Shown here: positions 1 through 64,000 of the stretch, piece after piece
Numbering within the stretch: the first letter of the stretch is position 1
Layout of the letters: every line of letters begins with the position of its first letter
Virus record (IMG/VR): IMGVR_UViG_3300044730_002015
Location: 1 to 64,000 of that record
DNA: 64,000 bases
Direction: 5' to 3' (one strand)
Source: a virus
Notes under the pieces: model-generated
Told to the model about the DNA's origin: nothing
Databases searched by the model: none
The model's input: the letters and a program-made list of their open reading frames with translations, nothing else
Translations under genes and position numbers: made by a program

Positions 1-164
1 CCCTGCTGACATTTCAAATACTGTTGATATGGATAGGCCTTGTAGTTGTACAAGTCCTTTTCGTCAAACTTGTATCCAGCCTTGCGGCAAAAATCCAGAT
101 ATAGTTCAAGGTCGTCCAAGACCTGTGTAGTACGCGGATTATGTTTGATTGTGAACTTTGCCAT
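1..164 (-). CDS. hypothetical protein, runs off the window edge (MAKFTIKHNPRTTQVLDDLELYLDFCRKAGY...)
   Basis: ATG at 164 directly after the stop of the QueD-like gene; frame stays open to position 1; not in the ORF track. Confidence 0.7.
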   Translation of the reverse strand, partial: MAKFTIKHNPRTTQVLDDLELYLDFCRKAGYKFDEKDLYNYKAYPYQQYLKCQQ

Positions 165-165
165 T

Positions 166-696
166 TTAGATCCTCACTGATTGATGTGGCATGGTGGTGT
201 TATAACGGATTCTGCATCCGTTCTCATTATCCTCCGAGACTTCAATTTCAATGTCTCGGTCGGGATATCTTTGGGCTATTTTATGATACAACTCTTCTGC
301 GATCATTTCGCAGCTTCGGTTGTTGAGTTCCAGTTGAGAGGTTCGTGCCAGTTCAGTTCCATCTTTATCACGGGAAACGGCCCGATTAGACAACTCTGAA
401 CCCAGGGATCCGGATGGCGAGTACATTGACAAGAGCCAGCGTTTGAACTGGATGAACTCGATATCGCGGTCGTCGTGCATAACAGCGATTGACACCCGGA
501 AATGGAAAATGTGACGATGAGGACTAGCAAGAAACGATACATCATATTCATCACCTGTGGCCAACTTGGGATCAGTGGCCGCTGCTGGGTAGCGGTGGAT
601 ACCTTCACGTGTGAAAGTGACCCAGATCATTCGCTGTGCATGATTACTTATGCGCTGTTGTTGTTCTATGAGGCTGAGTTGTCTTTGTGTGTTCAT
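166..696 (-). CDS. QueD-like (6-carboxy-tetrahydropterin synthase / T-fold) protein
   Basis: His cluster (GIH...PHRHIFHF), SCEMIA and C-terminal VSED motifs as in QueD/PTPS-like enzymes; lies beside a TGT-family gene. Confidence 0.65.
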   Translation of the reverse strand: MNTQRQLSLIEQQQRISNHAQRMIWVTFTREGIHRYPAAATDPKLATGDEYDVSFLASPHRHIFHFRVSIAVMHDDRDIEFIQFKRWLLSMYSPSGSLGSELSNRAVSRDKDGTELARTSQLELNNRSCEMIAEELYHKIAQRYPDRDIEIEVSEDNENGCRIRYNTTMPHQSVRI

Positions 697-1208
697 ACTA
701 TTTCGTCCTTTTCGTATTTGCTCCAGTCGGTGAATCGTGATCTACGCATGAGATCGTGTAAAGGATGCACCCATACACCTGGATTGGTGGCTGCAAAATC
801 TTCGTCGTCGATTTTAACGCAGGTATTGTAGTTCCAAAGTCTGATGCGAGGAACCGGTACTTTGATAATGGGAATGAATCGATCACGCTCGCACAGACCA
901 CCTTCGTGAAACTGCTGTACATATTCAAAGGGTATGTCCAGACTGCACCAAAAGCCGCGATCTAAAAATGTTTCAATGACCGTTTCCCAGGCCACATAAT
1001 CCTGTGTGGTCTTGGGCCGATAACTGTCATTGGCACCAAAGAAGATATGATCCACTGTGCGAGGTATGTCCAATTTGGCTTCGATCTCTTCCACAGTGTG
1101 ATAGCCTATAACAAACAAAGTCGGCCGGCCCAGTGCAGGAGTGTGTTCAACTTCTTCGCCAAAGAAGAAATCAGCCGATTCGTGGCCTTGTCTAATCATC
1201 GTGACCAA
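693..1208 (-). CDS. hypothetical protein within the deazaguanine module
   Basis: 171-aa ORF overlapping both neighbours; no motif recognised. Confidence 0.7.
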   Translation of the reverse strand: MVTMIRQGHESADFFFGEEVEHTPALGRPTLFVIGYHTVEEIEAKLDIPRTVDHIFFGANDSYRPKTTQDYVAWETVIETFLDRGFWCSLDIPFEYVQQFHEGGLCERDRFIPIIKVPVPRIRLWNYNTCVKIDDEDFAATNPGVWVHPLHDLMRRSRFTDWSKYEKDEIV

Positions 1209-1392
1209 CCTCTTGATCTATGTCGTGTTGTAATCTTCTTAGTTTAGCAAGTTCGTCTCTATAGAGCAACCTTTGTTTCTTCATTTCGTGCAATTGATTG
1301 TCTTCAAAGGTACCAGTTTTTTCCATTACATCAATCTTTTTGTCTAGGATCCTGTGCATCTCTTCCAAATGTTTGATACGATTTTCGTACAC
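1192..1392 (-). CDS. DUF465/YdcH-like small coiled-coil protein
   Basis: LEEMHRILDKKI...HEMKKQRLLYRDEL pattern typical of DUF465. Confidence 0.6.
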   Translation of the reverse strand: MYENRIKHLEEMHRILDKKIDVMEKTGTFEDNQLHEMKKQRLLYRDELAKLRRLQHDIDQEVGHDD

Positions 1393-1401
1393 CTCTATCT
1401 C

Positions 1402-2895
1402 CTAACTAATGGTAAAAAGTTCATTAAATTTAGTGTTGGCGTTTTTGGCCTTTTTGCCTTTGAATCCCCTTACACCAATGATCTCCATCCAGTAACTGTG
1501 ATAATGATCAATGATGGCCAGGCTATCATCTCGGGTGGGCGCAGAAAAAATCCTTTCTACTATGTCACGGAAAGTGTCTCCGCTGATCTGATTGCGCAAC
1601 ATCTCTGGTATCACACCTGAGTCATAACGCCGGTTGGCTTCCTGCGTGGCGCGGATATGTGTCCAAACATTATGTGCCATTAGTAGTGCGTAACTGAAAC
1701 TGTCCCAAGATGTGTTGCCTTCCTTGCCTACTTTATTTAGATCGCCCGGTCGGTATATGCAAATATCTCGCATACGAAGCATTTGGCTCACCGGCGAATC
1801 TTCCCAACGTTCATAGATGCCATCTGCTATGACACCTGTGGCCCAGGGTCTGGTATCTGTGGAATATTTCTTGTCATCTGCTGAAGGAGCCATACGATAA
1901 CTGAATCTGCCATCGTGTTCGAAAATACTTTCGTAATAGACCTGACCGTTGGCAGTGGCCAGGAATGGGCTTGCACAGTCATAACTGATGGTAAAGTTGG
2001 CATTGACATGGCGCCTGATGGCACGCTGTATGTCTGTGAGTAAGCAACTCCACTCTAGTTTACTGATGCCTAAAAAGTGCATCCAATCATGCACACCTTG
2101 TTGTAACAATCCGTCATAGCGTAAGGTAACCAATCGGCGCAGTATCAGTTCCATATCGGCCATGTTTTGTCCACCCATGGCCCAGCCATTGAAATGTGTT
2201 GTGGGATAGCGACCGGGATCCGAGTAATGTTTCATGGTATCATACCAATCATCGGCAGCACGATGATTGTCACCTTGCAACACATTCAATATGCGTGTGC
2301 CACCGTTGTTGATGCCACGGCGATTGGCCATAAAGAAGTCGTTGTTGTACTTGGTGGCGTCTACCAGTTCTTGCCCCGACTGGAAGTTTCCAACCTTGCT
2401 GTTGGCTTCGCGATCGTGTATGACCCAAGTGGGAATATCCAAGGTCATGGCATAGTTAGAAATATTATCCAACCAACGCAGACTGGATTCTCTGTATTTT
2501 TGTGCCCGCGCACAGCCGGATCCGGCACGCCAATCACCTTCCCACTTTCCCTTGGCAATCTGGAATCCTCCGGAGTCGCCCAGTATCACAGTATCAGGAT
2601 CTGCGTCAATGCGATTCCTGACCATGTCTTCAGACCAGTCCTGCTTGGCCAGATCAAGATTGGCGTGTCCGCCGGAGTAAAGACTGTAACGATAAGGGAA
2701 TATGCCTTTCTTGGCATTGAGCCAGTTCAACTGCTCCATGTCAGTCATGCCAGGTGGAAACCTAGCAGGATCCACATAAGGACCATTTGCCGGATCTCTT
2801 TGCTTGCCTATGAATGTGGCATAGAATCCCGAGATAGCCGGCAAGAAAACAGCATAGTCCTTTTGCTTGGCAGTCAAATCATCACGCTCGGTCAT
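1402..2895 (-). CDS. dpdA: DpdA-like DNA 7-deazaguanine transglycosylase (TGT family)
   Basis: TGT catalytic motifs: ILGDSGGFQ, MTLDIP, NVLQG, WAMGG, MHFLG, SYDCAS, AHN; adjacent QueD-like gene. Confidence 0.75.
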   Translation of the reverse strand: MTERDDLTAKQKDYAVFLPAISGFYATFIGKQRDPANGPYVDPARFPPGMTDMEQLNWLNAKKGIFPYRYSLYSGGHANLDLAKQDWSEDMVRNRIDADPDTVILGDSGGFQIAKGKWEGDWRAGSGCARAQKYRESSLRWLDNISNYAMTLDIPTWVIHDREANSKVGNFQSGQELVDATKYNNDFFMANRRGINNGGTRILNVLQGDNHRAADDWYDTMKHYSDPGRYPTTHFNGWAMGGQNMADMELILRRLVTLRYDGLLQQGVHDWMHFLGISKLEWSCLLTDIQRAIRRHVNANFTISYDCASPFLATANGQVYYESIFEHDGRFSYRMAPSADDKKYSTDTRPWATGVIADGIYERWEDSPVSQMLRMRDICIYRPGDLNKVGKEGNTSWDSFSYALLMAHNVWTHIRATQEANRRYDSGVIPEMLRNQISGDTFRDIVERIFSAPTRDDSLAIIDHYHSYWMEIIGVRGFKGKKAKNANTKFNELFTIS

Positions 2896-3011
2896 CGATC
2901 TTCTCTAGGGCCAAACAGTCGTCCAATGGTTCTACCAATCACAATGACCAGTGCCATGATGGCAACAAACGTCACGCCAGACAATATCAAACCGTAGATT
3001 AAGTCTGTCAT
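2892..3011 (-). CDS. 39-aa single-pass membrane protein (MTDLIYGLILSGVTFVAIMALVIVIGRTIGRLFGPREDR)
   Basis: Fills the gap exactly, with ATGA overlaps to both flanking genes; one hydrophobic helix. Confidence 0.65.
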   Translation of the reverse strand: MTDLIYGLILSGVTFVAIMALVIVIGRTIGRLFGPREDR

Positions 3012-3745
3012 TTGGTCTGTGCCGGCAAAATGTATTTGTACACAGCGATACCTGAATCAACTGTGATCATGGCAGCACCTGCGGATGCGATATGCACTTT
3101 CTTGTCGCCTACCAGGTCCAAGATGGAAATAACCTGTTTCACAGGAAAACTCCAGGCGCGGCTGAGTTTGTTGCCGCAGCCGGGATGGAACACAAAGTTA
3201 CCAGCGTGTGTTGAGTGATCGCCAAAGTAAAACATCAAATCTTCTTTTTCAGTTTTGGCAGTGAACAGCGGCTCTTCGGAGTTGGCCGATGCTTGCATTT
3301 TGAGTCTTTGCACTCCGGCGATGGTGGGTTCGAATGCCAGGTCCCAAACAGGCTCTTTGAACGTGACCTTTTTGAGTTTCTCATTGGCCAGTTCCGGCGC
3401 CATGAAGCGATAGTCATTTTTGAAGTCGCTGTCTTTGTTTTCAAAGTGTATGCTGTCTAGGATCTTTTCGCCGTTGCGATCACGCTGTGTGATAGTAATC
3501 TTGGCGTCCTCGCGATACACTTCCAGATTTAACAGTGTGCTGAGTTTGCCAAGATTGGGCATACCCAGTGTGCCAATAAACTCGGCCACCGGCGTTTTGA
3601 AAGCGGCCTGCAACACCACGGATTTGTCTTCGCTGAGTCCTTCCAAATCAGTGGATTTGTCAGTGCCTGTGATTTTTACCACATCAATGTTGCCTAGCTT
3701 GTGCGTATGCTCCACGATGTCTTGTAGTGTGTCTTTGATGCTCAT
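3008..3745 (-). CDS. putative sliding clamp (gp45/PCNA-like)
   Basis: 245 aa, directly downstream of the DNA polymerase; beta-rich two-domain pattern ending YKYILPA; clamp loader present in the window; AAGGAG RBS. Confidence 0.65.
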   Translation of the reverse strand: MSIKDTLQDIVEHTHKLGNIDVVKITGTDKSTDLEGLSEDKSVVLQAAFKTPVAEFIGTLGMPNLGKLSTLLNLEVYREDAKITITQRDRNGEKILDSIHFENKDSDFKNDYRFMAPELANEKLKKVTFKEPVWDLAFEPTIAGVQRLKMQASANSEEPLFTAKTEKEDLMFYFGDHSTHAGNFVFHPGCGNKLSRAWSFPVKQVISILDLVGDKKVHIASAGAAMITVDSGIAVYKYILPAQTK

Positions 3746-3764
3746 TGCTTCTCCTTGTGAGGTA

Positions 3765-3800
3765 TATTTAGATTGTACAGCAAAAAATGATAGATTTCAA
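3765..3800 (-). promoter_or_regulatory. sigma70-like promoter (TTGAAA-17-TACAAT) followed by a TAAATA late-type element
   Basis: -35 at 3800-3795, -10 at 3777-3772, TAAATA at 3770-3765, upstream of the clamp gene. Confidence 0.55.
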
Positions 3801-3808
3801 TGACTTTT

Positions 3809-6469
3809 TTAATCAAAACTAAAAAGATTGTCAAAGGTTGAATTGATCTGCGTGTTACTGGCCAAGTCCCAATTCATCACACCCAGCAGGTTTTCCACCT
3901 TTTCGTCGATCACCGCGGTCTCCATGGCAGCATCATCAAAGGGTAAATCTCGGAACCACTGCGGCAAATGCAGTTGGTCAGTAGGGTAGGCCACCGATGT
4001 GAAGTTTAGCGGATTGCCTTTGAGTTTGCACACAATCACTTTCATACCGTCCACGATCTGTAGGCTGTACTTGTCGCCGTGCATTCGTCTGAGATTATTC
4101 CAATTCATTGAAGCACGCACGTGGCCTGGCATATTGGCTCGACCCAGCCGCTCTTCTTCTTTGACGAACTTGGTCAAGTTGTTCACACGCTTGGGCGACC
4201 CTTTTTCCCAGGCTGGTCTTTCTGTGAACTTGATTTTGAACTCTTTGACTTCGTTGATCACCCAGTCCTTGTCCGAACCCTGCAGCACGTGAGTCAGCAG
4301 ATGTAGCAAGAACTCTTGTATGACCTTGGGAGTATCAGCACGCTTGAGATCCAGGCCCATGGCTTTGATCTGTCCAGGTTCGCCATTGACATCCTTGCGC
4401 TTGCCTTCTTTGTCATAGATCATGACCGCATAACGCTTTTTGGTGATGTAGAGTCCTTTGATGGCCACCAGTTCCCTACCACCACGTATGATCTCACCGT
4501 GAGCTCTGCGACAGTGGAAAGCCTGCTCCATGAAGCCAGGAAAGGAATCATTCAGTTGATCAGCTATGGTGTCATAGATCTGTATGGCAGTGTCTTTGTC
4601 CCAGGCTATGTCTCCGGCATCAATCTGCGGCTTCAGTGTAGAATACGCAGAAAAGTAACAGGAATCAGTGTCACCGTAGATAATGGCATCGCCCACGTGA
4701 TCATACCGGCCTGTGACTGCTTCGTTGATAAACGCAGCCATGTGACGTGCAATTTGCCGGCCCACCAGTGTGGTTGACTGACCGATACGTTTGTCAAAGA
4801 ACCTACAGCCAGGATTGAGAATGGCGCCGTAGAGACTGTTCAAGTTGATCTTTTTCACCAACTGTCGCTTGTCCCAGAACTCAATGTCTTCTTTGGTCTT
4901 GGCTTCTTTGAGATTCTTCTGCAGTTCTTTGCGCTCTTTGTACCAGCGTGCCAGCAGCCCTGGTACCACACCTTCGCGCTCGTAGGTAAAGATAGTGCCA
5001 TTGGCCGACAAGCAGTAAGGAGTGTGGCTGTCAAAGACCATGCTCCAAATTTCTGCTGCCGACAGGTCTTGGCTGGTGCCATCTTCCCAGTCCACAGTGA
5101 GCACTGTGCCGCGCTCACGATTCATCACAGCAGTGTATTCCAAGGAACCAAACACATTCTCCCAGGCAGCAGCAAAGGAGTTGCCGGCCAGCATCTTGCT
5201 TTTGAGATGTGCGTCGGTCATGGTGGGTCTCAATTGTCCAACGATGGTCTCGGGAGCCATGTTCAGTGCTTGGATGGCCGAAGGATACAGACTGTTGATG
5301 TCCACTGCACCTATGTAGTCATGCAAGCCTTTTTTGGGATAGGCCACATACGCACCTGCGGCTGCTGTGTCATCGTCAGTGAGGCGCTGTTTGCGGCTGG
5401 GCACCACCAGGCCACGCTCGTGTGCTTCATTGATGATGGCCTGTTCTGTCACTGCCACTGCTCCTGCTGTGGTGGGCAGTAACACCGTGTTCTCATGTGC
5501 GATTTCATTGGCCAAGTCTAGGAATTTAAGTTTCTTGTCCAGTTTGGCCAGGAGGGCCACGTCTTGTCTGTTGTAGTCTATGAACACCCGCCAATCTTTG
5601 TTGTACAAACTGTCCAGCGTGCCTTCATAGGCCAACTTGCGCTCGCCCAGTTCATATTCGCCAATGGCGTCCAGGGAATAACTGTGCCGTTCTTCATAGG
5701 TGTATTTCCTGTACAGTTGCATATAGTCCATATGCACACGACCTATCAAGTCAAAGGTCTCTGACTCTTTGCCAAAACGTTCAAAGGTGCGCTGTTTAGG
5801 AAACTGGCTCCATAAACAGAACTTGCGTGTGTCATCTCGGCTGAGAATGCGTGTCACACGATTTACAGTGTAGGGAATATCATAGCCTTCTGAGTTCCAG
5901 CCCGACAGCACATCTGCGTCTTCTATGAGATCAAGGAATGTTTCCAGCAACTGACCTTCGTCACGGAACACAAATGTGTTGTCAAAGTGCTGTGCGATTT
6001 CGGCAGCAGTTTCATCGCTCATGCCTGCAGGAGGCACCACCAAGGTGACTAACTTGTCCATCCAGTCTAAATACACACTGATGGCTGTGATGGGATTGAA
6101 TGGATCTGACGGATCAGCAAAGCCTTTGTCTTGATCGAAACCTGTTTCGATGTCAAAGAATGCCACGTGCAATTCGGGCGACTTTTTGCCTTTGTAGTTT
6201 TCTTCCAAGCATCGCAACACAGGTTTGATGTCCTGCTCATACAAGGTCTTGCCCGACTGTATGCGTATTTCTTTTTGGAATTCTTTAAAGTTTCGTGTGC
6301 TGAATCTTGCAACGGGCGTGTCATACACACTGCGGAATTTGCCACGAGGATCATCATAGTAAAAGATATAGTTGGCTGGATACTCTTCGTATCTCCTTGC
6401 ACCTGCTACACGCTCTACTACATAGATACGATCTTCATCGCGGCTGTGTAGTGCATCAACATAACTCAA
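3809..6469 (-). CDS. family B DNA polymerase (T4 gp43-like) with 3'-5' exonuclease
   Basis: FFDIET (ExoI), WNSEGYDIPY (ExoII), YNRQD (ExoIII), DINSLYPS, KKINLNSLYG, YGDTDS; probable TTG start at 6469 with GGAG RBS. Confidence 0.97.
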   Translation of the reverse strand: MSYVDALHSRDEDRIYVVERVAGARRYEEYPANYIFYYDDPRGKFRSVYDTPVARFSTRNFKEFQKEIRIQSGKTLYEQDIKPVLRCLEENYKGKKSPELHVAFFDIETGFDQDKGFADPSDPFNPITAISVYLDWMDKLVTLVVPPAGMSDETAAEIAQHFDNTFVFRDEGQLLETFLDLIEDADVLSGWNSEGYDIPYTVNRVTRILSRDDTRKFCLWSQFPKQRTFERFGKESETFDLIGRVHMDYMQLYRKYTYEERHSYSLDAIGEYELGERKLAYEGTLDSLYNKDWRVFIDYNRQDVALLAKLDKKLKFLDLANEIAHENTVLLPTTAGAVAVTEQAIINEAHERGLVVPSRKQRLTDDDTAAAGAYVAYPKKGLHDYIGAVDINSLYPSAIQALNMAPETIVGQLRPTMTDAHLKSKMLAGNSFAAAWENVFGSLEYTAVMNRERGTVLTVDWEDGTSQDLSAAEIWSMVFDSHTPYCLSANGTIFTYEREGVVPGLLARWYKERKELQKNLKEAKTKEDIEFWDKRQLVKKINLNSLYGAILNPGCRFFDKRIGQSTTLVGRQIARHMAAFINEAVTGRYDHVGDAIIYGDTDSCYFSAYSTLKPQIDAGDIAWDKDTAIQIYDTIADQLNDSFPGFMEQAFHCRRAHGEIIRGGRELVAIKGLYITKKRYAVMIYDKEGKRKDVNGEPGQIKAMGLDLKRADTPKVIQEFLLHLLTHVLQGSDKDWVINEVKEFKIKFTERPAWEKGSPKRVNNLTKFVKEEERLGRANMPGHVRASMNWNNLRRMHGDKYSLQIVDGMKVIVCKLKGNPLNFTSVAYPTDQLHLPQWFRDLPFDDAAMETAVIDEKVENLLGVMNWDLASNTQINSTFDNLFSFD

Positions 6470-6532
6470 ATTCGTTCTCCTATGCACACTTTGGGCTGTG
6501 CAAATACCAATCTTGCCTTGAGGCGGCGAACC

Positions 6533-6841
6533 TTATGACTGCTGTATAATTAGCTTGATCAGTCCTATGCTGTCAATAATACTCAGCAACAAATAATTTC
6601 CCAGGATACCAAAACTGCCACGAGTGTAGGCACACCATGCCATAATCAAGCAGCCGGTAATGAATGCAGAGTACAACGGGATAAACGGCAAGTGGGGCAC
6701 AGTCCAAGCATAGGTAACACTACAGCCTATGCTGATGGCCCAACCGGTCATTTCCAAGCAAAAGCGAAAGGGATTTTCTCTCCAGTCGTTTTTGACATAG
6801 TCCCCAATGCTGTCTCGCCACTGGGCATATGTACTGGTCAC
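6533..6841 (-). CDS. small multi-pass membrane protein
   Basis: three hydrophobic segments; ATGA overlap with the upstream gene. Confidence 0.7.
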   Translation of the reverse strand: MTSTYAQWRDSIGDYVKNDWRENPFRFCLEMTGWAISIGCSVTYAWTVPHLPFIPLYSAFITGCLIMAWCAYTRGSFGILGNYLLLSIIDSIGLIKLIIQQS

Positions 6842-7101
6842 AGAGTCTTGCCAACTGTGGTCAGGATATTTTCCAACAGTTCGTGATCTTGTTGCTCTTT
6901 ACCAAACTCGGCCTTGTGAGCGATCTTGATGGCCTTTTTGAGGATTGAGGGTTTGATTTCCATTTCCTCAGCAATGGCCTTGACTGTGTCGTTGAGACCT
7001 TCGGTCAAGGTTTCGATTTCGTGCATGACCTGGCTACCCTCGTTGAACAGTTGTGTGAGTTTGGCTTTTTGTTCCGAGGAAAAATTACGGGATTGTGACA
7101 T
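6838..7101 (-). CDS. small dsDNA-binding protein (T4 DsbA / GapR-like)
   Basis: 87-aa helical protein, pattern KAIAEEMEIKPSILKKAIKIAHK; TAGGAG RBS. Confidence 0.55.
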   Translation of the reverse strand: MSQSRNFSSEQKAKLTQLFNEGSQVMHEIETLTEGLNDTVKAIAEEMEIKPSILKKAIKIAHKAEFGKEQQDHELLENILTTVGKTL

Positions 7102-7110
7102 CTGAGACTC

Positions 7111-7155
7111 CTAAGTTAATGATACAATATTAACTTAGTGTCCTCGGCGTGTCAA
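7111..7155 (-). promoter_or_regulatory. sigma70-like promoter (TTGACA-17-TAATAT) overlapping a 10-bp inverted repeat that reaches the RBS
   Basis: TTGACA 7155-7150, TAATAT 7132-7127; inverted repeat ctaagttaat (7111-7120) / attaacttag (7129-7138). Confidence 0.55.
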
Positions 7156-7167
7156 CGATTATTTTGT

Positions 7168-7605
7168 TCAGTTACACCAACTTTGTTTGGCTTCGCCATA
7201 ATATTCTCTGGCAAAACCGTTTTTGATCAATTCGGCACGCAGGCTACGACCATCCACGATGACATCACCCAACACACGGCCACCAAACTTGTCCCAGTCG
7301 ATCAATGCTATCTGTGTTTTTTTGGCAGATGCCACAAATGCCTTGGTAAACTCAGTGGCAGCAGCTCCGCGCTTGGCTTCAGATTCGCATTTGGCACGAT
7401 GCCCTTTTTCTGGCGTGTCCACACCATACACTCTCACGCTGAGTTTTTTCTTCAGCGGGTCAGGCAACCAAGGCGCCGCAAACTCAACAGTGTCGCCGTC
7501 TACCACTCGGGTAACCGACCAGTCATGGAGTTTTGATTCGGGCTGTTTCTGCGCCCAGGCCGGTATGGCGATGATTAATGCAAAAAAAACAAAGAGTTTT
7601 GACAT
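7168..7605 (-). CDS. thermonuclease (SNase family) with N-terminal signal peptide
   Basis: RVVDGDT, VRVYGVDTPE, DKFGGRVLG, LIKNGFA motifs; signal peptide MSKLFVFFALIIAIPAWA. Confidence 0.92.
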   Translation of the reverse strand: MSKLFVFFALIIAIPAWAQKQPESKLHDWSVTRVVDGDTVEFAAPWLPDPLKKKLSVRVYGVDTPEKGHRAKCESEAKRGAAATEFTKAFVASAKKTQIALIDWDKFGGRVLGDVIVDGRSLRAELIKNGFAREYYGEAKQSWCN

Positions 7606-7618
7606 TTTGATTCCTTTA

Positions 7619-10600
7619 TTATGCTTGTGTCACAGTTACTATTACGCTGGGTACTGCGGGTCGGGTGGGAGTGGTTCGCGCACCAATGGACAGTAATTCC
7701 AAAGCGGAATCTGGACTGGACCAGTAGATCTGATAGTAGGTATTGGCCACAGTGGGATTGACCAACCAGTTCCAGGCAGCAACAATCTTGGCATTGTTGC
7801 CGTTAAGATCGAGATCTGTGCAGCTGTCGGGTACATTTACACCATCCTTGGCCAACCAAACACTCACAGTGTCCTGTCCCGAATCGGTCTTGGAAAACTG
7901 TGCTGAAAACTGTATGTTGTAAACACCGGGATTGGCTATCACAATGTGCGAAATGTTGCCTACTGCCACGCTGACACCTGTGTTGAATGCGTCCGATGTG
8001 TCAAGTGTCATTGGCACAGCATTTCCAGTGTCATTGGGCTGGCTCACTGTGCTCCAGAACTGTCCGTAGAATGTGCTGCCGCCGGTGGTGCCTGTGAGCG
8101 TGGATCCGTTGCCATAGTAGTAAGGCGCAGTGACATTGCCCGAGAACACAGGTGACTCGCTCACAGCGAATGCAGCAGTGTCAGTGGTGGCGTTGCCAGT
8201 GAGCACTATGTTGTTGCCTGCGGCCAAGGTCAAGGTATCTGTGGCAGAATCTGCCACAAGATTGGTGCCGTTGGCCGCTACAGTGGGGAATCCTGTGGTC
8301 ACAACACCGGTCAGTTGTGTGCCGTTGCCCAAGAAGTAGGCAGCAGTGACATTGCCCGAAGCGGTGATGTTGCCCACGCTGAGTGTGTTAGTGACATCGT
8401 TGTAGGTGAATTCGGCGTCATCGTCGATTTCTTTGCCTGAACCAACAAAGGTCACGCGGGTGGGTGTGAGGTTTTGCCCTACCAAATTGCCACCTGTGAT
8501 ATTTCCAGTGGCTACAATTGTGGCACCTTGTATCAGTGTGCTAGCTGTGATATTGACTGCTGTGACATTGCCTGATGTGGTCAGGCCATTGTTGATCACT
8601 GTGCCTGACGAAGTTATCAAGTTGCCACCGCGGATGTTGCCCGTGGCCACTACCTGTCCTGCAGTGACAAGATTGCCACCGGTAATGTTGCCAGTGGCCT
8701 GGATGGTGCTATTGGATGTCACTGACAGGAATGACACAGAGTTGGCACCGCCCACGGGTTGGCCAATAGAGTATGTGACATTGCCCGTGGCTGATGATAC
8801 TGCGACACCTGTTCCAGCTATGGCTGCCGTGACACCGTCGTTGGTCACCGTAATGGTGTCGCCTAATTCTACTTCACTGTTGCCAATTAATCCGATACCA
8901 GCGCCTGCTTGAAATGTCCAATGATCCACTGCCAAAAAGTTGTTGGTTATACTGCCGTTGCTGAGTGCGTTGGTCACATCACTGCTGAACAGTGTGACTA
9001 TTCCAGTACGGCCATTGAAAGTTTGCACTCCAGATCCGCCCACTGGGATATCCTGCCAAACATTGCTGGAAGTATAAATTACAAAGTCGCCTACTGCGAA
9101 TGTGATGTTGCCTGATCCCAGATTCTGTGTGCCGGCCACGCCAACCACATATTCATCGCCCACATTGCCCACACCGTCGGCCAAGGTAGGTGAGTTGTTG
9201 GCTGCATTCCAGATACCCAGGAAGTTGACACCACCTGCTGGCAGATATATGGGATCGATCTTGGTTGAGGCATTGAGTGGTACCACTCCAAACGCATTGC
9301 CTTTTTGTGTGAGTGGTATGGCTGCCGTGGTCTGGCGTGTGCCGTCACGGAACTCGATACCCACCATGTTGACTTCCATGTAGCCAGTGTCGGCGTTTTC
9401 ACCTACTTGAATGTTTTCTCCAGAGCCGGCTGTGGTCAGTCGCAGACCATCGGTGGTCATCTGCATATTGCCCACCTGCATGGCAGTGACACCATCTACA
9501 TAGAATACACCGTTGTCCACATGGACTTCGGCATCATTGCCCAGCACCGAGTCTTCAAGGAACAAACTATTGGGACCTACCCACACATTGGACCACTTGT
9601 TGGTGCTGTTGCCCAGTCCAAAAATATTGTTCACTGCCGGGTTTAGATTTGCGTGTAAGGTAGTGGTCAGTGGATCAAACTCTGCGGTCAATTCAGTTGT
9701 AGTATTTCCCGGAGCCGTGGTCCAAATCTGGATTTTTGACCCTTGTTGCAGGGTAGTCTGATTTTCAGTTGCTACAAAATCTATGCGTGTGGTGGATATG
9801 TCAGGCCAAGTTCCATCTGTGAGATAAGGTGTGGCCGCAACACGGCTGATAATCTGTCCACCAAGCACGCCTGTGGGTGCCAATGAAGTACCATTGTATC
9901 TACGGCCAACATAAGCCGAATAGTTGGCCGCACCATCGCTGTAGATGCGACTGGGTATGCTGGGCTGTCCAGTGATGTGTAGCATGACACCATAGTTCTG
10001 TGGATCTACTATTGATCCATCGGCAGATCCTACGATCTGGAACGATGCTGCCAGGTTGCTGGTATCGGGCACCAAAGCACGTATGCGACCATCGCGATCT
10101 ACTGCAAAATCTGGTTCTGCATTTAGATCGGAGCTGTGTATGTGAAATCCACCCAATACATTGAGATTGGCATTGCCGCCAACGGTGGCATAGGTTATGT
10201 CACGACCAGCCACTGTGCCAGACATGGTCTGATCTGAGATGGTAAAGTTGCCGAGATTGGCCACCCCAGTGACAGAGATGTTGCTGAATGATGTGTTGCC
10301 TGCGAATGGAGTGTTGCCAAAGATCGAAACACCGTTGGCATACAAATAGTTGTTGGTCAATATGTTGCCGGCTGCTAGATTGCCTGTTAAGGTGGCTACT
10401 AAGCCATTGAATGTAAAGTCTGCGCTGCCACCAAATGTTCCAGCATTATTAAACTGGACTTGTGTGTTGGATCCACCGGGAACTCCATTGCCACCACCGC
10501 CTCCGGTGCCAACCAAGATACCACCAGCAGTATTGCCATCGCTGTAGTAAAATCCGTTGCGATCTGGATCCCACCAGATGCGACCCTGTTGCCCTACATA

Positions 10601-10657
10601 GGTATTGCCCTGTGCGTTGTTATCTCTACTGGTGAATAAGTTTTGAATGTAGCTCAT
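7619..10657 (-). CDS. tail fibre / virion structural protein (1012 aa, G/N/T-rich)
   Basis: PGGSNTQVQFN module, repeated ATGNITGGNL and YxGNGSxLTG units shared with the fibres at 57-64 kb; beta-sandwich-like C-terminus. Confidence 0.75.
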   Translation of the reverse strand: MSYIQNLFTSRDNNAQGNTYVGQQGRIWWDPDRNGFYYSDGNTAGGILVGTGGGGGNGVPGGSNTQVQFNNAGTFGGSADFTFNGLVATLTGNLAAGNILTNNYLYANGVSIFGNTPFAGNTSFSNISVTGVANLGNFTISDQTMSGTVAGRDITYATVGGNANLNVLGGFHIHSSDLNAEPDFAVDRDGRIRALVPDTSNLAASFQIVGSADGSIVDPQNYGVMLHITGQPSIPSRIYSDGAANYSAYVGRRYNGTSLAPTGVLGGQIISRVAATPYLTDGTWPDISTTRIDFVATENQTTLQQGSKIQIWTTAPGNTTTELTAEFDPLTTTLHANLNPAVNNIFGLGNSTNKWSNVWVGPNSLFLEDSVLGNDAEVHVDNGVFYVDGVTAMQVGNMQMTTDGLRLTTAGSGENIQVGENADTGYMEVNMVGIEFRDGTRQTTAAIPLTQKGNAFGVVPLNASTKIDPIYLPAGGVNFLGIWNAANNSPTLADGVGNVGDEYVVGVAGTQNLGSGNITFAVGDFVIYTSSNVWQDIPVGGSGVQTFNGRTGIVTLFSSDVTNALSNGSITNNFLAVDHWTFQAGAGIGLIGNSEVELGDTITVTNDGVTAAIAGTGVAVSSATGNVTYSIGQPVGGANSVSFLSVTSNSTIQATGNITGGNLVTAGQVVATGNIRGGNLITSSGTVINNGLTTSGNVTAVNITASTLIQGATIVATGNITGGNLVGQNLTPTRVTFVGSGKEIDDDAEFTYNDVTNTLSVGNITASGNVTAAYFLGNGTQLTGVVTTGFPTVAANGTNLVADSATDTLTLAAGNNIVLTGNATTDTAAFAVSESPVFSGNVTAPYYYGNGSTLTGTTGGSTFYGQFWSTVSQPNDTGNAVPMTLDTSDAFNTGVSVAVGNISHIVIANPGVYNIQFSAQFSKTDSGQDTVSVWLAKDGVNVPDSCTDLDLNGNNAKIVAAWNWLVNPTVANTYYQIYWSSPDSALELLSIGARTTPTRPAVPSVIVTVTQA

Positions 10658-10667
10658 GTGCTACACC

Positions 10668-11069
10668 TTAGTCATCTAACGGTTCGTCGTTGCTGAGTTC
10701 TTGTATGGCAGCCACGGGAATGCCACTGAGTTTTTTTATACGATCAATGATGTCAGGATTCTGTGTCAAATCGCCTTGTGCTTCTTCGGCTTGTTCTGCT
10801 TCCTCGGGAGTACCGTCATCATAGACATTTTCCACACCCACGGCTTTTTTCAACAGTTCTTGCTTTTGCTGCAAGGGAGGCAAAAAGAGATCATCGGGAC
10901 TTTTTTCATTGCCACTGGCAGTGATATCAGCAGAGTCATCATCGCCGACAGCCACTTGTATTTCAGCGTTGATCAAGCCAGCGGGATTTTGTATGCGAGG
11001 ATCGGGCGATCCACCTTCAGGATGATCTAGGTTATTGGCTAATACCCGTAAAATGTCTGCTATTTTCAT
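10668..11069 (-). CDS. acidic hypothetical protein
   Basis: 133-aa ORF preceded by TAAATA at 11093-11088. Confidence 0.7.
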   Translation of the reverse strand: MKIADILRVLANNLDHPEGGSPDPRIQNPAGLINAEIQVAVGDDDSADITASGNEKSPDDLFLPPLQQKQELLKKAVGVENVYDDGTPEEAEQAEEAQGDLTQNPDIIDRIKKLSGIPVAAIQELSNDEPLDD

Positions 11070-11098
11070 CTTTGTGCCTTGTACTTGTATTTATGTGT

Positions 11099-11980
11099 TC
11101 AACGGTTCCTGTGTTTGGGCTGCCGTTGATAGGATTTGGGATTCTTGTGTGTGCCCGATCCCCGGGCCACCCGTTGTGCGGCTCGTGCCACAGGATTGCG
11201 CGGTGCAGGGGTGGATTTCTTGGGTGCTTCCAGCACACGATAACTTTTCTTCTCTGGCCGGTCTAAAACTTGTAATGCGGTTTTGATGTCATTGTCCAGA
11301 GCAGCGATTTCTAAAGCACGGAAGTTATCTCGACCTACACTGGTCCCGGGTGTTACTCTTATAAAATTGTATAAAGTATCAATCCATATCTTAGCAGTCC
11401 GACTATTCCTACCGCCAAGATTCAACAAGGGTCTTATGGTCTTGGATATGAGATCCGTTAGTGATGTGGCCTCGACATTAGGAAAAACTTTTTTCAATCC
11501 ATCATAGATCTGATCAGCATCAGTGGCTTCATAAACTTCTTCTATGTACTCGTCTATCACACGATGATTTTCAGCGTCTTCGCTGGTCTGCTCTACACCA
11601 AAGTTACGATCAAATCTCGCGCCCGGTGAAATGGGATTTTTCATCTGCGTGTAGAAAGGTTCTAGATCTGGACCCACTGAATCTTCGGGACCTTCGGTGG
11701 GTGTACCTGTGTAGTTTTGTGTGGGATAGTCGCGAGGTGTGTTCAGTAAATCTCTCAACGGACCTTCTTTGTTGTTGTATTCTTCCCAGTCGTAGCTGGT
11801 GTCTATGCCCTGCAAGGATTCTTCCTTGACCTGCTGTTCGTGGAACTGAGCATTGGGGCCGGCTAGATTGCCTGCCTGGGGGTTGCCTGCCACATCCACG
11901 GGATCAGGATCCATGAGCTGTACCACATCTCGGGGAAGGCTGTGTCCTGCGCGATATTCAAACAAGTCGTCGATTATCAT
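11099..11980 (-). CDS. modular hypothetical protein, putative head-internal (MIIDDLFE...) with a basic C-terminal RNPVA...KH module
   Basis: CTS-like N-terminus, acidic body, basic tail after VLE|A. Confidence 0.7.
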   Translation of the reverse strand: MIIDDLFEYRAGHSLPRDVVQLMDPDPVDVAGNPQAGNLAGPNAQFHEQQVKEESLQGIDTSYDWEEYNNKEGPLRDLLNTPRDYPTQNYTGTPTEGPEDSVGPDLEPFYTQMKNPISPGARFDRNFGVEQTSEDAENHRVIDEYIEEVYEATDADQIYDGLKKVFPNVEATSLTDLISKTIRPLLNLGGRNSRTAKIWIDTLYNFIRVTPGTSVGRDNFRALEIAALDNDIKTALQVLDRPEKKSYRVLEAPKKSTPAPRNPVARAAQRVARGSGTHKNPKSYQRQPKHRNR

Positions 11981-12717
11981 CGCTCTTCCATGTAATCTTG
12001 TACCACTGGCTTGGTGTCTTGTTCCATCATCTGCTCATGCACCTGATCGATGGCTTTTTTGGCATCGGCGATGCTGGCAAATCCTGTGCCTATTTCTTTT
12101 TCATCTACTTTGACCACAAAGCCATCTGTCATGTTGCCGCAGATGTCAGCTGTTTTTTCTCCGTTGGGCCCGATTGTGACACGATCCACGGGCTTCAATG
12201 AATCCCCGCCACGATTGCTGTCTTTGCGTTTGAGATCAGTGTCAGTTTTCTTTTCTTTGGCAACTGTGTCCAAAAAGTCTTTGAGGTCTCGTGCAGAACC
12301 TTTGACCACTATGTCTTCGCCAATGGCTGATTCTGCCACAGCTGATTCATTTTTTTCACGCCCCGCACAGTGCGCACGTTGGCTAAATCCTCGAGGGTTG
12401 GCGCAGTTGATGGACTTCTTGTATTTTTCTGACCATTTTTCTGTTACAGGTTCTTGTGCTTTTTTGTTGTGCAGTTCTTGATATAATGTTTCAACCTGCT
12501 GATCTAATTCTGCAGCCTGATCCTGTTCTACCTGCGACATCTTTCTGGCCAGGGCAGTATCTTCTGCTGAGTCGCCTACCAACTTACTGGGAATTTTGCT
12601 GGCGGGATCTGTGCCGCGCAGGTATCCTACGAACTTGGGGCCGGCACCTTGATTGAGATCACCCTCGGCGATGCGCTGCAGTCGGGCTGCTATGTCGTAG
12701 ATGTCCTGATTGCTCAT
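11977..12717 (-). CDS. modular hypothetical protein with a KWSxKYKKSINCxNPRGFSQRAHC module
   Basis: short modules separated by IAE|G, VTE|K and VAE|S sites. Confidence 0.7.
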   Translation of the reverse strand: MSNQDIYDIAARLQRIAEGDLNQGAGPKFVGYLRGTDPASKIPSKLVGDSAEDTALARKMSQVEQDQAAELDQQVETLYQELHNKKAQEPVTEKWSEKYKKSINCANPRGFSQRAHCAGREKNESAVAESAIGEDIVVKGSARDLKDFLDTVAKEKKTDTDLKRKDSNRGGDSLKPVDRVTIGPNGEKTADICGNMTDGFVVKVDEKEIGTGFASIADAKKAIDQVHEQMMEQDTKPVVQDYMEER

Positions 12718-13154
12718 GCACGAGCTTTCTTGAGAAAGCTACGCAGCATCCAATTGTGCTTGCCGTGTGCGTCCTGGCGCTCGGCCAAGAAGTTTAGTAT
12801 GCCTTCTTGATTTTCTGCCTTGGCGCTGGCAATGGCTGCGCCAATCAGGGCCAAGAGTTTTTCATTGTCAGTTTTGAGTTCTTCGAACATGAGTTCGGCT
12901 CGGGGGATCTTGACTTGATCTTGGATAACGCTGAGTTCTTGATAGCGCGACAGTGATCCTGGTGCGTACACATCCAGCACACGGATGTATTCGGCTGCGA
13001 GATCAGTGGATTCAAAAACTTCTGTGGCTAGTTTATCAAAGAACTTGTGATACTGACTAAAGTCAGGACCTTCCACGTTCCAATGGAAACTTTTGGCCTT
13101 GAGGTAAAAAGCAAAACTGCTGGCTAATAGTTGTTTGAGATCGTCGGCTAACAT
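12714..13154 (-). CDS. dps: Dps / DNA-binding ferritin-like protein
   Basis: FHWNVEGPDFSQYHKFF...DLAAEYIR and KHNWML motifs (first Dps His is replaced: KAKSFHW); probable start MLADD at 13154. Confidence 0.9.
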   Translation of the reverse strand: MLADDLKQLLASSFAFYLKAKSFHWNVEGPDFSQYHKFFDKLATEVFESTDLAAEYIRVLDVYAPGSLSRYQELSVIQDQVKIPRAELMFEELKTDNEKLLALIGAAIASAKAENQEGILNFLAERQDAHGKHNWMLRSFLKKARA

Positions 13155-13567
13155 TTGGTATCCTTCTTGGATTCTTGCATGGGCTGTATGCCCTGTTCGT
13201 GCTGGCTCAAGATATAATCCCAAACTGACACCAGATTCATTTTTGCTCCGGCGATTTTTTCCTGTACCCATTCCGGCAAGTTTTCACCGTCGGCTATGGC
13301 ATCGTGCAGCCCTTTCACTGCTCTCAGCATGGTATGCAAGTTGCTCTTGGCCATGCCTGACTCGTCGTCATACTCGCCATCGTAGTTTTCTTTGATGTTG
13401 CGTGGGGTCTTCCGTGCTTTTTTGGGTCTGCTGTTGGCATACTCGCGGCTTTTGTCGTAGACGCCTTGACCTATGGGGCCGCGTCGCTGTGTAGCGCCCA
13501 GGGGCATGGCAACCGTGGCAATACCGCCTGCAACAGTGGATTCTTCAATTATTTCTTGTAGTCGCAT
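13148..13567 (-). CDS. hypothetical protein, putative head-internal (MRLQEIIEE)
   Basis: CTS-like N-terminus; LPEWVQEKI module; TAAATA 7 nt upstream. Confidence 0.7.
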   Translation of the reverse strand: MRLQEIIEESTVAGGIATVAMPLGATQRRGPIGQGVYDKSREYANSRPKKARKTPRNIKENYDGEYDDESGMAKSNLHTMLRAVKGLHDAIADGENLPEWVQEKIAGAKMNLVSVWDYILSQHEQGIQPMQESKKDTKC

Positions 13568-13585
13568 AATAATATATTTAGCGTT

Positions 13586-13795
13586 TTAAGTGTTGCTGCG
13601 TTTCTTGCCTGATTTCATGTTAGCGCACCAATGATACATACGCCCACGCTCTCCACCGTATTTTTTAGCCCGGGCACGCAGATCTGTCACACTACCCTGG
13701 CAACTGGCACCTGCACGTTTCACTCTGCCGGGACGGCTTCGTCCTTTGACTTTCTTGTCAGCAAAGTTTTCTGTGATGAATTCATGTGCTCTCAT
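13586..13795 (-). CDS. small basic protein, putative head-internal (MRAHEFITE)
   Basis: N-terminus resembles the T4 IPII/III CTS MKTYQEFIAE; Arg/Lys-rich. Confidence 0.7.
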   Translation of the reverse strand: MRAHEFITENFADKKVKGRSRPGRVKRAGASCQGSVTDLRARAKKYGGERGRMYHWCANMKSGKKRSNT

Positions 13796-14907
13796 CGTGC
13801 TGTGGCCACTAATCTAATGTCTCTGGCAACTTTGGCCATGTCTTTACCCTGTGCAGCTGCGGCAGGAACAGCATACATTTCTTCATCACCAGCACCGATG
13901 TTTAACACCTCGCCGGTGGCTGTGTCGTAGCCATGCACTTCAATGCCAGGCATCTGCTCCAAGCGTTGCCACACACGCTGTCCACCAGGACTTTGCTTGC
14001 GATCCGATACCAGGGTCAGTCCTAGATCAGTTATGAGCCTGCGATAAAATTCTGCTGCTGGCACGTCATTGTCGGGACTGGCATACAGGCCTGCCACTAT
14101 GAAACTGTCAGGGTTGCCAGGATAGCGGCTGCCAAACACCGTGAGTGTGGAGCGATTGGTCTCAGTGTTGAAAAGATTGTAGGTTATTTGTCCACCAAAC
14201 TGATCACGATACACGCTGTGGGTTTTGTCTATGTCTAATACCTTGCGGCCCAACAATGACATTTTTTCAGGCGAGATATTGCCGCCACGATTGGGCAGTT
14301 GATCCGGATTGGCACCTTTGCCTTTGACCTTGGAAAGTATTTTCACTTCTGTGACACCTTGTCCACTGTATTGCCGGTAAAGATCCACATACCGCTGGAC
14401 ATCTTGTTCCCAACCCCGGGGATCGCGATTCTTGTACTGTAGGCCCAAACTCATGGCATAGGCTTCTGAGGCACTGAGCCACGAACCAGGTTCCTTATGA
14501 TCGGCCATGCGGGTCAGCACTCTGCGTGTCTGTGGATCCAAGCGTTCCAGTCGGTAAGGATCCAACTGGCCTTCCGCCACACATTGTTCCCAGACATTTT
14601 TTCCAGGCTTGTGTTTGTCCCAGAAACCTGCACCGGCATCGGTCTGCTGGCCACTCCTGCGTATCTTATAACCCAGACTTTTCACATAGTCATACATGGT
14701 ACGAGCGATGCCTTGGCCACGATAGCGTTCATCCACTTCCAGATCTTGTGGCATTAACTCGCCGTCGTAGTCCACGAACAGCACCGATCCCAAGGGTCGG
14801 CCTCCTGCTGACGCTTGCACCATGATCTCATCCTCTTCTCGTTCCAGGCTCATGTCTATGCCTTGGAATGAGTCTTGGCCTATGATGTCTTGGGGCAACA
14901 TGATCAA
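13792..14907 (-). CDS. multi-module protein with two GNAT acetyltransferase-like domains
   Basis: VDERYRGQGIARTMY...QTDAGAGFW (canonical GNAT); second domain AAEFYRRL...SDRKQSPGGQRVW; linkers CVAE|G and GVTE|V. Confidence 0.75.
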   Translation of the reverse strand: MIMLPQDIIGQDSFQGIDMSLEREEDEIMVQASAGGRPLGSVLFVDYDGELMPQDLEVDERYRGQGIARTMYDYVKSLGYKIRRSGQQTDAGAGFWDKHKPGKNVWEQCVAEGQLDPYRLERLDPQTRRVLTRMADHKEPGSWLSASEAYAMSLGLQYKNRDPRGWEQDVQRYVDLYRQYSGQGVTEVKILSKVKGKGANPDQLPNRGGNISPEKMSLLGRKVLDIDKTHSVYRDQFGGQITYNLFNTETNRSTLTVFGSRYPGNPDSFIVAGLYASPDNDVPAAEFYRRLITDLGLTLVSDRKQSPGGQRVWQRLEQMPGIEVHGYDTATGEVLNIGAGDEEMYAVPAAAAQGKDMAKVARDIRLVATAR

Positions 14908-15164
14908 TCCAACTGACTGGCCAACTGCTGATACAAAGCCAGTTTTTTATCTACACTCATGGCCATCCAACGCTGCATCCAATCACTGTTGGGTCTTGTG
15001 CCCATGGCGTCTTTGACCAGATCGCTGATGTTCTGATTCATGGTCTGTTCCGTGGGTTCAGTGCCTTCCGCCATACCCGGCTCAGAATCTGAGCCTTCTG
15101 ACACTGCTTGTTGCTGTTGTTCGTTAAGTAGATCTAGATAGGATCTCATGAGTTCTGCTGACAT
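14904..15164 (-). CDS. small hypothetical protein (MSAELMRSYLDLLNE)
   Basis: AAGGAG RBS; AVSE|G and GMAE|G linkers. Confidence 0.7.
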   Translation of the reverse strand: MSAELMRSYLDLLNEQQQQAVSEGSDSEPGMAEGTEPTEQTMNQNISDLVKDAMGTRPNSDWMQRWMAMSVDKKLALYQQLASQLD

Positions 15165-15186
15165 TTGATTTCTCCTTTATCTATGT

Positions 15187-16239
15187 CTAATCACCACGCA
15201 GGGCCTGCAACAATGCACGGGCCACCACGCGGTCTTTTTCTTTTTCCTCGTCCGCCAACTGGGCATAATCCTGTCGCATGAGTTTGGCTCGTTGGTCGAG
15301 TTTGGCTTCTAACTTACCGGCCGCACGCAGTTTTTCTGTGTCTGCGAACTGATCGGGATTTTGCACGAATGCCTGGGCAGTGACATTCCAGCCCTTGTGT
15401 ATGGCATCGCTGATGGCTTCGATGTCTGTGACTCCGGAATCGATCATCTTCTTGGCATAGGCAGCAGACTTCAAGTTGGCCTGCCAGCCAAAGGTGTTGC
15501 CGGGAGTGCTGCGACCATAACCATAGGCACGGTCCAAGGCTTCGTCACTGATCATGGCCAACTGTGCCACGGTGAGAGGCTGTGCCCGGCCTTCCGAGAC
15601 ACCTCGATCCTTGATATCTCTGTCTGCCGGCCGGAACCCCTGGTATTTTTTTGCCATAGCAGTAAAATCAACACCTTTAGATTTTGCAAAATCAGTAAAG
15701 TCTGCTCTGATTGATTTTTTAGGTAGTTCCTCAAAGCCCATTTGCAAACTCCACCCAAAGTCTTGGCGTAGTTGTTCAAGTGTTTTAGGGTCCACTGATC
15801 CTTGACGAGCCTTACCGAACTCTTTGATCAGATCTTGCAATAAATACCAATCTCTGTCAGCATCAGTTACAGGACGGGTCAAGGTCGTGGCCGGTAGTGA
15901 TTTGTCGTGTGGCTCGTAAATATCTTTCCTAACATTAAACCCTTGGTCTTCAAGTTCTTCTGCTACATGATCTCTGACCTGTGTATCCATGGCATAAAAG
16001 GCTCGGATACCTGCCTTCATGCCAGCAGACATAAATTTTCGACCGACTTTAATAATAGCGGCTGCATCAGCACCGGCGCCTTCGTCGCTGTAAGTATCTA
16101 CAAAATCTTCGCCAATTGGAATAATAGCAGTACCGTATTCAAATGGCCCGTTGCCTTCGCTGCCGCCTGGTGCGAATTCGTTCAAGCGACCTTCTCGAAC
16201 ATTCGCCTGATTTTCTGTTATGATATCTTGTATTTTCAT
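15187..16239 (-). CDS. multi-module protein (MKIQDIITE) with a C-terminal RyR-repeat-like domain
   Basis: CTS-like start; IHKGW...DYAQLADEEKEKDR matches the RyR domain pattern HxxW...YxxLxxxEKxxDR. Confidence 0.65.
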   Translation of the reverse strand: MKIQDIITENQANVREGRLNEFAPGGSEGNGPFEYGTAIIPIGEDFVDTYSDEGAGADAAAIIKVGRKFMSAGMKAGIRAFYAMDTQVRDHVAEELEDQGFNVRKDIYEPHDKSLPATTLTRPVTDADRDWYLLQDLIKEFGKARQGSVDPKTLEQLRQDFGWSLQMGFEELPKKSIRADFTDFAKSKGVDFTAMAKKYQGFRPADRDIKDRGVSEGRAQPLTVAQLAMISDEALDRAYGYGRSTPGNTFGWQANLKSAAYAKKMIDSGVTDIEAISDAIHKGWNVTAQAFVQNPDQFADTEKLRAAGKLEAKLDQRAKLMRQDYAQLADEEKEKDRVVARALLQALRGD

Positions 16240-16260
16240 TTTTGATTCCTTGTCTAAGTA

Positions 16261-16869
16261 TTATTTACGAGTCTGTGACAGCATGGATGCTGCGATAGCC
16301 AACATACTTTTCATGCGTTCGATCTCTCCGGGCGTTTCTTTCCAACCCACGGTTATCTGCCCGATGAATTTTCCAGGCTCAGGAGGAACACTGATCCTGC
16401 AGCCATATCTCATGCCTTTTTCTATGTACCAAAGGCCCACTTCGCTTTGTGCTGAGAGATATTCAACGCAGGGCACTTCTCCGGCCATGAGTGCCACAAC
16501 ATCTCGATTGTTGGCAGCATTGGCAGTGAACAAGCCAACGTCTATGCCTTCTTTGGTTTTGTCTCTGCCTTCACGAGTGTATGCACGATACAGCACACGG
16601 CTGCCCAGTATTGGATCTACTTTGAATATGGCCACTACTTCGGCCTGCGTGTTCTTGAACAGATGTGTGACAGCATCATCCAGGCGATTTTCAGCCAGGG
16701 TAGGCAATCGTTGTTGTTCTTTATAGGTACCAACAATCAAATCGAGATTTTTGTAAATCAAGAATCCCATGAATGCCAGTACTGCCATGATGACCAAAGC
16801 CACCAACTTGAATGGCGAATCCACATAGGTCAAGATTTTATCAAGATAATCTTTTTTAACCACTGCCAT
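16261..16869 (-). CDS. putative T4 T-like holin (one TM plus a periplasmic GAF-like domain)
   Basis: single N-terminal TM (LVALVIMAVLAFMGFLIY); C-terminal CRISVPPEPGKFIGQITVGW resembles the GAF end of holin T. Confidence 0.5.
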   Translation of the reverse strand: MAVVKKDYLDKILTYVDSPFKLVALVIMAVLAFMGFLIYKNLDLIVGTYKEQQRLPTLAENRLDDAVTHLFKNTQAEVVAIFKVDPILGSRVLYRAYTREGRDKTKEGIDVGLFTANAANNRDVVALMAGEVPCVEYLSAQSEVGLWYIEKGMRYGCRISVPPEPGKFIGQITVGWKETPGEIERMKSMLAIAASMLSQTRK

Positions 16870-16871
16870 GA

Positions 16872-19800
16872 TTATCTCATCTCCGGTACAACTTCTAATT
16901 CCACACCTACTAGATCCGGTCTGTTGCGCCCCATCCATCCGGCGGCGAATCTATTGGCGTCGGTCTGGCTGTTGCCTATGCCACCAAATGTATGCACCAC
17001 TTCATTGGTGTTGGCATTGCGTATCTGCCACTGACCAGTGAACTCGCCTTGTGATCGTTGTGCTGCATACTGGGCGATCAATCGGTCTGCTTGTTGATTT
17101 ACATTAGGCTGGGCCTGCACGGGTTGGGCTTCGATGCTAATGACCACTCGGCCCTGTGCCGTCAATGCTGAACGCACCGAGTCCATGGCAGCATCGGCAT
17201 TGGGGGCATCAACACTGAGGCTGTCTCGTCCATAGCCATCGCTGCGTCGCTCGGTCCACTGTACTCGATATCTTTGTTGACCATTGGTACCTTGCAAACG
17301 CTGTTGCAATTGTTCGCTGTCTTTCTTGTCGTCTTTGTGCTGTTGCTGATATTGTTTTACCTCTGCGGCTGAGGCCGGTTCGGCTAGGAAACTGTCGGGA
17401 TCATTGCGGCGGAGTTCGAGCCAGTGTTTGTCTTGCCGTTCAGCTTCGGCCTTGGCCAGTGCAGTATTTTCAGCGGCCACCAGCAGGGTCCGGCCGCTGT
17501 CTGTGTCAGTGATGCGCCAGATGGTGGGACGATCCACGATCTTTTTTGCCACCTGTGCTCTACGGCTCAGCTCGGGTTCAGTTTCGGACTTTTCTCGCGT
17601 GAAGAAAGGGTAACCTTTGCCGCTGTGTCGCACCAAAGCAGTTTCGTTGGCCGATTCTAGACTCCAGTCCTTGATGGTGTCAATGACTTCACCAGTGTCG
17701 GTATTGACGACTTCATATTCTTTGGCATCAGCACGGCTGCGGGGCGGTGCTTCCTTGGCCAGGACTTGACGTGCCCATGACTTCTTGAGTTCTTCGGGTG
17801 TGATCATACCTGCGCTGTATCTAGCAAATAATTCTAGTGCATCTTTAGCACCTTCTGTTTCAACATCGGCTTTGATTTTGGTACCTTTGTCGGACCGGGA
17901 GTACTGGGTTTCACGGTATCCGCTCAAAAGTTTGTACAGTTTCTTGCCATACTCTTGGCGCTCTAGTTCAGGTCTGCTGGCTATGTACATGGCTCTAGCA
18001 AAACGCAGCATGGTATCTTCCAGTGCGCCAATCTCTTCGTCGCCTTTGGCCAGATAATCGCCGCCCGGTGAGCGGAACTCGATGTAGCCATCTTTGATGT
18101 GTGCTGAAGTGTATTTGTCGCGACCCACTCCATCTCGCACCATGTCAGCGGCTAACTCAATGAGATTCTTTTTCATGAGATCCATGGCTGCTGCTGTTTT
18201 TTCTGCGCCGGTCATGGACTGTGCATCCTGCTCACGAACTTGCTGTCTACGGCTGCGCTGCACATCCTGCAGTTTGCTCAGGGCCGAACGTGCGTAACTG
18301 TTGGCACTACGTCCAAAACGTTCCAGCACATACTGATCACCCAGGAACATTATGAGTTTGACATAGTCCACTGCACCACCCTTGAAAGGCACGCTGATGC
18401 CCATGTGTAAACCAGTTGATGAGTTGGTGTAGGCATCGCCGTCGCTGTTGGCCCAGTCTATAACAGTCTGCAGAGATTCCAGCGCCTGCTTGAGTGGCAT
18501 GGGCGGTGATACCACTTCCAGTCCTGTTTCGTCGCTGGGATCGTCGGGATCTAGGCTGCCATCGGGCTCGATGATCCAAAGACCCGGCTTTCTTGACACA
18601 CTGTGATAACCAGTGCTGCCACGCACTTGAGCATCACCGCCCAAGGCTTGGCGTAAACTGTCAGCGATGTCATCCACAGTGCGATCGCCACCGCTGCTTT
18701 CACCGCCACGCCAGTAGGGCCAGTCTAAACCAAACTCACTGCCAACGTCACTCATGTATCGATATTCTTGTTCCAACCAGTCACTTTCGTCGTAGTCGCT
18801 GGATTCGCCGACCGTGTCAAAATAATCATCTCTGGCTTGATCATAACGATCATCTTCGGTATCCACACTGGTTTCCACATCTGCCCGATACAGTTCTCTG
18901 GCCAGCGCTTCAATCTTTTCTCTCTGTTCCTCGGACTCTTCACTGGTGTCTATGCCCAGTTCTTCCGCAGCACGCTCTCTATAGTTGTCCTGCTCGTCGG
19001 GCCACACATTCTCATCATAGTAGTCGCGCACGATCTGATCTGCATTTTGGTTCCAGCCTTCGGCTATCTGTTCGCTACGCCATTCGTAGAAAGATTCCTG
19101 CATTTCTTGCCGCAATCTATTGGCAGACGATCTGCCAACACCGTTGTCGCCACCTTGGAAAAAATCCACTACCTCATCGATGCTGTAGGCACGCTCGTCC
19201 ATGTCATAGTCAGCTTCGTAGTCTTCTTCGTTGTCACCATCGCCGGCATCACGGAATATGAGCTCGGCTTCAAAGCCGGCCTGTATGCCCTCGGCTTCGT
19301 CGGAGTCGGCCCACTTTTTCAGTTCGCCTGGACTCATTTTTACTTCAAACAAATCTTCGCTGTTTTGTGATTCTGTGATGCCACGTGCCCAATCGTCGGG
19401 TGTGACGCCATATTTGGCCACCCACTGATCATGCAACTTTTGAGGTGTGATATCATATCGTCGAGATATGGTTTGCATGATCTTGTCTATGTTGTCATAG
19501 TTGGGATTTTCCAACTGTTTGACACCTTTGGCCAGATCATCCAGATACTTTTCACGCTGATAACTTTCTGCTATGTCTGTGAATATTTTGTCGTGCTGTC
19601 GGCCGTAATCAACCATGACACGTCCGGCCACGGTGTTGGCATCGGCTTCCACTCTAGCCAACTCTTGGCTGTTCATGTCGTGATGTGCCACTCCATCGAT
19701 AAACTGTTTCACGTGCTGCAGTTCATGTGTGTAGGTACGCAATACATCTGCAAGATATCTGTCGCCAACGTACACATATACTTCACTGTCATCGGCTGTG

Positions 19801-21059
19801 TTCTTCCACTGCGTGACACCAAACGTGTTGTGATCCCGGGCCCAGGATCTATCGCTGGTAAAGGTGACTGGTGGTACTTGATCGGGTTTCAGCGCCAGTG
19901 ATCTCAAGATATCGGGTATGGCACGATTGATCTCCGAACTCAAACGGCTGTCCACTCCACGGAATGTGACACGGCCTTCGGTCAATTTACCGTTGGTCCT
20001 GGCTCGGGGAGGTACACCAGCACGAGAGATTTTGAATCCCAACTGTCGAGCTGCCTTCTTTAAACTATCGGGCCGGATGTCTACTGTGAGTGCGTTGCTG
20101 AATCTGGGATCATTTCGTTCTGCTTGGGAAGGAATATAACCCGAAGCTGCTTCCTTCAAAGGCTCGTCTGCAAATCCCCAGCGAAACTCAGTCATGATTT
20201 CCATGCCTGTCACACGCTTGACCAAATCCCAGATTTCTCTCTGCTGGCCTTGCTTGATCAGTTGACCCAGCAACTTTTTCTGCTCGGCAGTGGCTTTTCG
20301 ATAAAATTCGTTCAGTTCCATGATGCCGATGTTGCCAGCATACGCAGCTTCTTCTATGCTGAGTTCATCACTCTTGGCCTGATCACGGGCCTGGATCAAT
20401 TGTCGGATCAGTCCACGATTGCGCAGTAGTTTGAACACTAGATTTTCTGCAGAAAATTCCCCGGCACGGTCCAGACCGGCTTTTCTCATGCGTTTGATTT
20501 TGTCCAGCAGCAGAGACAATTGCTCATATTGGGAATTTTCCACAGCCTGCTCTATGGCATGACCTAACTTTTTATATTTTGCCTGCACTGTGTTGTCGTC
20601 TATGGGCACTCGCTGCCTGCGCGGCATTTTCTGCCATTGGTCACGTGTGAGAGAATAAACACCAGCACTGTGATGCTGATCGGCTGCGCCTTGCACATAC
20701 AATTCCACGTCTGAATCTTTTATTTTTATATTATAGCGATCGTTGTACAGGCTTTTTTTGGCGTCAAACAATTCGCGATACACTTCATCGTTGTCCAATC
20801 GCTTCATGTCAATGATCAGGTGCAGATCAATGTCGGAATAGGGTGTGTAGGTATAACCTGCGTTGCTGCCACTGACAGTGATGTCATCTATCTGTGCGGA
20901 ATTCAATCCAAGATATTCTCTAAAATCGTCGGCTATGCGCAGCAAGGCCTGGCGTACCTCGGGTTTTATTTGATCCCCGTCAAACAATTGGGGATTGAGA
21001 TCTTGATGCAACTGCACAGCATCCTTGAGATTGTACTGTTCTAATTCCGTGATATCCAT
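16872..21059 (-). CDS. 1395-aa polyvalent protein: Pol-beta-type nucleotidyltransferase + zincin metallopeptidase + putative amidoligase
   Basis: SGSNAGY...SDIDLH (NTase); HELQH...EADAN (zincin); GFEAEL, IEPDGSL, GLEVVSPP, NSSTGLHMGIS, YIEFRSPGG (amidoligase). Confidence 0.8.
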   Translation of the reverse strand: MDITELEQYNLKDAVQLHQDLNPQLFDGDQIKPEVRQALLRIADDFREYLGLNSAQIDDITVSGSNAGYTYTPYSDIDLHLIIDMKRLDNDEVYRELFDAKKSLYNDRYNIKIKDSDVELYVQGAADQHHSAGVYSLTRDQWQKMPRRQRVPIDDNTVQAKYKKLGHAIEQAVENSQYEQLSLLLDKIKRMRKAGLDRAGEFSAENLVFKLLRNRGLIRQLIQARDQAKSDELSIEEAAYAGNIGIMELNEFYRKATAEQKKLLGQLIKQGQQREIWDLVKRVTGMEIMTEFRWGFADEPLKEAASGYIPSQAERNDPRFSNALTVDIRPDSLKKAARQLGFKISRAGVPPRARTNGKLTEGRVTFRGVDSRLSSEINRAIPDILRSLALKPDQVPPVTFTSDRSWARDHNTFGVTQWKNTADDSEVYVYVGDRYLADVLRTYTHELQHVKQFIDGVAHHDMNSQELARVEADANTVAGRVMVDYGRQHDKIFTDIAESYQREKYLDDLAKGVKQLENPNYDNIDKIMQTISRRYDITPQKLHDQWVAKYGVTPDDWARGITESQNSEDLFEVKMSPGELKKWADSDEAEGIQAGFEAELIFRDAGDGDNEEDYEADYDMDERAYSIDEVVDFFQGGDNGVGRSSANRLRQEMQESFYEWRSEQIAEGWNQNADQIVRDYYDENVWPDEQDNYRERAAEELGIDTSEESEEQREKIEALARELYRADVETSVDTEDDRYDQARDDYFDTVGESSDYDESDWLEQEYRYMSDVGSEFGLDWPYWRGGESSGGDRTVDDIADSLRQALGGDAQVRGSTGYHSVSRKPGLWIIEPDGSLDPDDPSDETGLEVVSPPMPLKQALESLQTVIDWANSDGDAYTNSSTGLHMGISVPFKGGAVDYVKLIMFLGDQYVLERFGRSANSYARSALSKLQDVQRSRRQQVREQDAQSMTGAEKTAAAMDLMKKNLIELAADMVRDGVGRDKYTSAHIKDGYIEFRSPGGDYLAKGDEEIGALEDTMLRFARAMYIASRPELERQEYGKKLYKLLSGYRETQYSRSDKGTKIKADVETEGAKDALELFARYSAGMITPEELKKSWARQVLAKEAPPRSRADAKEYEVVNTDTGEVIDTIKDWSLESANETALVRHSGKGYPFFTREKSETEPELSRRAQVAKKIVDRPTIWRITDTDSGRTLLVAAENTALAKAEAERQDKHWLELRRNDPDSFLAEPASAAEVKQYQQQHKDDKKDSEQLQQRLQGTNGQQRYRVQWTERRSDGYGRDSLSVDAPNADAAMDSVRSALTAQGRVVISIEAQPVQAQPNVNQQADRLIAQYAAQRSQGEFTGQWQIRNANTNEVVHTFGGIGNSQTDANRFAAGWMGRNRPDLVGVELEVVPEMR

Positions 21060-21097
21060 GATTTAATATTTAGCAGTTTTTTGACTAGGCACGGGCC

Positions 21098-21129
21098 AAA
21101 AAAATAGCGCAGAATTATCTGCGCTATTT
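21098..21129 (-). terminator. rho-independent terminator
   Basis: 12-bp perfect stem aaatagcgcaga/tctgcgctattt, 4-nt loop, U-tract on the minus strand downstream of the GT gene. Confidence 0.8.
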
Positions 21130-21154
21130 CCAACCCGGGGGGTTGCCAGCAATA

Positions 21155-22042
21155 TTAGGCAGCAGCGGCCTGTGGTTCCTGCGCTGGTGGAGGGGCTGTC
21201 TGCGGCTGTCCAGCACGTTTGTTCTGTTCCACGATGGCTGACATTTCTTGATAGATGCGATCTTGGCTCATGAAATCAAACACAAATGTTCCGGTATGGC
21301 GCAGTAACACACGCTTGTCTACCCACACTTCACCACCTAGATCACGCCAGTTTTCGCAGAAAGTCCAGTCCTCTGAATAGTAGCGATTTTCACGCACGGC
21401 TGTGTCAAAATATGTTTTCATGTATTGATTTAATTCTGCAGGCAGTCCAATGTCATTGTTGAATGGCTTCACAGCAGGATGGCTGTTCATCTTTTCAAAC
21501 ACGTGGCGCTTGACCAACAAAAATCCTGTGCCAGTTTTTGACACTTCCTGCAGGCCATCCGGTGCTTCTTTGGCTCCGGGGAATCCATTGACCACCCATT
21601 TTACCGGCAGTGTTTTCATGGGATACAGGCCACCTATGACATCTTTGTCGTGATTCAACATGGCCAGGATATGCCAGGGCTCAAAACCAATGTCGGCATC
21701 AATAAACATCAGGTGTGTGGAGTCGGGGGTGTTTAAAAATTTAGCTACCAGGGTGTTGCGAGCACGTGAGATCAATGACTCGTTGGTCATGGTTTCAATG
21801 GTCCAATCCAGGCCCAACTGGCGTGCGGTATTGGCCCATTTGATATAACTCATGAAGTTTTGTTCAAACAATTGACCACCATAGCAGGGCATACAAAAAT
21901 GGATTTTTTGTTTGCGGCAGTAGTCGATGTTGACCTGGATCTGTCCTTGATTCGACGGTGGTGCTGCTGGTGCGGGTGCTGCATTGGCAGCTTCTGTAAG
22001 TGCTGCGGCTAGGGCTGCTTTTTTGCTGGGTTTTTTTGCCAT
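21155..22042 (-). CDS. GT-A fold glycosyltransferase-like protein
   Basis: MPCYGG, ESLISRARN, MFIDADI (DxD), SEDWTFC; same family as 50999..51658. Confidence 0.75.
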   Translation of the reverse strand: MAKKPSKKAALAAALTEAANAAPAPAAPPSNQGQIQVNIDYCRKQKIHFCMPCYGGQLFEQNFMSYIKWANTARQLGLDWTIETMTNESLISRARNTLVAKFLNTPDSTHLMFIDADIGFEPWHILAMLNHDKDVIGGLYPMKTLPVKWVVNGFPGAKEAPDGLQEVSKTGTGFLLVKRHVFEKMNSHPAVKPFNNDIGLPAELNQYMKTYFDTAVRENRYYSEDWTFCENWRDLGGEVWVDKRVLLRHTGTFVFDFMSQDRIYQEMSAIVEQNKRAGQPQTAPPPAQEPQAAAA

Positions 22043-22101
22043 GTTGGTCCTCAAAGTAAAGTTGTGCTATTACTTAAGAACTCTACAGCAGTGGCGAAAA
22101 T

Positions 22102-22731
22102 TTATTCGGTGGCTTTGGCGCGGTCGATCACGGCCTGATGATAACCATCAGCCCAGTCTCGATATTCAGCAGAGTCTGGCTGATAAGGATTGATCATTAC
22201 CTGATTGTTTTGATAGCATTTGTATCCTCGGAGATAGCAACGGCTGTCCCTGGGACCTAGATCCAATTTGCTCATGGGCTTGCTGGCAATATTTTCAGCA
22301 AAATTGATCTGATCTTCTAGATCTTTGATATCCCAACCCGTGCGCTGTATGCTCTGCACCAGAGCTGTTTCTATATCGTACACACGGCTCTGCAGTAAAT
22401 CCACAGCATCAATGGCTTCTTCAATGGCTGCCATTACATCAGCGATGCGATCCTGTTGATTTTCCATGGTTTCTGGAGCTAAGGTACGCAGTTGCATTTC
22501 AAAATCATGCAGTTTGTACAAGGCGTCCTTGCTGATTTTTTTCACTGAAGGCAGCAGCCGTTCCATGTATTTCTGTGCCTGTGATAAAGATTCTGCTGTC
22601 TCTGTCTCCACGGCCTCTTGGGTAACAATCTGCTCTAATAATCCAACGAATCGGTTTTTTTGTTCAGTGGTGGCAGAGCCGAGATTATCGCGTATCTGTT
22701 GCACTAGATCGTTGATTTTATTGGAGTCCAT
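22102..22731 (-). CDS. coiled-coil hypothetical protein
   Basis: helical heptads; C-terminal NPY...WADGY module; TAAATA 5 nt upstream of ATG 22731. Confidence 0.65.
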   Translation of the reverse strand: MDSNKINDLVQQIRDNLGSATTEQKNRFVGLLEQIVTQEAVETETAESLSQAQKYMERLLPSVKKISKDALYKLHDFEMQLRTLAPETMENQQDRIADVMAAIEEAIDAVDLLQSRVYDIETALVQSIQRTGWDIKDLEDQINFAENIASKPMSKLDLGPRDSRCYLRGYKCYQNNQVMINPYQPDSAEYRDWADGYHQAVIDRAKATE

Positions 22732-22735
22732 AGGA

Positions 22736-23380
22736 TTATTTATTGTTCGCGCCCATGGCTGCAGCCACGGTTTCAAAGTAATCACGTCCTGCTACTCGGA
22801 GATTGGGATCCACTCCAGTGGCACGGAAAAATCCTTCGCGATCGCCGGCAGCGACCATGGCACGCACATCGGTACTGCGCAGATTGGGATCACCCGCAAT
22901 GCCTTCGGCATCCTGTGCTTCAGGTGTGCCACCGTCGGTGAATGAATCAAAATTGTACACAGCACGCAAGGGTTGGCCTTTGCTGTTGACTTCACGGCCG
23001 TTTGTGGCCATGGGAAAACGCATGGCTTCTTCTCCGGCACCGTACATGACAACAGCATTTTTGTAGCCTTTTTTATTCAAATATTCGGCGGCAAAATCAC
23101 TCATGGGTATGGCAGGATCCATGACAAAATGATCACGATCCTGGGGCAATATTGCTCGCCACCAGGCCAATTTTTCAGAACCTGTCAAAGGATTTTTTTC
23201 AGGATCACTATCGCGAGGACTAATAAACAGATACCAGTCAGCATTCAATTCACCGGCCTTTCTTTTTAGGGCATTGATCAGTCGTTGGTGCCCGGCATTG
23301 GGAGGATTAAATCTACCAAATGCATAGACCACAGTGTCTTTGTTGCCACGTGTGTTTTCAAACAATTCAAATAATAACAT
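22736..23380 (-). CDS. cytidylyltransferase-like (HIGH superfamily) nucleotidyltransferase
   Basis: FGRFNPPNAGH, KNPL, RSTDVR motifs; CTS-like MLLFELFE start. Confidence 0.8.
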   Translation of the reverse strand: MLLFELFENTRGNKDTVVYAFGRFNPPNAGHQRLINALKRKAGELNADWYLFISPRDSDPEKNPLTGSEKLAWWRAILPQDRDHFVMDPAIPMSDFAAEYLNKKGYKNAVVMYGAGEEAMRFPMATNGREVNSKGQPLRAVYNFDSFTDGGTPEAQDAEGIAGDPNLRSTDVRAMVAAGDREGFFRATGVDPNLRVAGRDYFETVAAAMGANNK

Positions 23381-24546
23381 TATCTAGGTTGCCAATCGCT
23401 GCGTTTGATATATTTAACAAATTGTCCAGGAATGGCATATTGGTAACCACCAGGATCGGGCTGTGCAAATCCTTCGGGATTGTCCTGGCGTATGATGCTG
23501 TGTTGCTGTATGCCTGTGAGCCACTGATCCAGCACTGAATCTTTAATTTTCTGCAGTTGTTCCACAGCACCCAGCGTGGCTGTGAGTCCTGCCTGATCGT
23601 TCAGCATGATGTCGGCTTGTTTGGCACTGAGATTTTTTTCGGCCCAGGCAGGAAATGCCCGAGTTAAATCGGCGAATTTTGTTGCTCGCTGATCACCCAT
23701 GAACTTGTAAATCACTGAACCAGGACTTTTAAGGCCCGGCTTGGGTGACAGATAATCGTCCAACACCGTGCGATTTTTCAATATGCTCTGCTCTAGTGTG
23801 GCCAGTGCCCGATCCATTTCGGGATCTAGCACAGGCACAGTTTCCACATACAGCGGACCCTGTACCACCAGTGCTGGTGTATGATTCATGGCGTCAATCT
23901 GATCTGTGCTGAGTCGTTGTTCTTGGGTGCTGCCCAGTTCGGGGTAGTAGCCGGTGATGGCCACACCAGCAGTGGCATTTTCTATGCGCTCGCCTAGCCT
24001 GCTGTCTTGGCGCACATAGAATCTCGTGACATTGGGTTGGAATGTATATTCACCTCGGGCGGCAATGGCAGGCTTCTCGGGATAGAACAACAATCCACCT
24101 TCCACGAAACCACGGAAATCGTCGGGAGTGGCACGCTCAAATACCGAATACAACTGGCTCATGCCTTGTGCATATTGATTGCGTTGTGCTTGTTGTTCTG
24201 GGGTGTCCGCACGACCTGTGCCGGCAATAAACTTTTTTACTGCTGACGCACTGGACATTTTGGTACTGATGCCATCGGCGGTTTTATCTTTGCCACGCTG
24301 CTGATACATCCAGGCATTTTTGGGAAAGAAATAAAACTGTCCCTCATCGTCCCTGCCCCAGAAAAACACCGGAGATCCATCCCATTTCACTTCCACCTGC
24401 TGATATTCTGTGGGCAGTCTGCGCAGTCGTTCTATGGCATGCAAGGCACCTTGGCTGCCATTGGTATAAACAAGGTCTTCCAAGTGTTGATATTTGCGAC
24501 CTATGTCTGGCATGGCCGCTTCTACAAGGAACTGGCGGCTCAGCAT
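23380..24546 (-). CDS. DUF6267-like protein with a KxDG (ligase-type) motif
   Basis: HLEDLV...VEVKWDGSP, FVEGGLLF, FQPN, PEGF; CTS-like start MLSRQFLVE. Confidence 0.65.
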   Translation of the reverse strand: MLSRQFLVEAAMPDIGRKYQHLEDLVYTNGSQGALHAIERLRRLPTEYQQVEVKWDGSPVFFWGRDDEGQFYFFPKNAWMYQQRGKDKTADGISTKMSSASAVKKFIAGTGRADTPEQQAQRNQYAQGMSQLYSVFERATPDDFRGFVEGGLLFYPEKPAIAARGEYTFQPNVTRFYVRQDSRLGERIENATAGVAITGYYPELGSTQEQRLSTDQIDAMNHTPALVVQGPLYVETVPVLDPEMDRALATLEQSILKNRTVLDDYLSPKPGLKSPGSVIYKFMGDQRATKFADLTRAFPAWAEKNLSAKQADIMLNDQAGLTATLGAVEQLQKIKDSVLDQWLTGIQQHSIIRQDNPEGFAQPDPGGYQYAIPGQFVKYIKRSDWQPR

Positions 24547-24548
24547 GA

Positions 24549-26156
24549 TCAGTAACTTATGGTAATCTTGTTGATCACACCGCTGGAGAAATCTTTCACT
24601 CGACAGCGTAGCCAAGTAAAGTTGCCTAGTAGATTCAGCGCTGACACACCTGTATAAGCAGGTATGGGAATGTTGCCACCGGCGATTTCTCTGATTTCAA
24701 TGATGTCATTGGCCTGTGGCGTCCAGTCAAACACCAAGGTGTTGACATAGGTATTGGTGTTGCTGTTGCCAGAACTGGTCAAGATATAACTGCCCAGATT
24801 GGGAAATAATAAATTGGCCACACCACCTTGCCAGGCTGTGTTGCTGTTGGCCACTGCACCAAAATCCAAGGTCATGCGATTGGGATCACCGTTGCTGTCC
24901 ACAGTGATGTTGCGCACCACTGCACCTTGAGCGATGTAGATATTGCTGTTGTATGCGGAACTGTTGCCACCCGTGATGTTCACATTCACGTTGCTGTTCA
25001 GCGGAGGCAGTTGTTCAAAGTCAAGCCTGGGATCAACAAATCTAAATATCAAATTAGCGCCGGTCACAGGACTTTCATCCGCCAGCACAGCAAAACAATG
25101 CAGGGGCGAAGTGTTGGCGTTGCTGCCTGTGCGAGGCAAAGGAATTTGCAGTATGCCATTCACAGATACCAGTACACTTTCACTGGTATAAGTGGCTGAA
25201 TCATTGTTCAACACAAAGGTGTTGCTGAGTCCGTTGGCCACTATGGTCTGGCTGGAAAAGTTGCTGGTAGCGATGGGCTCGTAGAATTCTCTCACTGCCA
25301 CTGTGGCATTGGCCGGCAGTGCATCATTGAACACCAGGGTGCTGCCCACCGTGGTGTATGCTCCGCCTATGGCATTGGAACCTGGAACTTGTATGATACC
25401 GTTCACGCTGACCACCAGTTGATCAGCCGGATACTGTCCGTTGAGTACAAATGATTTTGTGGTTCCCACGCTGTTGCTGTACACGGGCCAGGTCAGTGTG
25501 CCTGAGCTGTTGGGACCTGCGTACCAGTTGCCGGGTGCTGTGGCATACTGTACCACCACATTGGCAGCATCGGGTATGCCCACGATTATGGGTGTGCCAT
25601 CAAAACTGTTGTTGTTGGCATCTGAAGCATTGACCAAAATCTCTGTGCCTATCTGCAGTGCAGAGATAGTGGGACCATAGGTAAATCTCACTTCCGTGCC
25701 TGATTGATAAAACACGTTGCTGATGTTGCTGCCTGCTACTGCGGCATTGGTATAGCCGGAATTGAATATCTGCGACTCTACCATGAGCGCAGGCACATTA
25801 GCAGTTTTTTGTAAAAAGGTGTTCTGTCCAAGACCCGTTACTTCTGCGATCTTGAACCAAGGATAGTTGGTGGCCAAAGGATCCAACAAACTGCTGTCAG
25901 GGTCGGACTCCAAGGTGCCTTCAAATATGAGATTGCCCACAAAATTGGTACAGTAGTAGGCCACTGTTTGTAAGCCGCCCGGGCTACGATAATAACTGGC
26001 TGCTTTCACAGGATCGCCGGCCCAGTTGTTGGCAGTGTTGGCGTTGTAGTTGGGATAACCTGGATTGTAACTGGGGTTGTTGTTAGCGGCCGCAGTGGCA
26101 TTCCAATAGTTACCGTAACTAACCGTTGGGATTAGTATCTGCCCCGATGTGCGCAT
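24549..26156 (-). CDS. virion structural protein (N/T/V-rich, repeated VSVNGIxQ modules)
   Basis: composition and two VSVNGI.Q.P repeats typical of phage baseplate/tail proteins. Confidence 0.65.
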   Translation of the reverse strand: MRTSGQILIPTVSYGNYWNATAAANNNPSYNPGYPNYNANTANNWAGDPVKAASYYRSPGGLQTVAYYCTNFVGNLIFEGTLESDPDSSLLDPLATNYPWFKIAEVTGLGQNTFLQKTANVPALMVESQIFNSGYTNAAVAGSNISNVFYQSGTEVRFTYGPTISALQIGTEILVNASDANNNSFDGTPIIVGIPDAANVVVQYATAPGNWYAGPNSSGTLTWPVYSNSVGTTKSFVLNGQYPADQLVVSVNGIIQVPGSNAIGGAYTTVGSTLVFNDALPANATVAVREFYEPIATSNFSSQTIVANGLSNTFVLNNDSATYTSESVLVSVNGILQIPLPRTGSNANTSPLHCFAVLADESPVTGANLIFRFVDPRLDFEQLPPLNSNVNVNITGGNSSAYNSNIYIAQGAVVRNITVDSNGDPNRMTLDFGAVANSNTAWQGGVANLLFPNLGSYILTSSGNSNTNTYVNTLVFDWTPQANDIIEIREIAGGNIPIPAYTGVSALNLLGNFTWLRCRVKDFSSGVINKITISY

Positions 26157-26160
26157 GGTG

Positions 26161-26328
26161 TTACTCCTTGATTACTTCTACGATCACACCGCTGCCCACA
26201 AGCTCTTGCGCCACTGCTTCCAGGCTTGACGTTACATCAGCGCCGGCTATGGCATCAGATTCTGAGGCATCGTCCCTGGTCAGTTTGGACAGCTTGATTA
26301 CAATGATTTCTTCGTATATTTTAGCCAT
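26161..26328 (-). CDS. 55-aa hypothetical protein (MAKIYEEIIVIKLSKL...VIVEVIKE)
   Basis: fills the gap; TAAATA 5 nt upstream; its end supplies the AAGGAG RBS of the next gene. Confidence 0.7.
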   Translation of the reverse strand: MAKIYEEIIVIKLSKLTRDDASESDAIAGADVTSSLEAVAQELVGSGVIVEVIKE

Positions 26329-26336
26329 ACTACTAT

Positions 26337-27041
26337 TTAGCGTGGCTCAATACGATATGTCTTTCTTAGCAGTCCAGGGAATGACATTTCAAACAGCATC
26401 TGTATATGCGGGTTGCTGGTATCAATGAACATATTGCTGGTCATCCAGCGGCGCCGCTGCCCCGTCATACGCTGTTGTAGACTAGGGCCCAGCCTGATTT
26501 CTTGTGAGTAATTTTCGCAGAATTTTATCAGTTTTTCCACCACGGGCTCTTCCAGCCAGCGTTCTCGAAAATAGTGCCTTAATGTGTGCTCGGGATCTTT
26601 GAGTTGGATCACGTCGGGTTCATGTGTGAGTTCAGCAGTGACCAGTTTCACGTGTTGTAGCTGTTGCCAGAACTTCTGTTCCTGCAGCCGGTGATAATCA
26701 TTGGTGTAGATCTGCAGCCAGTTGTCGTACAATACCACTTTGTCCTGATCATTGGATTCCAACCAGTCCAGGCATTCGTGCAAGGCCAGCACGTCATCAG
26801 CAGAAAAACTCTTGCCGGGACGAGTACGATTACCACGCCAGGACCCACCATAATTTATGTTACGCTTGAGTATCTGATCTCTGAATTCTATGTTTTCATC
26901 CAGGGTGCTGTGATCCCTCACACGGCCCAGTCTGGGCGACCTCAGCACTGCTGCTTCAAAAAGATAAGCAGAGATACTGTAGCGATAGCGGTTGTAAAAC
27001 AGTGAACCGCGGGGTTGGGATTTAGACTCTAATAAGTCCAT
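26337..27041 (-). CDS. hypothetical protein
   Basis: 234-aa ORF overlapping the end of clpA. Confidence 0.7.
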   Translation of the reverse strand: MDLLESKSQPRGSLFYNRYRYSISAYLFEAAVLRSPRLGRVRDHSTLDENIEFRDQILKRNINYGGSWRGNRTRPGKSFSADDVLALHECLDWLESNDQDKVVLYDNWLQIYTNDYHRLQEQKFWQQLQHVKLVTAELTHEPDVIQLKDPEHTLRHYFRERWLEEPVVEKLIKFCENYSQEIRLGPSLQQRMTGQRRRWMTSNMFIDTSNPHIQMLFEMSFPGLLRKTYRIEPR

Positions 27042-29289
27042 TGGTATCCACAGATCCTATCAAGTTGCTGGTAATGTCAAAGGTCACAGAATCTCCAACA
27101 TAATCGGCCATGATTTCACAGTTCATGAGATCATCAAACAGGATCTTGCGGCTAAGCGGCACACGAACTAGTTCATCGATTTTGCGGCTCAAGGGTCTAG
27201 CACCCATTTTGGCATCATAGCCTTTGTCTGCCAGGTGATCGATCAAGGCTTCCGAGAAGTTGATGCGAATGTTTTTGGGAGCCATGGCCTGTTGCAGTTG
27301 CTTGAGGAATTTCAGCACGATACGCTTGATGGCCAGGGTATCCAGTTTCTGGAATTTACATATGGCATCAATACGATTGCGTATCTCGGGTTTGAAATAG
27401 TCTTTGAGTGCGCGATCTTCTTCACCGGATTTGGCCAAGGCCACCCCAAAGCCAATGGCATTGTTGTCATTGTCTCTGGCACCCAGGTTGCTGGTCATGA
27501 TGATGATGGTATTTTTACAAGACACTTTCTTGCCATTGCTGCCAGTCACAGTGCCTTCGTCCAGCATCTGTAGCAAGATGTTGGAAACATCGGGGTGCGC
27601 TTTTTCTATTTCGTCAAACAAGATCACTGAATAGGGACTCTTGCTGAGATCATTGATGAGTTTGCCACCACCTAAACTGTGATCTTCATAGCCCACATAT
27701 CCCGGAGGCGCTCCAATTAGTGTTGAGAGATTGTGCTTCTCTTGGAATTCGCTCATGTCATAGCGCAACAGTTTCATATCCAGCGCGTCACTAAGTGCCT
27801 TGGCCAGTTCAGTTTTTCCTGTGCCTGTGGGTCCAAGGAACAGGAACGATGCCAAGGGCCTGGTATCAACATTGATGCCGGCAAAGGAAACAAATATGCG
27901 ATCGATCACAGGGTCTATCACTTGATCTTGTCCAAACAGCCGATCTTTCACTGTGTCTGCCAAACGCTTGATCTTGTCTGTGGTCTTGCTGGCCAGTTTG
28001 TCTCGCGGTATGTCAGTGAACTTGGCGCAGGCAGTGATGATATCTTCACGCACCACCACAGCACCTTCGGCATCGTTCACACGATAACCAGCGCAGGCGG
28101 CATCCAACAGGTCAATGCTTTTGTCGGGATTTTTACGATCAGTGATATAACGATCGCTGAGTTCTACCGCGGCCTTCACAGCATCTCTGTCGATCTGCAC
28201 TGAGTGGAATGTTTCCAGTCTGGGCTGCAGGCCTGTCAAGATATTTTCCGTGTGCTCAATGCTGGGTTCGTCTATGGCCACTTTGTAGAATCTACGCATG
28301 AGTGCGCGATCCTTTTCAAATGACTCATAGTATTCTTCCCAGGTGGTACAGGCGATGACCTTCAAGTTTCCTTTGGTGATGGCAGGCTTGATCATGTTGG
28401 CCAGATCCATGCTGGAGTTATTGGCAGCGCCAGCGCCTTTCATGGCGTGTGCTTCGTCAATGAACAAAATGCAGTTGTCCTTGGCTGCCAAGGCACCGAG
28501 AACGGCCTTGACTTTTTCTTCAAAGTCTCCGCGATATTTGCTGCCTGCCAACACATCCGCAATGCTCATAGACCACACTTCGTGATTCTGCACAAACTTG
28601 GGCACTTCGCCTGCGATCACAGCCTGTGCCAGGCCTTCCACGATGGCAGTTTTGCCCACACCGGGATCGCCCACCAGCAACACATTTGATTTGAAACGCT
28701 TGGCCAGCACAGTGATCATTTCTTTGAGTTCTGTGGCGCGACCTATCACGGGTTCATACTTGCCGGCTTCGGCCAGTGCTGTCATGTTGATGCAGTACTC
28801 TTCTAATATTTCTGTGGCTTGCTTTTTGCCCAGTTTAGGTTCACGCTGTTTGTGATGGTGACTCTGCCAGTATTCTACAAATTCTTGTTTGTTTAAACCG
28901 TACTTGCAGAAGAAATAGTGTGCGTGGCTGTTGTTTTCACTCATGATCGACAGATACAGATCGATGGGTATCAAGAACCTGCGATTGCTAAACACCACCT
29001 GTGTCACAGCGCGATTGATCATGCGCTCGAGACCATTGGTCTTTTTGGGTACGAACTCTTCAGGATCAACAGATTCCAACTCTAGATTTTTCATGGCCTG
29101 CAGATAAGCTTCGATGTCGGCATCCAGGCTTTCAATGTCTACACCAAAGTTCTGCACCTGATTGCGGAATTCGTGATTGCGTATCAGTGCCAGGCTCACG
29201 TGCTCCAAGGTAACATATTCGTGACGCATATCAATGGCCAAGTCTCGGGCCATGTCAATGATGCTTTCCACTTCGGGGTTATACTGCAT
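27022..29289 (-). CDS. clpA: ClpA-like AAA+ chaperone / Clp protease ATP-binding subunit
   Basis: Clp N-domain HEYVTLEH; Walker A GDPGVGKT and GPTGTGKT; IDEAH; DMSEFQEKH, LIGAPPGYVG, FDEIEKAH; IGF loop; no ClpB middle domain. Confidence 0.93.
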   Translation of the reverse strand: MQYNPEVESIIDMARDLAIDMRHEYVTLEHVSLALIRNHEFRNQVQNFGVDIESLDADIEAYLQAMKNLELESVDPEEFVPKKTNGLERMINRAVTQVVFSNRRFLIPIDLYLSIMSENNSHAHYFFCKYGLNKQEFVEYWQSHHHKQREPKLGKKQATEILEEYCINMTALAEAGKYEPVIGRATELKEMITVLAKRFKSNVLLVGDPGVGKTAIVEGLAQAVIAGEVPKFVQNHEVWSMSIADVLAGSKYRGDFEEKVKAVLGALAAKDNCILFIDEAHAMKGAGAANNSSMDLANMIKPAITKGNLKVIACTTWEEYYESFEKDRALMRRFYKVAIDEPSIEHTENILTGLQPRLETFHSVQIDRDAVKAAVELSDRYITDRKNPDKSIDLLDAACAGYRVNDAEGAVVVREDIITACAKFTDIPRDKLASKTTDKIKRLADTVKDRLFGQDQVIDPVIDRIFVSFAGINVDTRPLASFLFLGPTGTGKTELAKALSDALDMKLLRYDMSEFQEKHNLSTLIGAPPGYVGYEDHSLGGGKLINDLSKSPYSVILFDEIEKAHPDVSNILLQMLDEGTVTGSNGKKVSCKNTIIIMTSNLGARDNDNNAIGFGVALAKSGEEDRALKDYFKPEIRNRIDAICKFQKLDTLAIKRIVLKFLKQLQQAMAPKNIRINFSEALIDHLADKGYDAKMGARPLSRKIDELVRVPLSRKILFDDLMNCEIMADYVGDSVTFDITSNLIGSVDTNGLIRV

Positions 29290-29716
29290 GATGTGCCTTT
29301 CTGTCGTGCATGGTTATGCCGTCTAAATGATCAAGTTCGTGCTGGAAACAGCGTGATGCCAAGCCCAGTAATTCTTCATTGACTATATCGCCTGTGGCTG
29401 TTTGGTATCTTACTAGTATTGCATTGGGTCTGCTTATTGTACACTGGTCTCCGGGAAAACTCAAGCAACCTTCATCGAAATTGGTAAAATCGTCACCAGA
29501 TTCTGTGATTTCGGGATTGAAACAGGCCCAGGATCTCACACCAATCTTCATCACAAACGCACGCTTTGATATACCCACCTGCGGTGCTGCCAGACCTATG
29601 CCATTTTGAGTCATCATGAATTCCAAAAGATTTTTGGCCAGCCGTTCATTCTTCCAGGGATAGACAAAATCCACGGGTGCGGCGATTCGATCTAGGACTC
29701 GGCGTGTGAGTTTCAT
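29279..29716 (-). CDS. def: peptide deformylase
   Basis: GIGLAAPQ, EGCLS, QHELDHLDG. Confidence 0.95.
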   Translation of the reverse strand: MKLTRRVLDRIAAPVDFVYPWKNERLAKNLLEFMMTQNGIGLAAPQVGISKRAFVMKIGVRSWACFNPEITESGDDFTNFDEGCLSFPGDQCTISRPNAILVRYQTATGDIVNEELLGLASRCFQHELDHLDGITMHDRKAHHAV

Positions 29717-29724
29717 TGAATTAT

Positions 29725-30483
29725 TTACTGTTTCGCTCGCCTTATGGCCTCGATAACATCTTCGGGTATGTTTCTAGGTAAATGTGTTTCGATATTGACT
29801 ATGATGTCTCCAGCAGGTCCATTGGGATTTTTTAAAGCCTGGCCACGCAGCCGCATCTGCGATCCTGGTCTGGTACGTTCAGGCACTGTGACCGACAGCA
29901 CCGTGTCCTGCAGCGTGGGTATTTCTAGTTCACAGCCCAGGATCAGATCCCAAAAATCTATGCTGCGTGTTATGACCAAATTCAATCCCTGACGCTGGAA
30001 TTCGGCGTGACGGTCAACAATGTAAGTTATGATGAGATCGTGATTGTTGGGGCCGAGATTGGGATAGCGCACTTCCTGTCCTGACTCTATGCCCAGGGGT
30101 ATGTCTATTTCAATCAGTCGCCCGGAAATATTAAAGTTACGCTTTCCCCCTGTTGCCAGATCCTTAAGGTTGATATGTGCCTGTACGCGGGCCTGGGGCC
30201 GGACCTGATGACGGAAGATGTGCCCGAAGATATCACCGAAATGATGTGCGAACTCTGGTGGTATTCCTGATTGCTGGAAATGGAATTGGCTTTGCGGGTT
30301 GTCGTACTGGCTTCGCTTGGCATCATCAGATAGTGTAGCATATGCTTGTTGTATCTCCTGGAACTGCTGGGTATCACCGCCGCGATCGGGATGATGCTTT
30401 GAGGCCAATCGGCGATAAGCAGATTTTATTTCATCTGCCGAGGCCGATCGGTCTACTCCTAAAATAGCATAAAAGTCTTTCAC
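29725..30483 (-). CDS. DnaJ-class (CbpA-like, no Zn finger) co-chaperone
   Basis: J-domain with HPD, DnaJ C-terminal domain; GTG start. Confidence 0.9.
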   Translation of the reverse strand: MKDFYAILGVDRSASADEIKSAYRRLASKHHPDRGGDTQQFQEIQQAYATLSDDAKRSQYDNPQSQFHFQQSGIPPEFAHHFGDIFGHIFRHQVRPQARVQAHINLKDLATGGKRNFNISGRLIEIDIPLGIESGQEVRYPNLGPNNHDLIITYIVDRHAEFQRQGLNLVITRSIDFWDLILGCELEIPTLQDTVLSVTVPERTRPGSQMRLRGQALKNPNGPAGDIIVNIETHLPRNIPEDVIEAIRRAKQ

Positions 30484-30514
30484 ACTGTTATTTTAGCATG
30501 AATGACTGGGTATG

Positions 30515-30817
30515 TCAAACTTCTTCTTTTTTGCCGGCTTCAATGGCCGCTACCTTTTCCTGGCCGCGTGTGTAAGCACTGATACCAAGTATGGCACCAA
30601 AAGCGATGTGTATAAATCCGCCGCCCTGCAGGCTCAAGGGAGCCCACTGACGGAATGCATCATTGGCTGCTTGTACTTCCCAAAACTGCACGATAGTAAA
30701 CAGTACAGGAAACAGTATAAAATCTGCTATGTTGATCATCATGTAAGTTACAGCCATCATTGGACGCCATTTGCTGGTCATCCAATCCTGGGCTTTTTTC
30801 TCTGCTGCTGTGGCCAT
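30515..30817 (-). CDS. putative holin (GTA 3TM holin-like)
   Basis: WRPMMAVTY, hydrophobic helices, GAILGISAYTRGQEK terminus. Confidence 0.55.
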   Translation of the reverse strand: MATAAEKKAQDWMTSKWRPMMAVTYMMINIADFILFPVLFTIVQFWEVQAANDAFRQWAPLSLQGGGFIHIAFGAILGISAYTRGQEKVAAIEAGKKEEV

Positions 30818-30915
30818 TGCTTGCTCCTTGTTGTAATAATTTGTACTTATTTCTCGCAAGTATTTTGGTCAGTGTGCAGTTTTTACACTAAGTATCATTT
30901 TATAGGGATATTATC

Positions 30916-31296
30916 ATGGCCTGGACTGCTACACTAAACATCACCAACCTCACTGACTACAATCTCACTGTGAATCACAACACAGTGGGAGATTTGACCA
31001 CTATCGCACCGGGAGCTGCTTGGTCCTGGACCACGTCGGATCCCAACAATACCAACGCCTTGCGTTTCTGGCAAACTCCGGGACAGTGGTATATGCAGGG
31101 CTCAGTGGCCTATGGCCCCATGGCTGGCGTTTATATGGATCGTGGCTGGATGGCACCTGCGGATCAGACCATCCGCTTGGATGCTGATGTCAATGGCACA
31201 GGATTCTCACAGACCCAAAACGGTGGAGCCACTGTGGTGCCCTGGAACGGATTCGAATCCGGTGGCACGATCAATATGAAGTTTTCTAAGACTTGA
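30916..31296 (+). CDS. beta-rich hypothetical protein on the counter-strand
   Basis: 126-aa ORF with AGGGA RBS and TAAGTA element at 30889-30894; Trp/Thr/Asn-rich. Confidence 0.7.
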   Translation: MAWTATLNITNLTDYNLTVNHNTVGDLTTIAPGAAWSWTTSDPNNTNALRFWQTPGQWYMQGSVAYGPMAGVYMDRGWMAPADQTIRLDADVNGTGFSQTQNGGATVVPWNGFESGGTINMKFSKT

Positions 31297-31993
31297 TGTT
31301 GTAGGCCAAGCCCAGCGCAGCTAACACTCTGATCCAGAACCAGCCGATGTCGAACTCCCACCATTTGTGGCTGAGTTGTGCTGATGCTGGTCGTTCATGG
31401 TGATTGTTATGTAATTCTTCGCCGCCGATAATGAAACCAATAGGACTAATATTCCTACTAGAATCCTGCGTGTTTGAGTTTCTATAACCCCAAAAATGTC
31501 CGACGCCATTTATCACTCCTGCGGCCCAGAACGGAATCCAGGCCATCTGTACCAACCATATCACTATGCCCCAGCCGTGGAACACAGCAGTCAATGCGCA
31601 CAGCAACAACAAGTATCCCAGGTTGGGATGTCTACTGTATATATTCTGTTCTAGCCAATCCCGGGGTGTGCCGCGGCTGTACTGTTCAATCATGCGACGA
31701 TTTTTGCTGGCGTCAGCATACAGCCAAGCGCCGCCAAACAGCACACGCCCAATGCCCAAGATCTGCGGCGAATGCGGATCGCCTGCAGTTTCGCATTTCT
31801 GATGATGCAGTCTGTGTATGGCCACCCACTCGCGTGTGACCATGCCTGTGGTGAGCCACAGCCAGAATCTCATGGGATGGCTTACCCAAGGGCTCAGTTC
31901 CAGGGCCAAGTGTGTTTGATGTCGATGTAGGTAAATGGTAACACACAGTATGGTAATGTGTGTCATGATTAGTGTTAGTATGATTTCTATCAT
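31286..31993 (-). CDS. membrane fatty-acid (delta-9 acyl-CoA-type) desaturase
   Basis: three His boxes HRHQTH, HRLHH, HNNHH; GDPHSP, WEFDIGW. Confidence 0.93.
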   Translation of the reverse strand: MIEIILTLIMTHITILCVTIYLHRHQTHLALELSPWVSHPMRFWLWLTTGMVTREWVAIHRLHHQKCETAGDPHSPQILGIGRVLFGGAWLYADASKNRRMIEQYSRGTPRDWLEQNIYSRHPNLGYLLLLCALTAVFHGWGIVIWLVQMAWIPFWAAGVINGVGHFWGYRNSNTQDSSRNISPIGFIIGGEELHNNHHERPASAQLSHKWWEFDIGWFWIRVLAALGLAYNIKS

Positions 31994-32020
31994 GGCAAGT
32001 ATTTAGTAAGTAGTAATGTC

Positions 32021-32106
32021 AGCGCTCACTTAAGTGATCTTGGGGTAGCGAATCCTGATCACAGCGCAGCAGCCGCGCAGCATAACCCTAACGGTCCTAG
32101 GGTATG
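32021..32106. ncRNA. candidate structured RNA (three hairpins, possible pseudoknots)
   Basis: GC-rich intergenic stretch with stems gtgatc/gatcac, gcgc/gcgc and cataacccta/tagggtatg packed back to back. Confidence 0.45.
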
Positions 32107-32109
32107 TGT

Positions 32110-32856
32110 TTATCGTCCTTGAGCGTAACTCAAGGCACCTTCATAGAAACTGGTGCTGGCTATGTCTCGAGGAACATAACTGGCATTCTTTAAATTTTTC
32201 CTCTGCGCCCAGGCATAGCCAGCCATGTGACCTGAACAGTCCTTGGTGCAGGGATAACCTTTGTAGTACAGGCCCACCGGCGAAGCAGGTGAGTTAGGCG
32301 GGCGCTGTGTGGAAATGTTTTCGCAGATGGCAGTATCGGGCTTGACACCAATCAACATGAATCTAGTGTAAGCACCATCTCGATCTCTTAATTTTAGATT
32401 GCCTTGATACAAGGGCACGGCATCGCCATATGATTCCATCAAATCATTGCGATCGCGGGTCTGTACGGCGAATACCACACCTGCGGGCAAGGCATCATAC
32501 CAGCCCGATCCGGTCCAGTCGTTGTGGCTGGTGTTGATCACAGTGTCATCGGACCAGTAATCAAACGTGTTGGCATCACCGCAGATGTGCCGTGCCTGAC
32601 TTAATTTTTTTCCACGATTCACAGCCGCAGGATCCAGGTCAATGTTGACCATGCGGTCCACAGGCAGTATCTCAGTGTCTTGTGCTATCTTGGCCAGATT
32701 ACCATTCCAAGATCCAATCACAACAATCCTGCCAGGGTTGGCCACAGGCTGCAATCTGCGCAACAACCACAGTTTGCTGGCTATGAGGTCGTCGCTGAAA
32801 CTACCTTGGGGAGTATCGGGACTGGCTTCCCCCAAATTGCTAATAGCGTTTATCAT
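32110..32856 (-). CDS. class I SAM-methyltransferase-like protein with a C-terminal Cys/His module
   Basis: IVVIGSWNG, NIDLDP, GDAN, VINTS; separate module GYPCTKDCSGHMAGYAWA after ICE|N. Confidence 0.6.
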   Translation of the reverse strand: MINAISNLGEASPDTPQGSFSDDLIASKLWLLRRLQPVANPGRIVVIGSWNGNLAKIAQDTEILPVDRMVNIDLDPAAVNRGKKLSQARHICGDANTFDYWSDDTVINTSHNDWTGSGWYDALPAGVVFAVQTRDRNDLMESYGDAVPLYQGNLKLRDRDGAYTRFMLIGVKPDTAICENISTQRPPNSPASPVGLYYKGYPCTKDCSGHMAGYAWAQRKNLKNASYVPRDIASTSFYEGALSYAQGR

Positions 32857-32921
32857 ACAGGACTGTAGGGATTTTTAGGAAGGTCGTAACCGTCTTCGTC
32901 GGGATAAACAGGGTAATCCAT
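32853..32921 (-). CDS. 22-aa peptide MDYPVYPDEDGYDLPKNPYSPV
   Basis: fills the gap exactly; ATGA overlap with the downstream gene. Confidence 0.45.
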   Translation of the reverse strand: MDYPVYPDEDGYDLPKNPYSPV

Positions 32922-32922
32922 A

Positions 32923-33138
32923 TTAAGCCAATGCTGATACCATGGTTACAGTAGCATCCAACAATGCCTGTACCTGTGTTTTCTTCTCCAAGGCCTCGGC
33001 CGTGGTTGCCACTGTTTTGGCCAAGTCAATGTCACGCAGCAATTCTTGGGCTTCGCTTTTGCTGAGATTGCCAGCTGCAAGGTCACGTTGTATCTGTTGT
33101 AATTCTGCTTCAATGGCCAATAGTGTTGCGTCTGTCAT
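32923..33138 (-). CDS. small helical hypothetical protein
   Basis: 71 aa, ATGA-coupled to the upstream lipoprotein. Confidence 0.65.
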   Translation of the reverse strand: MTDATLLAIEAELQQIQRDLAAGNLSKSEAQELLRDIDLAKTVATTAEALEKKTQVQALLDATVTMVSALA

Positions 33139-33551
33139 CTTTTCTTCCTTGCCATGGCCTGCTGTGCGCCTGTGCTGGCCAATGTGATCAAACTGTATTT
33201 GCTACGGCAGTATGCGGCAGACACAGGTTCTGGTCGAGCATAACGCTCAGGTAAAGTAACTGTGATTTCTTTGATGCTGGCAGCCATGGCAGCTACATCG
33301 CGGTTGTTCTGCAGTTCTCTAGCGTAGTTGTGGAATTCCACAGCCTTGCGATGTATTTCTGTGGCATTCACAGCACTTTGTTTTGTGTCTTGGCATTGGC
33401 CTGCCATGAATTCGCTCATGGTGCGCAGTTCCACAGCATAGGTGTATTCGCGATTGTCAAAGGGTGGTAGCCAGTAACTTTCCCAGGCCTGCTGTACTGT
33501 GCCACAGCCCACAAGCAAGGGCACAAATAAAAATAGGAGTATTCGACGCAT
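33135..33551 (-). CDS. lipoprotein
   Basis: signal peptide MRRILLFLFVPLLVG|C with lipobox. Confidence 0.7.
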   Translation of the reverse strand: MRRILLFLFVPLLVGCGTVQQAWESYWLPPFDNREYTYAVELRTMSEFMAGQCQDTKQSAVNATEIHRKAVEFHNYARELQNNRDVAAMAASIKEITVTLPERYARPEPVSAAYCRSKYSLITLASTGAQQAMARKKR

Positions 33552-33580
33552 ACTCCTATTTAGCACAAAAACGCTGGATA

Positions 33581-34591
33581 TCAGTGTTTGATGCGTGACC
33601 AAACCTGCGTTCTTATCTGCTGTGTCAATGCATCGGGCAGGCTAACATAATCTAAGTCAGCAGCGTCCTTTTTACCATTCTTGAAAGCCCAGTCAAAGAA
33701 TTTGATCACTTCTTGGCTGGACTTTTTGTCAGTGGGATCGATATACATGATGATGAAACTGGCTGAACTCACGGGCCAAGCATTGGGATTCTTTTGATCT
33801 ACGATGCTGAGTCCCATGCCCGGTACACTAAACCAATCTGCACCATCAGCAGCGGCTGCAAATGTCACATCATCGGGCGCTACGAATCGGCCCGATTTGT
33901 TCTGCAGCAACATATAATTCATTTTGTTCTTTTTCACATAGGCATATTCTACATAACCAATGGCGCCTTTGATCCTGTTGACATTGGCAGCAACGCCTTC
34001 GTTGCCTTTGCCACCCACTGATGAAGCAGCAGGCCACTTTACCGCAGCTCCGCGACCCACCTTGCTAGCCCACTCTTGGCTGACTGTTGACAAGTAATCA
34101 GTCCAGTTGAATGTGGTACCTGAGCCATCTGCACGGTGTACCACAACAATGTTTTGATCGGGCAGCCGCTTGCCTGGATTCAGTGCTGCTAATTTAGCAT
34201 CGTTCCACTTGGTGATTGTACCCATATAGATATCAGCCAATAAAGCACCGGTGATGCGCAGTTCACCTGGTTTAAAACCATCCAAGTTGATAACCGGCAC
34301 AGTGCCGCCTATGATGGCAGGAAACTGTATCTGAGCATTCTTGTCTAGATCTGCACCTGACACAGGTGCGTCTGTGGCACCAAAGGTCACGGTTCGGGCA
34401 TTGATCTGGCGTATGCCGCCCGATGAACCAATTGATTGATAGTTGAGTCCCACTCCTGTGACCTTTTTGTAAGATTCGGCCCACTTGGCGTACATGGGAT
34501 AGGGAAATGTAGCACCTGCGCCTGTGATGTCGGCAGCAATTGCTGTGGTACAAAATAAAACCGCGGCAAACATTGTAAATAGTTTTTTCAC
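33581..34591 (-). CDS. pstS: phosphate ABC transporter substrate-binding protein
   Basis: ITGAGATFPYP, YQSIGSSGG, FGATDAP, HRADGSGTT, GKGNEGV, IGYVE; signal peptide; GTG start with AAGGAG. Confidence 0.97.
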   Translation of the reverse strand: MKKLFTMFAAVLFCTTAIAADITGAGATFPYPMYAKWAESYKKVTGVGLNYQSIGSSGGIRQINARTVTFGATDAPVSGADLDKNAQIQFPAIIGGTVPVINLDGFKPGELRITGALLADIYMGTITKWNDAKLAALNPGKRLPDQNIVVVHRADGSGTTFNWTDYLSTVSQEWASKVGRGAAVKWPAASSVGGKGNEGVAANVNRIKGAIGYVEYAYVKKNKMNYMLLQNKSGRFVAPDDVTFAAAADGADWFSVPGMGLSIVDQKNPNAWPVSSASFIIMYIDPTDKKSSQEVIKFFDWAFKNGKKDAADLDYVSLPDALTQQIRTQVWSRIKH

Positions 34592-34654
34592 TTGAATTCT
34601 CCTTTGTGTTGTGCTCCTGCACAAGACTATTTACAATAAACTGCGCGGTTTATT

Positions 34655-34672
34655 ATGACACTTTTGTTACAA
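34655..34672 (-). promoter_or_regulatory. Pho box upstream of pstS
   Basis: TTGTAAC-AAAA-GTGTCAT: two heptamers at 11-bp spacing matching the PhoB consensus CTGTCAT-N4-CTGTCA(C/T). Confidence 0.65.
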
Positions 34673-34687
34673 GTGAAAAACTATAGA

Positions 34688-34915
34688 TCAAGATTTGTGC
34701 CGATGATCGATGATGAACTGTAAAACTTGATTGATCGATAGATATGACACAGTGATAATGGTTAATACCACCGGAGCCAGGATCAACTGTCTAGACGACA
34801 GACCTGGCAAGCACAACAGTAGATATGCTGCCAGTGTGCCAGGCAGCAGATAGGGCAAGCAGGATTGTAATCCCAGAGCCAGCGAACTACTTTTTATTTG
34901 CTTCTTTGGGTTCAT
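34688..34915 (-). CDS. possible small membrane protein (start uncertain)
   Basis: two hydrophobic stretches; fills the gap after the spanins. Confidence 0.4.
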   Translation of the reverse strand: MNPKKQIKSSSLALGLQSCLPYLLPGTLAAYLLLCLPGLSSRQLILAPVVLTIITVSYLSINQVLQFIIDHRHKS

Positions 34916-35258
34916 AGTATTCTCGATACTTTTTCAGCATCTCGCGCTGCTGTGATAGGAAATTGCGTGTGGCAGCAAAATCTATGGCTAATTCTTCGTA
35001 GCCATCGTCGGTCAAGGCAAACAGCACTTGATCCGCATTGGCTGCTCGCAGTTCTTCAAACACACGAGCCTGATTTTCCGGAGTCACGATGATCCAGCGT
35101 GGTACTGCTGGTTTGATAGGTGTGGGATCTGGGAGATTAAGCGGCGTGCGTGCCACTGCTTTCTTTTCGATCTCTATGGGTTTGATGGCATTCCAGGCCA
35201 GCAAGGCACAGCCCTGCAGATTCATTGACACCAGGATGACAGCTAGCATTGATCTCAT
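34887..35258 (-). CDS. o-spanin-like lipoprotein
   Basis: MRSMLAVILVSMNLQG|C lipobox, Pro-rich segment, ATGA-coupled to the i-spanin. Confidence 0.7.
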   Translation of the reverse strand: MRSMLAVILVSMNLQGCALLAWNAIKPIEIEKKAVARTPLNLPDPTPIKPAVPRWIIVTPENQARVFEELRAANADQVLFALTDDGYEELAIDFAATRNFLSQQREMLKKYREYYEPKEANKK

Positions 35259-35752
35259 TGTGGTGCCCGATAGTTGGGATTGGCTATGGCTGGACATTCT
35301 TTGTTGATCTCCGCTGAACTCTTGGCTGCCAGTTCTTGCTGGGTATGTGCCGCGCCTGATGCCAGTTCAAGACAGCGCATGGCATTGCGTGTGCCACGGT
35401 TCACCAGGCGTTCTACTAGTTCTGGTTTTTCACGAGCTAACTGACCAAAGTCTCGGGGATTGCCGCGTGCGTCCTGGCTGAATTTTTTTGTCAGTGTATC
35501 TACTTCACCGCGATAGCGTTCTGCTAGATTCTGTAGATCACGATTGGTCTGCTGTATGGCTGCGATGTCTTCCACCATTTGTTTTAGCAAATCTTTTTGT
35601 TCTTGGATGCCTTGTTCTAGTCTACGTGCATTTTCTTGGCTTTGCACCAAGTCGGCTTTGATGTTGGAAACATACCAAAGGCCTGCGGCTATGATAACAG
35701 CGATGATCAGTGCTACTATGGATCGGATTATGGCGCCGACAGGCAGCATCAA
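35255..35752 (-). CDS. i-spanin-like protein
   Basis: N-terminal TM, long coiled coil, two C-terminal Cys; near the endolysin. Confidence 0.7.
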   Translation of the reverse strand: MMLPVGAIIRSIVALIIAVIIAAGLWYVSNIKADLVQSQENARRLEQGIQEQKDLLKQMVEDIAAIQQTNRDLQNLAERYRGEVDTLTKKFSQDARGNPRDFGQLAREKPELVERLVNRGTRNAMRCLELASGAAHTQQELAAKSSAEINKECPAIANPNYRAPQ

Positions 35753-36363
35753 GGCCTCTCGTAGCTGGCCTGGGCACGTGACATGGCTGTGCGAGCAGCA
35801 TCTGCTTGCTCCTGGCCTCGTGCTTCGGCGTCTCGTGTGCTGCCGCCGGGTTCTCCCGCAATATTTTTGATACGTTCTATTTTGGCTGGCTCTTCACCAT
35901 AGGTGTCGATAAAATATTGTCCAAGACCTTCATCATACTGCCAGTCAATGACTTTGACTGTGCCGTCTTTCATGGTCACACGATATCTGGCTGGTCTGAA
36001 CATACTTTCGGCCACACGTTGATCTGCTCTGAAATCTAGACCTGTGATTTTTTCTAAGGTGGCACGATACTGTGGATCCAATTTAACATGATGCTTATTG
36101 ATCAATGCCAGTATGTTATTGGCCACCATGTTTGTCATCGAGCTAGCCCGACCTGTTCTATATCTCATTACCAGATAATCAATGATTTCTCGAGAAGCTT
36201 CCGTGGCATCATCGCTGGTTACAGGAAAATACTTTTTTAGGATATTAACATATTCCACTGGCCGAGAATCTGACTCTAACAGAGTCAATGCAGATCGTAA
36301 AAATTTACTTTCTGCTATATCAGCAGGTGAATTTATGCCACCTACAATTTCATTAAGTTTCAT
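35749..36363 (-). CDS. modular hypothetical protein (MKLNEI...)
   Basis: ATG at 36363 coupled to the endolysin stop; DIAE|S, LLE|S and RVAE|S sites. Confidence 0.65.
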   Translation of the reverse strand: MKLNEIVGGINSPADIAESKFLRSALTLLESDSRPVEYVNILKKYFPVTSDDATEASREIIDYLVMRYRTGRASSMTNMVANNILALINKHHVKLDPQYRATLEKITGLDFRADQRVAESMFRPARYRVTMKDGTVKVIDWQYDEGLGQYFIDTYGEEPAKIERIKNIAGEPGGSTRDAEARGQEQADAARTAMSRAQASYERP

Positions 36364-36824
36364 GCAATCAATCCGGGCTTGTACACAGTCTTGCCATTTT
36401 CTTTCATGGCAGTCAGTACCTGTTTCTTGAGATTGCCTTCCACATAGCTCACATGGACCCAACCTGAATCGGGCACACCGGGAGTGTAAAATTCCAATAT
36501 CACTTGTGTAAATTCCAGATTGCTCACGATCCACTGTGCTAGATCGGCATTGGCCACTCCGGGAATCTCGATATCAGCGGCCTGGCCTTGGCAATGATCT
36601 GATGTTTTAGATCCACCCACGGCAGCATTAACATTGGGATGGCGGAAACCCGAATTCACTTTCACACCAGTTTTGTAGTGTTCGCGCACTGGTTGCAGAA
36701 CTCGTTCTGCTAGCCTTTTGAGATTGGCGATTTCTGCATCGCCGGGAGTGTTGTCTAGATTGTGACGCAGTGCTGTTTCTGACTTGATCATTTCTGACAG
36801 TGTGAAATTTTCTGTGAGTTTCAT
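36360..36824 (-). CDS. endolysin, peptidase M15A (D-Ala-D-Ala carboxypeptidase-like)
   Basis: NFTLSE, NSGFR...VGG...SDHCQGQAAD, WVHVSY Zn motifs. Confidence 0.9.
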   Translation of the reverse strand: MKLTENFTLSEMIKSETALRHNLDNTPGDAEIANLKRLAERVLQPVREHYKTGVKVNSGFRHPNVNAAVGGSKTSDHCQGQAADIEIPGVANADLAQWIVSNLEFTQVILEFYTPGVPDSGWVHVSYVEGNLKKQVLTAMKENGKTVYKPGLIA

Positions 36825-36834
36825 ATCTTGCTCC

Positions 36835-37377
36835 TTATCTTGTGATATGTGCCAGGTCTTGCCAGTTTTTTAAATCTCTGGCCACACGGCGATATATTGG
36901 TTTGATTGCTAGACCAGCGGCTTCGCGGATTTCATTGATATCGCCTTCTTTGTCACGATTGTATGCTGCCGGAGTCAATATCACGTTATTGGACACGGCT
37001 TTTTCACTGTAGGGATAAAGTTTTTTGCCCACACGTATTTTAAACTTGTCTGGATCAATGGCTGTGAGATTGGGCAGTTCGGTCATGACCTGATTGAAGT
37101 TTTTTACAAACTCTGGCGATCTGCGGAATTCAGCATAGACCAGATAACGATTGGGTTTGATTTCTCCCGGCGAGCGATCAGCATCCAGTATGAAGTCATA
37201 ACCTTTTTCCAACCACACAACCAAATCGTCTGCGGCCTGGCTGTTGCGCAGATAAAAACTTACTACTATGACATCAGCATCATCGCCCATGCGGCTTTCG
37301 AATTCATCGATGTGTACAGTAGGCTTGACCAAGCCCATCATGTCATGATATTCCAAACCTTCATTTAACTGTGTCAT
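36835..37377 (-). CDS. hypothetical phage protein (MTQLNE...)
   Basis: 180-aa ORF, ATGA-coupled. Confidence 0.7.
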   Translation of the reverse strand: MTQLNEGLEYHDMMGLVKPTVHIDEFESRMGDDADVIVVSFYLRNSQAADDLVVWLEKGYDFILDADRSPGEIKPNRYLVYAEFRRSPEFVKNFNQVMTELPNLTAIDPDKFKIRVGKKLYPYSEKAVSNNVILTPAAYNRDKEGDINEIREAAGLAIKPIYRRVARDLKNWQDLAHITR

Positions 37378-38012
37378 AGTGCCGGCGCTCCTAGTCCACC
37401 CACGCCTGAGCCCTGTCCCGGAGGTGCGCCCAATGAGCCTGGTTGTGGCACACCAGGTGTTAGAGCATCCTGAGCAGATGGTCCTGTTTGATTCTGTTCT
37501 TTGTCTAGATCTTCTTCGTAGGCATCATCAAGATCCGCCAAATCCACACTTTGGTCTTCTAATTCTAGGCTACCAGTCTTGATGTCTTGCATGAGGTCCT
37601 TGGGCATGGTAATGCGCACCAGCCATATGTCTTTTTGAATCATACGGGCTTTGTGCGTGCCAGGACGGAAATCTCCAGGGTTTGTGATCTTTTCTGGGAT
37701 CTTCATTTTGTCTTGTTTGTATTCCACTGTGCAGTCCAGGCTGGTTAGACGCAGTCCTGCTCTGGGATCGGGCATGAGTTTGTAAGGCCATAAGAATATG
37801 CAGGTCACTGTGTATCTGCTGACATCGGGACCTTCCACCAGTTCGCCAAAGCGCCAGTTTTTGTAACTGTAGATGTCTAGTTCATCCAGCACACGCTCAA
37901 AGTCCAGCAGCACAGCCATGCTGCCGTCTGAAGTGTAGATGCCTTTGATCACATCGGCTATCAGCCAGTAATCGTTGTCGCCAAAACCGTTTTCAAATAC
38001 CTTGATGCCCAT
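37374..38012 (-). CDS. hypothetical phage protein with an acidic/Gly-Pro tail
   Basis: 212-aa ORF; TAAATA 7 nt upstream. Confidence 0.7.
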   Translation of the reverse strand: MGIKVFENGFGDNDYWLIADVIKGIYTSDGSMAVLLDFERVLDELDIYSYKNWRFGELVEGPDVSRYTVTCIFLWPYKLMPDPRAGLRLTSLDCTVEYKQDKMKIPEKITNPGDFRPGTHKARMIQKDIWLVRITMPKDLMQDIKTGSLELEDQSVDLADLDDAYEEDLDKEQNQTGPSAQDALTPGVPQPGSLGAPPGQGSGVGGLGAPAL

Positions 38013-38180
38013 AGTGTATTATTTAGTGCTTTTGGGACCTAAGGGGATTTACTCGAGAGGGATTTGTTTGCGTGACAGCTTAATACTTAGCTGGTTTTTC
38101 CAGGGAGATATGTGCGGTTTAACTGGGGCCGCAGGTGATCTAAATAACATTGGTAGCGATAACACTTAGGAGAATCCACC

Positions 38181-38918
38181 TTGGCTCGCAACAAAAGAAT
38201 AGCAGCACAAAAAGCAGCACGTTACACCGAACAACAAATGGCACCCAACACCATAAACTTCCGAGAAGCACAGCGAGTCAGGCACATAGAACTGGTGCCC
38301 AAGAGCCTCAATCAAGAAAATTACATATTAAAGTTACTGGATCCCAAACAACACATTGTGATAGCATATGGTCCTGCAGGCACAGGCAAAACTTACATAG
38401 CCATGCAGGCCGCAATAAAACAGTTGAAGATGGGCGCCATCGAGCGCATCGTCCTCACTAGACCAGCCGTGGGCGTAGAAGATGAAAAGCATGGATTCTT
38501 ACCCGGGGATTTAAATTCAAAAATGGAACCCTGGACCAGACCACTTCTCGACGTGTTACGCGAATATTACAGCCCACGCGACATCGCAAAAATGCTAGAA
38601 GATCAGACTGTGGAGATATCCCCCCTGGCATTCATGCGCGGCCGTACCATGAAGTCAGCCTGGGTCGTTGCTGATGAAATGCAAAACGCCACTCCTGGTC
38701 AAATGAAGATGCTGCTGACTCGTATTGGCGTGGGATCTAAAATTGTTGTGACAGGAGACGTTGAGCAGGCCGACAGATCAACACGTGATAATGGCCTTCT
38801 AGACCTCGCAGAGAGGCTGAACGCTCAAGGAGTATATGGCCTAAGTATATGCAAGCTGGATCGCAGAGACTGCCAACGTCATTCTATCATTGATGGAATA
38901 TTAAAGTTGTACGACTAA
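38181..38918 (+). CDS. phoH: PhoH-family ATPase
   Basis: GPAGTGKT, LTRPAV, GFLPG, PLAFMRGRT, DEMQN, TGDVEQ; TTG start with AGGAG. Confidence 0.95.
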   Translation: MARNKRIAAQKAARYTEQQMAPNTINFREAQRVRHIELVPKSLNQENYILKLLDPKQHIVIAYGPAGTGKTYIAMQAAIKQLKMGAIERIVLTRPAVGVEDEKHGFLPGDLNSKMEPWTRPLLDVLREYYSPRDIAKMLEDQTVEISPLAFMRGRTMKSAWVVADEMQNATPGQMKMLLTRIGVGSKIVVTGDVEQADRSTRDNGLLDLAERLNAQGVYGLSICKLDRRDCQRHSIIDGILKLYD

Positions 38919-39031
38919 GAGGAGGTTCAATCATGAAATATCCCACCTCGTTTGATGATCTACAGGCGCATCCGCCTTAAAGCAGTGCCATGAGATCACT
39001 GTAGAACATCCGTGACGCTAGACGTCAATTC

Positions 39032-39064
39032 AGCCCGTTATACCCTAATGGGCTTTTTATTTTG
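39032..39064 (+). terminator. rho-independent terminator after phoH
   Basis: agcccgtta/taatgggct stem followed by a T-tract at the convergence point. Confidence 0.65.
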
Positions 39065-39464
39065 TTACAGGGCCACCTTCTACCCAGGCATCGCAGGTGC
39101 GTTTGGCAGCACATTTGAATTTCAAGAATTTACAGTAGCCCAGATCGCCAGCATCTATGGTATCTTCGGCAGCAGAGCTGGGCTCTGATCCAATGCCTTG
39201 AGCGATGCAGTCCAACATATCTGGCGATATGTCAAAGGCCGCACAGTTGCCGCAGCGACTTTGTTTGACCGATTGGATATCATCTGTGTTCCATTTGTCG
39301 GCCAACTCCTGCCAGTATTGGTCATTGGGTTCATTGGGATTCAATGGACCATAGTGATATTCATCTATGGCTTTTTGTCTGTTGCGGAGATTGAGATCGA
39401 TATCTTGGGTAGCCGGGGGACAGCCCTTTTCAATGGCTTCGATTATGTTGATGTAGTTTCTCAT
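39057..39464 (-). CDS. Cys-rich hypothetical protein, putative head-internal (MRNYINIIE)
   Basis: CPPAT, CGNC, GYC...KCAAKRTCDAW; CTS-like start. Confidence 0.7.
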   Translation of the reverse strand: MRNYINIIEAIEKGCPPATQDIDLNLRNRQKAIDEYHYGPLNPNEPNDQYWQELADKWNTDDIQSVKQSRCGNCAAFDISPDMLDCIAQGIGSEPSSAAEDTIDAGDLGYCKFLKFKCAAKRTCDAWVEGGPVTK

Positions 39465-39465
39465 T

Positions 39466-39816
39466 TTATTCCTTGGTTGGAACATTTTTGGCCGCACCGC
39501 TGCGTTCGGCATCGGGATCTTGTCTGCGTTTACGAGCAGCAGCCGAAGCACGGCCTTTTTTGCCCAAGGCGTGTGCCTTGGCCTGTGGCAAGCATTTGGG
39601 CTTGCCTTCGCCTTTGCTGCCTCTAGCACAGTCTCCGCGTATCTTGCCATCGGGTCCAAATCTCACCCACTTTTCTTTAAACCATTTGCGTAGATCTTCT
39701 TCTAATTCCTGTTCCGACACAGGCACGCAGTTGGGCACCATGCGGTCGCCTTTTTTCTTCATGCCCTGTTGCTGATAACCTGTCCAGCAGGCTTCAAGTA
39801 TTTCTTGATATCTCAT
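39466..39816 (-). CDS. two-module basic protein (MRYQEILE)
   Basis: CWTGY...VPNCVP module, then LEE|D, then LRKWFKEKWV...KCLP module. Confidence 0.7.
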   Translation of the reverse strand: MRYQEILEACWTGYQQQGMKKKGDRMVPNCVPVSEQELEEDLRKWFKEKWVRFGPDGKIRGDCARGSKGEGKPKCLPQAKAHALGKKGRASAAARKRRQDPDAERSGAAKNVPTKE

Positions 39817-39974
39817 TTTTTCTTACCACCGGTGCCCCAGTTGGCAGCACCTTTTTTGCGACACTGTACCAAGGCACCGGATGCATAGGCCGATGGCCAT
39901 ACCTTGTAGCGGCTGCGCACTTTATTATAGCAGGCATCTTTCTTGGCTTCTGATACAAATTCATGAGCACGCAT
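39813..39974 (-). CDS. 53-aa basic protein MRAHEFVSEAKKDACYNKVRSRYKVWPSAYASGALVQCRKKG...
   Basis: missed by the ORF track; TAATG and ATGA coupling on both sides; N-terminus nearly identical to 13586..13795. Confidence 0.75.
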   Translation of the reverse strand: MRAHEFVSEAKKDACYNKVRSRYKVWPSAYASGALVQCRKKGAANWGTGGKKK

Positions 39975-40177
39975 TATTCTTTGCTCCTGGCAACAAAATA
40001 TCCAGTGATTATGCCCACTATGCCTACCAAGGATTTTTCCAGCAGTTGTATCACTGCTGTGTCTGGTACTTTCATGTTTATTGCAGCAAGATGAAAATCA
40101 TAGATCACTGAGCCGCCCAGGATTAGTAAAAATCCCACGACCAGGATCAGCAGTATGATATCTTTGGGTGTCCACAT
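39974..40177 (-). CDS. small two-TM membrane protein
   Basis: two hydrophobic helices; probable start MWTPK. Confidence 0.6.
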   Translation of the reverse strand: MWTPKDIILLILVVGFLLILGGSVIYDFHLAAINMKVPDTAVIQLLEKSLVGIVGIITGYFVARSKE

Positions 40178-40208
40178 ATGGCAAATCTCTTTGCCATATT
40201 TATGTGTT

Positions 40209-40499
40209 TTAAGCGGGCTCTTGATCCCAATCCTCTTGGGCAGGTTCCTGAGGATGATTGTGATCCAGCAGCATGGCAAAATACTGCTGATAATGCGGAG
40301 TATAAGTTTCGATCAGTTTGTTCCAGTCCCGGCCAGCATTGACTCCGTTCACATGGGCCTGCACTACCTGCAGCCGTTTGAAGTCCAAGATAACTGCAGA
40401 TGACTGCAAATGGCTGGTTTTGATGCTGTTGCGAACTTCGCTGAGTTCATCTATGCGCCCATCGGCGCGTGTTACATATCGTACGATAAAGTATCTCAT
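40209..40499 (-). CDS. hypothetical protein
   Basis: 96 aa, ATGA-coupled to the clamp loader. Confidence 0.65.
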   Translation of the reverse strand: MRYFIVRYVTRADGRIDELSEVRNSIKTSHLQSSAVILDFKRLQVVQAHVNGVNAGRDWNKLIETYTPHYQQYFAMLLDHNHPQEPAQEDWDQEPA

Positions 40500-41413
40500 T
40501 TTTCTGTCAGTGTGATTAGTGTGGCTGCTAGATTGATTTCAGGGTCGGCTATGAATGCATGGTTGACCAGGCCATCGCGTATGGCCAAGACTGAATGATT
40601 GAATGCTTCATCGTCTTCGCCAAACAGTTCTATGTTGTCATACATCCAGGTATAGATGCTTTCATACTCACCAGCAGTGACATTGTTCAGTATGAGTTCT
40701 CTGGCCTGTTTATATTGCTGGCGCTTGAACAGTTCCACTGCCTGTGCCATGTAGTCGCCGGTGGCTGTGTCACTTGCGGGATTTTGTAGCACACCTCCAA
40801 CTGAACCCAACTGCACAGCATTGATAGATTTGCGCAGGTCGGGATAGTGTGCTGTGACATAACTGTCCAAGGTATCCAGTTCAAACTTCACGCTTTCCGA
40901 GAGCAGGATGGTGGCGATCCTGGCAGTGAGTTCGGTTTTGTCCAAGTCACGGATATGGAATCCTTGGCAACGACTGTGCAGTGCAGGTATCACTTTGTTG
41001 GGATAGTTACAGGTCAAGATAAAACGTGCTGTGCTGGCATATTCTTCCAACAAGCCACGCAACATGGCTTGACTGGCCTGGCTTAGATAGTCTGCTTCAT
41101 CCAACAGCACAACTTTGAATGCACCAAACGGCATGGTGCTCACAAAGTTCACCACCTTGTCACGCATGACTTCGATCTTGGTTTCGTTTGAAGCATTGAT
41201 CTGCATGACATCATATTCGTTGACTTCTAACTGATTGATCAAAATTTTGGCCAGTGTGGTTTTGCCTGTGCCCGGTGATCCCGAAAACAGCAGGTGTGGT
41301 ATGGCTCCATCTCGGATCCAGCCTTCCACCTGTGATTTTTGTGCTGCATCCATGAACACATAGTCGGCGGCTGTTGCGGGGCGATATTTTTCCACCCAGA
41401 GTCGATCAATCAT
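40496..41413 (-). CDS. clamp loader subunit (RFC small / T4 gp44-like)
   Basis: LWVEKYRP, PHLLFSGSPGTGKTT, NASNE, LDEADYLS, SRC. Confidence 0.93.
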   Translation of the reverse strand: MIDRLWVEKYRPATAADYVFMDAAQKSQVEGWIRDGAIPHLLFSGSPGTGKTTLAKILINQLEVNEYDVMQINASNETKIEVMRDKVVNFVSTMPFGAFKVVLLDEADYLSQASQAMLRGLLEEYASTARFILTCNYPNKVIPALHSRCQGFHIRDLDKTELTARIATILLSESVKFELDTLDSYVTAHYPDLRKSINAVQLGSVGGVLQNPASDTATGDYMAQAVELFKRQQYKQARELILNNVTAGEYESIYTWMYDNIELFGEDDEAFNHSVLAIRDGLVNHAFIADPEINLAATLITLTEK

Positions 41414-41476
41414 AAGTTTCCTTTGGCAATATCTAGTACTTTAGCACTCAGTTGGGTCTGTGTCAATGACAATTGG

Positions 41477-41947
41477 TTATTGTTTGATGGTATTTTGTTG
41501 CGCTTCGGCCACACGCTTGCGAAGGCTAGAACTGCTAAAAGAGTGGTCGCGTTTGTTGAACACCAATTCAATGCCACGCTCGATACAGATCTTGCGACCA
41601 GTGAAGTCTTTGTCTTCGTACTCTACACCCAAGATCCTGACATCTATAGGCAAGGTCAGCAGGATGTCTTCCAAATCTTTTTCTGTTTGGTACACCACTA
41701 TTTCATCCACGAATCTCGTGGCTGACAACTGTATCTGACGTTCCACTATGCTCTGCACCGGTGGATTTTTGCTGTCGGGTCTATCGATAGTGGGATCGGT
41801 CTGCAGGCCTGCTATGAGATAGTCACAGTGATTTTTGGCTTCGGCCAGCATGGCTATGTGGCCGGCGTGCAAGAGATCAAAGGTACTGAATGTTATACCT
41901 ATCTTTTGTCCTGCGTCTTTTAATTCTCTCACTCGGTTGAATATCAT
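41477..41947 (-). CDS. cytidylyltransferase (TagD/RfaE-II-like)
   Basis: FSTFDLLHAGH, ER...VDEIV, RDHSFSSSSLR. Confidence 0.85.
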   Translation of the reverse strand: MIFNRVRELKDAGQKIGITFSTFDLLHAGHIAMLAEAKNHCDYLIAGLQTDPTIDRPDSKNPPVQSIVERQIQLSATRFVDEIVVYQTEKDLEDILLTLPIDVRILGVEYEDKDFTGRKICIERGIELVFNKRDHSFSSSSLRKRVAEAQQNTIKQ

Positions 41948-42180
41948 TTGTTGTGTTGTTTTTTTAAAATGTGCAACATCCGTTGCTTTTCCCATTCTTC
42001 TTCGCCAGTGAATTTTGGCAAATTTTCATAGCGTTCATCTATAAAACACTTGATGTCATACAGATCTTTTTTGATATGGCTGGCGGTGAATCCGTCGTTG
42101 TAGGGACTGGCTATTTCGGCCATCATGCGACTGAGATCCAACCACACACGATTTTTATCCCAATCTATCTTATAGCCCAT
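41944..42180 (-). CDS. hypothetical protein
   Basis: small ORF coupled to its neighbours. Confidence 0.65.
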   Translation of the reverse strand: MGYKIDWDKNRVWLDLSRMMAEIASPYNDGFTASHIKKDLYDIKCFIDERYENLPKFTGEEEWEKQRMLHILKKQHNK

Positions 42181-42577
42181 CTTTGGCAAAGTCGTTCACA
42201 GTGGTTTTCATATAGCGCCCATCTACAGCATCGCCCATGGTATCGTCCTGTGGCAGTTCATCGGCTACCAGCAGGATATCATTGGGATCAATGCGGCGTA
42301 TGGTTCTAGTGCCTTGGTGATCTTCAATCTCCAGGCCTCTGGTCCAACGACCGTGTGCTATACACACATACTCTCCCACACGAACACTGGTCTGTTCAGG
42401 ACCCACAGCATACACTCGGCCCCAGCGAGGACGTATGCCCGTGGCCTGTCCGTTGTCATTGGGCAGGATCAGGCCTCCGGTGGTGATGCGCTCACGGAAT
42501 TCCATGTCAGTGACGATCACATGATCTCTCAAGGCACGCAGGCTGGAGATTTTTATAGGTTCAAATGCTAGAGTCAT
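42170..42577 (-). CDS. GroES/cpn10-like co-chaperonin
   Basis: LRALRDHVIV, TTGGLILP mobile loop, GRVYAVGP, VRVGEYV, DILLV. Confidence 0.85.
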   Translation of the reverse strand: MTLAFEPIKISSLRALRDHVIVTDMEFRERITTGGLILPNDNGQATGIRPRWGRVYAVGPEQTSVRVGEYVCIAHGRWTRGLEIEDHQGTRTIRRIDPNDILLVADELPQDDTMGDAVDGRYMKTTVNDFAKDGL

Positions 42578-42984
42578 TGTTTTTTAGTTTCCTTGGTTTT
42601 TGCTATGGCTGCTGCCAGGCCTGTCACAGGTTTCGCAGGCTCCTCCTTGACGATTTCTACATCATCCTCGGCCACATCTTCAGGAAAGTCCACTGGCTCT
42701 TCTGGTACAGGTGCTGGCAATGGTTCTTTAGATTTAATGGCCTCTGCTGGCTTCTCTGCACGTGGCTTTTGTGCATTGGTTGGACGATTTTGTTTTTTCC
42801 CTTGTGTACTATATTGTTCAGCCAATTGCTGTTGCCTGGTTTTGACTACATTATTATTGCTGTCGATGATGTCTCCCCTGGCATTGACTTTTTGATTGCC
42901 GATAGCTCGGACATTTTCATTGGCCAATACCATTGAACCCATATCAATAGTTTTACCCATGGCTGTTCTATAAGTTTTGCTCAT
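42574..42984 (-). CDS. hypothetical protein with a low-complexity P/E/K tail
   Basis: 136 aa, AAGGAG RBS. Confidence 0.7.
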   Translation of the reverse strand: MSKTYRTAMGKTIDMGSMVLANENVRAIGNQKVNARGDIIDSNNNVVKTRQQQLAEQYSTQGKKQNRPTNAQKPRAEKPAEAIKSKEPLPAPVPEEPVDFPEDVAEDDVEIVKEEPAKPVTGLAAAIAKTKETKKQ

Positions 42985-43002
42985 GATAGTTTTTCTCTCC
43001 TT

Positions 43003-43497
43003 TTATCGCAGAAATTCTGCGATATCTAAATCATACTCAAGACTATTTACACGATGTACACCCATGAGATAAAGAACAAAGCTGGCTACCGATGAGCCGC
43101 GGCCCACACCGTATATGATACGGTTGGCACGCATGACATCTACCAAGTATTTCAAGTAGCACAGCAAGGGAAAAAGATCTCGATCAAAATACATCAATAG
43201 TTCTTGTCCAGCACGCTGTCTTTCGGCATCGCAGGTGCAGAGATCCAAAACATATTGCGCGATATCCAATGTTCTATATTCTTCGGGCATGAGCCAGTGC
43301 TGTTGTGCCTGTTTATCCCAAAGATCTACAGGTACTGATATGTCAGTTGCTGTTTCAAATGTCAGGCCTAGATCTAAGCCATCTTGGCAAATAAAATCTA
43401 CCAGCACATGACCTAGATCAAGATCGGGATTTCTTTTAAGTGCTTGGATCAGATCTGATTCACTGTATACGAATCTGCCTACTGCATCAACTTTCAT
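43003..43497 (-). CDS. stand-alone fragment of DNA polymerase III alpha (DnaE) type
   Basis: GVGRGSSVASFVLYLMGVHRVNSLEYDLDIAEFLR aligns to the DnaE consensus GPGRGSAAGSLVAYxLGITxxDPLxYDLLFERFL. Confidence 0.75.
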   Translation of the reverse strand: MKVDAVGRFVYSESDLIQALKRNPDLDLGHVLVDFICQDGLDLGLTFETATDISVPVDLWDKQAQQHWLMPEEYRTLDIAQYVLDLCTCDAERQRAGQELLMYFDRDLFPLLCYLKYLVDVMRANRIIYGVGRGSSVASFVLYLMGVHRVNSLEYDLDIAEFLR

Positions 43498-44083
43498 TTT
43501 TGGTGAACTGTAGTATTTTGCTAACGGATTCAGATTTACCTTCATCGTCATCAAAGTGTAGATCTAGATCTCTCCAGGATTCCATGGGTTTGAGTTTAAC
43601 TATTTTACCACCAACATCTGTGAAATTACAGTAGTTAGGTGAATTTTCCACCCACCAACCGGTATCGTGGTCCAGAGATCCCGTGCTTTCATTTTCGTTG
43701 TGTAGATAGTGTACCCACTGTCCTTGGTTAGAGGCGATGCCGACATCCGTGACGATCAATGCTGTTTCTGCAATGGTGTTGAGTTTGAGATATATGGCTA
43801 TGCCCACTATCTGATCATAGCACTCATCGGGCAAGTCGATTACTCGGATGCCTTGGCTCTGCAGTGCTGAAATGCGATCCTTCTTAGAAGAATCTACCAA
43901 CACTGCACCGTCTAACACGTGATCAAAAAAATGTCTCCAACGATCAATGGCTATGTTCTGTGCTAGGGAATCTACTGTGTTGGTATAAAACTCTAGGCTA
44001 CAGGCCATTTCCTGTATGCAAAATTGATCGTTGAGAAAAATTCCTACATTGAAGGCATAACTCTTTTTCAGTCTTACATTCAT
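43487..44083 (-). CDS. hypothetical protein
   Basis: 198-aa ORF overlapping its neighbours. Confidence 0.7.
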   Translation of the reverse strand: MNVRLKKSYAFNVGIFLNDQFCIQEMACSLEFYTNTVDSLAQNIAIDRWRHFFDHVLDGAVLVDSSKKDRISALQSQGIRVIDLPDECYDQIVGIAIYLKLNTIAETALIVTDVGIASNQGQWVHYLHNENESTGSLDHDTGWWVENSPNYCNFTDVGGKIVKLKPMESWRDLDLHFDDDEGKSESVSKILQFTKNES

Positions 44084-44328
44084 GAAATATCAATCACAGT
44101 ATTGTAGTTGTTGGTGTTGCCTGAGTTGTTGCCGTACTTGGCATCCAGTTTGGTTTGCAGTATCTGCTTGTGACTTTCAATGGCCATGAATATCTGATTG
44201 GCCATGTGATTGTTGCGTGCGGTCTGGGCGTACTTGACTCGTTGATAGAGCCCCGAAATAATTTTTTCCATTTCTTCTATGCTTTTATCAGCATAGGCGG
44301 CAGGATCAATAAACGGGTGCTCCATCAT
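44080..44328 (-). CDS. small helical hypothetical protein
   Basis: 82-aa ORF, ATGA-coupled. Confidence 0.65.
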   Translation of the reverse strand: MMEHPFIDPAAYADKSIEEMEKIISGLYQRVKYAQTARNNHMANQIFMAIESHKQILQTKLDAKYGNNSGNTNNYNTVIDIS

Positions 44329-44339
44329 GGTCAGTGGCT

Positions 44340-44531
44340 TTACTTGGCCTTGGCTTCTTTACGTGCGTTTTTTTCTGCTGTGATTTCGTTGCGACGCAGT
44401 TTTATGGCCTTGGCTGCTTCGGCCAGGGCCTTACGAGCACGGGTACCTGCAGCCGAGTTACCGGATTCAAATTTGGCATCTTCTGCTTCCCAGGCTTTGA
44501 CAGCGTCAAGAATGGCTTGTTTGGTTGACAT
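44340..44531 (-). CDS. histone H1-like Hc1-family small DNA-binding protein
   Basis: GNSAAGTRARKAL signature, basic C-terminus; AAGGAG RBS. Confidence 0.7.
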   Translation of the reverse strand: MSTKQAILDAVKAWEAEDAKFESGNSAAGTRARKALAEAAKAIKLRRNEITAEKNARKEAKAK

Positions 44532-44562
44532 ATGTAATTCTCCTTTACAGTATTAGTTAGCA

Positions 44563-45006
44563 TTATAAATCACCTGGCTGACGATTTTCTGAGTACCATG
44601 CTTGGAATTCGCCACCAGGATAACGGTTCTTGAGTTTTTCAATATTTTCAGCTATGACATCATTGGGGTTGAGGTTGAGTGCTCGGCAGGCATTGACCCA
44701 GTACCACATGATATCACCTAATTCGCGTTTCATGTGATATAGATTCACTTCATCCAGGTTCTTGCCTTGGAAAAAGATCTTCTTGGGGATTTCACAAAAT
44801 TCGCCAGATTCTGCTGCCAGTCCCAAACAGGCTGTGAGCAGCAGCGAAACGTTCACATCTGGGCCGTGTCTGGGACCGGTGTCATCAAATGTTTCATAGT
44901 TGCCATCCACACGATCCAGTCGGTTCATGAAAGTGGTCAAATCATTGGATTCGGCGCTGGTCACTTGCCGTACAAATTCTGAATACTTGTCAAGATCAAT
45001 CTGCAT
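44563..45006 (-). CDS. MazG-like nucleoside triphosphate pyrophosphohydrolase
   Basis: GLAAESGEFCEIPKK...RELGDIMWY...NIEKLKNRYP. Confidence 0.88.
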   Translation of the reverse strand: MQIDLDKYSEFVRQVTSAESNDLTTFMNRLDRVDGNYETFDDTGPRHGPDVNVSLLLTACLGLAAESGEFCEIPKKIFFQGKNLDEVNLYHMKRELGDIMWYWVNACRALNLNPNDVIAENIEKLKNRYPGGEFQAWYSENRQPGDL

Positions 45007-45012
45007 AGAGAA

Positions 45013-45053
45013 ACTCCTTTGTCACAGTATAGCATCTGCAGCAAAGGAGTCAA
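45013..45053 (-). promoter_or_regulatory. sigma70-like promoter (TTGACT-16-TATACT, TGn extension) embedded in an RBS-occluding inverted repeat
   Basis: -35 45053-45048, -10 45031-45026; inverted repeat actcctttg (45013-45021) / caaaggagt (45042-45050). Confidence 0.6.
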
Positions 45054-45084
45054 GAGATTTTGGATCTTTAGATCACTAAACGGT

Positions 45085-46332
45085 TTAAGGAATATTCCAG
45101 GAAGTGCTGCCGGTTATGGTGTGGCGCACATACGCTCCGGGATTGTCAGTGATCACCGGCCCAGCTGGGCTAAATGACCCGCGTTGGGTACCACCTGGAT
45201 ATTGTAGCACTACCACACCCGATCCACCGGATCCACCTAATCCTCCCCCTGTGTTCACGGAAGGTCGGGTAGCCGCGGGGCTGGGCCCAGGACCTCGGCT
45301 ATTACCTGATCCACCTCCACCTCCACCGGTGTTGGCTGTACCTGAGGTGGCTGGCGCACTCAGTCTATCTGATAAGTTGGTAGGAGTTGAACCAAAAAGT
45401 GCCCCGGAACCGCCCGCTCCGCCACCACCTAATCCGCCGGCACCTCCTTGGTAGCCTTGGCGAGTGGGCGCGGCACCGCCTCCGCCACCTCCACCACCGT
45501 AATAGGAGCCGGTCAAAGGAGAAAAGAAACCACGTCCACCAAAACCGCCTTCGTTGACAAATGACGGCGGATTATAACGACCGCCCCCGCCTGCTCCCGG
45601 CCTAGGCGATGTTGTATTACTTGCACCTCCGCCACCCCCACCGCTGGTCATTGGAAGCCAATACCAACTGGTTGGTTGGCTTGGAGGAAAAGAACTTATT
45701 TGAACTCTTGGAGCTACCCCACCTGGGCCACCGGGATTTCCACCAGGTGCACCGATGCGCGAATTTCCTGCTACAGAATTACTTGCTGGATAGGTCGGGC
45801 TGCGTATTGTAGCAGGCCAGAATTGAGGCGTAGGCGGCCTTTGTATTGATGACGAAACTCCGCCACCCCCGCCGCTACTTGTTGGAATGAACTGGGGTTG
45901 GTTAATTGCTCCTGGAATGCCTTTGCTGGTATTAGAACTTAAAGTTCCATTGGTTCCCCAACCACGACCACCTCCTCCTCCTCCGCCATAAGCAACCAAT
46001 GATGTGCCAACAAAAGTATTTGACCCCGGAGATCCGTCGGTTAAAAGAGCAGGCGAGGCCGGATCAGATGTTTGTGAACCGCCCAAGCCACCAGCACCAA
46101 TGGTTATGGCCACCGATCCCGGACCAGCAAAATTTAACACACCTGTGACAACTCCACCACCACCACCACCACCGCCCCCGCGCTGGCCACCACCACCACC
46201 GCCACCAACCATTAGATAAGTGACATCTGCAGGACTAGGACTAGGACTAGGACTAGGCGAAGGTGGAGCCGGTACAGGCTCCCCGCCGATGAATATCGAA
46301 GTACCTTTAATTTTTACCTTGTTTAATTTCAT
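45085..46332 (-). CDS. glycine-rich virion protein (Pro/Ser-rich loops)
   Basis: YLMVGGGGGGG start motif, many poly-Gly tracts, GGSGVVVLQY...HTIT end. Confidence 0.75.
   Translation of the reverse strand: MKLNKVKIKGTSIFIGGEPVPAPPSPSPSPSPSPADVTYLMVGGGGGGGQRGGGGGGGGGVVTGVLNFAGPGSVAITIGAGGLGGSQTSDPASPALLTDGSPGSNTFVGTSLVAYGGGGGGGRGWGTNGTLSSNTSKGIPGAINQPQFIPTSSGGGGGVSSSIQRPPTPQFWPATIRSPTYPASNSVAGNSRIGAPGGNPGGPGGVAPRVQISSFPPSQPTSWYWLPMTSGGGGGGASNTTSPRPGAGGGGRYNPPSFVNEGGFGGRGFFSPLTGSYYGGGGGGGGAAPTRQGYQGGAGGLGGGGAGGSGALFGSTPTNLSDRLSAPATSGTANTGGGGGGSGNSRGPGPSPAATRPSVNTGGGLGGSGGSGVVVLQYPGGTQRGSFSPAGPVITDNPGAYVRHTITGSTSWNIP
46231..46257. repeat. (AGGACT)4.5 tandem repeat encoding SPSPSPSP
   Basis: read directly from the sequence. 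Confidence 0.85.
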
Positions 46333-46338
46333 ATTCGT

Positions 46339-46638
46339 TTATGATATACTTGTGACAGTGAAAGTACCAGGTGATGTAAAGGTATGATACGTATAACCGC
46401 CTGCACTGGTAATTGTTCCATCTGTGGCTTTGGTACTACCAGGGTATCTAACTATCACTGTACCCGAACCCCCAGACGCACCCGAAGTGGGCGTAGTACC
46501 AATTCCGCCACCGCCACCACCGCCACCAGCGCCATCATAGGCTCCACCGCCGGCAACCACAATATAATCTATTGCAAGATGTGGTTCGTCTATGTTGGTG
46601 ACGTTGAAATTTACTAGATTCATTCCTTGGATAATCAT
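46339..46638 (-). CDS. miniature glycine-rich paralogue (internally deleted)
   Basis: DYIVVAGGG N-motif joined directly to the GGSGTVIVRY...GGYTYHTFT C-motif. Confidence 0.65.
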   Translation of the reverse strand: MIIQGMNLVNFNVTNIDEPHLAIDYIVVAGGGAYDGAGGGGGGGGIGTTPTSGASGGSGTVIVRYPGSTKATDGTITSAGGYTYHTFTSPGTFTVTSIS

Positions 46639-46698
46639 ATGCCTATTCTATAATATACCTTATTTATTGCTTATAAACCCAGGGAAGATTTGTAGGAA

Positions 46699-46730
46699 AA
46701 TCTGCCCTAGCCAATATGGCAAGGCAGATT
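46699..46730 (-). terminator. hairpin, possible terminator after the sulfation cassette
   Basis: aatctgcc/ggcagatt outer stem with gcca/tggc inner stem; short U-tract. Confidence 0.45.
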
Positions 46731-46756
46731 GTTTCGTTGTGATACTGCGGTGTTGC

Positions 46757-47590
46757 CTACTCTAGGCCCATCTCGCGGCGTATTTTTGTGGCCGAAATAG
46801 CGTGTGTGGCTTCGTCGAATGACTCTTGCTCGATTCGATAGCCTACATCACGTCCGTAGGTGATGTTCACTATGTTGGGCACCAGGATGATTTCGTACTG
46901 TCCTTGATAAACAGGATCTAGATCACGGCGTATAAGTGATTTGACCTGCTCGGCAGCAAAAGGATTGGAGCCTTGCCAGCCCTGGCAGTCACGGATCATG
47001 ATTGCAACCTGACCGGTCTTGGCTATGGCACGCTCAAACAAGGCCCTATGGCCCGCATGCCAAGGCTGCCAGCGACCCAGCATCTGCACAGTTTCTCGCT
47101 GCCAGTCGAACGTGGGCCTGCGACGGTTTTCCAAGATATGGCTGCCCACGAACTCTGCCCACTTTTCTGCTGCCTGTTCAGTGATGCGGAAGTCGTAGAC
47201 TTCGGGTGGGGTGAAAACTTTGTTGGTGTCTTCAAAGCGACCTTTTTCAATGGTGTCAATCCATATGGTCCAATCGGCCTTGAAGTTGTTGCGCATCTCG
47301 GGCAAGGGTGCCACGAAATCCACTATCACAAAATCATTCAAGAATGAATCTGCTAACTCGCGCATACGCAGACTCTGGCGTATGCGTCCTTCGTGTGAGA
47401 AATCCCAGTCATTGTATTTTTTGCGCACATCGTCCGCGTTAATCCATTTGACCTGCGCACGGCTAGCACTGATGTTTTCAGCGTCGGTGTGATACAGATC
47501 GCTGTGTTGTTCCAAATAAGTTTTGAGTCGTTCAGCAAAGTAGGTCTTGCCCGCACCGGGCAAGCCCATGATCAAGATTCTCTGTGCCAT
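46757..47590 (-). CDS. fusion of an APS-kinase (CysC)-like P-loop domain and a HIGH nucleotidyltransferase (ATP-sulfurylase-like) domain
   Basis: MGLPGAGKT, NADDVR...DWDFSHEGRIRQ, VDFVAP (CysC-like); GRWQPWHAGH, YGRDVG, ISATKIR (HIGH/Sat-like). Confidence 0.75.
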   Translation of the reverse strand: MAQRILIMGLPGAGKTYFAERLKTYLEQHSDLYHTDAENISASRAQVKWINADDVRKKYNDWDFSHEGRIRQSLRMRELADSFLNDFVIVDFVAPLPEMRNNFKADWTIWIDTIEKGRFEDTNKVFTPPEVYDFRITEQAAEKWAEFVGSHILENRRRPTFDWQRETVQMLGRWQPWHAGHRALFERAIAKTGQVAIMIRDCQGWQGSNPFAAEQVKSLIRRDLDPVYQGQYEIILVPNIVNITYGRDVGYRIEQESFDEATHAISATKIRREMGLE

Positions 47591-47605
47591 GTTGAGTTGG
47601 GTTGA

Positions 47606-47812
47606 TTAGTTTACGATTTGACCTGCAGAGTCTGCAGTTTGATCATTGGCTGCATCTGTTGCTTCTGCTGGAGCCTGCTCAGGGATCTGAGGACGCACCT
47701 GCTCAATGATGTCACGGATCACTGGGCCAAAGCCAGTTTTGATCGGCAGTTCATTGAGTGCTGTCAAGATAGCATTCAGTTGATCTACGGTTAATTTTAC
47801 GGTTACTTCCAT
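47606..47812 (-). CDS. small acidic hypothetical protein
   Basis: 68 aa; AAGGAG RBS; TAAGTA at 47844-47839. Confidence 0.7.
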   Translation of the reverse strand: MEVTVKLTVDQLNAILTALNELPIKTGFGPVIRDIIEQVRPQIPEQAPAEATDAANDQTADSAGQIVN

Positions 47813-47845
47813 GGACTTCTCCTTGTGGTATAATACTGTACTTAG

Positions 47846-48784
47846 TTAGATAAAAGTAGGTCCCGAATCTTTTGCGTCATCGATCACTTCGCCGAAGAAA
47901 GTCTGTTTGGGCCGAGTGCTGTTACGTGGATGATCTAGATTCTCTTCGTTCAATGGCACATCATCTATTTCACGCCAGAATTCTTGGCCGGCCACTGCAT
48001 CTAATATTTCTTTAGGCAGCACATCTTCGGGATAACTGGCAGTGGATTTCAGCACTTTTCTCACAGCGTGCATGTCTTCAAAGCCATAAACATCTGCATC
48101 ATTTTCCTGATGTATGTTCACTAGATTTTCAAAGTCATGCTCATAGTATGTTTCACCCAAGAAGTCATAAACTTTTTGCATGGTCTCCCTAGGATCAGTG
48201 ACCAAATCTCGATATTCGATAAAGTGTATGTTGGCACGATATCCTTCGGCAAGGGCTTTTTTCAAGCCATCAAAGGACTGGCCCAAGATGCCAGGACCGG
48301 CTATGGCCCTGCAGCGATTCTCGTCATTGAGGGCTATGCCCGATCGTATCAGCATCTGATCCACAAAGTTTATGCGCTCGTTTACTATGTGCGGATTGCG
48401 ATGTATCATGGATATAAAAGACGCCAAGATCTCTGCCACATCACGCACAGGGTACAGCACTTTAGGATGCTCAATACCAAAGTATCCAGGAATGTAGTTC
48501 ATGCGATTGACCCAACTGCGATTCTTTTCAAACACCACAGGTCGGTCTGTGTCAGCATAATACTGATCTATCACAGAAGCGATAAGTTTTTGTCCAAAAT
48601 CATATTTGGGAAATGCCAAAAACAACTCGTCTTGGTTCAGTGCTTCTTCCAACAGCAGCATGGTTGGCACCACTGGTGAACTGGGTCCTGAATAAAATCT
48701 GGGATTCTGATTCAGTATGGCCGACAGCATGGTGCTGCCACTGCGTGGCAGGCCCGACATAAAATAATACTTTTTCTTGGTCAT
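47846..48784 (-). CDS. PAPS-dependent sulfotransferase
   Basis: 5'-PSB loop SGLPRSGSTML, 3'-PB motif VRDVAEILAS, EYRDLVTDP...VYDFLG. Confidence 0.88.
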   Translation of the reverse strand: MTKKKYYFMSGLPRSGSTMLSAILNQNPRFYSGPSSPVVPTMLLLEEALNQDELFLAFPKYDFGQKLIASVIDQYYADTDRPVVFEKNRSWVNRMNYIPGYFGIEHPKVLYPVRDVAEILASFISMIHRNPHIVNERINFVDQMLIRSGIALNDENRCRAIAGPGILGQSFDGLKKALAEGYRANIHFIEYRDLVTDPRETMQKVYDFLGETYYEHDFENLVNIHQENDADVYGFEDMHAVRKVLKSTASYPEDVLPKEILDAVAGQEFWREIDDVPLNEENLDHPRNSTRPKQTFFGEVIDDAKDSGPTFI

Positions 48785-49692
48785 GATTGTCCTTGTAATT
48801 GGTCGGTGGCTGCGATAATTTCTTCAACATTGAAGATCTCTTGATCTTCAGTAAAGGGATACTCGCCTTCGTTGCCGTTGAAGTCAAAGTCAAACAAGTA
48901 ACTGTGCGGCAGTTTGAATTCGTAGGGTATCTTGGTGCAGATGTTGGTGTGCAGGTCATAGCCAAACACCTTGGGACTGGTGCCATTCCACAACACCACA
49001 GAAGGCCGTCTCAGTGCTGCCGCTGTGTGTTGCAAACAACTGTCAATCAGGATGTTTTTTTGGCTGTGCAGCAACAGGCTAAACAGTTCCATGGTGCTGA
49101 GGAATTTCTGTGGGGTAGCAAACACATGGTGAGCACCCTTGAGTTTGGGTGAGTTTATTTTGGTCACTTGATAAATGGTGTAGTCTTTGCGATAGTGATC
49201 TACCAGAGCCTGTCCTATGTTTTCCGGCATGTCTCGGGTCCAGGAATAGGCCTTGGCGTCAGTGGTCATCATTCCACCATTGGTATGCAGTACCATGATG
49301 GGTTTGGTGCCGCGTATCCAATACTTCCTGCTGAGATCCTGTTGCAACTTGTTGAGTTTGACCACAGGAGTTTCGCCTTTGTATTCTATGCCATACATCT
49401 TGCACCAGGTCTGTACCAATGGTAATTTTTGGTGTATATGATCTGTGGTAAAGTAAGGTTCATGATGGAATATCAGAGAATCTTGATCTTTGATGTAATT
49501 TTGATAAAAGTAACTTGTACCACCAATGGTGTACACACGGTCTACAAAATCTAGATTGGTAAACACATCGGGATAGGCGCACACCACTATGAGCTTGCGA
49601 TCTGGATGATTGTTCTTGATGGTACGGGCCACGGCTGTGGCTGCCACGTGTTTGCCTAAACCACCTTGTACATGGAAAATGCTGTATTTCAT
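48781..49692 (-). CDS. GT9 (heptosyltransferase-like) glycosyltransferase
   Basis: GGLGKHVAATAVARTIKNNHPDRKLIV and LIDSCLQHTAAALRRPSVVLW. Confidence 0.75.
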   Translation of the reverse strand: MKYSIFHVQGGLGKHVAATAVARTIKNNHPDRKLIVVCAYPDVFTNLDFVDRVYTIGGTSYFYQNYIKDQDSLIFHHEPYFTTDHIHQKLPLVQTWCKMYGIEYKGETPVVKLNKLQQDLSRKYWIRGTKPIMVLHTNGGMMTTDAKAYSWTRDMPENIGQALVDHYRKDYTIYQVTKINSPKLKGAHHVFATPQKFLSTMELFSLLLHSQKNILIDSCLQHTAAALRRPSVVLWNGTSPKVFGYDLHTNICTKIPYEFKLPHSYLFDFDFNGNEGEYPFTEDQEIFNVEEIIAATDQLQGQS

Positions 49693-51002
49693 TTGAGTCC
49701 TTGTGTATGTCTTTCCAACACAGTAAAGCCATTGTTGTTAGTTTTATGTATGCGGAAGCGCCAGTGCGGATTTTTTATTAGGAATTCAATTATGGCAGTG
49801 AGCAGGCCTTGGCGATCACGACCATCTTCGCCGCACAGGCCAAAGGTGTAAGTGTCATGGAATGCTATGTATCGTCGGGCCTTGTTGCCATGCAAGGCCA
49901 ATTCTTTCTGTAACTGTTCGTAGGTATGCAAGGTGTCAATAAACAGCAAATCCATGGGTTCGACTTCTATATCCAGCACATTGGCTTTGATATATTGAAC
50001 AGACTTTCCCTGTGCCTGGGCTTTGAGGAATAGTTCGCGCACCTTAGGATGCAACTCAATATCAAAACTCAACAATTCAACATCGCTGGCCAAGAATGCA
50101 CGAGTACTCACGCCGGTCCTGACTCCAAACTCCACCACTGTCTTGCACTCTTGGGCCAACTCGTATAGTATGTGTACATTTTCATTGATGTCGCTCACAT
50201 TGGTACGAGCCCAGTGATATTCCTGATCGAATACCGTGGCATTTGTGTTATTGAGCTTTTTTGCCAGCCGCTGCCTACTGTACATATTAATCATGTTCTG
50301 GGGAATATCCCAGTTTTTGCTGTTTTTAAAATGTCCGTAGGCCAAGAGATTTTTACTGTCTAGTTCTATGCGGCAGTTGATCTCACTGTCGGGATCATTG
50401 AACTTGGTCAGCGTTTCTGAGATGGTGCCTTTTATGCGGTTGCTGTTGATGGCAAACACACGTTTGGCTCGTTGTGCAAAATAGTCGTCACCGTACCATA
50501 CCTGATACAAACTGGGAATCTCTTGATAAGATTGTTTCATCATGAACATACAGATACCAAATGCCCAGGCCTGGCCACCAATGGGCTTGGTGTCATCGTA
50601 ATTTAATCTAACAATTTCTTCTGCTGTGTCAATGACATCGTCTATGCGATAATTGTTTTGTCTGCCGCGTAGATTCACACCAATGAGATCGCCGGCTTGA
50701 AATGGAAAATCGCTGACCATGTCAATCACGTCGGCTGATACAACAATGTCATCGTTTATGATGCCCAGGACATGTGACTGAGCCCGATAGTAACCTTCGT
50801 TCCAGGCAGGGTTCACAAAGATATTTTTATTGTATGATACTAACTCTACTTTCACATGGTTCAGCACGGACCATTGGGGTCTAGATTTACGATTGTTATC
50901 AATCACTATGATCTTGGCTATTTTGTCGTGATTGGCGTAGATTTCTAGCGCCTGATCAAAGTCCTTGACCATCCACATGGTGGGAATCACTACATCTATC
51001 AT
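49689..51002 (-). CDS. GT2-like glycosyltransferase fused to a class I methyltransferase (Methyltransf_24-like)
   Basis: VVIPT, IVIDN, IINDDI, YGDD; then VVEFGVRTGVST, DLLFIDTLHTYE, IAFHD. Confidence 0.8.
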   Translation of the reverse strand: MIDVVIPTMWMVKDFDQALEIYANHDKIAKIIVIDNNRKSRPQWSVLNHVKVELVSYNKNIFVNPAWNEGYYRAQSHVLGIINDDIVVSADVIDMVSDFPFQAGDLIGVNLRGRQNNYRIDDVIDTAEEIVRLNYDDTKPIGGQAWAFGICMFMMKQSYQEIPSLYQVWYGDDYFAQRAKRVFAINSNRIKGTISETLTKFNDPDSEINCRIELDSKNLLAYGHFKNSKNWDIPQNMINMYSRQRLAKKLNNTNATVFDQEYHWARTNVSDINENVHILYELAQECKTVVEFGVRTGVSTRAFLASDVELLSFDIELHPKVRELFLKAQAQGKSVQYIKANVLDIEVEPMDLLFIDTLHTYEQLQKELALHGNKARRYIAFHDTYTFGLCGEDGRDRQGLLTAIIEFLIKNPHWRFRIHKTNNNGFTVLERHTQGLK

Positions 51003-51658
51003 AGTTTTTTGTCTTGTTTGAAATCGCCTTTGTACACTTTGTTGCCAATGTGAGAAACTGTGTAGTGTGGATTGACCCAGATATCATAGCCCAGTTCCAA
51101 TATCTTTCGGCTGAGCGTGATATCTTCTCCAACAAATCCACCATTCAATGAACTGTATTCGCAGATGTTGCGCAATTTTTTGCCACGGAATTCTAGTTCT
51201 GGATTGCTGGTCCAAAGATCCTCAACTACTTTGCGAGACATTTTGAGAAAACCAGTGCCGGTTTTTTGTACTTTGAAATAACCATCTGCGGGATCTTTTT
51301 CCATGTTTTGTGGGATCCAGATGTTGTAGGTCAAGGGTTCTTTGTCGCCTTTGTTGACTACTGGTACTGTGATCACATCCTTGTTGGACTTGACAATGTC
51401 AATCAAAACCTGCGCGGTCCAGTACTCATCATCGTCGATGAATACCATGGCGTCATAACCATCTTTGTAGGCAAGATTAAACAGTTCATTCCTGGCCATG
51501 GGCAAGATGCTTTCGTTGGCCAAAAATATGCAGCGTATGTCAATGTTGTGCGCCAGGCCCAGTTTGATTGATTCGCAGAGACTATGCACAAAATAGGCAT
51601 CTACCTTTTGATCCAGGCAGGGAGTTGCTACCAAAACTCGTTTTGTTGTTTTTTCCAT
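50999..51658 (-). CDS. GT-A fold glycosyltransferase-like protein
   Basis: VLVATP, ESILPMARN, VFIDDD, TGTGFL, GEDITLS. Confidence 0.75.
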   Translation of the reverse strand: MEKTTKRVLVATPCLDQKVDAYFVHSLCESIKLGLAHNIDIRCIFLANESILPMARNELFNLAYKDGYDAMVFIDDDEYWTAQVLIDIVKSNKDVITVPVVNKGDKEPLTYNIWIPQNMEKDPADGYFKVQKTGTGFLKMSRKVVEDLWTSNPELEFRGKKLRNICEYSSLNGGFVGEDITLSRKILELGYDIWVNPHYTVSHIGNKVYKGDFKQDKKL

Positions 51659-51721
51659 AAAAAAAGGATCCTTGGGATCCTGGTATACGACCCAGGGTTA
51701 ATATTATGTATCAACCCTGGG
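51659..51721 (-). promoter_or_regulatory. two tandem hairpins plus U7 immediately before the GT cassette
   Basis: cccagggtt/aaccctggg (51691-51721) and aggatcc/ggatcct (51665-51681), then T7 abutting ATG 51658. Confidence 0.5.
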
Positions 51722-51735
51722 CGCGAGTGGAAAAA

Positions 51736-54700
51736 TTATTGGCTTTCTAGTGCTGCTATGCGTGCCTTGAGACTTTCAATTTCTGTGGAAAGTTCATTCA
51801 CAGCATTGACCAATATGGGAACCATGTAATCACTGGTGATCTGCAGTTTGTCGGGATTGTCTGCAGATACCACCACTGGTGAATCGCCTTCTGCGGCCAG
51901 GACGTTTTGAGCACTGAATCCATAGCGTCGTTTGCCATCGGGATCAGTGATACAGCCTGACTCGCGATCTTTGAAACTATACTCAATGGGTTCGATGCTT
52001 TGCAGGAAACCTCGGCCATGTGGCACACGACCATAGATACATTTGTCTCTGCAGTCTGACACAGCAGTCCACGCAATCTGTATCTGAGCACAGGTATGCG
52101 CATTGTTACCCATGATGATACGATTACATTCTGTGGTGATGTTGGCCAAACCAACCGAAGTCAAACCTGTATTACAACCTATGAGAATGTTATTGCAACC
52201 AAAGGAATTGTTACAGCCAGCGTTGGGCCCTATAAAAATGTTATAGCCACCTGATGTATTAAGCTGTCCAGCATATCTACCAATGAATACCGAATTGCAA
52301 CCAAATGTGGTTTTGAAGCCAGCCTTCATACCAATAAAGGTATTGTAGCATCCGCTGACATTGCATTTTCCAGCGCAGAATCCCAGGTAAGAATTGTATC
52401 GACCGAATGTATTACACTGACCGGCCTGGAATCCAATAAAGAGGTTATGGGTACCGGAGACGTTGGCACAGCCAGCCATGTGTCCAATAAAATGATTTCC
52501 GTTACCGGTGGTGTTACAATTGCCAGCTTGGAAGCCCAGAAACACATTATAACTTCCGGTGGAGTTTTTGCGGCCAGCGCCACTACCAATAAAGATGCCA
52601 GTGCCAGTGGTATTGCATACTCCAGCAAGACATCCAATAAAAATATTATCATAACCTTGATTATTTTGACCGGCCTGGGTACCCAGCATGACGGTATATG
52701 AGCCGGTATTATATTCACCTGCTCGCTGTCCTATGTTTACATTACATTTAGAATAATTGCCAGCAGCCATCGAACCGCCGCCGGCATATTGGCCAATACT
52801 GATGTTTACCGTTGTATAGCAACGTCCTGCGAATTTTCCAATGGCAATTGTTCCGCCTGCGTACTGACCCCTAAATGCTGCGCAGTGACCTGCTGCAAAA
52901 AGATCAACACTTTGATTACATTTACCAGCACAAAAACCAAAAATAATGTTATGGCTACCACAAAGTCCATTCATACCACTGCAGCAGAAGAACAGATTAC
53001 AGGTACCAGCACAATATGTTATGGGTCCTGCACCTGCTGCTGCACCATTCACAAACAATCCAGAAGCTGTGACACAAAGTCTTGCTGTACCTGACCCATT
53101 GTCGCCAATGATTACAGTATTGGAGAGGCCGGCTGTTCCCGCCAAACTTGTACCAGCACCAATGATCACATTGCACACACCAGTGGTTACTGCGCACCCT
53201 GCATTGCAACCAATAAAGGTATTTTTAACGCCAGTGGTGTTGCCGTAGCCAGCACATCTGCCAGCGAAGAAGTTGTATGTACCAATGCTATTACAAAAAC
53301 CTGCGGACCTGCCAAGGATAGTATTATCACTGCCGCTGGTACTGTTATAACCAGCACACTGACCAGCCACAAAGTTGTGAGTACCGGTACCGTTACAGTA
53401 ACCAGCCATTCTGCCCATAAAAATATTATAACCACCTGTGGTAGTAAAATTCCCAGCGCAGTTACCAACCATAAAGTTATGACTGGCAGAGGTTTGGCAA
53501 CGTCCCGCATAATAGCCCAATATTGTGTTATAACTACCGGTATTTCTTAATCCTGCTTGTAGCCCCACAAAGAAATTGCCGCTGGCTGTGGTATTATAAA
53601 AACCGGCGCAGTGGCCAAGGAAAACGTTAAAGCTACCAAAGGTGTTGCAAAAACCTGCAGACATACCAATAAAGTTATTGCCGCGTCCGGTGGTGTGATT
53701 AGCACCTGCATTACAACCAATAAACGTATTGCATCTTCCGGTGGTGTTGCAGCAGCCGGCATTGCGTCCTATAAAGACATTGTGACATCCAGCTGTATTG
53801 CGGAAACCAGCACATGCACCGGCAAAGAAGTTGAACTCGCCATAATAACCACCAGCAAAGCCATTGCAGGTACCTGCACAAAAACCTGCAAAAAAGTTGT
53901 TGTTGCCACTACCACCATTGCCCGAAATACAGCTGGTGATGTTTCTTGTGCCACAGGCCACAAATACACTGCTTCCGCCTACAGCGGAACCGTTTACAAA
54001 CAATCCCGAAGCCGTTACGCACAATCTTGCTGTGCCTGACCCATTGTCACCAATGATCACTGTGTTGCTCAACCCAGCTGAGCCTGCCAATGCTGCACCT
54101 GTACCTATGATTACGTTACATATACCTGTGGTTACTGAGCAGCCTGCATCTACTCCTGCCATAACGTTGCAACTACCGCTGTTTAGAAAATAACCTGCAC
54201 CACCGCCTATAAGTACATTCCTTGTTCCAAACGATACATATCGTCCAGCGGCGCCACCGATTAATGTATTAACATCACCCGAAGTTATACTACAACCTGC
54301 GCAGGCTCCAATGACTATGTTATAGGAACCGCTGGCATTTGCTGCACCTCTACCAGCAGTGTCACCAATAAAGATATTTCGACAACCACGAACATGATTA
54401 CATCCAGAATACCTACCAACATAGAGGTTATAGTTGCCAGAGACATTACATTGGCCTGCACAACTGCCCAGGAATATATCATGCGTTCCGAATTCGTTAC
54501 TACGACCAGCAAACTGGCCAACAAAGATGTTATGACTTGTAATTGTGGTAAAGCCAGCACATTGACCAGCGAAGAAATTATGATTTCCACTGCAATTGCC
54601 GGCGCCCGCACAGTTGCCAAAAACTATGTTGTTTGCACCAGTAATATTTTTACATCCCGCACAGGCGCCTATAAAGACATTGTCTGCGCCAGTGGTGTTG

Positions 54701-57030
54701 GCTGAACCCGCACACTGCCCTGCAAAGAAATTGTCTGTGCCAGTGCCGCCATTGCCCGAGATGCAGCTCACGATATTGCGTGTGCCACAAACCAACATGG
54801 CACCACCGCCACCGCCCACCAATGTGCCATTCACATACAGGCCAGTGGCGTTGGCGCACAATCTCGTGGTTCCACCTGCGGAAATGACCACAGTACAGCA
54901 AAGACCTGCGCTACCTGCATAATTACCAATTATAGTGTTCTCAAATCCCGATACTACCGAACATCCAGCACCCAAGCCAATAAAGATATTGCAAGCACCA
55001 GTGGTGTTGCGTCGACCTGCATATGCTCCGATAAATTGATTGTTGCTGCCAATGGTGTTGCAATAACCGGCGCCTCTTCCAATAAAGGTGTTGCAAACAC
55101 CAGTGGTGGTGTATCGACCTGTACTGCAACCCACAAAGAAGTTGTGACAACTGGCACTGGCAACCAAGCAGCCGGCATATTTTCCAATGAATGTATTGTA
55201 TTGGCCTGCGGTGCCGTTGCTGCCACCACCATAGATAACTGTTCCAGAGGAATTGAAAGGCGAGGATAACTGTGATCCATTCACATATAATCCAGTGTCG
55301 TTGATGCACAACCTTGGAAAGCCGTTGGTCCTTTCGCCGATCATTACTATGTTCTGCATGCCTGCTGTGCCAACTAAGCAACTGGCAGCAGACCCAATTA
55401 TGACATTACATACACCTGTTGTTACAGCACAGCCAGCATTGCAACCAATGAATATATTTTTAGCACCAGTGCTGTTACAACAACCTGCATTGGCACCAAC
55501 GAAGATGTTGTTGGTTCCAATCGTGGTCGCAAATCCAGCATAACGACCAATGGCGATGTTACAACTGCCAGAGGTATTTGCGCGGCCAGCACTGACTCCA
55601 ACAAAAAAGTTGTGGCAGCCAAAGGTATTGAAGATGCCAGCAGCACGACCAATCATGGTGTTGTATGTGCCACTGGTGGTGGACTGACCTGCATAGGCTC
55701 CAGCGAAGAAATTGTTGGTACCAGTGGTAATAAAAGAAGCAGCATAACTACCAATAGCTATGTTATGGACACCGGTGGTAATGCAACGTCCACTGTTTTG
55801 ACCTATTAAGACATTGTTTGAGCCAATGGTGTTGCAGCAGCCGGCATTGCGACCAATAAACGTATTAAAGGTGCCGGTGGTGGTGTTGCGACCAGCACAT
55901 GCACCGGCAAAAAAGTTATCTGTGCCAGCTGTGCCCAGTCTGCCGGCATCTTTGCCGATATAGATGTTATTTGTACCAGTGAGATTACAAAAGCCAGCAT
56001 ATTGTCCAAGAAATACGTTGCATGATCCAAAGGTGTTTCTGGCACCAGTACACTCTCCAATGAATACGTTTCTTTGTCCGCTAGCATTGCCAAAGCCTGA
56101 ATCTTTGCCAATAAAGACATTGTAACTGCCAGTGATATTGCAACGTCCAGCCTGGCGACCAATGTAAACGTTGTATTGGCCAATGGTATTCTGGCAACCA
56201 GCTAGTGGTCCAATGAATACATTCTCTTTGCCGGTGGTAGTAGAAAACCCAGCGCAGCCTCCAATAAAAGTATTACAACTACCAACAGTGTTATTTCTAC
56301 CGGCATACAGTCCGATAAAAGTATTTTGACTTCCTGTGTTATTTAGACAGCCAGCGCGGAATCCAATAAATGTGTTATAGCAACCAGTGCTGATGGCACG
56401 TCCGGCGTCTCTACCAATAGATATGTTATCTTTTGCGCCAACGCAGTTCTCTGCGCCTGCCCCGGCATAGGTTCCAATACCGATATTATTGCAAAATCCT
56501 GCTGCGAATCTGCCTGCGGCATATCCAATAAAGACATTGCATGAACCGGTGGTATTGCACTGACCTGCAAAAGCACCTATCATATTGTTGTAACTACCAG
56601 TACTTAAATTAAATCCAGCAGCCCAACCCAAGGCATTGTTATTATTGCCAGTGGTGTTGCACATACCTGCGCAATGACCAGCAAAGAAATTTCTACTGCC
56701 AATGGTGTTGCATTGACCAGCATACTGTCCAATAAAGATATTGCGACTGCCAGTGGTGTTGAATCGACCAGCATATTGGCCCAGGAACGTGTTATAGCAA
56801 CCTGTTGTGGTGCGACCACCAGCCGCGCGGCCGATCATGAGATTGTGACTACCAATGGTCAAGCAAGCACCAGCGTTGGGACTGATCACAGTGTTGTATG
56901 TGCCAGTGGTTAGGGCTGCACCGGCACCGTTGCCAGCAAAAAAGTTGCTGCCAGATTTATTGTAATTGGTTACATTACATAAATTTCTGCTGTCATCTAC
57001 TACTGTGGTTCCTGCGACTTTGATAGCCAT
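51736..57030 (-). CDS. 1764-aa Cys-rich repeat fibre with a C-terminal S74-type intramolecular chaperone
   Basis: dozens of 14-aa NxFxGxxAGxxNTTG repeats (YadA-head-like beta-roll); SDCRDK...YGFSAQ...LVNAVNELSTEIESLK chaperone domain. Confidence 0.85.
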   Translation of the reverse strand: MAIKVAGTTVVDDSRNLCNVTNYNKSGSNFFAGNGAGAALTTGTYNTVISPNAGACLTIGSHNLMIGRAAGGRTTTGCYNTFLGQYAGRFNTTGSRNIFIGQYAGQCNTIGSRNFFAGHCAGMCNTTGNNNNALGWAAGFNLSTGSYNNMIGAFAGQCNTTGSCNVFIGYAAGRFAAGFCNNIGIGTYAGAGAENCVGAKDNISIGRDAGRAISTGCYNTFIGFRAGCLNNTGSQNTFIGLYAGRNNTVGSCNTFIGGCAGFSTTTGKENVFIGPLAGCQNTIGQYNVYIGRQAGRCNITGSYNVFIGKDSGFGNASGQRNVFIGECTGARNTFGSCNVFLGQYAGFCNLTGTNNIYIGKDAGRLGTAGTDNFFAGACAGRNTTTGTFNTFIGRNAGCCNTIGSNNVLIGQNSGRCITTGVHNIAIGSYAASFITTGTNNFFAGAYAGQSTTSGTYNTMIGRAAGIFNTFGCHNFFVGVSAGRANTSGSCNIAIGRYAGFATTIGTNNIFVGANAGCCNSTGAKNIFIGCNAGCAVTTGVCNVIIGSAASCLVGTAGMQNIVMIGERTNGFPRLCINDTGLYVNGSQLSSPFNSSGTVIYGGGSNGTAGQYNTFIGKYAGCLVASASCHNFFVGCSTGRYTTTGVCNTFIGRGAGYCNTIGSNNQFIGAYAGRRNTTGACNIFIGLGAGCSVVSGFENTIIGNYAGSAGLCCTVVISAGGTTRLCANATGLYVNGTLVGGGGGAMLVCGTRNIVSCISGNGGTGTDNFFAGQCAGSANTTGADNVFIGACAGCKNITGANNIVFGNCAGAGNCSGNHNFFAGQCAGFTTITSHNIFVGQFAGRSNEFGTHDIFLGSCAGQCNVSGNYNLYVGRYSGCNHVRGCRNIFIGDTAGRGAANASGSYNIVIGACAGCSITSGDVNTLIGGAAGRYVSFGTRNVLIGGGAGYFLNSGSCNVMAGVDAGCSVTTGICNVIIGTGAALAGSAGLSNTVIIGDNGSGTARLCVTASGLFVNGSAVGGSSVFVACGTRNITSCISGNGGSGNNNFFAGFCAGTCNGFAGGYYGEFNFFAGACAGFRNTAGCHNVFIGRNAGCCNTTGRCNTFIGCNAGANHTTGRGNNFIGMSAGFCNTFGSFNVFLGHCAGFYNTTASGNFFVGLQAGLRNTGSYNTILGYYAGRCQTSASHNFMVGNCAGNFTTTGGYNIFMGRMAGYCNGTGTHNFVAGQCAGYNSTSGSDNTILGRSAGFCNSIGTYNFFAGRCAGYGNTTGVKNTFIGCNAGCAVTTGVCNVIIGAGTSLAGTAGLSNTVIIGDNGSGTARLCVTASGLFVNGAAAGAGPITYCAGTCNLFFCCSGMNGLCGSHNIIFGFCAGKCNQSVDLFAAGHCAAFRGQYAGGTIAIGKFAGRCYTTVNISIGQYAGGGSMAAGNYSKCNVNIGQRAGEYNTGSYTVMLGTQAGQNNQGYDNIFIGCLAGVCNTTGTGIFIGSGAGRKNSTGSYNVFLGFQAGNCNTTGNGNHFIGHMAGCANVSGTHNLFIGFQAGQCNTFGRYNSYLGFCAGKCNVSGCYNTFIGMKAGFKTTFGCNSVFIGRYAGQLNTSGGYNIFIGPNAGCNNSFGCNNILIGCNTGLTSVGLANITTECNRIIMGNNAHTCAQIQIAWTAVSDCRDKCIYGRVPHGRGFLQSIEPIEYSFKDRESGCITDPDGKRRYGFSAQNVLAAEGDSPVVVSADNPDKLQITSDYMVPILVNAVNELSTEIESLKARIAALESQ

Positions 57031-57041
57031 CTTCGTTGTCC

Positions 57042-58889
57042 TTAACTAGGCTTTGTATTTTTCAACTGATCAATCTGTTGCTGCTGTTCTTTGATGGCCT
57101 CGATCAGTATGGCTATCAAAGGCAGATAAGACACTGTCAATCCGCGTTCTTCTGAGTGTACCAACTCGGGTAACACTTGGATTAAATCTTGGGCTATGAT
57201 ACCATAGCTCTTGTTACCAGTTTCTTTCCACTTGAAACTCACGCCCTGTATGCTATTTATTTTGCTCAAGGCCGATTTGATGTTCTTGACATTTTTCTTG
57301 AAATTACGGTCTGAAGAAGTGTTGACATCCGTGGCTGTGAGTGTGCCTGAACTGGGGTTGAATGTGAGTTTGGTTGACGATATGGTGGCAGTGGTCAGCG
57401 AGCCCGAAGTGGCAGTGGCAAACACCGGATAGTAGTTGCTGTTGGTTGTGGTATCATCGGCTATGGTGGCGCCACCGCTGGAAATGCCTGTGAGCTGGCT
57501 GCCGTTGCCCAGTAGATATGAACCAGAAATGTTGCCCGAAGCGTTGATATTGCCAGTGACTGTCAAGATATTGGCAATATTAGCACCGTGGCTGAGTGCC
57601 ATGGTGTTGCTGGTACTGTTGTAGAAGAATGTGATGTTGCCACCAGAGGAGATATTGCCAATCTGTAGGCCGGCACCGTTAAGATCTGACAAAGTGGCAT
57701 TAGCATTGGCAGCAACGATGATGTCTTTGTCTGCTAAGAATATATTTGCAACATTGATTTCAGTTGTGGTACCTTCAACCCGCAGGTTACCTAGTATTAC
57801 TGCATTATGGGTAACCTGAAGATTACCAGCATTGACATTTGCAGAAACATTAAGATACTGACCGCTTACATTACCAAGAGCATTCACGTTGCCAGGATTG
57901 ACGTTGCCGGCAAGATTTATATCAGTTAATACTTGCCCTGTGAGATTGACGTCTTTGACATCCAACAGTGTGCCAACATTAAGATTATCAGTTGTTATAA
58001 GAGAAGTTACTGCAATATTACCAGCGGCGATATTACCTGTAGTAACAATATTGCTGGTCAATGAACCACTGGCCAAGTAGTTGGCTACTATTGCGTTGCT
58101 ATAACCTGCGGGTAGACCTGTTATAAATGCACCGTTGCCCAATAGATATGCAGCTGTTAGGTTACCTGTGGTACTGAAGCCACCAGCGGTAATGTTGGCG
58201 CTGGCTGTGACCGTGCCCGATCCATCCAGTTCCACTGTGGTGACTGCATCACCTCTTTTTACTCTTATCACTCCGCCCGTGCCACCCGAGAATGAATCTA
58301 AGGATGTGACATTTGCCGCGCCACCTATGATAGCTCCGCTGGTGATTAGGTTGCCACCAGTGATATTGCCCGAGGTGTCAATGTTGCCTGTAAGGGTGGT
58401 ACCTTCGGTGACCACTGTGTTGCCTGCAACTGTCAATTGTCCGTCTGCAATGCCCACCGATACGCCACCAATATAAATTGTGTTGTTGGACACATACAAA
58501 CTGCGCCATTGCAGTGTGTTAGAGCCAAGATCTGTGGTAGCATTGGATTGTGGTAAAACGTAAGCGGCAGTGATGTTGGCAGTGGTGATGATGTTGCCGG
58601 TCAATGAAACCAAATTGCCGGTATATGTGGGCAGGTATGCAGCCACATTTGAGTTGCTGTAGGTGCTGCCGCTCACAATGCCAGTCAAGAAAGCACCGTT
58701 GCCTAATATATATGTTCCCGAAATGTTACCGCTGCTGGTAATATTGCCTGTGGCAGTAATTACCCCAGTGACAGCGATGTTACCCGAATTGGCTATGCCA
58801 CTTTGGCTTAGGTCAAGCAAACTTCCCACAGGGATTTCTTGAATCTGTGAACTAGTAGTGTTAGCGATCAGTGGAAAATAATTGGCCAT
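57042..58889 (-). CDS. tail fibre with a C-terminal S74-type chaperone
   Basis: GNIT repeats; SDRNFKKN...FKWK...YGIIAQ...LIEAIKEQQ. Confidence 0.85.
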   Translation of the reverse strand: MANYFPLIANTTSSQIQEIPVGSLLDLSQSGIANSGNIAVTGVITATGNITSSGNISGTYILGNGAFLTGIVSGSTYSNSNVAAYLPTYTGNLVSLTGNIITTANITAAYVLPQSNATTDLGSNTLQWRSLYVSNNTIYIGGVSVGIADGQLTVAGNTVVTEGTTLTGNIDTSGNITGGNLITSGAIIGGAANVTSLDSFSGGTGGVIRVKRGDAVTTVELDGSGTVTASANITAGGFSTTGNLTAAYLLGNGAFITGLPAGYSNAIVANYLASGSLTSNIVTTGNIAAGNIAVTSLITTDNLNVGTLLDVKDVNLTGQVLTDINLAGNVNPGNVNALGNVSGQYLNVSANVNAGNLQVTHNAVILGNLRVEGTTTEINVANIFLADKDIIVAANANATLSDLNGAGLQIGNISSGGNITFFYNSTSNTMALSHGANIANILTVTGNINASGNISGSYLLGNGSQLTGISSGGATIADDTTTNSNYYPVFATATSGSLTTATISSTKLTFNPSSGTLTATDVNTSSDRNFKKNVKNIKSALSKINSIQGVSFKWKETGNKSYGIIAQDLIQVLPELVHSEERGLTVSYLPLIAILIEAIKEQQQQIDQLKNTKPS

Positions 58890-58908
58890 TTGTATGTCTT
58901 TTTAATAT

Positions 58909-59286
58909 TTATGCACTTATTGGTATGTTGATAGTTCCCGAACGTCCGTATACCACTAGATAACCGGATATGATGGCAAAGTTTACAAGCCCCATACTTC
59001 TTGTCAATACTTGTAGGTTGCCGCCGCTGCTGGCATTGATGCCAGTAAGTTGGCTGCCGTTACCAAATAGATAACTAGCGGTAATATTGGCGCTGGTAAT
59101 GATGTTGCCCGTGGCGCCCAGTGTGGTGAAATTGCCAGCAGCCGGGGTGGCATTGCCGATAATAATGCCATTGATAGCACCAGTAGAAGCCAATTGCCAG
59201 CCTTGGCCGTTGAAAACCCAGGTTTTGTTATTAAACGTGTAGTAGTCGTTGACACTGGGGTTCGAGGGAAAATCAATAGTGGCCAT
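58909..59286 (-). CDS. short fibre-related protein
   Basis: DFPSNPSVN...WVFNGQGW N-module and shared YLFGNGSQLTGI unit. Confidence 0.7.
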   Translation of the reverse strand: MATIDFPSNPSVNDYYTFNNKTWVFNGQGWQLASTGAINGIIIGNATPAAGNFTTLGATGNIITSANITASYLFGNGSQLTGINASSGGNLQVLTRSMGLVNFAIISGYLVVYGRSGTINIPISA

Positions 59287-59371
59287 ATAATTTGTTCAGG
59301 AATATCCTATGTTATATTTATTATCACAACACCAAAGGTATCTCGCGTGATTATGCTGAGATCCATTGCGT

Positions 59372-60277
59372 TCAAGCAGAACTAACCTGGAAAGTGCCCG
59401 ATGAGGTAAAAGTATGCACTGTGTTGCCGCCCACTGTGGATACGGTACCACCGGTGGCCTTTTGCGAGCCAACATAACTGAAGATCACTATGCCCGGACC
59501 ACCTGTTCCCGCTGCTGCAGGAGAGCCACCCAAGCCACCACCACCTCCGCCCCCGGTGTTGACATTGCCCGGAGTTGACGCAAATGCAGGTGCCAATCCA
59601 CCAGCGCATCCGCCTTTGCCACCACCGCCTAGTCCGCCTGATGAAAATGAAAAAAGTTGTGTAGGAAGTTGGGTAGCGGCACCTCCGCCACCACCACCTC
59701 CGTAGTAAGTTGATGTGCCGGTGATACTGCTGGTAGATCCAGCACCACCTGGGCCACCCAGACGGGCGCCGGTGGTAGCGGGCGATGCTGTACCAGCCGA
59801 ACCCGCTGCGCCGATGGGTCCTCCTCCTCCGCCTCCGCCGCCAGCTCCATCAGTGTTGGGCAAAAATCGTTGTCCAGCACCGCCGGGGCCACCAAACGTG
59901 CCAGTACCAACGGTAGCATCTGCGTTGTAACCGCCTTGCCCGCCGCCACCTGCTCCCGGTGTGGCCGCTGTAGCTCCAGCAAATGAACTGGCACCACCGC
60001 CACCACCGCCCAAAGAACTCACTGTGACACCGCTACCTGTGATATCAGTGTTGGCTCCGCGTGTGCTGGCGCCGCCACCTCCGCCAACTGTGACCACATA
60101 AGGTCCCGTGGACACAGTGGTCACACCTTCTAGCACACGGCCTCCGCCACCTCCGCCACCTTGGTCATCGCCGCCACCGCCACCTGCACCTACCGCGAGA
60201 TATCGTACAGTAAAACTCTGTGGAAAGTACTGGTTGTAAAGCGTGGTATTACTAATGGTTATGCCAGTGAATAACAT
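59372..60277 (-). CDS. glycine-rich virion protein
   Basis: YLAVGAGGGGG...GGPGIVIFSY...HTFTSSGTF. Confidence 0.75.
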   Translation of the reverse strand: MLFTGITISNTTLYNQYFPQSFTVRYLAVGAGGGGGDDQGGGGGGGRVLEGVTTVSTGPYVVTVGGGGGASTRGANTDITGSGVTVSSLGGGGGGASSFAGATAATPGAGGGGQGGYNADATVGTGTFGGPGGAGQRFLPNTDGAGGGGGGGGPIGAAGSAGTASPATTGARLGGPGGAGSTSSITGTSTYYGGGGGGGAATQLPTQLFSFSSGGLGGGGKGGCAGGLAPAFASTPGNVNTGGGGGGGLGGSPAAAGTGGPGIVIFSYVGSQKATGGTVSTVGGNTVHTFTSSGTFQVSSA

Positions 60278-60284
60278 AATTTTC

Positions 60285-61157
60285 CTATACGGTAGAGGTC
60301 AGTGTAAATGTACCAGGTGCTGTGAATGTATGATATGTATAGCCACCTGAACTGGTAATGACACCACCTGTACCCTTGGTTCCGCCCTCGTATCTAACTA
60401 TGACTGTGCCGGGTCCTCCTGTGCCACCTGCATTGGGTGAAGTGCCTGTTCCGCCAGCACCACCTCCACCACCGCCACGACCGGGTGTGGCTGCAACCAC
60501 ACCACCACCGCTGCTGCCCCCGGTACCGGCACCTGATGTGGGTGTACCTCCCCCGATGCCACCTGAACCCGCGGAAGATCCTCCCCCACCGCCAGCACCA
60601 TAGATCACACCATCTACCCAGGTATAGCCTGCGCCACCGTCGCCGCCAGGGCCTGTGCCGCTGCCGCCCACACCTGGAGATCCTGCACCACCAGCACCAC
60701 CGCCACCGCCACCGCCGTTACGAGCACTGACTGCTCCGGGATTGCCCTGTGGGGGACTTGTGGGTGGTGTGTTGCCTGAGCCGGCTGTTTGACTGGCATA
60801 AGCACTACCAGCACCGGCACCACCGCCCGATGCTCCCGATGTGCCTGAACTGTTTTGGCTGCCACCACCGCCACCACCGGCTGCCGTCAATCCAAAACCT
60901 GTGCTGCTGTCACCAGAGCCTCCAGAGGATGGAGAGGTTGTCCGGCCAGCACCGCCGGTGCCCACAGTGACAGGATATGCAGCCGGAGCCGAAGATACCT
61001 GAGTTGATCCGGTTAGCACACCACCACCGCCACCACCGCCGGCAGCATCAAATCCACCGCCTCCACCAGCACCAACCACTATGTATTCTAATAACACATT
61101 GGGTACAAAGGTATTAATCATTGTGGCATTTTGTACAGTGGTTTCTGAAATTATCAT
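60285..61157 (-). CDS. glycine-rich virion protein
   Basis: EYIVVGAGGGGG...GGPGTVIVRY...GGYTYHTFT; probable start MIISE. Confidence 0.75.
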   Translation of the reverse strand: MIISETTVQNATMINTFVPNVLLEYIVVGAGGGGGFDAAGGGGGGGVLTGSTQVSSAPAAYPVTVGTGGAGRTTSPSSGGSGDSSTGFGLTAAGGGGGGSQNSSGTSGASGGGAGAGSAYASQTAGSGNTPPTSPPQGNPGAVSARNGGGGGGGAGGAGSPGVGGSGTGPGGDGGAGYTWVDGVIYGAGGGGGSSAGSGGIGGGTPTSGAGTGGSSGGGVVAATPGRGGGGGGAGGTGTSPNAGGTGGPGTVIVRYEGGTKGTGGVITSSGGYTYHTFTAPGTFTLTSTV

Positions 61158-61170
61158 GTTGGGTCCTTGA

Positions 61171-62265
61171 TTATGCGGGTATGGTCCAGGTAGTGGGTGC
61201 AGTGATAGTGTAAACCACACGTCCGCTGGGATTAGTTACGATAGTTACAGCAGGAGCAGGATTGAATGTTCCAACGGCTGGTCGTCCTACGGTAATAGTA
61301 GACATCACAACCACGCCTGGTCCACCTGCACCGCCTGCTGGTGTTGGAATCGTACTAGGAGGAAGGCCGGTATTGCCACCGCCGCCGCCACCGCCACCAC
61401 GATTGGTTGATCCAGCTGTGCCACCTGCACTGCCAGCGCCGCCGGCACCACCACCATCAAGGCCTGCTCCCCCGCTGCCACCATTGAATCCACCACCACC
61501 ACCACCACCGCCACCATAACCAATATCAGCGCCTGGAGCAGAAAATGTTCCGGGTAAAGTCCTACCTCCAGCGGCTGCGCCACCTGGTGCCCCCACTACC
61601 GAGGGCCAGGTCGGCGCCGGAACCGATGCAGGGGAGGGGCCGCCTGAGCCAGCAGTACCACTAACTGGGATTGGGCCACCGCCGCCCCCGCCACCACCTG
61701 CGTTGGAAATCTGCCGACTTGTGGGACCTCTGGTGGGCAATAATGGTGCAGGAGAAGACGGAGCTGTCGAGAAACTGCCACCAGTACCACCGCCTTGAGT
61801 GCCACCAGCACCACTGCCAGCACTGCCACCACCACCACCGCCACGTGCGTCGCCGGCCGGGGTAGGGAAAGGCCCTGATCCGGGAAGTCCTGCTACGCCT
61901 GCTGATGCACTGCCACCACCGGGACGTCCACCGCCACCACCACCTCCGCCGGCAGTGACACTTCCAATGCTAATAATAGGTCCTGGCGAAGTTATGGTTG
62001 TATTTTGACCTGGATTGCCACTGGTGGTTCCGGGCCCAGGTGGAGCTGCGCCTCCGGCACCAATGGTGAATATCACAGTGCCAGGTCCGCTGATGCTCCA
62101 AGCATTGTAATTACAACCACCGCCACCACCGCCACCGGCACCACGACGCCCACCGGAACCACCACCGGCTACTGCCATGACATTTAGACTCAAGGGAAAA
62201 TTTGGTACCCCGGCCGCTGTTGCTTGCCGCCCGGTTGATGCAACTGCTTGTAGTATTCCTGTCAT
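61171..62265 (-). CDS. glycine/proline-rich virion protein
   Basis: MAVAGGGSGG...GGPGVVV...WTIP; paralogue of 45085..46332. Confidence 0.75.
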   Translation of the reverse strand: MTGILQAVASTGRQATAAGVPNFPLSLNVMAVAGGGSGGRRGAGGGGGGGCNYNAWSISGPGTVIFTIGAGGAAPPGPGTTSGNPGQNTTITSPGPIISIGSVTAGGGGGGGGRPGGGSASAGVAGLPGSGPFPTPAGDARGGGGGGSAGSGAGGTQGGGTGGSFSTAPSSPAPLLPTRGPTSRQISNAGGGGGGGGPIPVSGTAGSGGPSPASVPAPTWPSVVGAPGGAAAGGRTLPGTFSAPGADIGYGGGGGGGGGFNGGSGGAGLDGGGAGGAGSAGGTAGSTNRGGGGGGGGNTGLPPSTIPTPAGGAGGPGVVVMSTITVGRPAVGTFNPAPAVTIVTNPSGRVVYTITAPTTWTIPA

Positions 62266-62283
62266 GATTTTGAAAATAAAGTT

Positions 62284-64000
62284 TTAAATAACATTGGAGC
62301 CGTTGACAAACCAAGTGTCAGTGGCAACCTTGACCAAGGTGGCAAAACCATACCAGGCCAAAGTTCTATTGCCTGTTGTGGCATTGCCTGCTAGATACAG
62401 TGTTACACCGGCGTTGGCCCCGATAGTACAGTTGGCTCCACTTTGATTGATTAATGTTACAGCGGCACCAATGGGCAACGGCACAGAACTATTGGCTGGA
62501 ATATTTATTGTGACGCCACCTGAGGCAGTATAATAGTGTTCGCCCAGATCCGCCAACGCGATAGTGGGTGTGCCAGTCCAGGAAATCTGTGGAATATCCC
62601 TGTAACCTGCTACGATATTACCCGGCAAATATAGTTGGCCGTCGGAAGCAAAATTCCACCGATTGGATCCAGTTTGTATGGTAGTGTTGGCATTGGCCCC
62701 TACAATGGTACCGCTGGCCGAGTTGATGTTTAGATTGCCGGCCTGATCAAAAGTCCAGGTATAGGCACCAGTTTTGATAGTGGTGTTGCTGGCACTGCCT
62801 ACGAAATTGCCAGCAGCCACATTTGCGGAACTGGTTATATTGGCAGTGGTCAAAATTGTGACAGCGGCATTTGATGCAAGATAATCGGCCACATTGGAAT
62901 TGCCATATGAGCCACCACCGCCTGCGATACCAGTCAAGAATGCGCCATTACCAATAAAATAATTACCTGCAACGTTGGCAGTGGTAGTGATGTTTGCAGT
63001 GGTCAGTACAGTGACAGCAGCATTTGAGGCTAGATAGGTGGCTACATTGGAATTGCCATATAATGAAACCTGTGTGCCGTTGGCATAGTTTACAGCAAAG
63101 GTATTGCCAGGCAATGTCAAATTGCCAGTGTTGTCAAAATTCCAAGTATATGTGCCTGCTATCAAACCCACGTTGGGATCTGATCCTGCTGCTCCTATGA
63201 AGTTATTGGCAGTTATGTTGGCCGACGTAGTGATATTGCCAGTGGTCAGTATGGTTACAGCAGCATTTGAGGCAAGATAGTTGGCAACATCTGCGTTGCT
63301 GTATGAGCCACCACTACCACCCAATGATACCTGTGTGCCGTTAGCGTAGTTGACTGCAAAAGTGTTTCCGGGCAGTGTGAAGTTTCCAGTGTTGCCAAAA
63401 GTCCAGTTATAGACTCCAGTCCTGATAGTGGTATTGCTGGCACTACCGCCTACGAAATTAGCAGCACTGATATTGGCACTGCTGGTGATGTTGCCTGTGA
63501 CATTTAAACTGGTGCCTGTGGCAGCACCAATGTTGGGTGTGACCAGATTGGCACCGGCCTTGACCGAGATGTTGCCACCGCCGTCAAACGCCGTGGTGTT
63601 GTTGTCTACCTTGGCAGAAATAGTGGTAGTGGCAAGACTGATACCTGCGGCGGTGTTGGCCGAATATACCTGGCTTTGGCTGAACACAGCAAACTGTATG
63701 TTGCTGGTGCCAAAAACTATGGCAGTATTTGGCGCATCAACAATAAAGGCCGAGCCTTTGTTGACATTGCCGCCGGTGGTGTAGAAGTAGTCGTTGATGC
63801 CCAAGGCATCTACATTGGCCAAACCAGCGGTGTTTTCTGTGGAAGCCCTGGTGATAGCTGTGGCGTTGGACCACACATACACGCCATTGTGTGCGCCATT
63901 GGCTTCGTTCTTGACCAAGATACGAGTGTTGGCTGTCTGTACATTGGCTGTGTCAATGAGATTGAAACTACCAGTGGTGGTCAGCGTGGCACCTATACCG
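62284..64000 (-). CDS. tail fibre protein, start lies outside the window
   Basis: RILVKNEA...NGVY module; internal repeats YxNxxVAxYLASNAAVT (x3) and WxFxNTGNxTLPGNTFAVNYANGTQVSL (x2); conserved TLVKVATDTWFVNG terminus. Confidence 0.8.
   Translation of the reverse strand, partial: GIGATLTTTGSFNLIDTANVQTANTRILVKNEANGAHNGVYVWSNATAITRASTENTAGLANVDALGINDYFYTTGGNVNKGSAFIVDAPNTAIVFGTSNIQFAVFSQSQVYSANTAAGISLATTTISAKVDNNTTAFDGGGNISVKAGANLVTPNIGAATGTSLNVTGNITSSANISAANFVGGSASNTTIRTGVYNWTFGNTGNFTLPGNTFAVNYANGTQVSLGGSGGSYSNADVANYLASNAAVTILTTGNITTSANITANNFIGAAGSDPNVGLIAGTYTWNFDNTGNLTLPGNTFAVNYANGTQVSLYGNSNVATYLASNAAVTVLTTANITTTANVAGNYFIGNGAFLTGIAGGGGSYGNSNVADYLASNAAVTILTTANITSSANVAAGNFVGSASNTTIKTGAYTWTFDQAGNLNINSASGTIVGANANTTIQTGSNRWNFASDGQLYLPGNIVAGYRDIPQISWTGTPTIALADLGEHYYTASGGVTINIPANSSVPLPIGAAVTLINQSGANCTIGANAGVTLYLAGNATTGNRTLAWYGFATLVKVATDTWFVNGSNVI

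Follow-up and report, generated by a model that had tools for sequence, protein, structure and literature searches.

The gene cluster and its linkers

Between positions 11,099 and 21,059 of the window (the whole 64,000-nucleotide stretch analysed here, positions 1 to 64,000 of IMG/VR record IMGVR_UViG_3300044730_002015) lies a cluster of genes encoding Glu-rich proteins (Table 1). The genes overlap as ATGA, several have TAAATA late-promoter-like motifs on their 5′ side, and the cluster does not adjoin head genes. The original prediction listed 13 short linkers carrying [VIL]-x-E; all 13 were found, in minus-strand ORFs. It also pointed to AT-rich modules: both dips are present, with a GC content of 0.40 versus about 0.49, a departure of just some 3 SD at a segment length of 240 nt.

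The number of linkers is by itself a weak signal, [VIL]xE[GSA] occurring 18 times in the cluster versus 10.8 in composition-preserving shuffles (p=0.02); it is their position that makes a strong one. Family-wide, site density (13.3 per 1000 residues) equals the phage background level, so that many [VIL]xE sites must stay uncut. Inside modules the motif occurs at 0.86 of the composition expectation, versus 1.20 in other phage proteins.

Table 1. Features of the cluster; a slash marks the predicted cut after Glu
Feature	Positions	Strand	Remarks
293-aa protein	11099..11980	-	second leader type MIIDDLFE/ (11957-11980)
AT-rich dips	11320-11559 and 15640-15879		second dip within the swapped cassette
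246-aa protein	11977..12717	-	RIAE/G (12664-12672), PVTE/K (12439-12447), AVAE/S (12331-12339)
Dps/ferritin-like gene	12714..13154	-	probable start Met40; PF00210, E=2.3e-22
139-aa protein	13148..13567	-	leader MRLQEIIEE/ (13541-13567)
69-aa highly basic protein	13586..13795	-	leader MRAHEFITE/ (13769-13795)
371-aa three-module protein	13792..14907	-	GNAT 1 (14584-14883), CVAE/G (14572-14580), helical module (14356-14571), GVTE/V (14347-14355), GNAT-like module 2 (13795-14346)
86-aa ORF	14904..15164	-	AVSE/G (15096-15104), GMAE/G (15066-15074)
Cassette swapped versus 90%-identical phage L004	15069..16233	-	L004 has an 805-aa gene here
350-aa protein	15187..16239	-	leader MKIQDIITE/ (16213-16239); NVRE/G (16192-16200), RLNE/F (16177-16185), RGVSE/G (15592-15600)
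1395-aa multi-module ('polyvalent') protein	16872..21059	-	1477 homologues, 767-2442 aa; linkers PLKE/A, KLTE/G, DIAE/S, GITE/S, DLFE/V
ITE, residues 3-5	21045..21053	-	predicted N-terminal processing site
Pol-beta-type nucleotidyltransferase (NTase) module, residues 6-237	20349..21044	-	phrog_36119, E=3.6e-43; end SIEE/A (20349-20357)
Module X, residues 238-303	20151..20348	-	start AAYAGNIGIME; end PLKE/A (20151-20159)
'SGYIP' module, residues 304-361	19977..20150	-	end KLTE/G (19977-19985)
Zincin-like module, residues 362-498	19566..19976	-	HELQH motif; end DIAE/S (19566-19574)
Module Y, residues 499-563	19371..19565	-	end GITE/S (19371-19379)
LFE, residues 570-572	19344..19352	-	second of the tandem sites before the amidoligase module
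C-terminal part, residues 573-1395	16872..19343	-	acidic region, amidoligase core, small repeated domains

Homologues of the 1395-aa protein lie mostly on contigs of 100-370 kb and begin MNIxE/LD or MDIxE/LE. After MDITE/L, it strings together the NTase, module X, the 'SGYIP' module, the zincin-like module, module Y and the amidoligase-containing C-terminal part. Among the domain labels given beforehand, the NTase (matching phrog_36119 and bounded by SIEE/A) and the amidoligase (PF12224, E=3.3e-9, residues 794-889) were recovered, whereas 'RyR-like' was not confirmed by Pfam. The zincin label stands on its HExxH motif; the Pfam matches, DUF3920 and DUF6782, are both sub-threshold, and a Foldseek search with a 620-residue model gave no peptidase match.

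Several of these modules can be traced elsewhere. Homology of the NTase module to relatives ends at residue 237, with a pLDDT dip at 231-240, and its standalone homologues (cyanophage S-B68, Maribacter phage Molly) share this end point. Module X, which ends at residues with pLDDT <50 (290-311), also forms part of the standalone small proteins P0134-P0138, after QLNE/, KVDE/, GLGE/ or VLKE/; the site is present in five upstream contexts. Elsewhere the 'SGYIP' module is the C-terminal end of proteins (...NGK[FSY], then a stop), so that LTE is an added linker here. The zincin-like module is 28% identical to the zincin of the relative L005, with flanks above 50%, and homology breakpoints fall at 496-502, at its border with module Y. 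The latter has pLDDT 83-90 and breakpoints L502 and R559, and a similar module stands at the C-terminal end of a 177-aa protein in the relative G006. In L007 the amidoligase module has a 702-aa gene to itself, which begins MRLFDIINE/DQLDE/V. The C-terminal part is collinear with L005, L006 and L007, and no conserved linker sites were found between its domains. Sites are missing from some domain boundaries, the repeated small domains of residues 1115-1395 having none.

The leader of the 350-aa protein is common to P0086 and P0093, where QGVAE/G is also present, and the last ~70 residues of the 86-aa ORF (15-86, BLASTP) match the C-terminal ~60-residue module of the L004 805-aa protein. The two GNAT domains predicted in the 371-aa protein were borne out by Pfam GNAT and tandem-GNAT fold matches; its middle module recurs in P0086 after QQGVRE/G, and GNAT-2 was found in no cultured phage. 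Two points count against cleavage of this protein: its own leader, MLPQDIIGQ, ends in Gln, not Glu, and tandem GNAT proteins are usually one working unit, so that the use of cutting between them is not obvious. The 69-aa module occupies an internal position in L006, as it does in the 614-aa protein of G006. Both L005 and G006 carry the part of the 246-aa protein that follows PVTE/ as a gene of its own. Counterparts of the 293-aa leader are MILDDLFE/A and MILDEIFE/A in L005 and L006, and this leader resembles the internal ...EDLFE/V site. The Dps/ferritin-like gene has no leader, is kept in all relatives, and its homologues begin at the equivalent Met.

Sites stand at module boundaries

Mapping of domain boundaries against the sites, as the original prediction had proposed, revealed non-random placement. 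In the window proteins, 7 of 21 homology breakpoints fall within 4 residues of a site, where 2.5 are expected (p=0.007); with [VIL]xE[GSAV] the expectation drops to 1.2 (p=0.00025, permutation). Family-wide, a site stands at -2 to +6 residues in 546 of 1161 non-collinear left breakpoints, against 123 expected, a 4.4-fold excess.

Across several hundred relatives, every traceable module is preceded by x-x-Glu whatever stands upstream. The homologue sets are redundant, so the following large counts are not independent events: x-E/ precedes the second GNAT module in 120 of 120 homologues and at least 15 upstream contexts, with V, I, L or M at P3 in nearly all; x-x-E precedes the 'SGYIP' module in 119 of 119; and the amidoligase module shows the tandem [LVIM]xE/[DS]...L[DFL]E/V before KMSP[GS] in 83 of 83, in many upstream contexts. 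E187 of the 371-aa protein is likewise invariant in an 83-sequence alignment. At the junctions of these three modules P1 is always Glu and P3 remains hydrophobic, whereas P2, P4 and the residues upstream are variable. About 20% of 'SGYIP' junctions have Q, T or A at P3, which counts against cleavage there.

In AlphaFold models, six of the seven sites tested are predicted in or beside low-confidence inter-domain segments. Sites 110-112 and 185-187 of the 371-aa protein and 301-303, 359-361 and 570-572 of the 1395-aa protein fall in segments with pLDDT <50, and 561-563 of the latter adjoins the low-confidence segment 562-573. The sole exception, 496-498 (DIAE/S), would lie within a long helix, which speaks against its cleavage.

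Leaders and linkers are equivalent

Where a module has a gene of its own, the site closes a 9-residue leader, MRAxEF[IV]xE, resembling the T4 capsid-targeting sequence MKTYQEFIAE. This leader occurs 3-5 times per genome versus 0.03-0.07 expected (here, 3 strict matches versus 0.03). Peptides of the T4 targeting type (~6-19 residues, ending [L/I/V]-x-E) are found at gene starts; leaders here span 5-9 residues (MKIQDIITE, MRLQEIIEE, MRAHEFITE, MIIDDLFE, MDITE).

The same module can follow either kind of sequence. MRAHEFITE/NFADKK of the window corresponds to ...ETVDE/NFADGK in L006, ...EPVTE/KWSEKYKK of the window to MRAQEFVSE/KWSEKYK in L005 and G006, and MRANEFVKE/GIMDTIKG to ...DVEE/GFMDTIKG. 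By these correspondences, the internal linker and the leader end are equivalent. Internal sites keep just the last three residues of the leader, which is the part needed for processing in T4.

Modules are exchanged

That the modules bounded by [VIL]-x-E are interchangeable is borne out by permutation, by standalone and fused forms, and by a cassette swap. Comparison of module order in relatives showed the 'SGYIP' and zincin modules of the 1395-aa protein to be permuted in the 55%-identical L005. The cassette swapped relative to L004 runs from a start codon to a linker: by blastn, homology stops two codons into the 350-aa gene and returns in the 86-aa ORF, at its QQQ.V.E/ linker region.

The idea that linker DNA acts as a recombination joint finds partial support: this swap, which ends at a linker, argues for it, as do the biased silent codons of QGVxE linkers (CAA 11/11, GAA 20/20, GGT 15/20); the DNA of a linker in the 350-aa protein is identical at 17 of 18 nt to that of a linker in an unrelated L005 protein. 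On the other hand, most linkers share three residues alone, with P2 varying freely, and 9 nt are too short for homologous exchange. It is conceivable, although we lean somewhat against it, that the linker doubles as cut site and module-exchange junction via conserved DNA (CAAGGTGTC...GAAGG), within a general 'cargo polyprotein' strategy of T4-like jumbo phages. Just as tentatively, a single short capsid address plus a recurring prohead-protease site might let any module be loaded into the capsid, freed inside it and injected, making a combinatorial system of effector cassettes with a logic like that of polymorphic toxins.

A candidate protease and a proposed mechanism

A Peptidase_S77 gene was not found on the 169.5-kb contig of the window, a ~48% complete fragment, nor was a prohead protease gene on four related fragments. 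Both near-complete relatives carrying the cargo family, G006 and G007, encode a Peptidase_S77 above the Pfam cut-off, adjoining portal, scaffold and gp23-type capsid genes of T4 type. Known T4 gp21 sites, ITE-6 and LTE-619 of Alt and LIE-9 of gp21, fit the motif (PMC5694885, PMC9026906). Cutting by the head maturation protease, as originally proposed, is the best-supported mechanism given these sites, the leader likeness and S77 in relatives, although we infer it entirely.

We judge it roughly 60% probable that these genes encode the internal proteins (capsid cargo) of an uncultured jumbo phage from the T4 superfamily, as polyproteins that would be loaded, cut apart by a prohead protease of gp21 type and then injected along with the DNA. 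The cargo proteins would be made late, in keeping with the TAAATA motifs, and addressed to the prohead core by a short N-terminal leader (MRAxEF[IV]xE, MxxDDLFE or MDITE), like the T4 capsid-targeting sequence. The protease (Peptidase_S77) would cut after Glu in [V/I/L]-x-E, and the modules (NTase, zincin-like, amidoligase, GNATs, small basic proteins) would be freed inside the capsid as separate proteins, later ejected with the DNA. Since the same site punctuates boundaries between unrelated modules, one leader could bring several modules into the capsid; since each module has its own upstream site, fusion, splitting, permutation and exchange could occur without loss of loading or release. 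Against this reading count the position of the cluster away from head genes, the failure to find a protease gene on the window contig and four related fragments, the background-level motif density and the restriction of GNAT-2 to uncultured phages.

Alternative explanations

In such Glu-rich proteins [VIL]xE is common and, by composition alone, one might always lie near any boundary. The background density of the motif, its modest excess in the window and the fact that 7 of 21 window breakpoints alone lie within 4 residues of a site would agree with chance, but the conservation data already contradict it: three unrelated modules are each preceded by an invariant Glu in 83-120 sequences, and the family-wide breakpoint excess, the permutation test and the equivalence of leader and linker all point the same way, leaving chance very improbable. 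A more serious alternative, still unlikely, is that the junctions are only evolutionary scars or recombination and fusion joints, leader remnants from the fusion of neighbouring leader-bearing genes; the long proteins would then act uncut, like classic polyvalent proteins, with at most their N-terminal leader processed. ATGA overlaps mean that fusion or fission needs very few changes, the same modules are known fused and split, and the silent codon bias and the swap ending at a linker fit joints as well; moreover, full-length delivery is known for some polyvalent proteins (PMC5512222). Yet a scar would decay, whereas P1 Glu and the hydrophobic P3 persist in 83-120 homologues of three modules; what is kept of the leader is precisely the three residues that T4 processing needs, a linker has been added behind an 'SGYIP' module that elsewhere ends the protein, and the models place sites in flexible segments.

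Cleavage by another protease is an improbable alternative, be it autoprocessing by the zincin-like module, a Clp system of the phage or, once injection has taken place, a host protease. The 1395-aa protein does carry an HExxH module, a ClpA/B-like ATPase is encoded in the window, and two ORFs, putative ClpP and ClpX, resemble these proteins at their N-termini. Clp proteases, however, are not site-specific; the same punctuation occurs in proteins without a peptidase module (371-aa, 246-aa, P0086, the 614-aa protein of G006); the zincin itself is exchangeable and diverges between relatives; and motif and leader match the T4 gp21 rule specifically. Autoprocessing driven by a metallopeptidase has been proposed by Iyer et al. 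for polyvalent proteins (PMC5512222).

Relation to known systems

In T4, IPI, IPII, IPIII and Alt combine a capsid-targeting sequence with gp21 processing (PMC9026906, PMC5694885, PMC3012670). The present cluster shares with T4 a short address peptide at the N-terminus, with [I/L]-x-E at its end, the start of the large protein at MDITE (compare the Alt sites), highly variable mature parts behind a conserved leader, the inclusion of small basic proteins and host-modifying enzymes, and, in relatives, an S77 protease and head genes of T4 type. Pfam and PHROG scans of the mature parts gave GNAT, ferritin, amidoligase and unknown families, with no homology to IPI, IPII, IPIII or Alt; the likeness is functional, not homologous. 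While T4 cargo consists of single units losing only short terminal peptides, here several unrelated modules follow one another in a single chain, the site recurs at every internal boundary, and modules alternate between standalone and internal positions, an arrangement read from sequence.

Polyvalent proteins, known from phages and conjugative elements (Iyer, Burroughs, Anand, de Souza, Aravind 2017), are large and unite 2-15 effector or enzyme domains that are unrelated to one another, with a zincin-like metallopeptidase often among them; they show extensive mosaicism and are predicted to be packaged in capsids and delivered with DNA (PMC5512222). The at least two unrelated domains of such proteins are found here as NTase, amidoligase PF12224 and HExxH module, and the 371-aa protein has two GNATs. 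Those authors propose autoproteolysis by the embedded metallopeptidase or uncut delivery; [VIL]-x-E punctuation, a leader like the capsid-targeting sequence and prohead-protease processing do not appear in their account, nor does the word amidoligase (0 occurrences; PMC5512222). No paper describing [VIL]-x-E punctuation of cargo modules was found in the literature.

The inner-body or ejection proteins of phiKZ, 201phi2-1 and SPN3US are processed by gp175 or gp245 (PMC5694885, PMC10052503, PMC9026906). There too, a prohead protease related to gp21 cuts many proteins inside the head after Glu, and one protein may hold several such sites. In contrast, phiKZ and SPN3US have a small P3 (A/S/G-x-E) and long N-terminal propeptides, where the present proteins have V, I or L and leaders of 5-9 residues; except at the protease's own C-terminus, every cut known there takes off an N-terminal propeptide that is then fragmented and discarded, and none parts functional modules. 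Polyproteins of RNA viruses and retroviruses are likewise single translation products that a viral protease divides at short consensus linkers into distinct working proteins, but proteases and biology are unrelated, and the likeness is an analogy alone: theirs is a gene-expression strategy, whereas a dsDNA phage polyprotein would be a cargo-loading device.

If our reading is correct, large phages would send a wide variety of enzymes into the host together with their DNA at infection, from an arsenal renewed quickly by module swapping, and the T4 capsid-targeting rule would extend from single proteins to polyproteins. The leader and [VIL]-x-E rule would then allow injected proteins to be predicted across thousands of genomes of uncultured phages, and dozens of unknown modules would become candidate effectors of host takeover or anti-defence. 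For protein delivery by phage capsids, the system also points to a natural multi-cargo design.

The phage and its leader-bearing genes

The window covers the opening 64 kb of its source, an IMG/VR viral contig of 169.5 kb estimated at ~48% completeness. Its family-B DNA polymerase displays 41-48% identity to those of Sinorhizobium phage Phosso, Agrobacterium phage Atu_ph07 and the Rak2/GAP32 group, and T4-like fibre and baseplate genes are also present, which points to an uncultured jumbo phage of the T4 superfamily. Among cultured phages, neither megablast with the cluster region nor tblastn with the GNAT-2 module, the C-terminal part of the 371-aa protein, gave a match.

Several cluster genes overlap by ATGA, and TAAATA motifs resembling late promoters stand upstream of the 1395-, 350-, 139- and 133-aa genes. 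At the 1395-aa gene, the motif comes after a GC-rich hairpin with its T-run and lies five bases before the ATG, too tight for a ribosome-binding site. The membrane protein gene directly follows and shows 97% identity in L004, a related locus.

Features of the gene cluster and modules of the 1395-aa protein (window coordinates unless stated; a slash marks the predicted cut after Glu)
Feature	Position	Strand	Remarks
Terminator-like hairpin and T-run, then TAAATA	21059-21130		
1395-aa multi-module protein	16872-21059	minus	
NTase	residues 6-237		C-terminal site SIEE/A
Module X	residues 238-303		C-terminal site PLKE/A
'SGYIP' module	residues 304-361		C-terminal site KLTE/G
Zincin-like module	residues 362-498		C-terminal site DIAE/S
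Module Y	residues 499-563		C-terminal sites GITE/S, then DLFE/V
Amidoligase-containing part	from residue 573		
C-terminal quarter	residues ~1115-1395 (16872-17700)		
Membrane protein	16261-16938 (16261-16869 from later start)	minus	~200 aa; probable start Met24; one predicted transmembrane helix; phrog_31287
350-aa protein	15187-16239	minus	
86-aa ORF	14904-15164	minus	
371-aa protein	13792-14907	minus	
69-aa protein	13586-13795	minus	highly basic
139-aa protein	13148-13567	minus	
Dps/ferritin-like gene	12714-13154	minus	PF00210
246-aa protein	11977-12717	minus	
293-aa protein	11099-11980	minus	
214-aa protein	22736-23380		outside the cluster
ClpA/B-like ATPase	27022-29289		phrog_4871
Protein with candidate ClpP-like N-terminus	contig 129924-130514		beyond the window
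Protein with candidate ClpX-like N-terminus	contig 147173-148384		beyond the window

Gene starts of the form M-R-A-x-E-F-[IV]-x-E or M-I-[IL]-D-D-L-F-E are common in this phage and its relatives, strict matches numbering 3-5 per genome against 0.03-0.07 expected. One and the same module can stand behind such a leader or behind an internal site, as in MRAHEFITE/NFADKK of the window and ...ETVDE/NFADGK of locus L006, ...EPVTE/KWSEKYKK of the 246-aa protein and MRAQEFVSE/KWSEKYK of locus L005, or MRANEFVKE/GIMDTIKG and ...DVEE/GFMDTIKG. The leader is similar to MKTYQEFIAE, the capsid-targeting sequence of T4, where targeting depends on residues 4 and 7 and processing on residues 8 and 10 (Ile, Glu) (PMC9026906). 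The cut sites of T4 Alt, ITE-6 and LTE-619 (PMC5694885), are likewise close to MDITE/ and KLTE/ of the window.

The very basic 69-aa protein carries a perfect leader, MRAHEFITE, and resembles in kind the small basic internal proteins of T4; elsewhere among phages it occurs as part of GNAT, HAD-like or deaminase-containing fusion proteins. The 214-aa protein has the second leader type (MLLFELFE/N), and its GRFNPPNAGH motif, typical of nucleotidylyltransferases, makes it another candidate cargo enzyme. In the 139-aa protein and its relatives (L005 21256-21456, L006 9712-9879), the leader is followed by E/[ST]TV[AS]G[GN]IATV.QPLGG. This resembles the gp23-type capsid protein of the near-complete relative G006 (314242-315438) after its candidate maturation site, ...KYLKE/NASAGSTVSGNIATLNRV, and the family may mimic the N-terminal arm of the capsid protein. 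The Dps/ferritin-like gene (starting MLADDLK) has no leader, and its place is kept in L005, L006, G006 and the other near-complete relative, G007.

Site position rather than site number

The original prediction had proposed polyproteins of interchangeable modules, separated by [VIL]-x-E linkers and cut by the head protease; every linker that it listed is present. The cluster is rich in Glu (7.6% vs 3.7% in other ORFs of the contig). The count of [VIL]xE[GSA] is 18, where composition-preserving shuffles predict 10.8 (p=0.02), with a similar mild excess in the rest of the contig, and the [VIL]xE density of 255 family members, 13.3 per 1000 residues, is identical to that of all other ORFs in two related genomes. 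Simple motif-count enrichment is thus largely compositional, and it is the position of the sites, not their number, that carries the signal. Of the 21 clustered homology breakpoints in the window, 7 are no more than 4 residues away from a [VIL]xE (2.5 expected, p=0.007); with [VIL]xE[GSAV] the expectation for the same breakpoints drops to 1.2 (p=0.00025). Across the 255 family members, which are kin sequences so that events are not independent, a site lies at -2 to +6 residues from 546 of the 1161 left breakpoints that are non-collinear, against 123 expected. Relative to composition, the motif frequency is 1.05 for the family and falls to 0.86 when the boundary sites that were detected are left out, against 1.20 in other proteins of the same phages, a weak hint of motif avoidance inside modules.

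The GNAT-2 module (VKILSKVKGKG...) was found in 129 proteins of 204-650 aa, the range searched. Among the best 120 (211-618 aa), Glu directly precedes the module in all, and P3, two residues before this Glu, is almost always V, I, L or M. At least 15 unrelated contexts occur upstream, including QGVTE/, QEIEE/, DELNE/, SGINE/, NLVAE/ and KELDE/. The column of E187 is invariant in an 83-sequence alignment. Standalone forms carry the leader directly (MRAQEFQE/V in G006, MRARELTE/V in the homologue P0032), and in another protein, P0086, punctuated four times by QQGVxE/, the middle module of the 371-aa protein recurs after QQGVRE/G. AlphaFold models residues 9-108 and residues 199-371 as two domains with high confidence, CVAE/G and GVTE/V falling in low-confidence segments (109-123 and 176-198); the best Foldseek matches are tandem-GNAT proteins.

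The first 572 residues of the 1395-aa protein split into modules whose homology breakpoints, from IMG/VR loci and BLASTP, lie on [VIL]-x-E sites. Its family comprises 1477 matches of 767-2442 aa, mostly from contigs of 100-370 kb. Among the best 120, the SGYIP module stands behind x-x-E in 119/119. A tandem [LVIM]xE/[DS]...L[DFL]E/V precedes the amidoligase module in 83/83 homologues with diverse upstream sequences, and homologue N-termini read MNIxE/LD or MDIxE/LE. The L005 homologue (55% identity) runs NTase, zincin, a different module, SGYIP, amidoligase, so that two modules are permuted relative to the window; the zincins share only 28% identity, whereas the flanks exceed 50%. Locus L007 has the amidoligase part as a 702-aa gene of its own, starting MRLFDIINE/DQLDE/V, which aligns with ...GITE/SQNSEDLFE/V of the window. 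Standalone NTases of the cultured cyanophage S-B68 and Maribacter phage Molly end exactly where the window module ends, and small proteins carry module X after QLNE/, KVDE/, GLGE/ or VLKE/. Since SGYIP ends the protein in shorter relatives (...NGK[FSY], then stop), the LTE of the window is an added linker belonging to neither neighbour.

In the AlphaFold model of residues 1-620, sites 301-303, 359-361 and 570-572 lie inside segments of pLDDT <50, 561-563 abuts segment 562-573, 235-237 is in a pLDDT dip, and 496-498 is the only site in a predicted helix. The C-terminal quarter contains several similar small alpha/beta domains that are not separated by [VIL]xE linkers; relatives differ here by indels at residues 1311-1337. 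No homologue of the 350-, 293- and 133-aa proteins was found in the collected set, so GVSE/G and their other internal sites are assigned by linker typology only. An RyR-like domain, previously suggested in the C-terminal part of the 350-aa protein, found no RyR match in Pfam (E up to 1).

The prohead protease

Peptidase_S77 is absent from the window contig (~48% complete) and four related fragments, an uninformative absence as all are fragments. It scores above the Pfam cut-off in both near-complete cargo-family relatives, G006 (315.8 kb, 91% complete) and G007 (235.8 kb, 100% complete). The G007 gene belongs to a T4-like head block, where a portal-like ORF and a large, acidic, scaffold-like one accompany a gp23-type (PF07068) capsid gene; that of G006 adjoins an acidic scaffold-like ORF and a gp23-type capsid gene. 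Family matches stand behind the protease and capsid labels only, portal-like and scaffold-like being our reading of the ORFs. In both genomes, [LIVM]xE is abundant in the scaffold-like ORFs and towards the N-terminus of the capsid proteins.

Recombination joints or cleavage sites

Chance coincidence is excluded by the conservation data. The main rival, which we consider unlikely, sees in the junctions nothing but joints of fusion or recombination, the proteins acting uncut. Window and L004 DNA are ~90% identical except for one cassette (window 16233-15069), which includes the second of two AT-rich dips noticed in the original prediction. The similarity breaks off after two codons of the 350-aa gene and restarts at the QQQ.V.E/ linker within the 86-aa ORF; L004 has here an 805-aa gene ending in the same ~60-residue module as this ORF. 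QGVxE linkers of this phage group use CAA for 11/11 Gln, GAA for 20/20 Glu and GGT for 15/20 Gly (background 54%, 75% and 34%), and the RGVSEG linker DNA of the window matches that of an unrelated L005 protein at 17/18 nt. For linker DNA as recombination joints, also proposed originally, this sequence evidence is suggestive, though the sample is small and partly orthologous. Most linkers have three residues in common and no more; against a mere scar, Glu and the hydrophobic P3 are invariant amid free variation elsewhere.

That the embedded zincin or another protease makes the cuts is less probable still, as the punctuation is equally regular in proteins devoid of any peptidase module. The putative zincin is recognised at motif level only. 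Foldseek with the 620-residue model returned only weak CD-NTase and ANT matches and no peptidase.

A probable capsid-cargo system

We found no paper on effector polyproteins delimited by prohead-protease sites, nor a relevant one on the leader strings. The system overlaps with the 'polyvalent protein' class, for which autoproteolysis or uncut delivery was proposed, not prohead-protease punctuation (PMC5512222). In phiKZ and SPN3US, a related protease with an A/S/G-x-E motif removes propeptides only. T4 IPI-III and Alt would work alike, except that here several unrelated modules are strung behind one leader.

The best reading of these sequences is a capsid-cargo system, to which we give a probability of about 0.6. 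The leader would direct every protein to the prohead, the S77 protease would cut at leader and linkers alike, and the modules set free would then be ejected with the DNA.

Follow-up and report, generated by a model that had tools for sequence, protein, structure and literature searches.

The phage DNA analysed here (the window, 64,000 nucleotides) carries, within its fibre region, genes that together would form a glycan-tailoring module, and from their sequences they most likely serve to decorate a fibre or a surface glycan. With moderate confidence we read the module as one that builds, methylates and sulfates a fibre-linked glycan with its own source of PAPS. Three soluble glycosyltransferases (GT-A, GT2 and a GT9-like GT-B enzyme) would build a short sugar chain, to be methylated by a SAM methyltransferase fused to the GT2 domain and sulfated by a PAPS-dependent sulfotransferase. 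The sulfate donor would have a local source in the 277-aa two-domain protein that closes the unit: its small C-terminal HxGH domain would make APS and PPi from ATP and sulfate by adenylation, and its N-terminal APS-kinase-like domain would add a phosphate to the 3'-OH of APS, giving PAPS. The likeliest acceptor would be the Cys-rich fibre with a 17-residue repeat encoded just upstream, modified in the cytoplasm before assembly. The features are:

57042..58889, minus strand: 615-aa fibre encoded upstream, Peptidase_S74 intramolecular-chaperone domain at the C-terminus (PF13884, PHROG)
51736..57030, minus strand: repeat fibre, 1764 aa (tail spike/virion structural PHROG families)
51665..51681, minus strand: hairpin and T-run, a terminator- or attenuator-like boundary between fibre and cassette (terminator scan, sequence reading)
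50999..51658, minus strand: GT-A-type glycosyltransferase candidate, 219 aa (PHROG, weak Pfam)
49689..51002, minus strand: GT2-like domain fused to a class I SAM methyltransferase (Methyltransf_24; PF00535 in nearest clusters)
48781..49692, minus strand: GT9-like (heptosyltransferase-like) GT-B glycosyltransferase, 303 aa (profile-profile comparison)
47846..48784, minus strand: PAPS-dependent sulfotransferase, 312 aa (PF13469, PF00685, PHROG)
47606..47812, minus strand: small acidic ORF, 68 aa (sequence reading; no family match)
46757..47590, minus strand: kinase/nucleotidyltransferase fusion, 277 aa, proposed mini PAPS synthase (Pfam, AF2, structure comparison)
46697..46729, minus strand: weak terminator-like hairpin, about 30 nt past the fusion stop codon (manual sequence reading)
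45085..46638, minus strand: pair of glycine-rich genes (99 and 415 aa), probably associated with the virion or a fibre (Gly_rich_2, PHROG)
41477..41995, minus strand: HldE-domain-II/TagD-like nucleotidyltransferase, 172 aa (TIGR02199 and TIGR01518, both sub-cut-off)
21155..22054, minus strand: second GT-A candidate, 299 aa (phrog_1574)

The phage was placed in the T4 superfamily and is a freshwater jumbo phage, in which the fibre island around the cassette is hypervariable. Contigs of an independent lake metagenome match the 44-60 kb region with zero differences, so that the arrangement is no product of chimeric assembly. The order and strand of the genes agree with an earlier note on this DNA (fibre, GT-A, GT2 plus methyltransferase, GT9-like, sulfotransferase, small ORF and fusion, all on the minus strand). 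The ATGA coupling that it described holds for the four genes from GT-A to sulfotransferase, which are joined by three 4-base overlaps (51002/50999, 49692/49689 and 48784/48781, from the coordinates) and are translationally coupled, but does not extend to the fibre, separated from them by a 77-nt spacer. The hairpin found there by the terminator scan and by reading the sequence has 7 bp and a loop of 3; TTTTTT comes next, and the first glycosyltransferase gene begins with its ATG immediately after the T-run. The hairpin beyond the fusion (7-bp stem, long loop, TTTT) was read manually, its loop being longer than the limit of the scan, which left it out. The 68-aa ORF has its own AAGGAG ribosome-binding site, gave zero family matches in Pfam and PHROG and is weakly conserved at one related locus (L053). 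Calling the cassette self-contained, as was done earlier, is justified at most for sulfate activation and not for sugar-donor supply, since the heptose-pathway genes GmhA and PfkB-type are missing from the phage's 169-kb contig (about 48% complete).

The sulfotransferase assignment is solid, with 57.6 bits against PF13469 (cut-off 27, E 2.8e-15), E 7.8e-14 against PF00685 and E 7e-67 against phrog_27463. Both the 5'-PSB loop (GLPRSGST) and the 3'-PB motif (R114...S122) are intact in the conserved columns of alignment A3. NoeE was the sole NCBIfam match (E 3.3e-5, far under the cut-off), and identity to the sulfotransferases annotated in S-SKS1, S-SRM01 and S-SCSM1 is 24-35%. Among solved structures, the nearest sequences are those of TPST1/2, the tyrosylprotein sulfotransferases 1 and 2 (E 4e-4), TPST-like enzymes belong to PF13469 and tyrosine is available in the repeat fibre (3.6%), all of which would suit a TPST/RaxST-like enzyme acting directly on protein tyrosine, for example in the fibre, with the glycosyltransferases independent of it. 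We consider this improbable, because the TPST match spans only the generic PAPS-binding PSB loop (residues 7-50), and because the 4-base overlap with the GT9-like gene and the constant co-occurrence of the two genes in relatives fit a sugar acceptor better.

The GT-A and GT2 calls made earlier survive as leads resting on weak matches. The 219-aa GT-A candidate carries a DxD-type IDDDE motif and matches phrog_1574 (E 5e-19) and phrog_34859 'glycosyltransferase' (E 1.7e-4); its own Pfam E-value is 0.012, and among the 13 members of its family six match Anp1/GT62 (best 5e-6) and five Glycos_transf_2 (best 1.3e-3). The following protein has a GT2-like part (approximately residues 1-235), with PF00535 in 81% and 80% of the members of the nearest Atlas clusters, and a class I SAM methyltransferase part (residues 290-383) that passes the Methyltransf_24 cut-off (28.8 versus 26.3 bits), confirming the methyltransferase; two homologues (L191 and L192) are without this second half. 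The GT9-like protein remained below the cut-off for PF01075 (E 0.0019) and gave E 0.0016 with NCBIfam heptosyltransferase I. Its assignment was upheld by profile-profile comparison (hhalign) with 11 bacterial GT9 proteins, heptosyltransferases, at 90.7% probability and E 1.2e-6 over 142 columns of the C-terminal half, including DSxxxHxAAAL...GTSP. The two additional genes pointed out elsewhere in the window are also real. The GT-A candidate at 21155 matches the same PHROG as the 219-aa protein (phrog_1574, E 6.9e-38), and the nucleotidyltransferase at 41477 has sub-cut-off matches to TIGR02199 rfaE_dom_II (E 1.7e-22) and to TIGR01518 (E 1.2e-14). The latter is possibly an ADP-heptose-type nucleotide-sugar activating enzyme, and homologues with 79-80% identity lie directly upstream of the kinase/nucleotidyltransferase fusion in three related loci (L017, L018 and L062).

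The fusion comprises an APS-kinase-like P-loop kinase (residues 1-158) and a minimal NMNAT/PPAT-like HxGH adenylyltransferase (residues 164-277). The kinase half is APS-kinase-like by sequence and predicted fold. It gave 28.1 bits against Pfam APS_kinase (cut-off 21.1), and the profile of the fusion family matches about 20 APS-kinase structures (E 3.6e-15 to 1e-11). In the AF2 model (pLDDT 93.4) this half compares with APS kinases at Z 17.8, 17.5, 16.6 and 15.3, against 14.0 for gluconate kinase, the next family, and the best ~39 Foldseek matches of the model are all APS kinases. The family motifs NADxVR, DFSxEGRxRQxxR and DFVxP align with DGDNxR, GFSxEDRxENxRR and SFISP of APS kinases, with Asn replacing the first Asp of the DGD motif. 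One homologue joins the kinase half to a sugar-1-phosphate nucleotidyltransferase.

The C-terminal half had been described as sulfurylase-like, which is right at superfamily level only. A Sat-type identity was rejected, this half being a ~110-aa NMNAT/PPAT-like HxGH domain that gave no sequence match to Sat-type sulfurylases and has NadM-type NMNAT and PPAT as its nearest sequences and folds. In sequence comparisons NadM and archaeal NMNAT come closest (E 1e-7), and by fold NMNAT scores Z 10.3 and the Thermus thermophilus ATP sulfurylase Z 8.7; the Asp in its 'GRD' loop shows no conservation. The NMNAT affinity would suit an APS kinase whose small domain serves another substrate or regulation, perhaps NMN/NAD- or ADP-ribose-linked, or else a general sulfur/nucleotide auxiliary gene; the sulfotransferase would then use host PAPS, and its adjacency would reflect a shared position in the variable island. 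In the same direction, the fusion gene overlaps a NADAR/COG3236 gene in the complete Casjensviridae Sano and Bacata, and in these two genomes and a complete 383-kb relative it is kept without a detectable PF13469/PF00685 sulfotransferase, indicating another or additional role there. We nevertheless regard this alternative as rather unlikely. The NMNAT similarity is confined to the ATP-binding first half, the substrate-binding C-terminal part of NMNAT being missing, and the fusion has no Pfam match to the NadR-type RNK family (AAA_28). Furthermore, protein P0238 joins the small domain (44% identity) to a canonical CysC (PF01583, E 5.7e-63), P0184 has the reversed order, and in the single-cell genome of a marine alphaproteobacterium the CysC fusion has chromosomal surroundings. 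Among 25 genomes of that order (incomplete SAGs and MAGs) neither Sat nor CysD was found (0/25 each), and the only APS kinases were three ORFs fused to the small domain, an association that would be senseless for an NMNAT.

The neighbourhood of the fusion also speaks against this alternative. A same-strand sulfotransferase is located at <=7 kb in 37 of 84 related phage loci, some with two or three copies, and these sulfotransferases fall into at least 18 distinct clusters (<50% identity between clusters) around one conserved fusion. All 84 loci come from a single lineage (73-82% identity), which makes the adjacency counts non-independent; the same adjacency recurs in L087, of a distant lineage whose fusion is 39% identical. 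Taking sequence, modelled fold, domain fusions and neighbourhood together, a PAPS synthase is still the best reading of the 277-aa protein. The sulfated, methylated glycan proposed earlier is backed in its enzymology by family, fold, fusion and neighbourhood, although not by a recognisable Sat-type sulfurylase.

The 1764-aa fibre had no Pfam match and matches PHROG tail spike or virion structural families at E 4e-114 to 2e-85. It is composed of 18% Gly, 11% Asn, 6.2% Cys and 3.6% Tyr, has a repeat period of 17 residues and a coiled-coil/tail-spike-like C-terminal end, and contains 49 NxS/T sequons versus 31 expected (z 3.7). The 615-aa fibre upstream matches PF13884 (E 3.6e-16) and many PHROG tail-fibre families. 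The glycine-rich genes at 45085..46638 match Gly_rich_2 (E 4.8e-10) and phrog_2295 and phrog_863 'tail fiber assembly', and the same PHROG is also matched on the opposite flank, by genes at 59372-61220. The cassette does have virion-type genes on both sides, with the Peptidase_S74 fibre upstream and glycine-rich genes on each flank. Where fibre genes abound, adjacency to one of them is poor evidence for a substrate. The sulfotransferase-seeded search retrieved a fibre homologue upstream in G046, G047, G048 and G044 (adjacent in three, 10 kb off with more glycosyltransferase genes between in the remaining one), and the search by fibre C-terminus retrieved four loci, all with the cassette directly downstream. 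The link to fibres, on which the earlier note had made its proposal depend, was kept in every assessable relative (7-8 contigs), and the repeat fibre is our candidate acceptor; within the virion the capsid could also serve.

The same enzymes could act during infection on a host envelope glycan (LPS core/O-antigen, capsule or EPS) or a lipid-linked precursor, so that progeny might not stick to debris or other phages might be blocked. GT9 enzymes classically work on the LPS core using ADP-heptose, and their signature is shared by the cassette protein; an HldE-II-like gene is present in the window. The large marine cyanomyoviruses S-SCSM1, S-SCSM2R, P-SSM2, S-SKS1 and S-SRM01, also T4-like, aquatic and rich in glycosyltransferase genes with annotated sulfotransferases, have comparable GT/LPS clusters, read by their authors as modifying the host cell surface (PMC12801897), and have no homologue of the fusion. 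We see a host acceptor as a lesser possibility. All cassette proteins are predicted to be soluble, with no transmembrane segments, and the cassette contains no Gtr-, Wzx- or Wzy-type genes, flippase or polymerase, leaving the superinfection exclusion by LPS remodelling suggested earlier without specific support; exclusion expressed late would also be of little gain to a lytic T4-like phage. The cassette follows one fibre family in all assessable relatives and sits in the hypervariable fibre island, which points to the particle and not to the host.

Glycosylation of hypermodified DNA bases, as in T-even phages, with the sulfotransferase tailoring the DNA glycan, would suit a T4 superfamily member, and virus-encoded glycosyltransferases put diverse glycans on DNA (Pyle et al. 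2024, as cited in PMC12619734). This seems very improbable here, since the 169-kb contig (about 48% complete) has no thymidylate-synthase-like hydroxymethylase and the cassette lies in the fibre island, away from nucleotide-metabolism genes. GT9-type enzymes are not known to glycosylate DNA.

A fibre-directed module has partial parallels in known systems. In mycobacteriophages glycans have been demonstrated on capsid and tail-tube C-termini (Freeman et al. 2023, cited in PMC12619734); there too phage-encoded glycosyltransferases lie beside structural genes and virion proteins made in the cytoplasm are the proposed target, but the system as outlined in that source lacks sulfation and donor synthesis, and here the target would be a fibre. 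Bifunctional PAPS synthases (human PAPSS1/2, PDB 1x6v; Aquifex aeolicus, 2gks; fungal Sat-APS kinase fusions) likewise combine an APS-kinase-type domain with a HIGH-superfamily adenylyltransferase. PAPSS has the same kinase-then-transferase order as the phage fusion, and the alignment of PAPSS1 with the model spans 251 residues and takes in both halves. The phage transferase half is much smaller (~110 versus ~350-400 aa), without the PUA-like domain and Sat sequence signature and nearest to NMNAT and PPAT, and the phage kinase differs in having NAD for DGD and a shortened lid. Rhizobial nodPQ with nodH/noeE provides a dedicated PAPS supply within a glycan-tailoring cluster and, like the cassette, places a private source of activated sulfate next to tailoring enzymes that include a carbohydrate sulfotransferase. 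NodPQ, however, are CysDN/CysC homologues, whereas the phage has an unrelated mini domain replacing CysDN; here a phage is the carrier, with a candidate acceptor. Aah/AIDA-I and TibC/TibA are GT9-fold heptosyltransferases encoded beside the repeat adhesin that they heptosylate, and here a soluble GT9-like enzyme is similarly encoded next to a long protein with short-period repeats, while the HldE-II-like gene in the window could help to make an ADP-sugar. TibC gave no detectable sequence match in the solved-structure searches, and the phage enzyme (303 aa) is shorter than Aah and TibC.

The parent IMG/VR contig of this phage, whose first 64 kb make up the window, is 169.5 kb long, with a completeness of 48% as estimated by CheckV. 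Its DNA polymerase has its nearest relatives, at 41-48% identity, in T4-superfamily jumbo phages of the Rak2/Atu_ph07 type. The DNA of this region was found again in lake, river and lagoon metagenomes from several studies, and contigs from one independent run matched the stretch at 44-60 kb with 0 differences. The identity of these independent contigs, together with the recurrence across metagenomes, shows that this is a genuine freshwater jumbo phage rather than a chimeric assembly. Megablast of 25 kb of the DNA gave no match to isolated phages, and a search for more distant DNA retrieved one short marine match only. Every gene in the stretch is on the minus strand, and in gene order they are:

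minus strand, S74 fibre, 615 aa, with a Peptidase_S74 chaperone domain
51736-57030, minus strand, repeat fibre, 1764 aa
minus strand, cassette genes of 219, 437, 303 and 312 aa in that order (putative GT-A, GT2 + methyltransferase, GT9-like and sulfotransferase), joined by three 4-base overlaps
minus strand, small ORF, 68 aa, with its own AAGGAG site
46757-47590, minus strand, fusion gene, 277 aa (APS-kinase-like N-domain and small HxGH nucleotidyltransferase, NT, C-domain)
minus strand, two glycine-rich genes

The order described in the earlier note, from the fibre through the two GT genes, the GT9-like gene, the sulfotransferase and the small ORF to the fusion, is real. The flanking of the cassette by virion genes on both sides also stands, with the S74 fibre on one side and glycine-rich genes on either (those of the opposite flank belong to the same PHROG). 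The repeat fibre itself is not coupled to the cassette: the two are separated by a 77-nt spacer that has a 7-bp hairpin and, right against the start codon (ATG) of the first GT gene, a T-run. A weaker hairpin followed by TTTT could be read by eye downstream of the 277-aa gene. The T4 late-promoter box TATAAATA was not found within the window, and sigma-70 and terminator scans of the window were overall at chance level. Elsewhere the window carries a gene for a 755-aa ATP-dependent protease/AAA+ protein (27022-29289; phrog_4871, E 1e-235) and one for a PstS-like phosphate-binding protein (33581-34624).

The 312-aa protein scores far above the cut-offs of both sulfotransferase families, PF13469 (57.6 bits vs 27) and PF00685 (52.1 bits vs 22). 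In 16 diverse phage homologues the residues of the 5'-PSB loop and the 3'-PB motif (G11, R14, G16, T18, R114 and S122) are nearly invariant, and at the level of family its assignment as a predicted PAPS-dependent sulfotransferase is secure. Residues 290-383 of the 437-aa protein match Methyltransf_24 with 28.8 bits (cut-off 26.3), which places its C-terminal half among the putative class I SAM methyltransferases. Its N-terminal half has no Pfam match; 81% of the members of its Atlas neighbours carry PF00535, a lead that comes from a language model only. DxD-like motifs are visible in both the 219-aa and the 437-aa sequences, and members of the 219-aa family show weak matches to Anp1/GT62 (6 of 13, best 5e-6) and to PF00535 (5 of 13, best 1.3e-3). 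The 303-aa protein falls below the GT9 family threshold (PF01075, 18 bits vs 22). Its profile found nothing among solved chains and a single-sequence search of solved structures gave WaaC alone (E 0.56), with no match to TibC or Aah in either. The hhalign comparison of its family with 11 bacterial GT9 proteins/heptosyltransferases gave 90.7% probability and E 1.2e-6 over 142 columns. The match covers the nucleotide-sugar-binding C-terminal half, with a DSxxxHxAAAL...GTSP signature (DSGxxHxAAAL...G(P/S)TSP in the reference), and no alignment was obtained for the N-terminal acceptor domain. Judged by this alignment, the C-terminal domain is homologous to the nucleotide-sugar-binding domain of GT9. 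No transmembrane segments are predicted in the cassette proteins. The cassette had been called self-contained; on this contig that does not extend to the sugar-donor pathway, for which neither GmhA (SIS_2) nor a PfkB kinase was found, and there is no ThyA-like gene either, although in a contig ~48% complete this does not imply absence from the phage. In two relatives the GT2 gene comes without the methyltransferase half (L191:12049-12741 and L192:4941-5633), indicating that the kit is modular and methylation an optional module.

The fusion would supply the sulfate donor. Its N-domain is above the Pfam cut-off for APS kinase (CysC, PF01583; 28.1 bits vs 21.1) and also for KTI12 (28.6 vs 22), so that Pfam alone is ambiguous. 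The profile of the fusion family matches solved APS kinases with E 3.6e-15, with catalytic and APS-binding motifs in register. We modelled the protein by AlphaFold2 with 47 diverse homologues (pLDDT 93.4); APS kinases were the top Foldseek matches, and the kinase half gave Z scores of 17.8 (rmsd 2.0, 140 aligned residues), 17.5, 16.6 and 15.3 against them, compared with 14.0 for gluconate kinase and 13.6 for Kti12. By Pfam, family profile and structural Z, residues 1-158 are thus predicted to be an APS-kinase relative. Of the DGDxxR motif, D53 and R56 are kept and the first Asp is replaced by Asn family-wide (N51-A-D53); the APS-binding residues F64, R69, Q72 (in place of N), R75 and the DFVxP motif are aligned and conserved, and no KGLYK lid can be made out in this half.

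The C-domain is less conventional. Residues 164-277, folded as a separate model (pLDDT 95.5), appear as a minimal HxGH nucleotidyltransferase fold, with Z 10.3 to NMNAT, 10.2 to PPAT and 9.9 to NadM. The ATP sulfurylases all rank below NMNAT and PPAT: that of T. thermophilus (1v47) gave Z 8.7 (rmsd 3.3, 115 of 118 residues) and the others 5.3-6.4, and Foldseek returned NMNAT and PPAT and no sulfurylase among the matches listed. The only sequence match is to NadM-type NMNATs (E 1e-7), restricted to profile positions 13-70, the ATP-binding first half. The GRFQPFHxGH and ISxTxxR motifs of NadM/archaeal NMNATs are present, the model stops at about residue 136 of the 164-168 aa of NMNATs, and NCBIfam NMNAT scores are far under the cut-off (28.6 vs 127). 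Sat-type ATP sulfurylase (PF01747) has no match in the C-domain, the NT-only profile retrieved zero sulfurylases among solved chains at E <= 10, and in relation to the Sat signature (QxRNPxHxxH, GRDHAG) only G-R of the fusion's 'GRD' is conserved. On these profiles and motifs the C-domain does not appear to belong to the Sat family, and the label 'sulfurylase-like' that it had received is right for the superfamily and wrong for Sat membership.

The genomic distribution bears on what this domain does. Among 2081 homologues surveyed, one (P0238) has the small domain fused to a canonical full-length CysC (PF01583, E 5.7e-63) and another (P0184) has it with the divergent kinase in reversed order. 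The CysC fusion locus lies in an ordinary chromosomal context, next to glutamate synthase, POT transporter and RTX protein genes, in a single-cell genome of a marine alphaproteobacterium. In the species genomes of that order, which are incomplete, Sat and CysD were both found in 0 of 25, and the only APS kinases were three ORFs, all with the small domain, plus a fourth copy truncated where its contig ends. Where a canonical APS kinase has nothing else to supply its APS, the small domain fused to it is indicated as a sulfate adenylyltransferase; given the incomplete genomes, the pattern supports this activity and does not prove it. The small domain is joined to canonical CysC at L092:8001-8933 and in G014, G020 and G026, all from streamlined marine alphaproteobacteria with genomes of 0.9-1.6 Mb.

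In phages, the fusion is highly conserved: at least 600 viral contigs carry it with 73-82% identity, and metagenomes contain more than 8000 protein clusters of its homologues. The gene borders a hypervariable island. A sulfotransferase on the same strand was found within 7 kb of it in 37 of 84 loci, close loci being one lineage and not independent, and the sulfotransferases, of which a locus may have two or three, make up 18 clusters that share less than 50% identity. The adjacency is repeated in a distant lineage in which the fusion is 39% identical. A constant donor gene accompanied by changing, acceptor-specific transferases is what a role in donor supply predicts.

Other genomes show the fusion in different company. 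A complete 383-kb relative and the complete genomes of the Xylella phages Sano and Bacata carry it with no PF13469 or PF00685 match; in Sano and Bacata it overlaps a NADAR/COG3236 gene, with MazG upstream, and in one homologue the kinase half is joined to a sugar-1-phosphate nucleotidyltransferase domain (NTP_transferase). The fusion family therefore has, or also has, uses other than feeding a phage sulfotransferase. Even so, and despite the NMNAT/PPAT-like small domain, PAPS synthesis is the best reading of the fusion that sequences and models offer, and the enzymatic reading of the cassette is well supported computationally. P0264 and P0154 represent two further architectures of the family, this joining of the kinase half to NTP_transferase and a DUF4118 membrane domain preceding the whole fusion. 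Sano (L088, 15406-16143) and Bacata (L089) are 56-kb Casjensviridae whose fusion homologues are 35-40% identical, and an annotated cysteine dioxygenase accompanies their upstream MazG gene; a MazG gene is also near the fusion in the window (44563-45006). In the 383-kb relative (L037:9467-12005) the next genes downstream of the fusion are one for TctA (E 6.6e-91) and a weakly TctC-like one whose N-terminus resembles a signal peptide; phages do not usually carry such a transporter pair. Two P-loop-like genes of no known family come after it. Cryptic sulfotransferases were sought in the relatives that have none, and the candidates, families 55 and 39 with P-loop-like N-termini (hhalign 2.9% and 4.9%) and a 237-aa neighbour in another locus, L011 (Sulfotransfer_2, E 0.02 only), were unsupported.

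With regard to the acceptor, a search based on the sulfotransferase gave 4 assessable contigs, all with a homologue of the Cys-rich fibre with 17-residue repeats upstream on the same strand, adjacent to the cassette in three and 10 kb off with extra GT genes between in the fourth. Searching with the fibre C-terminus retrieved 4 loci, and all 4 had GT-A, GT2, GT9-like, sulfotransferase and fusion genes directly downstream. The earlier note had named loss of this linkage in relatives as a refuting result, and it was seen in none of the 7-8 assessable contigs. The repeat fibre contains 18% Gly, 11% Asn and 6.2% Cys, the cysteine recurring with the 17-residue repeat, in many cases within C-N-T-T-G; in the four other large structural proteins of the window that were examined, Cys makes up 0-0.1%. 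The fibre also has an excess of NxS/T sequons (z 3.7), which comes with the repeat consensus and is too weak to indicate N-glycosylation. The cassette might instead remodel host glycans such as LPS, work that a GT9-type enzyme and an HldE-II-like gene would fit equally well. Modification of the fibre is more likely, because the cassette has soluble enzymes, lacks genes for export or for a ligase and is strictly linked to one fibre family within the fibre island. We give minor weight to the sulfotransferase acting on tyrosine or the cassette tailoring DNA glycans. Adjacency is not equal to a substrate assay, and the fibre is a candidate acceptor. We consider it somewhat probable that the region is a glycan-tailoring module with PAPS made by the fusion and the repeat fibre as the likeliest acceptor.

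The cassette would work like a PAPS synthase with a NodH/NoeE-type tailoring set, except that its transferase half fails the Sat membership tests. Aah and TibC are adhesin heptosylation enzymes, which the cassette resembles in logic with no detectable homology. The GT/LPS clusters of cyanomyoviruses are also similar, but their phages lack the fusion. As described in PMC12619734, mycobacteriophage virion glycosylation has GT genes beside structural genes, and the cassette resembles it in this placement. Literature searches gave no work on sulfation of phage fibres or on the kinase/NT fusion, and the cassette is a variant of phage glycan cassettes and PAPS synthases with a possibly new enzyme class in it.

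A bolder proposal, which we hold only tentatively and consider rather doubtful, is that PAPS is made from sulfate by an undescribed NMNAT-derived ATP sulfurylase of ~110 residues and a trimmed APS kinase, an enzyme type that streamlined marine bacteria without Sat and CysDN would also use, for a sulfated, methylated glycan on the phage's own Cys-rich repeat fibre. To our knowledge, sulfate modification has not been described for any phage particle, and a sulfated glycan on a phage virion would be a first. The fusion would activate sulfate in a new way, with a very small enzyme, and would add a third, independent class to the ATP sulfurylases; a related form occurs in marine bacteria so far believed incapable of sulfate activation. 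Sulfate would alter the charge and chemistry of receptor-binding fibres in abundant freshwater jumbo phages, with consequences for host range, for stickiness to polysaccharides and for evading grazers or defences. It is usual to count viral 'cysC' genes among the auxiliary genes of sulfur assimilation, and the context found here suggests, for many of them, a role in sulfation rather than assimilation.

The variable island also differs among relatives in ways apart from the cassette. One sublineage (L015, L016, L051 and L058) has five or six paralogous radical SAM/SPASM genes there and a NodU/CmcH-type carbamoyltransferase directly upstream of the fusion, with no sulfotransferase detected. Others (L070-L075, L025, L028, L033 and L044) have tandem arrays of 2-8 paralogues of ~380 aa with RCC1 repeats (beta-propeller) upstream of the fusion; such arrays fill the island in many relatives and often flank a fused sulfotransferase of 590 aa.
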